From NCBI GenBank assembly GCA_028285185.1, contig JANQQD010000106.1, positions 1 through 24,000 of the forward strand: a stretch of 24,000 bases of DNA, written 5' to 3'. The notes beneath the pieces are model-generated. The model ran no database searches, had not been told where the DNA came from, and saw nothing but the letters and a program-made list of their open reading frames with translations. Position numbers and translations under genes: made by a program. Source of the stretch: Anaerolineae bacterium (lineage in GTDB: Bacteria > Pseudomonadota > Alphaproteobacteria > DSM-16000 > Inquilinaceae). Of this stretch, positions 1 through 24,000 are shown piece by piece (within the stretch, counting starts at the first letter, position 1; every line of letters starts with the position of its first letter).

Positions 1-357
1 CCAGGTGCGGCCACATTCGGCCCACGGCGGCCTGCCCCCTCAGGCCATACGCGAGCGGCCCGCGGGCGACCGGCTGCGCACCCCCGACCAGCTCCGCCCC
101 TCGCCCGCTACCATCGAGATCGCAGAGACGCTATGAAACCCCAGGACTCTCATTATCAACGCGGGACCAACGGGGAGCACGTCACAATTTCTTCGACGTA
201 GGCCGTGATGCGTCGCTGCCTCCACCCGAAGATGACATACTACCGAGATCGCGGACATGCACGACTGGACCGCGCCAATATCGGCGATGTGTCGAGCGTA
301 AGCGCCGGGTCCTCGGCAGCTACGGGGTGCCGGCCGCCTCGGTCCCCGGCGGGATCA

Positions 358-1242
358 CTACGCTTGGGCGTAGACGATGTCGTACAGGTGCGCGGAGGTC
401 AGGAATCCGATCACCTTGTGCAGCGACGACAACTGCGTGGACGGCGGAAAGCGGATGTCGCCTTCCGGGTTGTGACCGATCAGATCGCCGCGGTCGGTTC
501 TGGCGACAGCCACGAACAGCGGGGACCACGACCAAGTGTTCACGACGGTGTCGCCGAGCCGAATGGACTTCGTGGGGTCCACGAGAGCCAGCGCCTCCAG
601 ACCGAGGGGTTGGGGCGCTGCCGTGGAACTGAGGAGCACGCCATAGCCCATGGCGCTCAGTTCGAACTGGGACGACAAGACCACTGTCGCAGTGTCATCG
701 GCAGACAGTCCCACGCCTTCGAATGAGCTGGAAAAGTAGCAGCGGTATCCACGGGTTCCGTCATGCGCCCTTTCGACCGCGGCGCTGGCTCCCGGGACCA
801 TCATCGCCACATCCGCCGGATCGAAATCCAAGATCTTCTGCAAGGTGACCAGATCGACGTCGTAGCAGCGCACCAGGCACTTGATGTGCCTGTAGGTGAG
901 CTTGCGGGAGCCGTTCTCCAAGCGGCTCAGCTCCGACTTGGAGATACCCGACATTTCGGCCAACCGGTCCAGCGTCAGACCAACGCGTTGGCGCAGCCAC
1001 GCCAGACGTTCGCCTTGTGACCGTGTGCAGGCTTCGATGCAGTCCACGTCGGGCTCGTGCGCCAAACCTTGCGATTGATACCAAACGACAGCAGGCCTTC
1101 GACCCGAGGAGGCCGTCGCCGGGGCGACTCTACTCTGGGAAAGATCGGCTCGCGACATAAACCAATCGGAGCCCTGGCGTGTGCTCACGTGCTTCGTCTC
1201 CGTCATTTGGGTTGGTGCCTGTGGCAGACTGCCACATCGCAT
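358..1242 (-). CDS. XRE-family helix-turn-helix transcriptional regulator with a C-terminal LexA/CI (peptidase S24)-like domain; true start uncertain
   Basis: HTH_XRE signature: LAWLRQRVGLTLDRLAEMSGISKSELSRLENGSRKLT. By eye the C-terminal half aligns to the S24 beta-barrel: ...LALVDPTKSIRLGDTVV...GHNPEGDIRFPP...LHKVIGFL. The first ~65 codons look non-protein-like and overlap ORF 1130-1426. Alternative starts are ATG 1158 or GTG 1047. Confidence 0.7.
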   Translation of the reverse strand: MRCGSLPQAPTQMTETKHVSTRQGSDWFMSRADLSQSRVAPATASSGRRPAVVWYQSQGLAHEPDVDCIEACTRSQGERLAWLRQRVGLTLDRLAEMSGISKSELSRLENGSRKLTYRHIKCLVRCYDVDLVTLQKILDFDPADVAMMVPGASAAVERAHDGTRGYRCYFSSSFEGVGLSADDTATVVLSSQFELSAMGYGVLLSSTAAPQPLGLEALALVDPTKSIRLGDTVVNTWSWSPLFVAVARTDRGDLIGHNPEGDIRFPPSTQLSSLHKVIGFLTSAHLYDIVYAQA

Positions 1243-1426
1243 CCAGCGTCTGCTCCCGCAGCAGGCCGGCTTCCACCAAGGCGGCCGAGCCCCGTAGCGC
1301 GGGCATCACAATCGAACTGAGATCACCGACGCTGATCGCCGTTCTCTCGTCGATTTCCTCCAGCAAACGCACGAATGCAGTGGCGAGATCATCAAGATGA
1401 TCGGCAATATGTTCCGGTTCCGTCAT
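1130..1426 (-). CDS. hypothetical small protein (98 aa), possibly co-transcribed downstream of the luxR-type gene
   Basis: ORF only. The N-terminal ~65 aa look helical and acidic (MTEPEHIADHLDDLATAFVRLLEEIDERTAISVGDL...). The C-terminal tail is low quality and overlaps the annotated 5' end of 358-1242. GC3 counted over 1141-1241 is about 55-62% in all three minus frames, so codon bias does not discriminate between them. Confidence 0.35.
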   Translation of the reverse strand: MTEPEHIADHLDDLATAFVRLLEEIDERTAISVGDLSSIVMPALRGSAALVEAGLLREQTLDAMWQSATGTNPNDGDEAREHTPGLRLVYVASRSFPE

Positions 1427-1540
1427 CTCCCACGCCGTCCCCCAAGTTTCGTTGAGGCGATGATATGACGGATCTGTTGCGCCGGCGGTATCACCAGCCC
1501 TTGGTATGGGAGGGAAACTTTTCCCGCTTTCGGGTTTGTT

Positions 1541-2305
1541 TCAGGGGCACTCGATCAGGCCTAAGACGACGGCTTTGACAGCCGCGTGCGCCCTTGTCTG
1601 GGCGTTCAGCTTGTACATGCCCGATCGGATGTGGACGTTGACCGTATCTTCCGCGATTCCAAGGATCGTCGCAATGTCGCAGCTGACCTTGCCGGCGGCG
1701 ACCCACTGCAGGCATTCCCTCTCTCGCGCCGTCAGCCGGGGGGAAGTGTCGCTCAAGGTCTGAACCTGCGTTTCCATCAGCATGCGCGCCCGCTCGTGCA
1801 GGTGGAGGGCGAGGGTGGTCAATGCCTCTCTGCCCAGGCGCAACGATGCAGCTCTCTCTTGTGTCGTGCCGTCGGGGACGACGGAGAAGACCGCGAAGTA
1901 GCCGAGCGCATGGATGGGTACGGAGAAGCCGTCGATGATCCCGAACTCGGATGCTTCGTTGAAGACCGTCGCGCTGCCCCTCGTAATCGCCTCCGACTCA
2001 AACAGCCGCCAGGCGAACGGGAGGACGGAGCTGCGTGATCTGACATGCACCAGGTCCTGTTCCAGGTATCCGCGCTCGACGTAGCGTTCCAACCATTCCT
2101 TCGGGTAGTCTGAAATAAACGCGAGCAATGGATCTCGATATCCGTCGACCCTCACAAGATGATAGGTGAGTTTCTTGAATCCGATTTCGCTGATGTACTG
2201 GGAAGCTGTCTGCTCAAGCTCCTCCATATTTTGGCAACTTGCTATGCGGTTGATGATATTTTCAGGTACTGTATAGCACCAAGAAGGTTGCAATATTCCA
2301 GGCAT
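1541..2305 (-). CDS. luxR: LuxR-family quorum-sensing transcriptional regulator (N-terminal autoinducer-binding domain plus C-terminal LuxR/GerE HTH)
   Basis: 254 aa. The autoinducer-binding motif DYPKEWLERYVERGYLEQDLV...LPFAW...GIIDGFSVPI matches TraR Y53, W57, Y61, D70, W85 and G113 with identical spacing. C-terminal HTH: LTARERECLQWVAAGKVSCDIATILGIAEDTVNVHIRSGMYKLNA. It is divergent from the LuxI-containing ORF. Confidence 0.93.
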   Translation of the reverse strand: MPGILQPSWCYTVPENIINRIASCQNMEELEQTASQYISEIGFKKLTYHLVRVDGYRDPLLAFISDYPKEWLERYVERGYLEQDLVHVRSRSSVLPFAWRLFESEAITRGSATVFNEASEFGIIDGFSVPIHALGYFAVFSVVPDGTTQERAASLRLGREALTTLALHLHERARMLMETQVQTLSDTSPRLTARERECLQWVAAGKVSCDIATILGIAEDTVNVHIRSGMYKLNAQTRAHAAVKAVVLGLIECP

Positions 2306-2643
2306 TTCGCACTCTGTCCATTAACTCAACGCCTGATCCCGTCGGCATCAGCTAGCCGAAGCGGCGGGCGGCATGGTCCCAGATCCTCTGCGTCCAACCC
2401 CGTCACCGTCCATCCTACGACTTTCGCGACGAGTAAATTCCCCATCATACCCGATATCCCTAGATTTGCGAAATCAGTGTCTGCAACGGCGTTGAGGTTC
2501 TTTCGGCAGTCAACACCAGAAAATAAAAGGGATTTTTCCCAAATACGAAATTTATTGCGTTATCTCACAAATAGGCGAGATTCATCCCGCTAAGCGTATA
2601 CGAAAGTATCGGCGTGGCCATCCTTACCAATTGGAGCTTCGCC
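2306..2643. promoter_or_regulatory. divergent luxR / P450-luxI intergenic promoter region (AT-rich)
   Basis: 338 bp between divergent start codons. Direct count gives 37% GC over 2511-2610. GGAG at 2633-2636 lies 7 nt upstream of ATG 2644. Short dyads are present: GATTT-GCG-AAATC (2463-2475), CAAC-GGC-GTTG (2484-2494), an imperfect 18-bp dyad TCTCACAAATAGGCGAGA (2563-2580) and CGTATACG (2595-2602). No convincing 20-bp CTG-N10-CAG lux box was seen by eye. Confidence 0.5.
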
Positions 2644-4674
2644 ATGTCGACGATCGCGCTGGGGTCACAAAACGTCGAAGGGTGTTTCGCAGACAGTGGG
2701 CCGCGGGAGATCCGCGGATTGCCGTTCCTGGGAGTGCTGCTGAACCTGCGCAAGGATCCGCCAGCCTTCTTGATGAATTGCGCCCGCGAACACGGGCCCA
2801 TCGTGCCGATGCGCCTGGGCGCACATCGGGCCTGGCTTGTGGCCCATCCCGATGGCCTGCAGCACATCCTCCGCGACAACGCCACCAACTATGTCAAGAC
2901 GCGGTTCGCTGAGAAACTGAAACCGCTGCTGGGCAACGGTGTCGCCACATCGAACGGTGAGACCTGGGCCGCAAGCCGGCGTGTCATCCACCCAATGCTG
3001 AAGCCGACGGAAGTCGAGGCGTTGCTGTCGCAGATCGACAGCGAGGCGACAAAGGTCGCGGACGAATGGGCGGCCGGACCAACCCTGCAGGATCTCAGCC
3101 GAAAGTCGTGCGAAATGACCCTTCGGGTGATCGCCCGCACCATGCTTGGGGCGGAGACTTCTGACACGGCCGAGCGCGTTGTCCGTGCCATGGACGAAGT
3201 GCAGGAGGGGATCTCGCAGCGGATCTGGTCGCTGTTCTCTTTCACCGAGAAGCTGCCCACCGCGCGCAATCGCGCTTTCGATGCCGCCTGCGCGGATGTG
3301 CTGGAACTGGTTCTGGAGACGATCCGCCACCGCCGTGCCAATCCGGGGCCGCGCGACATGCTGGCCGCGCTGTTGGAGGCGAAGGACGCCGAGGGGCGCC
3401 ACTTCTCCGACGAGCAGGTGCGCGACGAGATCATGACGATCTTCGTCGCCGGGCACGAAACGACGGGCAACACGCTCGCCTGGACCTGGGAGGTCATTGC
3501 CCGCAACCCCGAGATCCAGCGCCGGCTGCGCGAGGAGTTGCTGGCGAATGTTCCGACGGACTGCACGCCGAGCCTCCAGACCCTGCGCGGGCTTCAGTAT
3601 ACCCAAGCGGTCCTGCAGGAAGTCATGCGCCTGCGGTCGAGTGCCTGGTGGTTCGCGCGCACGGCCGTGGCCGACGACGAGGTCATGGGCCACCACATCA
3701 AGGCTGGCGACAGCATCATCGTCTCTCAATATGTGACGCATCGCCTGGAGGAGTTCTGGCCGGATGCGGAAACCTTCGATCCGGAGCGCTTTCTCGGCAA
3801 CAAGCCGGCGCACAAATTCTCGTACATTCCGTTCGGTGCCGGGCAGCGCACCTGCCCCGGCGGCCATTTCGCAATGGCCGAGATGTCGCTGGCTCTGGCG
3901 CGCGTCCTGATGCGGCTTGACCTCGCTCCGGCGACGTCAAAGCCCAGGGATTACCAGGCGCTCGTGACCCTTCGGCCGAAGGGCGGCATGCCGATCCGCA
4001 CGCGGCCCTACCGCTCTGCGATTTGGGTCAAGCAGAGCGATGTGGGCGGCCACGCGCTGCTCGATGCGGCCTTGCGGCTTCGGCGCGAGGTGTTCGCGGA
4101 GAAGCTTGGATGGCCCCTGCTGGTGGACGCTGAAGGGCGCGAGCGGGACCAGTTCGACACCGACGATGCGAGCTATCCGATCATCCTGGCCGGTGGGCGG
4201 ATCAAGGCTTGCGCGCGCACCTTGCCGGCGGGAAAGCCCACTCTGCTCTATGAGGTGTTTCCGCATCTTGTGGAGGATCCCGGCGCCAAGCGCCCGCTGC
4301 GCAACATCTGGGAGGGGGCGCGGCTCGCCACTTGCCCGCGGGTCACGGCACGCGAGAGCATGGAATGGTGTCGTGAACTGCTCTATCAATCAGTGCTGCA
4401 GGCGATGCGGGAAGGCGTCACCCATATCCTGACGGTGTCCGATCCGGTGCTGGAGCGGGTATTGATCCGTGCCGGGGCAAGGCCCAAGCGGTTGGGGCCT
4501 GTCATGCGCGACGCCAACGGCTTCGAGACGCTGGGATTGCGAATCGCGTGCGACTTTGAGACCGCGCATTCCCTTTGCGGCACTGATCCGGCCTTCAGCC
4601 GGCTGGACAGCATGGTCGTTTTTGGGCGCCGTGCGGCAGAGGCTGTGCCACCATTGGAGACAAGGGTTGCATAG
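2644..4674 (+). CDS. fusion protein: cytochrome P450 monooxygenase (N-terminal ~465 aa) joined to a LuxI-type acyl-homoserine-lactone synthase (C-terminal ~215 aa)
   Basis: One uninterrupted frame. The ORF track starts at GTG 2614, but ATG 2644 has the better RBS. P450 motifs (numbering from 2614): I-helix FVAGHETTGNT (aa 277-287, nt ~3442-3474), ExxR EVMRLR (aa 336-341), FDPERF (aa 388-393) and heme loop FGAGQRTCPGGHFA with Cys414 at nt 3853-3855. LuxI domain from ~aa 470 (nt 4021): LRLRREVFAEKLGW (R490, F494, W500), GRERDQFD (E510, D512, D515), CARTLP (R535) and IWEGARLA (E567, R570). These match the invariant LuxI-family residues in order and spacing. Confidence 0.93.
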   Translation: MSTIALGSQNVEGCFADSGPREIRGLPFLGVLLNLRKDPPAFLMNCAREHGPIVPMRLGAHRAWLVAHPDGLQHILRDNATNYVKTRFAEKLKPLLGNGVATSNGETWAASRRVIHPMLKPTEVEALLSQIDSEATKVADEWAAGPTLQDLSRKSCEMTLRVIARTMLGAETSDTAERVVRAMDEVQEGISQRIWSLFSFTEKLPTARNRAFDAACADVLELVLETIRHRRANPGPRDMLAALLEAKDAEGRHFSDEQVRDEIMTIFVAGHETTGNTLAWTWEVIARNPEIQRRLREELLANVPTDCTPSLQTLRGLQYTQAVLQEVMRLRSSAWWFARTAVADDEVMGHHIKAGDSIIVSQYVTHRLEEFWPDAETFDPERFLGNKPAHKFSYIPFGAGQRTCPGGHFAMAEMSLALARVLMRLDLAPATSKPRDYQALVTLRPKGGMPIRTRPYRSAIWVKQSDVGGHALLDAALRLRREVFAEKLGWPLLVDAEGRERDQFDTDDASYPIILAGGRIKACARTLPAGKPTLLYEVFPHLVEDPGAKRPLRNIWEGARLATCPRVTARESMEWCRELLYQSVLQAMREGVTHILTVSDPVLERVLIRAGARPKRLGPVMRDANGFETLGLRIACDFETAHSLCGTDPAFSRLDSMVVFGRRAAEAVPPLETRVA

Positions 4675-4703
4675 AGGCAACTGTCGATCGCGCTCAGCAT
4701 GAA

Positions 4704-4735
4704 AACGGGGCCCCGGCACACCGAGGGGCCCCGTT
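4704..4735 (+). terminator. candidate intrinsic terminator hairpin after the P450-LuxI ORF
   Basis: Perfect 11-bp GC-rich inverted repeat: AACGGGGCCCC (4704-4714) and GGGGCCCCGTT (4725-4735), with a 10-nt loop. It starts 30 nt after the TAG stop at 4672-4674. The downstream T tract is weak (aggcttctgg). Confidence 0.55.
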
Positions 4736-4832
4736 AGGCTTCTGGGTATATTGCAAGGCGCTTGCGATTTCTGCCATTCCTGGTAATGAGATGATGTTCT
4801 GGTATACAAAGCGAGGATGGACGCACGCTGCA

Positions 4833-5333
4833 ATGAGTACTGTCAAAGTCAAACGTCCCGTGGGAAGACCGAGGATCGACACGCCACATCCCATCGATGT
4901 GCATGTCGGCAGCCGCGTTCGTCTAAGACGTATCATGCTCGGATTGAGTCAGGAGCGGCTTGGTGACGCGGTCGGACTCACCTTTCAGCAGATACAGAAG
5001 TACGAACGAGGCGCCAACCGCATCGGAGCAAGCCGGCTCTTTCAATTGAGCCGTGTCCTCGATGTTCCGGTGTCGTTCTTCTTCGACGATGCGCCGATTG
5101 CAACCGACTCCGCAGGTGGCGGCGGTGCTGCAATGGGCCAGGCCAACGGCGATTCGGGCTCCGGCCTGCAGTCGAACGATCCGTTGGTGGCGCAGGAAAC
5201 TGCCGATCTGGTCGATGCCTATTACAACATCACCGATCTCAATCTGCGCAAAAGGGTCTATGACCTGACGAAGGCGGCAGGTGTCGTCGGACAGCAGGCC
5301 GGCGGTACGGACCAGAAGGCCCGGAAGGACTAG
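4833..5333 (+). CDS. XRE-family helix-turn-helix transcriptional regulator (conserved alphaproteobacterial type)
   Basis: Motif IDVHVGSRVRLRRIMLGLSQERLGDAVGLTFQQIQKYERGANRIGASRLFQLSRVLDVPVSFFF is the typical HTH_3 core of this family. The track ORF starts at 4791. ATG 4833 (MSTVKVKRP...) gives the usual short N-terminus, so the start is uncertain. Confidence 0.85.
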   Translation: MSTVKVKRPVGRPRIDTPHPIDVHVGSRVRLRRIMLGLSQERLGDAVGLTFQQIQKYERGANRIGASRLFQLSRVLDVPVSFFFDDAPIATDSAGGGGAAMGQANGDSGSGLQSNDPLVAQETADLVDAYYNITDLNLRKRVYDLTKAAGVVGQQAGGTDQKARKD

Positions 5334-5361
5334 CACCTTCGCGTTACACGGTGGCGCTGCG

Positions 5362-5394
5362 GGCCGGGCGATGGCGATCGGCTGTCGCCCGGCC
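5362..5394. terminator. candidate bidirectional terminator hairpin between convergent genes
   Basis: Perfect 10-bp inverted repeat GGCCGGGCGA (5362-5371) / TCGCCCGGCC (5385-5394) with a 13-nt loop. It sits in the 126-bp gap between the + XRE gene (stop 5333) and the - oxidoreductase gene (stop 5460). No clear U tract. Confidence 0.4.
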
Positions 5395-5459
5395 GCCGCC
5401 GGACCGGTTCACGGCTTCCTTCCTTGTGTCGCCAGCACCACTCCGATGATCGCAGCGGC

Positions 5460-6620
5460 TTATGCCGTTTGCGTCGTACAGTCTGCAAAGCGCCTGATGT
5501 CGAAGGCGTCAAGCGGCAGATTTCCGCGCTCGCCCGAGATCCGCTCAGCCAGGATGGCACCGACAATGGGGCCGAGCTGGAAGCCGTGGGCTGAGAAGCC
5601 GAACGCGTGGACTGCGTCCGGCGTCGTACGCGACGGGCCTATGACCGGCAGATCGTCCGGCATGCGGCCTTCGATTCCGGCCCAACAGCGCACAATTGTC
5701 GCACCGGCCATGATGGGGAAGATGTCGGCAGCCGTGGCGGCCGTCTTGGCCAGTTCCGGCAGCCTGAGCCTGGTGCCGGTGCCTCGATCGTCGACGCCGC
5801 CGCGCCGCCCCCCGCCGACAACCACCGTTCCGTTCTCCATCTGCTTGAACGACAGGGGCCGGCCGGCCGCACCGACAACGGCGCCGCAGAACTGAGGCAA
5901 CCGGCCGGTGACCAGCATCATCGGGGCTATGGGCTCTATCGGGACCGGCTCATCGAGCCACGCCGCGACCTCTCCGCCCCAGGCGCCGGCGCAGTTAACC
6001 AGGACGCCGCCGTCAAACGCCCCATGATCCGTATGCAGCCGGAAGCGACCGGTGGACCGGTCGATACCAAGTGCCCTGCAGCTTTCCACAATCCGTGCGC
6101 CGTGCCGTTCCGCCGCACGGCGGAACGCGGCCGTGGTCCGATAGGGGTCGGCAAAGCCGTCGCCCAGGGATGCCAGTCCGCCGACGCAGTGGGATGCGAC
6201 GGCCGGCAACAGCGATCGCAGCTGCTGGCGGTCCAGCAGCACCTCGTGGTCATAGCCATGGGCCCGAACGGAGTCGGCGCGGGCGGCAAGGGTGTGCAGG
6301 TCTGCCTCGGCCTCGGCCACCTTGACCTGGGGCGCGGCGCGGAAACCGCAATCGTCGCCCACCAGATCGGCGATGCGATGCCACATCTCCATGGCGGCCA
6401 TAGATAAGGGGATTTCCGCAATCGCGCGGCCGAGCCGCCGGACCCCGCCGGCATTGACGCCGGAGGCGTGGCGCCCGACCGTGTGCCTCTCCACGACGAT
6501 CACCGAGAGACCCTTTAGGGCGCAGTGGAGCGCCGTGGAGCAGCCGTGAATGCCGCCGCCGATCACGAGCACGTCGGCCGTGGCCAGGCTCGAACGCGCG
6601 CTCCGGGTCGTCGCAGTCAC
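5460..6620 (-). CDS. FAD-dependent oxidoreductase, DAO family (opine oxidase subunit B / sarcosine oxidase beta-like); last gene of the operon
   Basis: N-terminal dinucleotide fold VLVIGGGIHGCSTALHCALKGLSVIVVERHTVGRHASGVNAGGVR. C-terminal HAFGFSAHGFQLGPIVG. Paralogous to 15001-16134. GTG start overlaps the upstream stop (GTGA at 6617-6620). Confidence 0.9.
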   Translation of the reverse strand: MTATTRSARSSLATADVLVIGGGIHGCSTALHCALKGLSVIVVERHTVGRHASGVNAGGVRRLGRAIAEIPLSMAAMEMWHRIADLVGDDCGFRAAPQVKVAEAEADLHTLAARADSVRAHGYDHEVLLDRQQLRSLLPAVASHCVGGLASLGDGFADPYRTTAAFRRAAERHGARIVESCRALGIDRSTGRFRLHTDHGAFDGGVLVNCAGAWGGEVAAWLDEPVPIEPIAPMMLVTGRLPQFCGAVVGAAGRPLSFKQMENGTVVVGGGRRGGVDDRGTGTRLRLPELAKTAATAADIFPIMAGATIVRCWAGIEGRMPDDLPVIGPSRTTPDAVHAFGFSAHGFQLGPIVGAILAERISGERGNLPLDAFDIRRFADCTTQTA

Positions 6621-8020
6621 TGCACGGGGTCTTCCTCCGCTGCGAGCCCTGCCAACTCCATGAGCGGCAACGGTTTCAACGGCGGACGGATGCGATAGTA
6701 CCCGACATCGTCAAGGCCCACACCGCGGGTCTCGGCGATGATCTCGGCAACGGGAAGGCCACAGATGCGACCCTGGCAGGGACCCATGCCGCAGCGCAGG
6801 AAGGACTTGGCCTGGTTGGGGCCGGAACAGCCAAGCCGGACCGCCTCTCGGATGCGGCCGGCGCTGACCTCTTCACAGCGGCATACGACGACCTCATCGG
6901 CCGGGCGCAAGACATCCGGCGGCGGTTGGTAGAGCGCCTCCAACAACGGGCGAACGGCCCCCTCGCGCGCCAATGCCGCACGCATGGGTGCCGCTTGCCG
7001 GTCGCGCTCAGCAGACGACAGGCGATCCAACCTGTGCGCGATGTTCAGGCCCGCCAACCGGCCCTGCCATTCAGCCGCTACGGCACCGAAGATGCCACCG
7101 CCGTCGCCAGCGACCGAGACGCCGTCGACCGTTGTTGCCAACCAGTCGTCCAGCCTTGGCCGGAAACAGCGCTGGGACGCTTCCCAGACGTGCTCGCAGC
7201 CAAGCAGTCGCGTGAGCTGGACATTGGGCACGACACCCTGATGCAGCCCGATCACATCCGCTGCGACTCTTTCTGTCCGCCCTGCTTGGTCAAAGGTCAG
7301 GCCTGTTGCCCCGTCGCTACCATCGACCCTCAGGTTCGTGCAGCCGCGGTACCAGGGCACTCCGGAGTGTGCCAGGGTCCTCATCCAGCGGCGGCCTTTC
7401 AAGAGCGACCGCCAGCCTAAGAGAGCCCGCGGCAGGTGCCGGGCCGCCGATCGATAGGCCCGTCGCGACACCGTCTCGACGATGGCCGCTGGTGGCGCGC
7501 CCGCTTTCACAAGCTGGAGCGCCAGCAGCAGAAGAAGGGGACCGGAACCCGCCAGAACCGTAGGCACGCGAGGGACCAGGCCATCGGATTTCAGCAGGAT
7601 CTGCAGGGCGCCTACGGTCATCACGCCCGGCAAGGTCCAGCCCGGGATTGGCACTGGCCGTTCCAGCGCACCGCTGGCTATCAGCAGATGGCGGGCATGC
7701 AGGCCCTGCGAGCGGCCCTCGCGGCTGTAGTGGATCGTCAGATCCCGCGAGACGTCCCAGACCGTGGATCCCGGACGGTAGTCGAGCGGTGCATCGCGCA
7801 GGGCCTTGGCCAACCTGCCGCCAGCCGCATAGTCGGGGCCGAGAAGGGACAGGGTCTGCCGCCGCAGCGCCTGCATGGTCTCGATGCCGCGATAGATCTG
7901 GCCGCCCGGCATCTGCTGTTCGTCCAGCAGCACCACTGATGCGCCCGTGGCCGCAACCGTCTCGGCAGCGGCAAGGCCGGCCGGACCGGCGCCAACGATG
8001 GCGACGTCGGCGCTATCCAT
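6617..8020 (-). CDS. FAD/NAD(P)-binding oxidoreductase, OoxA / HcnB-like large subunit with BFD-like [2Fe-2S] motif
   Basis: VAIVGAGPAGLAAAETVAATGASVVLLDEQQMPGGQIYRG at the N-terminus. C-terminal Cys motifs VVCRCEEVSAGRIREAV and LRCGMGPCQGRICG. 467 aa. Its start overlaps the upstream stop by 8 nt. Confidence 0.9.
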   Translation of the reverse strand: MDSADVAIVGAGPAGLAAAETVAATGASVVLLDEQQMPGGQIYRGIETMQALRRQTLSLLGPDYAAGGRLAKALRDAPLDYRPGSTVWDVSRDLTIHYSREGRSQGLHARHLLIASGALERPVPIPGWTLPGVMTVGALQILLKSDGLVPRVPTVLAGSGPLLLLLALQLVKAGAPPAAIVETVSRRAYRSAARHLPRALLGWRSLLKGRRWMRTLAHSGVPWYRGCTNLRVDGSDGATGLTFDQAGRTERVAADVIGLHQGVVPNVQLTRLLGCEHVWEASQRCFRPRLDDWLATTVDGVSVAGDGGGIFGAVAAEWQGRLAGLNIAHRLDRLSSAERDRQAAPMRAALAREGAVRPLLEALYQPPPDVLRPADEVVVCRCEEVSAGRIREAVRLGCSGPNQAKSFLRCGMGPCQGRICGLPVAEIIAETRGVGLDDVGYYRIRPPLKPLPLMELAGLAAEEDPVQ

Positions 8021-8318
8021 CCGCCGCCACCTCCGCCGGGCCGTGCTGGCGACGCACCTGCATGCCGTCCCGAACCTCGATCATGCAGGCCTGGCGATTG
8101 GGCACGCCATCGACTTCCACCAGGCAATCGAAGCACACGCCCATCAGGCAATAGGGCGCACGCGGCGCGCCGCTGACGGGCGTGGTGCGGAAGGCGCCGG
8201 CATCGTGGACCAGCAGAGCAGCGGCCAGGCTGTCGCCGGCCTGCGCGTGTATGCTCTGGCCTTCGAACCATATGGTGATACCGGCGGGCCGCACCGCGTC
8301 GTCAATGCGCCGAAACAT
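8013..8318 (-). CDS. small (2Fe-2S)-binding subunit, HcnA / opine-dehydrogenase gamma-like
   Basis: ITIWFEGQSIHAQAGDSLAAALL...APYCLMGVCFDCLVEVDGVPNRQACM. I trimmed the 141-aa track ORF to ATG 8318 (MFRRIDD...). That gives ~101 aa, the usual size, and a 17-nt overlap with the upstream stop at 8302. Confidence 0.8.
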   Translation of the reverse strand: MFRRIDDAVRPAGITIWFEGQSIHAQAGDSLAAALLVHDAGAFRTTPVSGAPRAPYCLMGVCFDCLVEVDGVPNRQACMIEVRDGMQVRRQHGPAEVAADG

Positions 8319-9420
8319 CGAACCGTTGTCCAGTGAAGGCGGCAAAGGCGTTGCGGAAACTGCCGTCGGCGATCGCCGGCGCCAGGACACTGGCGTGGGC
8401 GGCCGCGAGCGTGACGCCGCTGTGGCAGGAGATGGCAAATGCGCCGGGATGCCGCTCCGACGCGTCGTAGACCGGGCAGCCGTCCGGCGTCATGACCCTG
8501 AGTGCACCCCAGGTGCGAACAACGCGCAGATGCGCCAGGGCGGGAAAGGTGCGCAGGGCGCGGGCGGCAATGTCCTCGGTTACGGCCACAGTCGTGCCCG
8601 TGTCGAAGCCCACATCCTCATGACTGTCGCCCAGCAGCACCGTACCTTCCGCCATCTGGCGAACATAAGTGGTCGGGACGTCCAGCCACGGTTGCGCCCG
8701 CTCAGTTACCAGGACCTGCCCCCGCTCCGGAGTGACCGGCACATCCAGACCGACCCAGGCGCCCAAAGGGCGGTTGGCCAGTCCCGCGGCCAGCACCAGA
8801 GTGCTTGCGCTGTAGACCTCCGCGCCGGAGCGGACCGAGAAGCTGGCGCCAGCGCAGTCGATCCTGTCGACGCGGCGGCCCGGAAGATAGGCTATGCCTT
8901 GCTCTTGGCCGGCCGAGTGCAGCGCCTGCAAGAGGGCCAGCGGATTGACGCAGCCGTCATGCGGACAAAACGTCCCGCCCACGACGGCGTCGCCGATACC
9001 GGGCAGGGATTGGCGCACCTCGTCGCGGTCCAGCACGCGGCAATCATAACCGTCCGGCCCGGCCTGGTTGTGCAGGCGCTTGATCAGGAGTGCGCGTGCT
9101 TCCAGCTCCGCCTCGCTCAGGCACAGATGGAACCCGCCTTGCCGCTGATAGGCGATGTCGCGGCCGGTCTCGCCAGCCAGCCGCTCCGCGAAGGCCGGCC
9201 ACAGATCCGACGAGCGCCGCGTCCAGGCGGCGTAGCCGTCGAGCGGCAGGCCCTTGCCCTGGACCCAGACCAGGCCGAAATTGCCGCGCGAGGCGCGCAG
9301 CGCCACGTCGCCTTCGTCCAGCAGGGCGACCGAGCGGCCGGCATCGGCAAGGCCCAGCGCGACGGCGGAGCCGACAAGGCCGCCGCCGACCACGATGGCG
9401 TCGTGTACCGTGCTGCCCAT
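8302..9420 (-). CDS. FAD-dependent oxidoreductase, DAO family (HcnC / D-hydroxyproline-dehydrogenase beta-like)
   Basis: AIVVGGGLVGSAVALGLADAGRSVALLDEGDVALRASRGNFGLVWVQGKG. 372 aa. It starts 2 nt after the ABC ATPase stop. Confidence 0.9.
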   Translation of the reverse strand: MGSTVHDAIVVGGGLVGSAVALGLADAGRSVALLDEGDVALRASRGNFGLVWVQGKGLPLDGYAAWTRRSSDLWPAFAERLAGETGRDIAYQRQGGFHLCLSEAELEARALLIKRLHNQAGPDGYDCRVLDRDEVRQSLPGIGDAVVGGTFCPHDGCVNPLALLQALHSAGQEQGIAYLPGRRVDRIDCAGASFSVRSGAEVYSASTLVLAAGLANRPLGAWVGLDVPVTPERGQVLVTERAQPWLDVPTTYVRQMAEGTVLLGDSHEDVGFDTGTTVAVTEDIAARALRTFPALAHLRVVRTWGALRVMTPDGCPVYDASERHPGAFAISCHSGVTLAAAHASVLAPAIADGSFRNAFAAFTGQRFDVSAH

Positions 9421-9422
9421 GG

Positions 9423-10425
9423 TTACGCCTGTGGGGCGGCTGCCGCAGCCTCACCGCCATGTTCCGGATCATAGAGGTGGCAGGCCACGCCGCGATCGCC
9501 GTCGATCGGCGTCCAGCGGGGGTACACGGTGCGGCACACCGCCATGGCATGCGGGCAGCGCGGGTGGAAGTGGCAGCCGCTGGGCGGTTTGACTGCCGAG
9601 GGCACCTCGCCTTCGATCCTGGTGAAGACGCTTTTGGTCGTCGGGTCCGGCACCGGCGACGCGTCGCGGAGCGTGCGGGTATAGGGGTGCAGCGGTTCGT
9701 TGAACACGTCCGGGATCGGGCCGATCTCCACGATCCGGCCGAGATACATCACCGCCATTTCCTGGCAGAAATAGCGAATGACGCCCAGATCGTGGGAGAT
9801 GAAGACGAAACTGAGGTCGTGGCTTTCCTTCAGCCGCTTCAACAGCAGCAGGATCTGCGACTGGATGGAGACGTCCAGACCCGACACAGGCTCGTCCGCT
9901 ACGACCAAGTCCGGCCCCAGGGCCAGGGCGCGGGCGATGCCGATGCGCTGGCGCTGGCCGCCACTGAATTCGTGCGGGAAGCGGTCTGCCGCTTCCGCCG
10001 GCATACCCACTTCGTCCAGCAGCACGCGCACGCGTTCGCGCGCCTCTGCACGGTCGGCGACACCGTGCACCAGCAGTGGTTCCGCCAGGGCGGCGCCGAT
10101 GCGCTTGCGCGGGTTCAACGACGAATAGGGGTCCTGAAAGACGATCTGCATACGCCGACGGAGGGATCGCATTGTAGCGGTGCCGGCATTCAGAACCGGG
10201 ACGCCGTCGAATTCCACGGATCCGCCATCCGGTTCGACCAGCCGCAAGAGGCAGCGGCCGGCGGTGGACTTCCCGCAGCCACTCTCGCCCACGAGTCCGA
10301 AAGCCGTGCCCTTGCGCACGGTGAACGAGATTTCGTCCAGTGCCCGCACGGTCACCGTCTTGGGGTTGGGAAACCCGCGCCGCACATGGAAGTGCTTCTT
10401 CAGGTCCGTGACCTGCAGGATGGGC

Positions 10426-10433
<8 letters not shown>
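9423..10433 (-). CDS. ABC transporter ATP-binding protein (DppF/OppF-like, peptide/opine/nickel family)
   Basis: Walker A GESGCGKST, signature FSGGQRQR, Walker B LVVADEPVSGLD, and a C-terminal oligopeptide-transporter Cys/His tail GCHFHPRCPHAMAVC. Start trimmed to ATG 10433 (MTEPILQVTDLKKHF). It overlaps the upstream stop as ATGACTGA. Confidence 0.92.
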
Positions 10434-11459
<1,026 letters not shown>

Positions 11460-11460
<1 letters not shown>

Positions 11461-12359
11461 CAGTCGGTGCGAGTCTTTGGATCGATCACGTCGCGCAACC
11501 CGTCACCGATCAGGTTGAGCGAGAAGACGACCAGCAGGATGGCAAGGCCAGGGAAGACGGAGAGCCACGGCGTGTCCAGGATGTTTTCGAACCCTTCCCG
11601 GATCATGCCACCCCAGGTCGGCGTCGGCGGCTTGACACCAAGCCCGATGAAGCTGAGCGAGGCTTCCACGCGGATCGCAGTGGCCAGCCAGAGCGAGCCC
11701 ATGACCAGGATTTCCGACAGGATGTTGGGCAACACATGCAGCACCATGATGCGCAGGTCGCCGAAGCCGAGCGCCCGGCACGCTTCGACGAAGTCCCGCT
11801 CTTTCACCACGATGGTCGGTGCGCGCGCGATGCGGGCGAAGGGGGGGATCGCGGTCAGCGAGATGGCGATGATCAGGTTCTGGATGCTGGGGCCCAGCAT
11901 GGCCACGATCACCAGGCCCAGGATTAGAGCAGGGAAAGCCAGCAGCACGTCCATCGCCTGCATGATCACGGCGTCGACGCGTCCACCGCGATAGCCGGCG
12001 TAGAGCCCGATGGCCGAACCGATGATCATCGCGGAGCCGATGGCGGCAACGCCTATGAACAGAGAGATGCGAGCGCCGTAGAGCAGGCGTGAGAAGATGT
12101 CCCGCCCGTAGCTGTCGTTGCCCATCCAGAATTCCGCACTCGGCCCGTCGAGGCGAGACAGGATGTTCTGTTCCAGCGGGTCATGCGGCGCGATGATGGG
12201 TGCCAGGAGCGCCAGCACCACCACGATCAGGAAGATGACCACGCCAACGGAGCTGAGACGGTTGGCGCGAAACGCCTTCAGCGCCTGGGCGATCAGCAGC
12301 GCACGTCCGGTCTTCGCCGGAAGAGGAGGAGGGGACCCGGCTTCGGCGGCGACGGTCAT
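11460..12359 (-). CDS. ABC transporter permease (DppC/OppC-like)
   Basis: Multi-pass hydrophobic protein with N-terminal ...APHDPLEQNILSRLDGPS and the family motif GNDSYGRDIFSRLLYGARISL. I trimmed the 551-aa track ORF to ATG 12359 (MTVAAEAG...), which overlaps the upstream stop as ATGA. Confidence 0.9.
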
Positions 12360-13297
12360 GAGTACTTCACCCGCGGGTCGATCATGCCATAGGTCAGGTC
12401 CGTCAGCAGGTTCACGATGATGATGATGAAGGTGTAGATCACCATCAGCCCCTGCAGCATGGTGTAGTCGCGCTGGCCCAGTGCGCCGACGATCAGCTTG
12501 CCCAGGCCGGGCCGGTTGAACACGATTTCCGTCAGCACTGAATTGCCGATCAGGATGCCGAGATAGAGCCCGACGACCGTGACAACCGGGATTAGCGCGT
12601 TGCGCAGAGCATGGATCCAGATGATGGACCGGTGCGGCAGGCCCTTGGCCTGTGCTGTGCGGATATAGTCTTCCCCCAACACGTTGAGCATGGAAGAACG
12701 CGTCACGCGCGTAATGTAGGCGGCCATGATCAAGCCGAGATTGATCGCCGGCAGCGCCAGGTTTTCCAGGCGTTCCAGCGGGTCGCTGCGGTCGCCCGCA
12801 CTGATCACCGGAAACCAGTTGAGATAGATGGAGAAGACCAGCAGCAGCAGGATCGCGGAGACGAAAGCGGGGAACGACAGCCCCAACAGCGAGCCGATAC
12901 GCGTCACATAGTCGATCAGGCGGTTGCGATGCAGTGCCGACCAGACGCCGAGCGGGATCCCGACGATGGCGCCCAGGATCAGCGAGGCGACCGTGAGATC
13001 GATGGTGTAGGGCAGAACGTTCGCGATCTCGCCCAGCACCGGCTGGCCGGTGACCATGGACGCGCCCCAGTCGCCGGTCACCGCGTTCCGCAGGAACTCC
13101 ACATACTGTTCCCACAGCGGCCGATTGAGGCCGAGGCGCTCGCGCAACGCAGTGATGGCTTCCTGGCTCGCCTGGTCGCCGAGGATCGTCTGCGCCGGGT
13201 CGCCGGGCACGATCCGTACCAGGACGAACACCAGCGTCATCACCGCCAGCAGTGTCGGCAGGGCATAGAACAGTCGACGCGCCACGTACGCCAGCAT
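12356..13297 (-). CDS. ABC transporter permease (DppB/OppB-like)
   Basis: MLAYVARRLFYALPTLLAVMTLVFVLVRIVPGDPAQ is the canonical DppB/OppB N-terminus. Also ...YIRTAQAKGLPHRSIIWIHALRNALIPVVT. 313 aa. Confidence 0.92.
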   Translation of the reverse strand: MLAYVARRLFYALPTLLAVMTLVFVLVRIVPGDPAQTILGDQASQEAITALRERLGLNRPLWEQYVEFLRNAVTGDWGASMVTGQPVLGEIANVLPYTIDLTVASLILGAIVGIPLGVWSALHRNRLIDYVTRIGSLLGLSFPAFVSAILLLLVFSIYLNWFPVISAGDRSDPLERLENLALPAINLGLIMAAYITRVTRSSMLNVLGEDYIRTAQAKGLPHRSIIWIHALRNALIPVVTVVGLYLGILIGNSVLTEIVFNRPGLGKLIVGALGQRDYTMLQGLMVIYTFIIIIVNLLTDLTYGMIDPRVKYS

Positions 13298-13328
13298 GGG
13301 CCGCGGCTACTCCTTGTTCAGGGAAGCA

Positions 13329-13360
13329 CGGATGGCCCGTCCGGTGGCGGGCGGGCCATC
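13329..13360 (-). promoter_or_regulatory. intercistronic stem-loop between the substrate-binding-protein gene and the permease genes
   Basis: Perfect 10-bp inverted repeat GGATGGCCCG (13329-13338) / CGGGCCATCC (13351-13360). It lies in the only sizeable internal gap of the operon (13298-13379). Confidence 0.45.
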
Positions 13361-13379
13361 CCGATTGTAGCCCGAAGGC

Positions 13380-14957
13380 TCAGTTGGTCACGAACTGTGT
13401 CTGCTCGGTGATCGCGGGTCCGAGCGTCAGCGATCCGGTCAGCTCGTAGCCCAGATCGAGGTAGTTGTGCCGCGCCCAGATCTGCAGATTCTCGTAGATC
13501 GGAATCGAGCAGAAATTTTCCATCAGCAGGCGCTGCGCGGTCTCCCACTGTTCGCGCTGCATGTCGGGATCGGTCTCGACACGGGCCGCGTCGATCTCGG
13601 CATCGGCGTCGCCACAGTGGGAGAAGTTGGTCACGCCGGACGGCGTGTTGACGATGCTGCGGGAGTGGTAGAACTGGGTCAGGTAGATGTCGGCGACGGG
13701 GAACCGCGCGGCCGAATAGTGCACGACCTGGCTCAGGTCTTCACGGATCTGGGCGTGGAAGGTGGCGTGCTCGACAACCTCAAGATCGATGTTGATGCCG
13801 GCGCGCGCCATCTGGGCCTGGAACACCTCCATGGTGCTCAGCATGCCCGGCAGGGCCGTGTGGATGACGGATACGGTGATGCCGTCCGGATGGCCGGCTT
13901 CCGTCAGCAGCTCGCGCGAACGGTCCAGGTCGAAGGCCGGCATCAGCTCGCTCATGTCGGCGAAGCCGAGATAGCCCTGCGGCACGATCGACTGAGAGAC
14001 GCGGGCGGTATCGCGACCCTTGAAGTCCATGAACTCTTCCCGGTCGACCGCATGGGCCATGGCCTGGCGCACGCGGATGTCGTCCAGGGGCGGCGTGCTG
14101 GTGTTGAGGTGCATCACCGACATTTCCGCCGGCTCCATCACATGGACGGTGACGTCGGGAAGCTCGCGGATGCGCTCGACCCAGGTCTGATCCTGGCGGC
14201 CATAGATCAGGTCGATCTCGCCCGACTGGAAGGCCAGGTCGCGGGCGCTGTCGGACGGGATGTAGCGGTAGAGGATGCCGTCAAGCACCGGGGCGCCGCG
14301 GAAGTAATCCGGATTGGCGACCAGGCTCAGCGACTGCTGCGGGCGGTATTCATCGAACATGAACGGGCCGGTACCGATGGGCTGGTTCTGGAAGTCCTCC
14401 CCCATCTCTTCCGCAGCAGCGGCACACACGATGTTGCCACCCTGATAGTTGGTGACCAGGCCCAACAGGCTGGGCACGGGATGCGAGAGAACGATGCGCA
14501 CCGTGTAGTCGTCGACCGCTTCGATCGTCTCGAAGGCCTCGAAATCGCTGGAGAAGCTGGACCGGTCCGGGTCGGCGGCACGCTTGAGCGAGTAGACGAT
14601 GTCGGCAGAGGTCAGCTCGCCATAGCCGTGATGGCACTGGACGCCCTGGCGCAGATTGAAGGTCCATTCCAGGCCGTCGTCGCTGGCCGACCAGCTCTCC
14701 GCCAGGTCCGGCTCGATCGATTCCGGCGACGACGATCCCGGCGCGAACCGCACCAGGCCGCTGAACATCCAGCCGAACACGGCCTTGTCGACTGTGGTGG
14801 CCGACAGATGCGGGTCCAGCCGTCCGGCATCGGACGACGCCATGCCGATGTTGAGGATGTTGGTGTCCGGCCCCGCCAGGGCTGTGCCATCGCCAAGACT
14901 CAGGGTCAGGGCACCGGCGGCAAGCGTTGCCGCCGTTATCAGGCCTGTTCGTTTCAT
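13380..14957 (-). CDS. ABC transporter substrate-binding protein, family 5 (peptide/opine/nickel type), secreted
   Basis: Signal peptide MKRTGLITAATLAAGALTLSLGDGTALAGP, followed by a ~500-aa family-5 SBP body. Start trimmed to ATG 14957, which has GGGAGA 8 nt upstream on the minus strand. Confidence 0.92.
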   Translation of the reverse strand: MKRTGLITAATLAAGALTLSLGDGTALAGPDTNILNIGMASSDAGRLDPHLSATTVDKAVFGWMFSGLVRFAPGSSSPESIEPDLAESWSASDDGLEWTFNLRQGVQCHHGYGELTSADIVYSLKRAADPDRSSFSSDFEAFETIEAVDDYTVRIVLSHPVPSLLGLVTNYQGGNIVCAAAAEEMGEDFQNQPIGTGPFMFDEYRPQQSLSLVANPDYFRGAPVLDGILYRYIPSDSARDLAFQSGEIDLIYGRQDQTWVERIRELPDVTVHVMEPAEMSVMHLNTSTPPLDDIRVRQAMAHAVDREEFMDFKGRDTARVSQSIVPQGYLGFADMSELMPAFDLDRSRELLTEAGHPDGITVSVIHTALPGMLSTMEVFQAQMARAGINIDLEVVEHATFHAQIREDLSQVVHYSAARFPVADIYLTQFYHSRSIVNTPSGVTNFSHCGDADAEIDAARVETDPDMQREQWETAQRLLMENFCSIPIYENLQIWARHNYLDLGYELTGSLTLGPAITEQTQFVTN

Positions 14958-15000
14958 TTTTGCATCTCCCTGTTGCTGGTTACCCCGCCGCTGCATTGTC

Positions 15001-16134
15001 TCACGCCGCCCGATGGCCGGCGCGCTGGAAGCGGCTGATCGAGAAGGCATCGATCGGCGTCGACGTCCTTCCGTCCACCACCAGCTCGGTCACGATCTCC
15101 CCGATTGCGGGGCCGAGCTGGAACCCATGTCCGCTGAAGCCGAAGGCATGTACCAGCCCCGGCGTGGTTGTGCTGGGGCCGATCACTGGGATTTCGTCTT
15201 CGAAGTATCCCTCGATCCCGGACCAGCTTCGGATGACCGTGGCGTCGGCAGCCCAGGGCAGCGTCTCCGCCAGCCGCGCTGAGGCGGAGCAGGAGACGTC
15301 GGCCATCGGGCGTGCGACGATCCGTTCGCGGTCGGCCCATCCCTTACCGCCGCCGAAGATCAGATTGCCGCGCGGGATCTGACGGACATAAAGCCCGGCG
15401 CCGCACACGCCGATGTTGACCGGAAGCCGGTACGGCACCGGCTCGCTGACCAGCATGTTGGGCGCCATGACCTGGATCGGCGCACGCTCGCCGAACCACT
15501 TGGCCACGCGATCGGACCAGGCGCCGGCGACGTTGATGAGGCTGCCGGCGGTGAATCGGCCGCCGCGATCGGTTTCCAGCCGGAAGCCGGCCGCGTCCCT
15601 CGCGACACCGGTGACTGCCTCATGCTCGTGGATCTCCGCGCCGGCGCGGGCGGCGGCGCGGGCGAAGGCCGGGGCCACAAGGCGCGGATTGGCTTGTCCG
15701 TCGCTGGGGCAGAGGGAGCCGCCGACGACGCCCGAGACCATGCCTGGATACGCGTCGGCCAGGGCATTTGCCCCCATCATCCGGATTTCGAGACCGTGTT
15801 CAGCGGCCACGGCCGCAAAGGCCTCGAGGTCGGCCATCTGCGCGTCGTTGCGGGCCAGTTTCAGATGACCGGTGGCGGCGAATTCGCAGTCGTCCCCGAC
15901 GATGTCCGGCAGACGGGGCCAGATTTCTCGGGACCGGCGGCTGAGCGGCAGTTCAGCCGGATGGCGCCCCTGCTGGCGCACGCCGCCGTAGTTGACGCCG
16001 CTCGCCTGGCTGCCGACGGTGCGGCGCTCGAACAAGGCGACGGTGAGGCCGCGCTTGCGCAGGGCAAGTGCTGCGGAACAGCCGGCAGTCCCGCCGCCGA
16101 TGATCGCCACATCCACATGCCAGGCGGCGATCAT
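15001..16134 (-). CDS. FAD-dependent oxidoreductase, DAO family (opine oxidase subunit B-like)
   Basis: VDVAIIGGGTAGCSAALALRKRGLTVALFERRTVGSQASGVNYGGVR and HAFGFSGHGFQLGPAIG. Paralogue of 5460-6620. Start trimmed to ATG 16134, overlapping the upstream stop as ATGA. Confidence 0.9.
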   Translation of the reverse strand: MIAAWHVDVAIIGGGTAGCSAALALRKRGLTVALFERRTVGSQASGVNYGGVRQQGRHPAELPLSRRSREIWPRLPDIVGDDCEFAATGHLKLARNDAQMADLEAFAAVAAEHGLEIRMMGANALADAYPGMVSGVVGGSLCPSDGQANPRLVAPAFARAAARAGAEIHEHEAVTGVARDAAGFRLETDRGGRFTAGSLINVAGAWSDRVAKWFGERAPIQVMAPNMLVSEPVPYRLPVNIGVCGAGLYVRQIPRGNLIFGGGKGWADRERIVARPMADVSCSASARLAETLPWAADATVIRSWSGIEGYFEDEIPVIGPSTTTPGLVHAFGFSGHGFQLGPAIGEIVTELVVDGRTSTPIDAFSISRFQRAGHRAA

Positions 16135-17519
16135 GCGGCGACCGTCATATCGGCGGCCGCGTCGGCCAGGGCTGAGATGGGAACCGGCTTGATCGGTGCC
16201 TGCCCGCGCAGGCGACCGGCTGCCTCGATCGGGCGCTGCAGCGCACCGGCGATCACTTCGGCCGCCGCCGGCCCGCAGACGCGGCCCTGACACCGGCCCA
16301 TGCCGATGCGGCAGAAGGCTTTTGCGCGATTGATGTCATGCGCCCCCAACTCTGTCACAGCGTCCCGGACCTCGCCCGCCGTGACGGCCTCGCATCTGCA
16401 GAGAATAGCATGATCCGCCATGTCGCGCGCGAGATGGTGCGGAAAGGAGAAGGCCCTCTCTAGACCGCGGCGGAAGCGGTCGATGCCCGCGATGCGCTGA
16501 TCGATTTTCTGCACGCGGGCCCGGTCGACCGGGCGGCCGAGATCCTCCAGCACGGTCAGCGCCGCGCGCTCGCCCGCAAGTTCAGCGGCATCGGCCCCGC
16601 GGATCACCGCGCCGTCTCCGGCGACATAAATGCCAGGCACCGAGGTACGGCCCGCGCCGTTCTGGGCCACCACCCATTGCCGGGTCAACGGGTCGAAGCG
16701 GAAGTCGCAGCCGGCCAGATCGGCCAGCTGATGCTCGCATTTCAAGCCATAACCGATCGCCACGGCATCGCAGGCGATATGCCTCTCCCGGCCGCCGGCC
16801 GTGCGGACCACGACGCCTGTGACATGGCTCTCACCTTCGATCCGGACAGGTGTGCCGGCGTGCTGGTAGCGAAGTCCACGGCTGGCAAGCCAGGCCATAT
16901 AGTAGAGGCCCTTGGCGCCGGTCCCAGCGGCGGAAAGCAGGTCGGGCAGGGCGCGCAGCTTGGCGGCGCGCGGGGTCGTATCGACGATTCCGGCAACACC
17001 GGCACCGGCGCGCGCATACTGATAGGCCACATAGGGCAACAGTGGACTTGAGCCGATGAAACAGGTGCGATCGCCGATGGCGCAGGCTTGGTGCTTCAGG
17101 GCAACCTGTGCGCCCCCCAGTGTGTAGACGCCGGGCAGCGTCCACCCCGGTAACGGTATGACGCGATCCATCGCTCCTGTAGCGAGGATCAGTCTGTCAA
17201 AGGAAAGGGTCTCAGTTCCGTTGTCGTGCAAGAGGCATAGCCGCCGACCTTCCAGCGACCAGACCAGAGTGCGCGGGCGATAGTCGACGGTGTTCTGCTG
17301 ACCGCCCAACGCCGTATGCAGCCCGCGCGCTTTTGCCGCCTCGAAGCCGTACAGAGCTTTGTAGGGGCGGCGGAACTGCGTCGGCTGGCGGCGGTAGATC
17401 TGCCCACCTGTCTCTGGCGACTCGTCCAACAGCGTCGGACGCAGCCCGGCAAGCGCCAAAGTCTGTGCCGCCCTGACGCCGGCAGGGCCCGCGCCGACGA
17501 TGACGACACTTTCAGCCAA
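16131..17519 (-). CDS. FAD/NAD(P)-binding oxidoreductase, OoxA / HcnB-like large subunit
   Basis: VVIVGAGPAGVRAAQTLALAGLRPTLLDESPETGGQIYR, with Cys motifs ILCRCEAVTAGEVRDAV and FCRIGMGRCQGRVCG. Paralogue of 6617-8020. The TTG start overlaps the upstream TGA. Confidence 0.9.
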   Translation of the reverse strand: MAESVVIVGAGPAGVRAAQTLALAGLRPTLLDESPETGGQIYRRQPTQFRRPYKALYGFEAAKARGLHTALGGQQNTVDYRPRTLVWSLEGRRLCLLHDNGTETLSFDRLILATGAMDRVIPLPGWTLPGVYTLGGAQVALKHQACAIGDRTCFIGSSPLLPYVAYQYARAGAGVAGIVDTTPRAAKLRALPDLLSAAGTGAKGLYYMAWLASRGLRYQHAGTPVRIEGESHVTGVVVRTAGGRERHIACDAVAIGYGLKCEHQLADLAGCDFRFDPLTRQWVVAQNGAGRTSVPGIYVAGDGAVIRGADAAELAGERAALTVLEDLGRPVDRARVQKIDQRIAGIDRFRRGLERAFSFPHHLARDMADHAILCRCEAVTAGEVRDAVTELGAHDINRAKAFCRIGMGRCQGRVCGPAAAEVIAGALQRPIEAAGRLRGQAPIKPVPISALADAAADMTVAA

Positions 17520-17826
17520 GGGCGGTCTCTCCCGACCGGGTCAACACCGCCATCTTCGGTTCCACCGGCGTCGTGCAGGCACGTACGCGTCGGCCATCGG
17601 CCAGCCAGACCCAGCAGTCCTGGCAGGCCCCCATCCAGCAGAAGCCGGCGCGCGCACCGTCGCCGAAATCGCAGTCGCGCACGCGGCGGCCGGCCAGCAG
17701 CAGGGCCGAGAGCAGGACATCGCCTTCCAGCGCATCACAATCGGCGCCGTCGATGGAGATGCGGATGCGGGGGCGATCGAATTCGCCCAACCGTCGCAAC
17801 TGCCCACCTTCATCCGGCGTCGTCAT
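17512..17826 (-). CDS. small (2Fe-2S)-binding subunit, HcnA / gamma-like; first gene of the operon
   Basis: 104 aa. IRISIDGADCDALEGDVLLSALLLAG...GFCWMGACQDCWVWLADGRRVRACTTP, which has the same Cys pattern as 8013-8318. Confidence 0.85.
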   Translation of the reverse strand: MTTPDEGGQLRRLGEFDRPRIRISIDGADCDALEGDVLLSALLLAGRRVRDCDFGDGARAGFCWMGACQDCWVWLADGRRVRACTTPVEPKMAVLTRSGETALG

Positions 17827-17900
17827 GCCGCTGCCTGCCCCCGATGCGATCTTTGCGCTTTTGCGTCAGCTTGCGGGCAGCAGGCGAAGGCGTCAATAGG

Positions 17901-17957
17901 GCATCAGATTATATAAAATGAAAGATAGATGTTTCGTATTGTGGAATTTGAGTGTGT
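17901..17957 (-). promoter_or_regulatory. AT-rich candidate promoter/operator region for the 12-gene operon
   Basis: 30% GC by direct count over 17901-17960. There is a perfect TATAAT on the minus strand at 17908-17913, about 80 nt upstream of ATG 17826. The -35 is weak. TGGAATTTGA at 17942-17951 resembles the palindrome at 18818-18827. Confidence 0.4.
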
Positions 17958-18800
17958 TCAACATCCGGCCATATCGTCGGCGAGATGGTAGCTGTCGGGC
18001 CGGTTCAGGGCTGGATCCAAGGGATTGAGATCCGTCCCGATCGCCGCCGCGGCTTCCATCAGCCGGTTGGCGAGGTTGGGAAGCCGCGGGTCCGGCATGC
18101 TCTCACTCAAGGCGCCGAGGCTGAGCGCCCCGACGGTACCCACATGACGGCATCGGATCGGCACGGCCAGCCCGCGAACGCCCGGCACCAGGTCGCCACA
18201 GTCGTAGGCGTAACCCTGTTCGCGCACGGCCTGCAGACCATGGCGAATGCGCTCTGCATCGAAGCCTTTGTAGCGGTCGAATTCGGCGGCGTTGATGTCG
18301 ATGAGGGTCGCCGCTTCTCGGCCGTCGAGGAAGGCGAGAATGGCAAGGCTGCCGGGTCCGATGCCCAACGGGACGCGCCCGCCGATCATGCCGGTGACCG
18401 TGTGCACGGCGACACCGGCGTCTACCCGGTCGGTGCAAACCGCATCGGCGCCTTCGCGCAGCATCAGGAAGACGTTGGCGCGGGTCTCATGGGCAAGGCG
18501 CAGCAGCCAAGGCCGCGCATGACGCTTGAGCCCGGACTGTCGGGACGCTGCGGCGGCGAGCGAGAACAGCCGGAGACCGAGCGCATAGCCACGCGATCCC
18601 GGATCGTGCCGGGCGAAGCCATTGGCGACCAGGGCCTTCAGCATCCGCGCCGCCGTGGGCTGGGTGATGCCCACCTGTTTCGCAAGATCCTTCAGACGGG
18701 CGCCCCGCGGTGGGGCATCGGCCATGGCCTCCAAGAGGGCGATTGCGCGTTCGATGGCCTGGGCACCGCTGACCGGGTTGGCGCGATCTGGTGAACTCAT
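17958..18800 (-). CDS. IclR-family transcriptional regulator
   Basis: N-terminal winged HTH: AIERAIALLEAMADAPPRGARLKDLAKQVGITQPTAARMLKALVANGFARHD. C-terminal IclR effector domain: ...GRVPLGIGPGSLAILAF...GYAYDCGDLVPGVRGLAVPI. 280 aa. Confidence 0.92.
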   Translation of the reverse strand: MSSPDRANPVSGAQAIERAIALLEAMADAPPRGARLKDLAKQVGITQPTAARMLKALVANGFARHDPGSRGYALGLRLFSLAAAASRQSGLKRHARPWLLRLAHETRANVFLMLREGADAVCTDRVDAGVAVHTVTGMIGGRVPLGIGPGSLAILAFLDGREAATLIDINAAEFDRYKGFDAERIRHGLQAVREQGYAYDCGDLVPGVRGLAVPIRCRHVGTVGALSLGALSESMPDPRLPNLANRLMEAAAAIGTDLNPLDPALNRPDSYHLADDMAGC

Positions 18801-18817
18801 AGGCGATGCTCATAATA

Positions 18818-18827
18818 TGAAATTTCA
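18818..18827. promoter_or_regulatory. perfect 10-bp palindrome TGAAATTTCA in the 37-bp iclR / oxidase divergent gap (candidate IclR operator)
   Basis: The sequence is its own reverse complement. It sits between ATG 18800 (-) and ATG 18838 (+). Confidence 0.35.
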
Positions 18828-18837
18828 ACGTCGCTAG

Positions 18838-20226
18838 ATGAATATGATGGAAAACTGTACCCTCGCCAACGCCATTCGTCCCCCTACGATGCAGGAGCAG
18901 GCTGCCTTGGACCCCACCCCGCTCGATGCGAATACGGTGTGGACCGTGTCTGCGCCGTCGGCGCCGCCGACCGGGCGGCTGGATGATGTGCTGGACGCGG
19001 ACGTGGCGGTCGTGGGGGCCGGCTATACCGGGCTGTCGACGGCGCTGCACGCAACGCTGGCCGGACGCAGCGTGGTGGTGCTGGAGGCGCGGGAGATCGG
19101 CTTTGGCGGGTCTGGCCGCAATGCGGGACACTGCACGCCGACCTTCCATCTACTGGGGTTGTCAGCGATCCGGCGGCTCTATGGAACCCAGCACGGCGAA
19201 AGCGTGATCCGGCTGCAGACGGCAGCGGCGGATCTCGTCTTCTCGCTGATCGACCGCTACCAGATCGCCTGCGAGGCGGAACGTGCGGGCTATCTGCGGG
19301 TCGCCCACACGCCCTCCAGGGTTCCGGAACTGCAGCAGAAGGCGGACCAATACGCGGCACTTGGACTCAATTCGCGGGTGATCGACAAGCCCACGACGGA
19401 TCGGCTGACCGGGTCAGAGCGCTTCTTCGGCGGCTGGCTTTTGGCGGAAGGCGGGCATCTGAACCCGCTGGCCTATGCCCGCGGGCTTGCCCGGGCAGCG
19501 CTGCAGGAAGGGGCGCGGATCTTCACCGGGTCTCCGGTCGTGGCGGTCGAGCCAGCCGGCCAGCGCTGGCGGGTTGTAACGCCAGAGGGCGCGGTGATGG
19601 CCGACCGCGTTGTGATCGGCACCGGAGCCTACACGGCACCGATACCCTGGCCTGGGCTGGAGCGCGCCATGTCGACCATCGATATCGTCGGCGTCGCCTC
19701 GGCCCCACTGCCGGAGGCGGTACGCCGGCGCATCCTCCCTGAGGGCAATAGCCTGGTCGACACGCACAAAGATCCGACGCTCTACAAGCTGGACCGGGCC
19801 GGCCGGCTGGTGACGACCGTCTACCGCGGCCGCAGATTGGGGCGCGATACCGGCCGTACGCTCGCTTATCTGAGCGAGCGTACGCGCTGGCTGTTCCCCT
19901 TCGTCGACGGTCTTGAGTGGCCGCATGTCTGGCACGGCCGCCTGGACTTCCAGCCGCGGACCTTTCCCCGTCTGTTCGAACTGGCGCCGGGCGTGATGGC
20001 CTGCATCGGCTATTCCGGCCGTGGCGTGCCGACGGCAACGGCGATGGGCAAGGTGCTGGCGGACTATGCGGGCGGCGCGGACCCCAAGACGCTGCCGGTA
20101 CCAGTAGAGCCACTGCGCGCCGTGCCGCCGGGCACGGGGTTGGTCCGCCGTACGGTGATGGCGGCCTATCGCACACAAGACCGCTGGCGTGCCTGGCGCG
20201 CCGGTATCGCCGAACCGCGGCCCTGA
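18838..20226 (+). CDS. FAD-dependent oxidoreductase, DAO family (gamma-glutamylputrescine oxidase PuuB-like)
   Basis: DADVAVVGAGYTGLSTALHATLAGRSVVVLEAREIGFGGSGRNAGHC. 462 aa. Divergent from iclR. The start could also be 18844 or 18889. Confidence 0.88.
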   Translation: MNMMENCTLANAIRPPTMQEQAALDPTPLDANTVWTVSAPSAPPTGRLDDVLDADVAVVGAGYTGLSTALHATLAGRSVVVLEAREIGFGGSGRNAGHCTPTFHLLGLSAIRRLYGTQHGESVIRLQTAAADLVFSLIDRYQIACEAERAGYLRVAHTPSRVPELQQKADQYAALGLNSRVIDKPTTDRLTGSERFFGGWLLAEGGHLNPLAYARGLARAALQEGARIFTGSPVVAVEPAGQRWRVVTPEGAVMADRVVIGTGAYTAPIPWPGLERAMSTIDIVGVASAPLPEAVRRRILPEGNSLVDTHKDPTLYKLDRAGRLVTTVYRGRRLGRDTGRTLAYLSERTRWLFPFVDGLEWPHVWHGRLDFQPRTFPRLFELAPGVMACIGYSGRGVPTATAMGKVLADYAGGADPKTLPVPVEPLRAVPPGTGLVRRTVMAAYRTQDRWRAWRAGIAEPRP

Positions 20227-20239
20227 CCTGCCTCGACAG

Positions 20240-20590
20240 CTACAGCCGCTCCACCAGACCTGCGTCGATGGTTGCGGTGAGCGCGCGGCGCACGGCCTCT
20301 TCCGACTGCTTGGCGTGGGCCCGCCGCCCGGCCTCCCAAGTGAAGTACTCGCGTCCAGCCGCCCACTGGGCAAAGGTCACTGCTTCGGCCGGCAAGGGAC
20401 ACGACGTGCCGTTGATCCGAACCGTCACAGAGTCTCCATTTTCAACCAGCCGCTGGCCGCGGCCACGCACGCGGTAATGCTCAACCAGCTCGCGGACCGG
20501 AAGGGCGACGCCGGGTGTCCGCCCTCTTATCACAGACTGATCCGTAAAATTTTTGCAGTATTGTAATAATTTCGGCAAATGGCCTTGCAA
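20240..20590 (-). CDS. hypothetical protein (start uncertain)
   Basis: GC3 is 18/20 by direct count in this minus frame over 20281-20340, which supports coding. No family was recognised. The first ~23 codons lie in AT-rich sequence, so the true start may be further downstream. Confidence 0.5.
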   Translation of the reverse strand: MQGHLPKLLQYCKNFTDQSVIRGRTPGVALPVRELVEHYRVRGRGQRLVENGDSVTVRINGTSCPLPAEAVTFAQWAAGREYFTWEAGRRAHAKQSEEAVRRALTATIDAGLVERL

Positions 20591-20608
20591 CGCCGCCCGT
20601 CGCCGGCG

Positions 20609-21328
20609 TCAGAACAGATCCTCCAGCCGGCAGTTCACCAGCATCTCCGCCACCACGGCGTTATCCGGCAGGTTCAGCGCCGTTTCCACCAGCTGGGCCA
20701 AGTCTTCGGTCTGGATCATGTCGGTGGCGGCTACCTTGTCGACACCGGCCGTCATGTCTGTGCGCACGAAGCTTGGGCAGATGGCCGTGGCGCGAAGGCC
20801 ATGGTCCCAGCCGTGCCGGCGTATCGCATGGGTCAGCGCGATTACCGCGTGCTTGGTCATGGCATAGCCGACATTGGGGTTCTTCACCCGCTTGCCCGAT
20901 AGCGACGAGACGTTGACGACACGGCCGTGGCCGCAGGCGATCAGATGCGGCAGGGCCAACCTGGTCAGCCGGAGCGGGCCCTTCACATTGGTCAGCCACA
21001 TGGCGTCGAGGACGCTTTCGTCGGCGTCCTCCAGGGTGAAGTCGGGCTTGGCGATGCCGGCATTGTTGACCAGGCCGTCGATGCGCCCGAAGCGTTCCAG
21101 GGTCCCGGCAACCCAGGCTTCGGCCGAGCCCAGATCGGTGGCGTCATAGGCGAAACGGGCAATCCGCCAGTCGGGCAGATCGACGGTCGCGGACGCGAGC
21201 CGGTCGAGGTCGCGTGCGCCCAGGCTGATCCGGAACCCGCTGGCCCCGAGCCGCCGGGCGACCGCCAGCCCAATGCCGCGATTGGCGCCTGAGACCATGA
21301 TCACGCGTTCTCCGGGAGCCAACATCAT
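20609..21328 (-). CDS. SDR-family oxidoreductase (classical short-chain dehydrogenase/reductase)
   Basis: Cofactor motif VSGANRGIG, NNAGI, and catalytic S...YAMTK (SSLSGKRVKNPNVGYAMTKHAV). Start trimmed to the ATGATG at 21328/21325, which is preceded by GAGG. Confidence 0.88.
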   Translation of the reverse strand: MMLAPGERVIMVSGANRGIGLAVARRLGASGFRISLGARDLDRLASATVDLPDWRIARFAYDATDLGSAEAWVAGTLERFGRIDGLVNNAGIAKPDFTLEDADESVLDAMWLTNVKGPLRLTRLALPHLIACGHGRVVNVSSLSGKRVKNPNVGYAMTKHAVIALTHAIRRHGWDHGLRATAICPSFVRTDMTAGVDKVAATDMIQTEDLAQLVETALNLPDNAVVAEMLVNCRLEDLF

Positions 21329-21473
21329 CGCCTCGTTCGTCGCATTTGTCGGAGTGAGCCGGCAGAGAAGGGCCACCGGCCAAGATCCATTTGTGTTGCC
21401 TGACCTTTAGAAACCGTCAAGCCGATGAGCCGCGCATGCTTGGGAGGGCGCCGGTCCGACGCGACCTCGCGAG

Positions 21474-22511
21474 TCAGACGGCGTTACCGTCGCGGCCCAG
21501 GAAACCGCGGAGAAAGCTGGCGAGGTTTCTGCCAAGGGCCTCGGAGAGGTAGCCGCCTTCCTGCACGATCAGGGTCGGCAAGCCAAGCGCGCGGATAGCG
21601 GAGGCGATACGGCCGAAACCCCGCGTGGAGATGCCCATGCCGACGAAGGGATCCCCTTCATAGGTGTCCAGGCCGAGAGCCAGGACCAGCGCATGCGGCG
21701 CGAAAGACCGGATCCGTCGCAAGGCGCCGTCCAGCGCCTGCAGATAGGCATCGTCCCGCGTCCCCCTGGGCAACGGCAGGTTCAGATTATAGCCGAGGCC
21801 CGCGGCCTCACCCCGCTCGTCCGCATGGCCCCAGAAGAAGGGATAGAAGCCGGACGGGTCGACATGCAGCGACACCGTCAGGATGTCGGCCCGATCGTAG
21901 AAGATGCCCTGGGTGCCGTTGCCGTGGTGCACATCGACATCCAGGATGGCCACGCGGCCGCACCAGCGGCGCAGCCGCTCCGCCGCGATGGCGGCATTGT
22001 TCAGGAAGCAAAACCCGCCGGCCATATCGGCGAAGGCGTGATGGCCGGGTGGACGGCAGAGGGCATAGACCGGTTCGCCCGAGGCCCGCAGCAGATCGGC
22101 CGCATGGGCCGCCGTGTGGCTGGCAGCAAGCGCAGCATCCCAGGTCTCGGCTGAGATGGAGCACGCCATGTCTGCCTGGTGATAGCCGGCCTGGCCAACC
22201 GGCGAGGCGGGATAGGCGCCGGTGCGGGCTCGCGGATGCACGTTCGGCACGACCTCCGCACCCGCCCCGTCGAGGGTGCTCCAGCGTTCGTGGATATGCT
22301 CCAGGAATTCGAGGTATTCCGGCGTGTGCACGGCGGCTGCGGGGCCGCGGCCCAAACCGGGCGGAGAGACGATATCCAGACCCAGGTCTCCGACGCCCGA
22401 CAGCAGAGCGTCGATCCGGGCCGGGACCTCGGGGCTCTCGCGGGCAACGCCGGTGACCAGGAAGTGCCTGGGGTGATGGGCACGCTGCCCATCGGAGAAG
22501 ACGACCTTCAT
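21474..22511 (-). CDS. histone deacetylase-family amidohydrolase (acetylpolyamine amidohydrolase / acetoin-utilisation AcuC-like)
   Basis: RPPGHHA, DVDVHHGNGTQ and C-terminal VQEGGY motifs. Start trimmed to ATG 22511 (MKVVFSDG...). Confidence 0.9.
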   Translation of the reverse strand: MKVVFSDGQRAHHPRHFLVTGVARESPEVPARIDALLSGVGDLGLDIVSPPGLGRGPAAAVHTPEYLEFLEHIHERWSTLDGAGAEVVPNVHPRARTGAYPASPVGQAGYHQADMACSISAETWDAALAASHTAAHAADLLRASGEPVYALCRPPGHHAFADMAGGFCFLNNAAIAAERLRRWCGRVAILDVDVHHGNGTQGIFYDRADILTVSLHVDPSGFYPFFWGHADERGEAAGLGYNLNLPLPRGTRDDAYLQALDGALRRIRSFAPHALVLALGLDTYEGDPFVGMGISTRGFGRIASAIRALGLPTLIVQEGGYLSEALGRNLASFLRGFLGRDGNAV

Positions 22512-22576
22512 ACGCAGTCCGCTGCATCGGCGCATGCCGACGCCCTCACGCGTTGATCACTCCCAAAGGAGAATGT

Positions 22577-22606
22577 GGGCCGCACCCGACGAGACGGCTG
22601 CGGCCC
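22577..22606 (-). terminator. candidate terminator hairpin after the VOC gene
   Basis: 8-bp inverted repeat GGGCCGCA (22577-22584) / TGCGGCCC (22599-22606) with a 14-nt loop, lying 9 nt downstream of the TAA at 22615-22617. On the minus strand it is followed by acattctcctttggg. Confidence 0.4.
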
Positions 22607-22614
22607 GGGCGGCG

Positions 22615-23010
22615 TTAGCAGTCTGTCTGTGCCATTGTCATCAGGGCGACATAGGCGCCGGCAGGGTCGGTGATGACGCAGAATCGACCGACGTTGGGGA
22701 TGTCGGTTGGCGGCACGGCGACGGTGCCGCCAAGCTCAGTCACCTTGGCCGCGCTGGCGTCGACATCCGGCACCTGAATGTACGACAGCCAATGGGGCGG
22801 CGTGCCGTCCGGAACCCCATATTGCGCCATGTCCATCATGCCGCCCGTCATCGTCTCTCCCTTCTTGAAGATCATGTAGGGACCTTGCGGCATGTCCACG
22901 GTCTCGATCGTCCAGCCAAGAAGCTCGCTGAAGAATGCACCAACCTTGGCCGTGTCCCTGGTGGCAAGTTCGTTCCAGGTGAAGGTTGCGTCTTTCTCTT
23001 GTCCCGACAT
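22615..23010 (-). CDS. VOC-family (glyoxalase/bleomycin-resistance fold) protein
   Basis: 131 aa. FTWNELATRDTAKVGAFFSELLGWTIETV...HWLSYIQVPDVDASAAKVTELGGTVAVPPTDIPNVGRFCVITDPAGAYVAL is typical of small VOC proteins. Confidence 0.88.
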   Translation of the reverse strand: MSGQEKDATFTWNELATRDTAKVGAFFSELLGWTIETVDMPQGPYMIFKKGETMTGGMMDMAQYGVPDGTPPHWLSYIQVPDVDASAAKVTELGGTVAVPPTDIPNVGRFCVITDPAGAYVALMTMAQTDC

Positions 23011-23081
23011 GCGGATGCTCTCCGGTGGTTGCGGCTGTAATGCCGTCGCCAGGGTGCTGCTAATCGGCTAGCGTTTCCACC

Positions 23082-23750
23082 ATGTCATCGGAAATTGATG
23101 ATCCTGTTGCCGCGGCGGCTTTCGTGCGGGCCAACACGACCGTAGCCGCGCCGCCGCTGGTGCCCGAGATCCGGCTGTATTTGGCGACCGAGATCACGCC
23201 GCTGTGGCAGGCCACGGAAGTAGAGCTGGCGCGGACCGGACTGCCGCCGCCCTATTGGGCATTTGCCTGGCCCGGCGGGCAGGCACTGGCCCGCCTGTTG
23301 TTGGATCGACCGGCAATGGTCTCGGGACGGCACGTGCTGGATTTCGCTGCCGGCTGTGGGCTGGCGGGACTGGCGGCGAAACGGGCCGGGGCATCGGCCG
23401 TCACGCTGGCGGATATCGATGCGATGGCGGCGGCGGCAGCATTGATCAACGCCGAGATCAACGGTCTTGCGATCGAGACGACGAGCGCCGACCTTGTCGG
23501 TGATGCGCTAGCGGATACGGACGTCGTTCTGGCCGGAGATGTCTGTTACGAAAAGCCGATGGCCGAACGCGTGGCGGCTTGGCTCCGCGACCTCGCCGGG
23601 TCGGGCAAGACCGTACTGCTGGCCGATCCGGGCCGTGCCTATCTGCCGCAATCCGGGTTAGAGCCTTTGGCGCGGTACTCGGTCCCGACAACCCTTGAAT
23701 TGGAGGACCGGGACTGCCGCGAAACGACAATCTGGCAGGTTCGCGCCTAG
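23082..23750 (+). CDS. class I SAM-dependent methyltransferase (small PrmA / protein-lysine methyltransferase-like)
   Basis: Motif I VLDFAAGCGLAGLAAKRAG, acidic motif VTLADID, and post-motif VVLAGDVCYE. 222 aa. Confidence 0.85.
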   Translation: MSSEIDDPVAAAAFVRANTTVAAPPLVPEIRLYLATEITPLWQATEVELARTGLPPPYWAFAWPGGQALARLLLDRPAMVSGRHVLDFAAGCGLAGLAAKRAGASAVTLADIDAMAAAAALINAEINGLAIETTSADLVGDALADTDVVLAGDVCYEKPMAERVAAWLRDLAGSGKTVLLADPGRAYLPQSGLEPLARYSVPTTLELEDRDCRETTIWQVRA

Positions 23751-24000
23751 CCGACGTTCGGGGCTGGCAGAGCGTGGGCCGCAAGCGACTCCGTCCGTCG
23801 CCGCCGGAGGGCCTCGTCGGCCACCATGCTCAGGATGAAGTCGTCGAGCGGTACCCCTGGGTCCAGTAGATCACGCGCTGCCGCCAGGGCAGTGTCCTGG
23901 GGCAGGGGCGTATGGGACCGGCCGACTGCCTCCACTGCGGCCAGCGGCACGGGAACCCCGTGCGGTGCGAAGGCCCCGCGGCGGCCGTGGTAGGTGAAGA
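23747..24000 (-). CDS. hypothetical protein, 3' (C-terminal) fragment; the ORF runs off the right edge of the window
   Basis: The frame stays open to nt 24000. Its stop overlaps the convergent methyltransferase stop in the palindrome CTAG (23747-23750). No family was recognised. Confidence 0.45.
   Translation of the reverse strand, partial: FTYHGRRGAFAPHGVPVPLAAVEAVGRSHTPLPQDTALAAARDLLDPGVPLDDFILSMVADEALRRRRTESLAAHALPAPNVG

Follow-up and report, generated by a model that had tools for sequence, protein, structure and literature searches.

A cytochrome P450 fused to a LuxI-type synthase beside a LuxR-type receptor: a probable source of chemically modified acyl-homoserine lactone signals

The locus and its genes

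The window, as the whole 24,000-nucleotide stretch analyzed here is called, carries a cassette in which genes for an XRE-type regulator and a LuxR-type receptor are divergent from a gene joining a cytochrome P450 to a LuxI-type acyl-homoserine lactone (acyl-HSL) synthase (Table 1). The open reading frame at 2614 to 4674 on the forward strand has no internal stop codons. The original prediction had placed the start of the gene at 2644 but numbered its residues from a GTG at 2614, giving a product of 686 amino acids; the coordinate stands, while the numbering does not, and the product is 676 amino acids long. The true start is ATG 2644, because it is preceded by a GGAG ribosome-binding site at 2633–2636, because an alignment of orthologous loci shows that this ATG and its ribosome-binding site are kept and GTG 2614 is not, because the homologues of the fusion protein are 676 amino acids long, and because the exact 676-residue protein of the window is already on record.

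Table 1. Features of the P450-LuxI cassette, in window coordinates
Feature	Position	Strand	Remarks
XRE-type helix-turn-helix regulator	358..1242	-	Pfam HTH_31, E 3e-11; putative start, orthologues 222–289 aa
LuxR-type receptor/transcription factor	1541..2305	-	Divergent from the fusion gene
Divergent intergenic control region	2306..2643	.	Lower G+C
Candidate operator, lux-box-like, imperfect 16-bp palindrome ACGAAATTTATTGCGT	2545..2560	.	Palindrome scan
Second conserved upstream block TAGGCGAGATTCATCCC	2572..2588	.	Nearly identical in the window, L004 and L005
P450-LuxI fusion gene	2644..4674	+	676 aa plus stop
Cytochrome P450 domain	2701..3984	+	Pfam envelope
I-helix AGHETT	3448-3465	+	P450 motif
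ExxR motif EVMR	3619-3630	+	P450 motif
DPERF	3778-3792	+	P450 motif
Heme loop FGAGQRTCPG	3832-3861	+	Cys codon 3853-3855 (Cys414 in 686-aa numbering, Cys404 in 676-aa numbering)
P450/LuxI junction	3985..4011	+	No linker; final P450 strand leads into LuxI residue 1
LuxI-type acyl-HSL synthase domain	4012..4581	+	PF00765
C-terminal tail	4582..4671	+	Short conserved strand MVVFGRR; part of the family lacks it

The proposal that this one frame encodes both a P450 and a LuxI enzyme was borne out when the profile check that had been suggested was run, with both Pfam domains matching above their cutoffs. PF00067 (p450) matched aa 30–457 (E 3.4e-83, 280.4 bits against a cutoff of 22.8) over profile positions 1–457 of 462, that is, over the whole fold, and PF00765 (Autoind_synth) matched aa 481–628 (E 2.8e-19, 69.8 bits against a cutoff of 24). 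All of the motifs and residues that had been named lie where they had been placed, including R490, F494, W500, E510, D512, D515, R535, E567 and R570 (686-aa numbering). Judged from its sequence, the fusion is a genuine single polypeptide with both domains intact. That a sequencing or assembly error merged two neighboring genes is scarcely credible; nothing was found in its favor, and it is refuted by the recurrence of the unbroken two-domain architecture in at least 17 independent assemblies (NCBI, ENA, JGI and Logan), by the invariant length of the junction, and by the low dN/dS across it; such recurrence is far beyond chance.

The junction itself is tight. An alignment of 17 sequences has no gap between the ALVTLRP motif and the LuxI motif in any of them, and an AlphaFold2 model, taken at its summary scores (pTM 0.85), has a pLDDT of about 95 over residues 451–470. 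The fusion has no linker and is predicted to be rigid. The model also predicts a strand at residues 655–660 of the tail, with a pLDDT of about 93.

The receptor gene had been described as a cognate LuxR adjoining the fusion, and this was upheld: its product contains Autoind_bind (E 1.1e-25) and GerE (E 6e-17) domains, and a LuxR lies adjacent in 12 of 12 loci. LasR, QscR and RhlR are the solved structures most similar to it. Equivalents of the LasR HSL-contact residues Y56, W60, D73 and W88 are present, and W71, D84 and W99 of the receptor are invariant in six orthologues; by alignment, then, the receptor keeps the residues predicted to hold the homoserine-lactone head group. The XRE-type regulator, a third conserved gene of the cassette, was absent from the original prediction. 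An orthologue is found at the equivalent position in L001, L002, L003, L005–L010, L013 and the contig of P0020, and both the helix-turn-helix and the C-terminal domain are conserved in an alignment of six sequences.

Comparison of the control region with the orthologous loci L004 and L005 revealed two conserved blocks together with the conserved ribosome-binding site and ATG. The palindrome of the candidate operator is conserved in L004 and largely so in L005. No good sigma-70 match was found on the forward strand of the control region, as would be expected if the promoter were activator-dependent. Other loci have different palindromes at a similar position (AGAGAAACATGTTTCTCT in L003, AGAAACTTGTTTCT in L001 and ACGGGAAAATTCCCGT in L002). 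A single lux box common to all family loci was rejected, as the palindromes differ between sub-clades, and a solid footprint exists only among close relatives.

The cytochrome P450 domain

The P450 domain is recognized with a Foldseek probability of 1.00 against many P450 structures. Its AGH[ED]TTG motif, ExxR motif and Cys loop are invariant across 17 aligned fusions, as is the I-helix acid-alcohol pair ([E/D]-T), so that the monooxygenase machinery has been kept; the fused P450 is predicted to be a catalytically competent monooxygenase. The nearest solved P450 is CYP170A1, the albaflavenone monooxygenase of S. coelicolor (3dbg; 218 bits over the full length, about 31% identity), followed by CYP184A1 of Streptomyces avermitilis (7wzl; 206 bits, about 31% identity). 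Both belong to a "eukaryote-like" class of P450s that also holds CYP102, CYP97, CYP46 and CYP51, and each is a free-standing enzyme unconnected with signaling, in contrast to the LuxI-fused P450 of the window. The latter is not a CYP170A1 orthologue, since its score with the CYP170A1 equivalog NF051859 (NCBIfam) is 290.8 bits, far under the cutoff of 700.

The P450 had been thought closest to the CYP102/CYP4-like fatty-acid type. Only part of this assignment survives, because CYP170A1 and CYP184A1 are both closer than CYP102. With CYP102A1 (BM3), only residues 210–448, the C-terminal half, match (114 bits), and CYP102A1 carries a fused reductase whereas the window protein carries a LuxI synthase and no reductase domain. 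Membership of CYP102 was rejected on these grounds, the BM3 match being partial and weaker and a diflavin reductase domain being absent. CYP184A1, a fatty-acid epoxidase whose crystal structure was solved with oleic acid (PMC11214959), lends some support to the broader notion of a fatty-acid P450. A related P450, P0023, shares an operon with a KAS III enzyme, which likewise points toward fatty-acyl chemistry. CYP170A1, the nearest solved P450, is a sesquiterpene oxidase rather than a lipid enzyme, an observation that counts against the reading preferred below and leaves a fatty-acyl substrate as a candidate.

The LuxI domain

Typical LuxI enzymes are free-standing proteins of about 200 amino acids, whereas the LuxI region studied here forms the C-terminal third (residues 457–676) of the 676-residue P450 fusion; this is where its novelty lies, and standing alone is no requirement for catalysis. 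All family-invariant LuxI residues are present and invariant in alignments of 10 and 17 sequences; numbered from nucleotide 4012 they fall at the canonical positions R24, F28, W34, E44, D46, D49, R69, E101 and R104. When a profile of the family's LuxI domains was compared with the PDB, AHL synthases were the sole matches, the best being TofI (E 3e-35). TofI/TofR of Burkholderia glumae and LasI/LasR of Pseudomonas aeruginosa have the LuxI fold and all of the invariant residues in common with the fusion, and in both the synthase gene adjoins the receptor gene as it does here; they differ from the fusion cassette in that the latter has an XRE regulator as a constant third gene.

Scores with the family profile were 124.7 bits for TofI, 104.6 for LasI, 86 for RpaI and 73 for BjaI. 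In LasI, K150, R154 and R161 are the conserved basic residues of the proposed ACP-docking helix; at these positions the fusions carry R/K149, an invariant R153 and, in most cases, R160. The domain resembles the acyl-ACP-using type represented by TofI and LasI, although the ACP-type EsaI gave the lowest score of all, at 55 bits, and similarity by itself therefore does not assign the type. Synthases that use CoA donors have a Trp-Trp "indole platform," formed by W142/W143 in BjaI and W146/W147 in RpaI (PMC8188788). No family member in the alignment has Trp at either position; the window protein and most fusions have Val146 and Leu/Met147 there, within DPV[LM]E. A route through aryl- or acyl-CoA like that of RpaI and BraI, which the original prediction had entertained, is disfavored because the platform is absent and because the ACP-type TofI and LasI score best. 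BjaI, RpaI and BraI are alphaproteobacterial enzymes that depend on acyl-CoA or aryl-CoA and make unusual signals. A Ser-Asp pair at domain positions 143–144 is invariant in 17 fusions, where TofI has Thr-Phe and LasI Thr-Thr; BjaI and RpaI have Glu at the position of Asp144, so that the residue is acidic in both groups.

Distribution of fused and unfused enzymes

About 18 protein clusters have the P450-LuxI architecture, down to 40% identity. The 17 aligned fusions are 40–96% identical to the window protein, and none of the catalytic or cofactor residues of either domain varies among them. One carrier, Limimonas halophila (WP_090020176.1 / A0A1G7S619), is in culture. With dN/dS values of 0.04–0.16 for the P450 domain and 0.02–0.12 for the LuxI domain, both domains are under purifying selection, and they are always fused in this clade; in a rough neighbor-joining tree the fusion P450 domains are monophyletic. 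The architecture had been supposed rare and free of any characterized example, and both suppositions agree with what was found, as it makes up 3–6 clusters among 1.84 billion representative proteins, and full-text literature searches turned up no publication dealing with such a fusion or with any P450 linked to luxI.

Two apparent natural splits of the gene into separate P450 and luxI parts were rejected. In P0019 (L003), the break is a frameshift within the P450 C-terminus, at query aa ~402–416; since it does not fall at the domain border, and since the dnaA gene of the same contig is split too, L003 is read as a frameshifted fused gene. P0020 was set aside as evidence of a split, the luxR on its contig being split as well.

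Unfused operons of luxI and a P450 do exist, three having been found in other metagenomes (L012, L014 and L073). They were missing from the original prediction and are likewise uncharacterized. Here luxI and the P450 gene are co-transcribed beside a LuxR, as two genes with luxI first and the P450 second, the reverse of the fusion, and with no XRE gene; in L012 the two overlap by 4 bp. Their LuxI proteins are 36% identical to the fusion LuxI domain, and that of L012 keeps only the Asp of the Ser-Asp pair; their P450s are 32–38% identical to the fusion P450 and of the same broad family. The unfused operons link the two enzymes independently of the fusion, in support of a functional coupling between them. 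Because their P450s fall outside the fusion clade and are not sister to it in the rough neighbor-joining tree, the partnership may have arisen more than once, and its chemistry may differ.

Proposed function and alternatives

The fusion probably makes a chemically modified bacterial signal. Our preferred reading, for which we would put the chances at a little above even, is that the P450 oxidizes the acyl chain, so that an oxidized acyl-HSL would be released and recognized by the cognate LuxR. The LuxI domain would take a fatty acyl group from acyl-ACP and join it to SAM, and the P450 would hydroxylate or epoxidize the chain of that group, acting either while it is still on acyl-ACP, ahead of ligation, or on the acyl-HSL as it forms. 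Electrons would be drawn from housekeeping ferredoxin and ferredoxin reductase, which are proposed because no partner is encoded nearby; that no ferredoxin or reductase is conserved beside the gene at the loci compared counts against this reading. Genes for 2Fe-2S proteins and flavoproteins farther downstream in the window were rejected as a redox partner, as they form opine-oxidase-like clusters and are absent from other loci. Fusion gives a 1:1 stoichiometry and proximity, and therefore unmodified signal should not leak; every released molecule would be an oxidized acyl-HSL to be read by the cognate LuxR.

Two kinds of precedent can be compared with this proposal. CYP102A1 oxidizes acyl-HSLs at omega-1 to omega-3 (PMC3355433). 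Directed at foreign signals, this reaction serves as quorum quenching, and it shows that oxidation of acyl-HSLs is chemically feasible. In actinomycetes, the P450s Cyp17 (avenolide) and SrrO (SRB) tailor butenolide and gamma-butyrolactone autoregulators. These systems are like the fusion in having a P450 dedicated to finishing a diffusible signaling lipid, and unlike it in their signal class, their AfsA-type synthase and their separate genes. A fuller proposal, to which we lean only tentatively and at somewhat under even chances, is of a two-step factory in which the P450 oxidizes a chain that is carrier-bound or held by LuxI, giving acyl-HSLs oxidized in-chain or at the omega end, as hydroxy or epoxy forms, that no free-standing LuxI could make, with a LuxR tuned to the oxygenated tail. 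If this is true, the cassette would provide a private channel, and production would depend also on O2 and reducing power.

The order of events could instead be such that the P450 makes an unusual donor, for example through BioI-like oxidative cleavage of a long acyl-ACP or by oxidizing an aromatic or terpenoid acid, and LuxI then ligates this donor; the novelty of the signal would then sit in the donor and not in the tailoring of a normal chain. BioI (CYP107H1) does take acyl-ACP as its substrate, CYP170A1 as the closest solved P450 oxidizes a terpenoid, and the lack of a linker would suit the passing of a carrier-bound intermediate from one domain to the other. The P450 does not belong to the CYP107 type, however, the cassette has no conserved acyl-CoA ligase or other activating enzyme, and the LuxI domain lacks the Trp-Trp platform that aryl- or branched-CoA donors require; we consider this reading unlikely. 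Less likely again is that the P450, as a quorum quencher acting in cis, oxidizes and thereby inactivates the cell's own acyl-HSL, so that the circuit would be damped or reset. The oxidation of acyl-HSLs by CYP102A1 is indeed counted as quorum quenching (PMC3355433), but it would be futile to tie maker and destroyer together permanently at 1:1, and strong purifying selection on both domains and their co-inheritance with one LuxR fit a dedicated signal better, as does the existence of unfused P450s co-transcribed with luxI (with the 4-bp overlap in L012). To our knowledge, known turnover enzymes are separately regulated, which also tells against such a role.

Two further alternatives leave the acyl-HSL chain unmodified or replace the product altogether. 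The P450 might serve as a heme-based sensor of O2, redox state or gas that gates LuxI, the signal itself being unmodified. The rigid interdomain junction seen in the model and the alignment would permit allosteric coupling, and no redox partner is encoded nearby. Against this, the acid-alcohol pair, ExxR and Cys loop are all invariant, and intramolecular allostery is impossible in the unfused operons; we regard a sensor as very improbable. There is slighter probability still that the C-terminal domain belongs to another, related kind of GNAT, the FeeM/NAS-type N-acyl amino acid synthases, with a product other than an HSL. Some family members weakly match PF21926 (FeeM) and PF13444, and the Pfam LuxI score of 69.8 bits is modest, but the LuxI-family invariant residues are all at canonical positions, the family profile matches only AHL synthases in the PDB, and the neighboring gene in every case encodes a LuxR that carries the HSL-contact residues.

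Were the preferred reading of an oxidized acyl-HSL correct, it would bear on how signal identity is set. LuxI synthases are thought to determine it only through their choice of acyl donor from the cell pool; with an oxygenase built into the synthase, tailoring by an enzyme would become a second means of diversifying acyl-HSLs, and new signal structures would be predicted. Since a P450 cannot turn over without O2 and reducing equivalents, the identity of the signal could convey the cell's physiological state besides cell density. The three-gene cassette is small and suited to heterologous expression, and a P450-GNAT fusion that occurs in nature without a linker is of interest to enzyme engineers and to those building orthogonal synthetic signaling channels. 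Public records name the fusion proteins only "cytochrome P450," from which it follows that name-based surveys of quorum sensing miss them.

Other relatives of the two domains

A query with the LuxI domain against an index of 5.8 billion proteins gave one distant match, P0121, at 31% identity. The long proteins P0122–P0125, which scored high in the search of representative proteins, were considered as alternative fusions and rejected, being tandem multi-P450 proteins.

A P450 and a LuxI-type synthase in one polypeptide

The original prediction that a cytochrome P450 and a LuxI-type acyl-homoserine lactone (acyl-HSL) synthase share a single frame is borne out by an open reading frame (2614..4674, plus strand) with no internal stop. 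In Pfam, a complete PF00067-type P450 occupies residues 30-457 and covers profile positions 1-457 of 462 (E 3.4e-83), and an autoinducer synthase domain at residues 481-628 scores 69.8 bits (cutoff 24, E 2.8e-19), both counted from GTG 2614. NCBIfam is concordant, with P450 models on the N-terminus and TraI-type AHL synthase models on the C-terminus, none at equivalog level. Every motif and residue named in the prediction lies at its nucleotide coordinate, including the Cys414 codon (3853-3855), its residue numbers being counted from the GTG. The true start is ATG 2644: a GGAG site lies 8 nt 5' of it, conservation across orthologous loci extends to the GGAG and the ATG but not to the GTG, homologues are 676 aa long, and the exact 676-aa product is already in public collections. 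We hold the identity of the fusion protein to be very nearly certain. The component families are textbook ones, to which both halves belong by profile; what is new is a LuxI welded to an oxygenase rather than free-standing, within a conserved XRE-LuxR-synthase cassette.

A search of 5.8 billion clustered proteins returned 18 clusters with both domains, 96% down to 41% identical and drawn from NCBI, ENA, JGI and Logan assemblies. Seventeen of these were aligned: none has a gap in the stretch that leads from the last P450 strand (ALVTLRP...) to the first LuxI motif, and the P450 signatures (AGH[E/D]TTG, ExxR, FxxGxRxCPG) and LuxI signatures are invariant. Counting the LuxI domain from nt 4012 yields the canonical R24, F28, W34, E44, D46, D49, R69, E101 and R104, so that the P450 C-terminus abuts LuxI residue 1 practically without a linker. 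Measured pairwise against the orthologues at 96% and 80% identity, dN/dS was 0.02-0.12 in the LuxI portion and 0.04-0.16 in the P450 portion, indicating purifying selection on both. An AlphaFold2 model built from the 17-sequence alignment (mean pLDDT 82, pTM 0.85, pLDDT ~95 over the junction) argues for a fixed rather than floppy domain arrangement.

Two candidates for a natural two-gene version were set aside. In locus L003 (ENA ERZ25073694 ctg124744) the frame changes not where the two domains meet but within the C-terminal region of the P450, and other genes on the contig are broken, dnaA being apparently split by a frameshift; the contig of homologue P0020 (ERZ1426847) carries a likewise split luxR. 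Both homologues are read as frameshifted fusions, and domain splits in gene calls from these assemblies are not to be trusted as natural. The C-terminal tail (4582-4671, fusion residues ~647-676) carries a short [MV]V[VL]FGRR motif, confidently predicted as a beta-strand (pLDDT ~93) and kept only in the window/P0001/P0002 and P0008/P0009 sub-clades; this strand may pack against one of the domains.

Rarity and carriers

The supposed rarity of the architecture was upheld. When a profile of 17 fusions was run against all 1.84 billion 50%-identity representatives, the only two-domain proteins were P0005, P0009 and P0015, plus two frameshifted ones and one fragment (P0248); the remaining matches were ordinary or tandem multi-P450 proteins. 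High scorers P0122, P0125, P0133 and P0260 (1356-1589 aa) have three or four P450 domains in tandem, an unusual build, and are unrelated to the fusion. Among 80 LuxI loci found on JGI metagenome contigs with a LuxI-domain profile, one (L013) was a fusion. Named carriers are one Rhodospirillaceae MAG, two Alphaproteobacteria MAGs and the cultured halophile Limimonas halophila. MCB9947650.1 and WP_090020176.1 / A0A1G7S619 are publicly labelled merely 'cytochrome P450', while the automatic JGI name is 'cytochrome P450/N-acyl-L-homoserine lactone synthetase'. A full-text search of 8 million papers and preprints, covering few subscription journals so that absence is not proof, returned no paper describing either a P450-LuxI fusion or a P450 linked to luxI.

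Substrate clues

Ranked with the family profile, the solved LuxI structures scored 124.7 bits (TofI), 104.6 (LasI), 86.1 (RpaI), 72.6 (BjaI), 57.9 (6wns) and 55.4 (EsaI). Acyl-CoA preference has been ascribed to an 'indole platform' of two Trp residues, W142/W143 in BjaI and W146/W147 in RpaI (PMC8188788). Unlike these CoA-type enzymes, no member of the family has Trp at these positions; the window protein and most fusions carry Val and Leu/Met instead. Basic residues of the fusion LuxI align with the proposed ACP-docking patch of LasI. The missing Trp pair, these basic residues and the structure ranking together favour, without proving, an acyl-ACP donor. The Thr that determines 3-oxo specificity (T140 in EsaI, T142 in LasI; PMC8188788) is Thr in the window protein; it is Thr, Ala or Ser across the family, and thus no firm 3-oxo call is made. 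All 17 fusions have the same Ser-Asp pair within TVSDP (4432-4446, LuxI-domain positions 141-145), where TofI has Thr-Phe, LasI Thr-Thr and the CoA-type enzymes x-Glu. An acidic residue is thereby placed close to the mouth of the acyl pocket, a feature that may mark LuxI enzymes partnered with a P450.

The label 'CYP102/CYP4-like' given to the P450 domain holds for the broad class only: the nearest solved P450s are CYP170A1, a sesquiterpene oxidase, and CYP184A1, crystallized with oleic acid and described as a fatty-acid-metabolising epoxidase (PMC11214959), while CYP102A1 (BM3) matches more weakly and only in part; this enzyme attacks acyl-HSLs by hydroxylation at omega-1 to omega-3 (PMC3355433).

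A portable cassette and its regulation

In every locus with enough flank (the window, L001, L002, L003, L004/L005, L006, L007, L008, L009, L010, L013 and the P0020 contig) a divergent LuxR gene precedes the fusion gene, and beyond it, on the same strand as LuxR, lies an XRE-type HTH gene. LuxR orthologues are 31-73% identical and XRE orthologues 26-67%. Genes outside the trio vary (resolvase and parB lie nearby in one locus), so the three genes form a portable cassette. No gene for a ferredoxin, a ferredoxin reductase or an acyl-CoA ligase accompanies it in the flanks compared; the downstream iron-sulfur/flavoprotein genes of the window were rejected as redox partners, as they are opine-oxidase-like sets not conserved elsewhere.

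The adjoining LuxR gene was correctly anticipated (see table). Its product aligns best with LasR, QscR and RhlR and keeps equivalents of LasR Y56, W60, D73 and W88, the residues that grip the lactone-amide head group; all six orthologues compared share the W, D and W. The XRE gene constantly accompanies the LuxR gene, and its product, with a conserved ~150-aa C-terminal domain without a Pfam match, may be a third circuit regulator, its role RsaL-like by analogy only. Upstream of the fusion gene the plus strand shows no good sigma-70 promoter, as would fit transcription that depends on an activator.

Features of the window and of loci with unfused luxI-P450 pairs
Feature	Position	Strand	Remarks
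XRE-type HTH gene	358-1242	-	orthologues in all related loci
LuxR gene	1541..2305	-	Autoind_bind + GerE
16-bp imperfect palindrome	2545-2560		upstream of fusion gene; common to close relatives
Second conserved block	2572-2588		upstream of fusion gene; common to close relatives
Fusion gene	2644-4674	+	P450 + LuxI
Second HTH_3/XRE-type gene	4791-5333	+	just 3' of fusion gene
DAO flavoprotein, Pyr_redox_2 + BFD 2Fe-2S, small Fer2_4 subunit sets	5460-9420, 15001-17519	-	two paralogous opine-oxidase / HcnABC-like sets
Opp/Dpp-type ABC transporter (two ATPases, permease, SBP_bac_5 binding protein)	9423-15050	-	bracketed by opine-oxidase-like sets
Long ORFs (putative genes in high-GC sequence)	17316-17921, 17952-18794, 22534-23040	+	no Pfam match
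Unfused luxR-luxI-P450	L012:4506-7374		P450 directly 3' of luxI, 4-bp overlap
Unfused luxI-then-P450	L014:1945-5131		intact LuxI (136.7 bits), intact 465-aa P450
Unfused luxI-then-P450	L073:362-1364		truncated by contig end

Unfused luxI-P450 operons

Also new are unfused luxI-P450 operons, a second, uncharacterised form of the partnership. Two standalone P450 relatives were looked up for context, P0025 and P0023, both 38% identical; P0025 sits in the L012 operon. L014 and L073 were added by the metagenome scan, in which no P450 was seen in the flank present at the remaining 77 LuxI loci, many contigs being short. The three luxR-luxI-P450 operons lie on unrelated metagenome contigs, each with the P450 gene immediately downstream of luxI. 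The L012 LuxI is 36% identical to the fusion LuxI domain and shares the unusual Asp of its V[S/T]D strand. A rough neighbour-joining tree groups the P450 domains of the fusions in a single clade and places the operon P450s outside it, and the order of the parts is reversed, with luxI first in the operons and the P450 first in the fusion. The fusion probably had a single origin, and the partnership has possibly arisen more than once. P0023 ends an operon (L011:3066-7494) after TPP-enzyme and KAS III (FabH-like) genes, which suggests a lipid or polyketide-like substrate for its branch of the family.

Proposed mechanism and alternatives

The LuxI domain and the O2-activating I-helix of the P450 domain are intact, as read from sequence; the two domains are rigidly joined and co-selected, and they are co-inherited with one LuxR predicted to be able to bind the HSL head group. 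We lean, by somewhat better than even chances, towards a mechanism in which the P450 would oxygenate the acyl chain, either on acyl-ACP before ligation, by analogy with BioI, which handles acyl-ACP, or on the nascent acyl-HSL, by analogy with a BM3-like capacity, the secreted signal being an oxidised acyl-HSL. The fusion would enforce stoichiometry and block leakage of the unmodified molecule, and housekeeping ferredoxins would supply electrons. No characterised case of an acyl-HSL synthase with enzymatic tailoring of its own was found; the closest parallels are the tailoring of butenolide signals by P450s in actinomycetes and the quenching activity of BM3.

That quenching might instead be turned on the cell's own signal is unlikely, and it is improbable, if conceivable, that the P450 generates a precursor for the LuxI domain. 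A P450 serving as a heme sensor domain is a rather remote prospect beside its intact I-helix, a non-HSL N-acyl amino acid product is very improbable beside the conserved LuxR head-group residues, and with the same gap-free junction in 17 sequences an artefactual fusion has next to no probability.

Other features of the window

The stretch at 5460-17519 looks like an opine or amino-acid-derivative catabolic island; it is missing from more distant fusion loci and partly syntenic in L005. The second HTH_3/XRE-type gene has no ORF at its place in more distant loci and a candidate counterpart in L005 (6886-7383).
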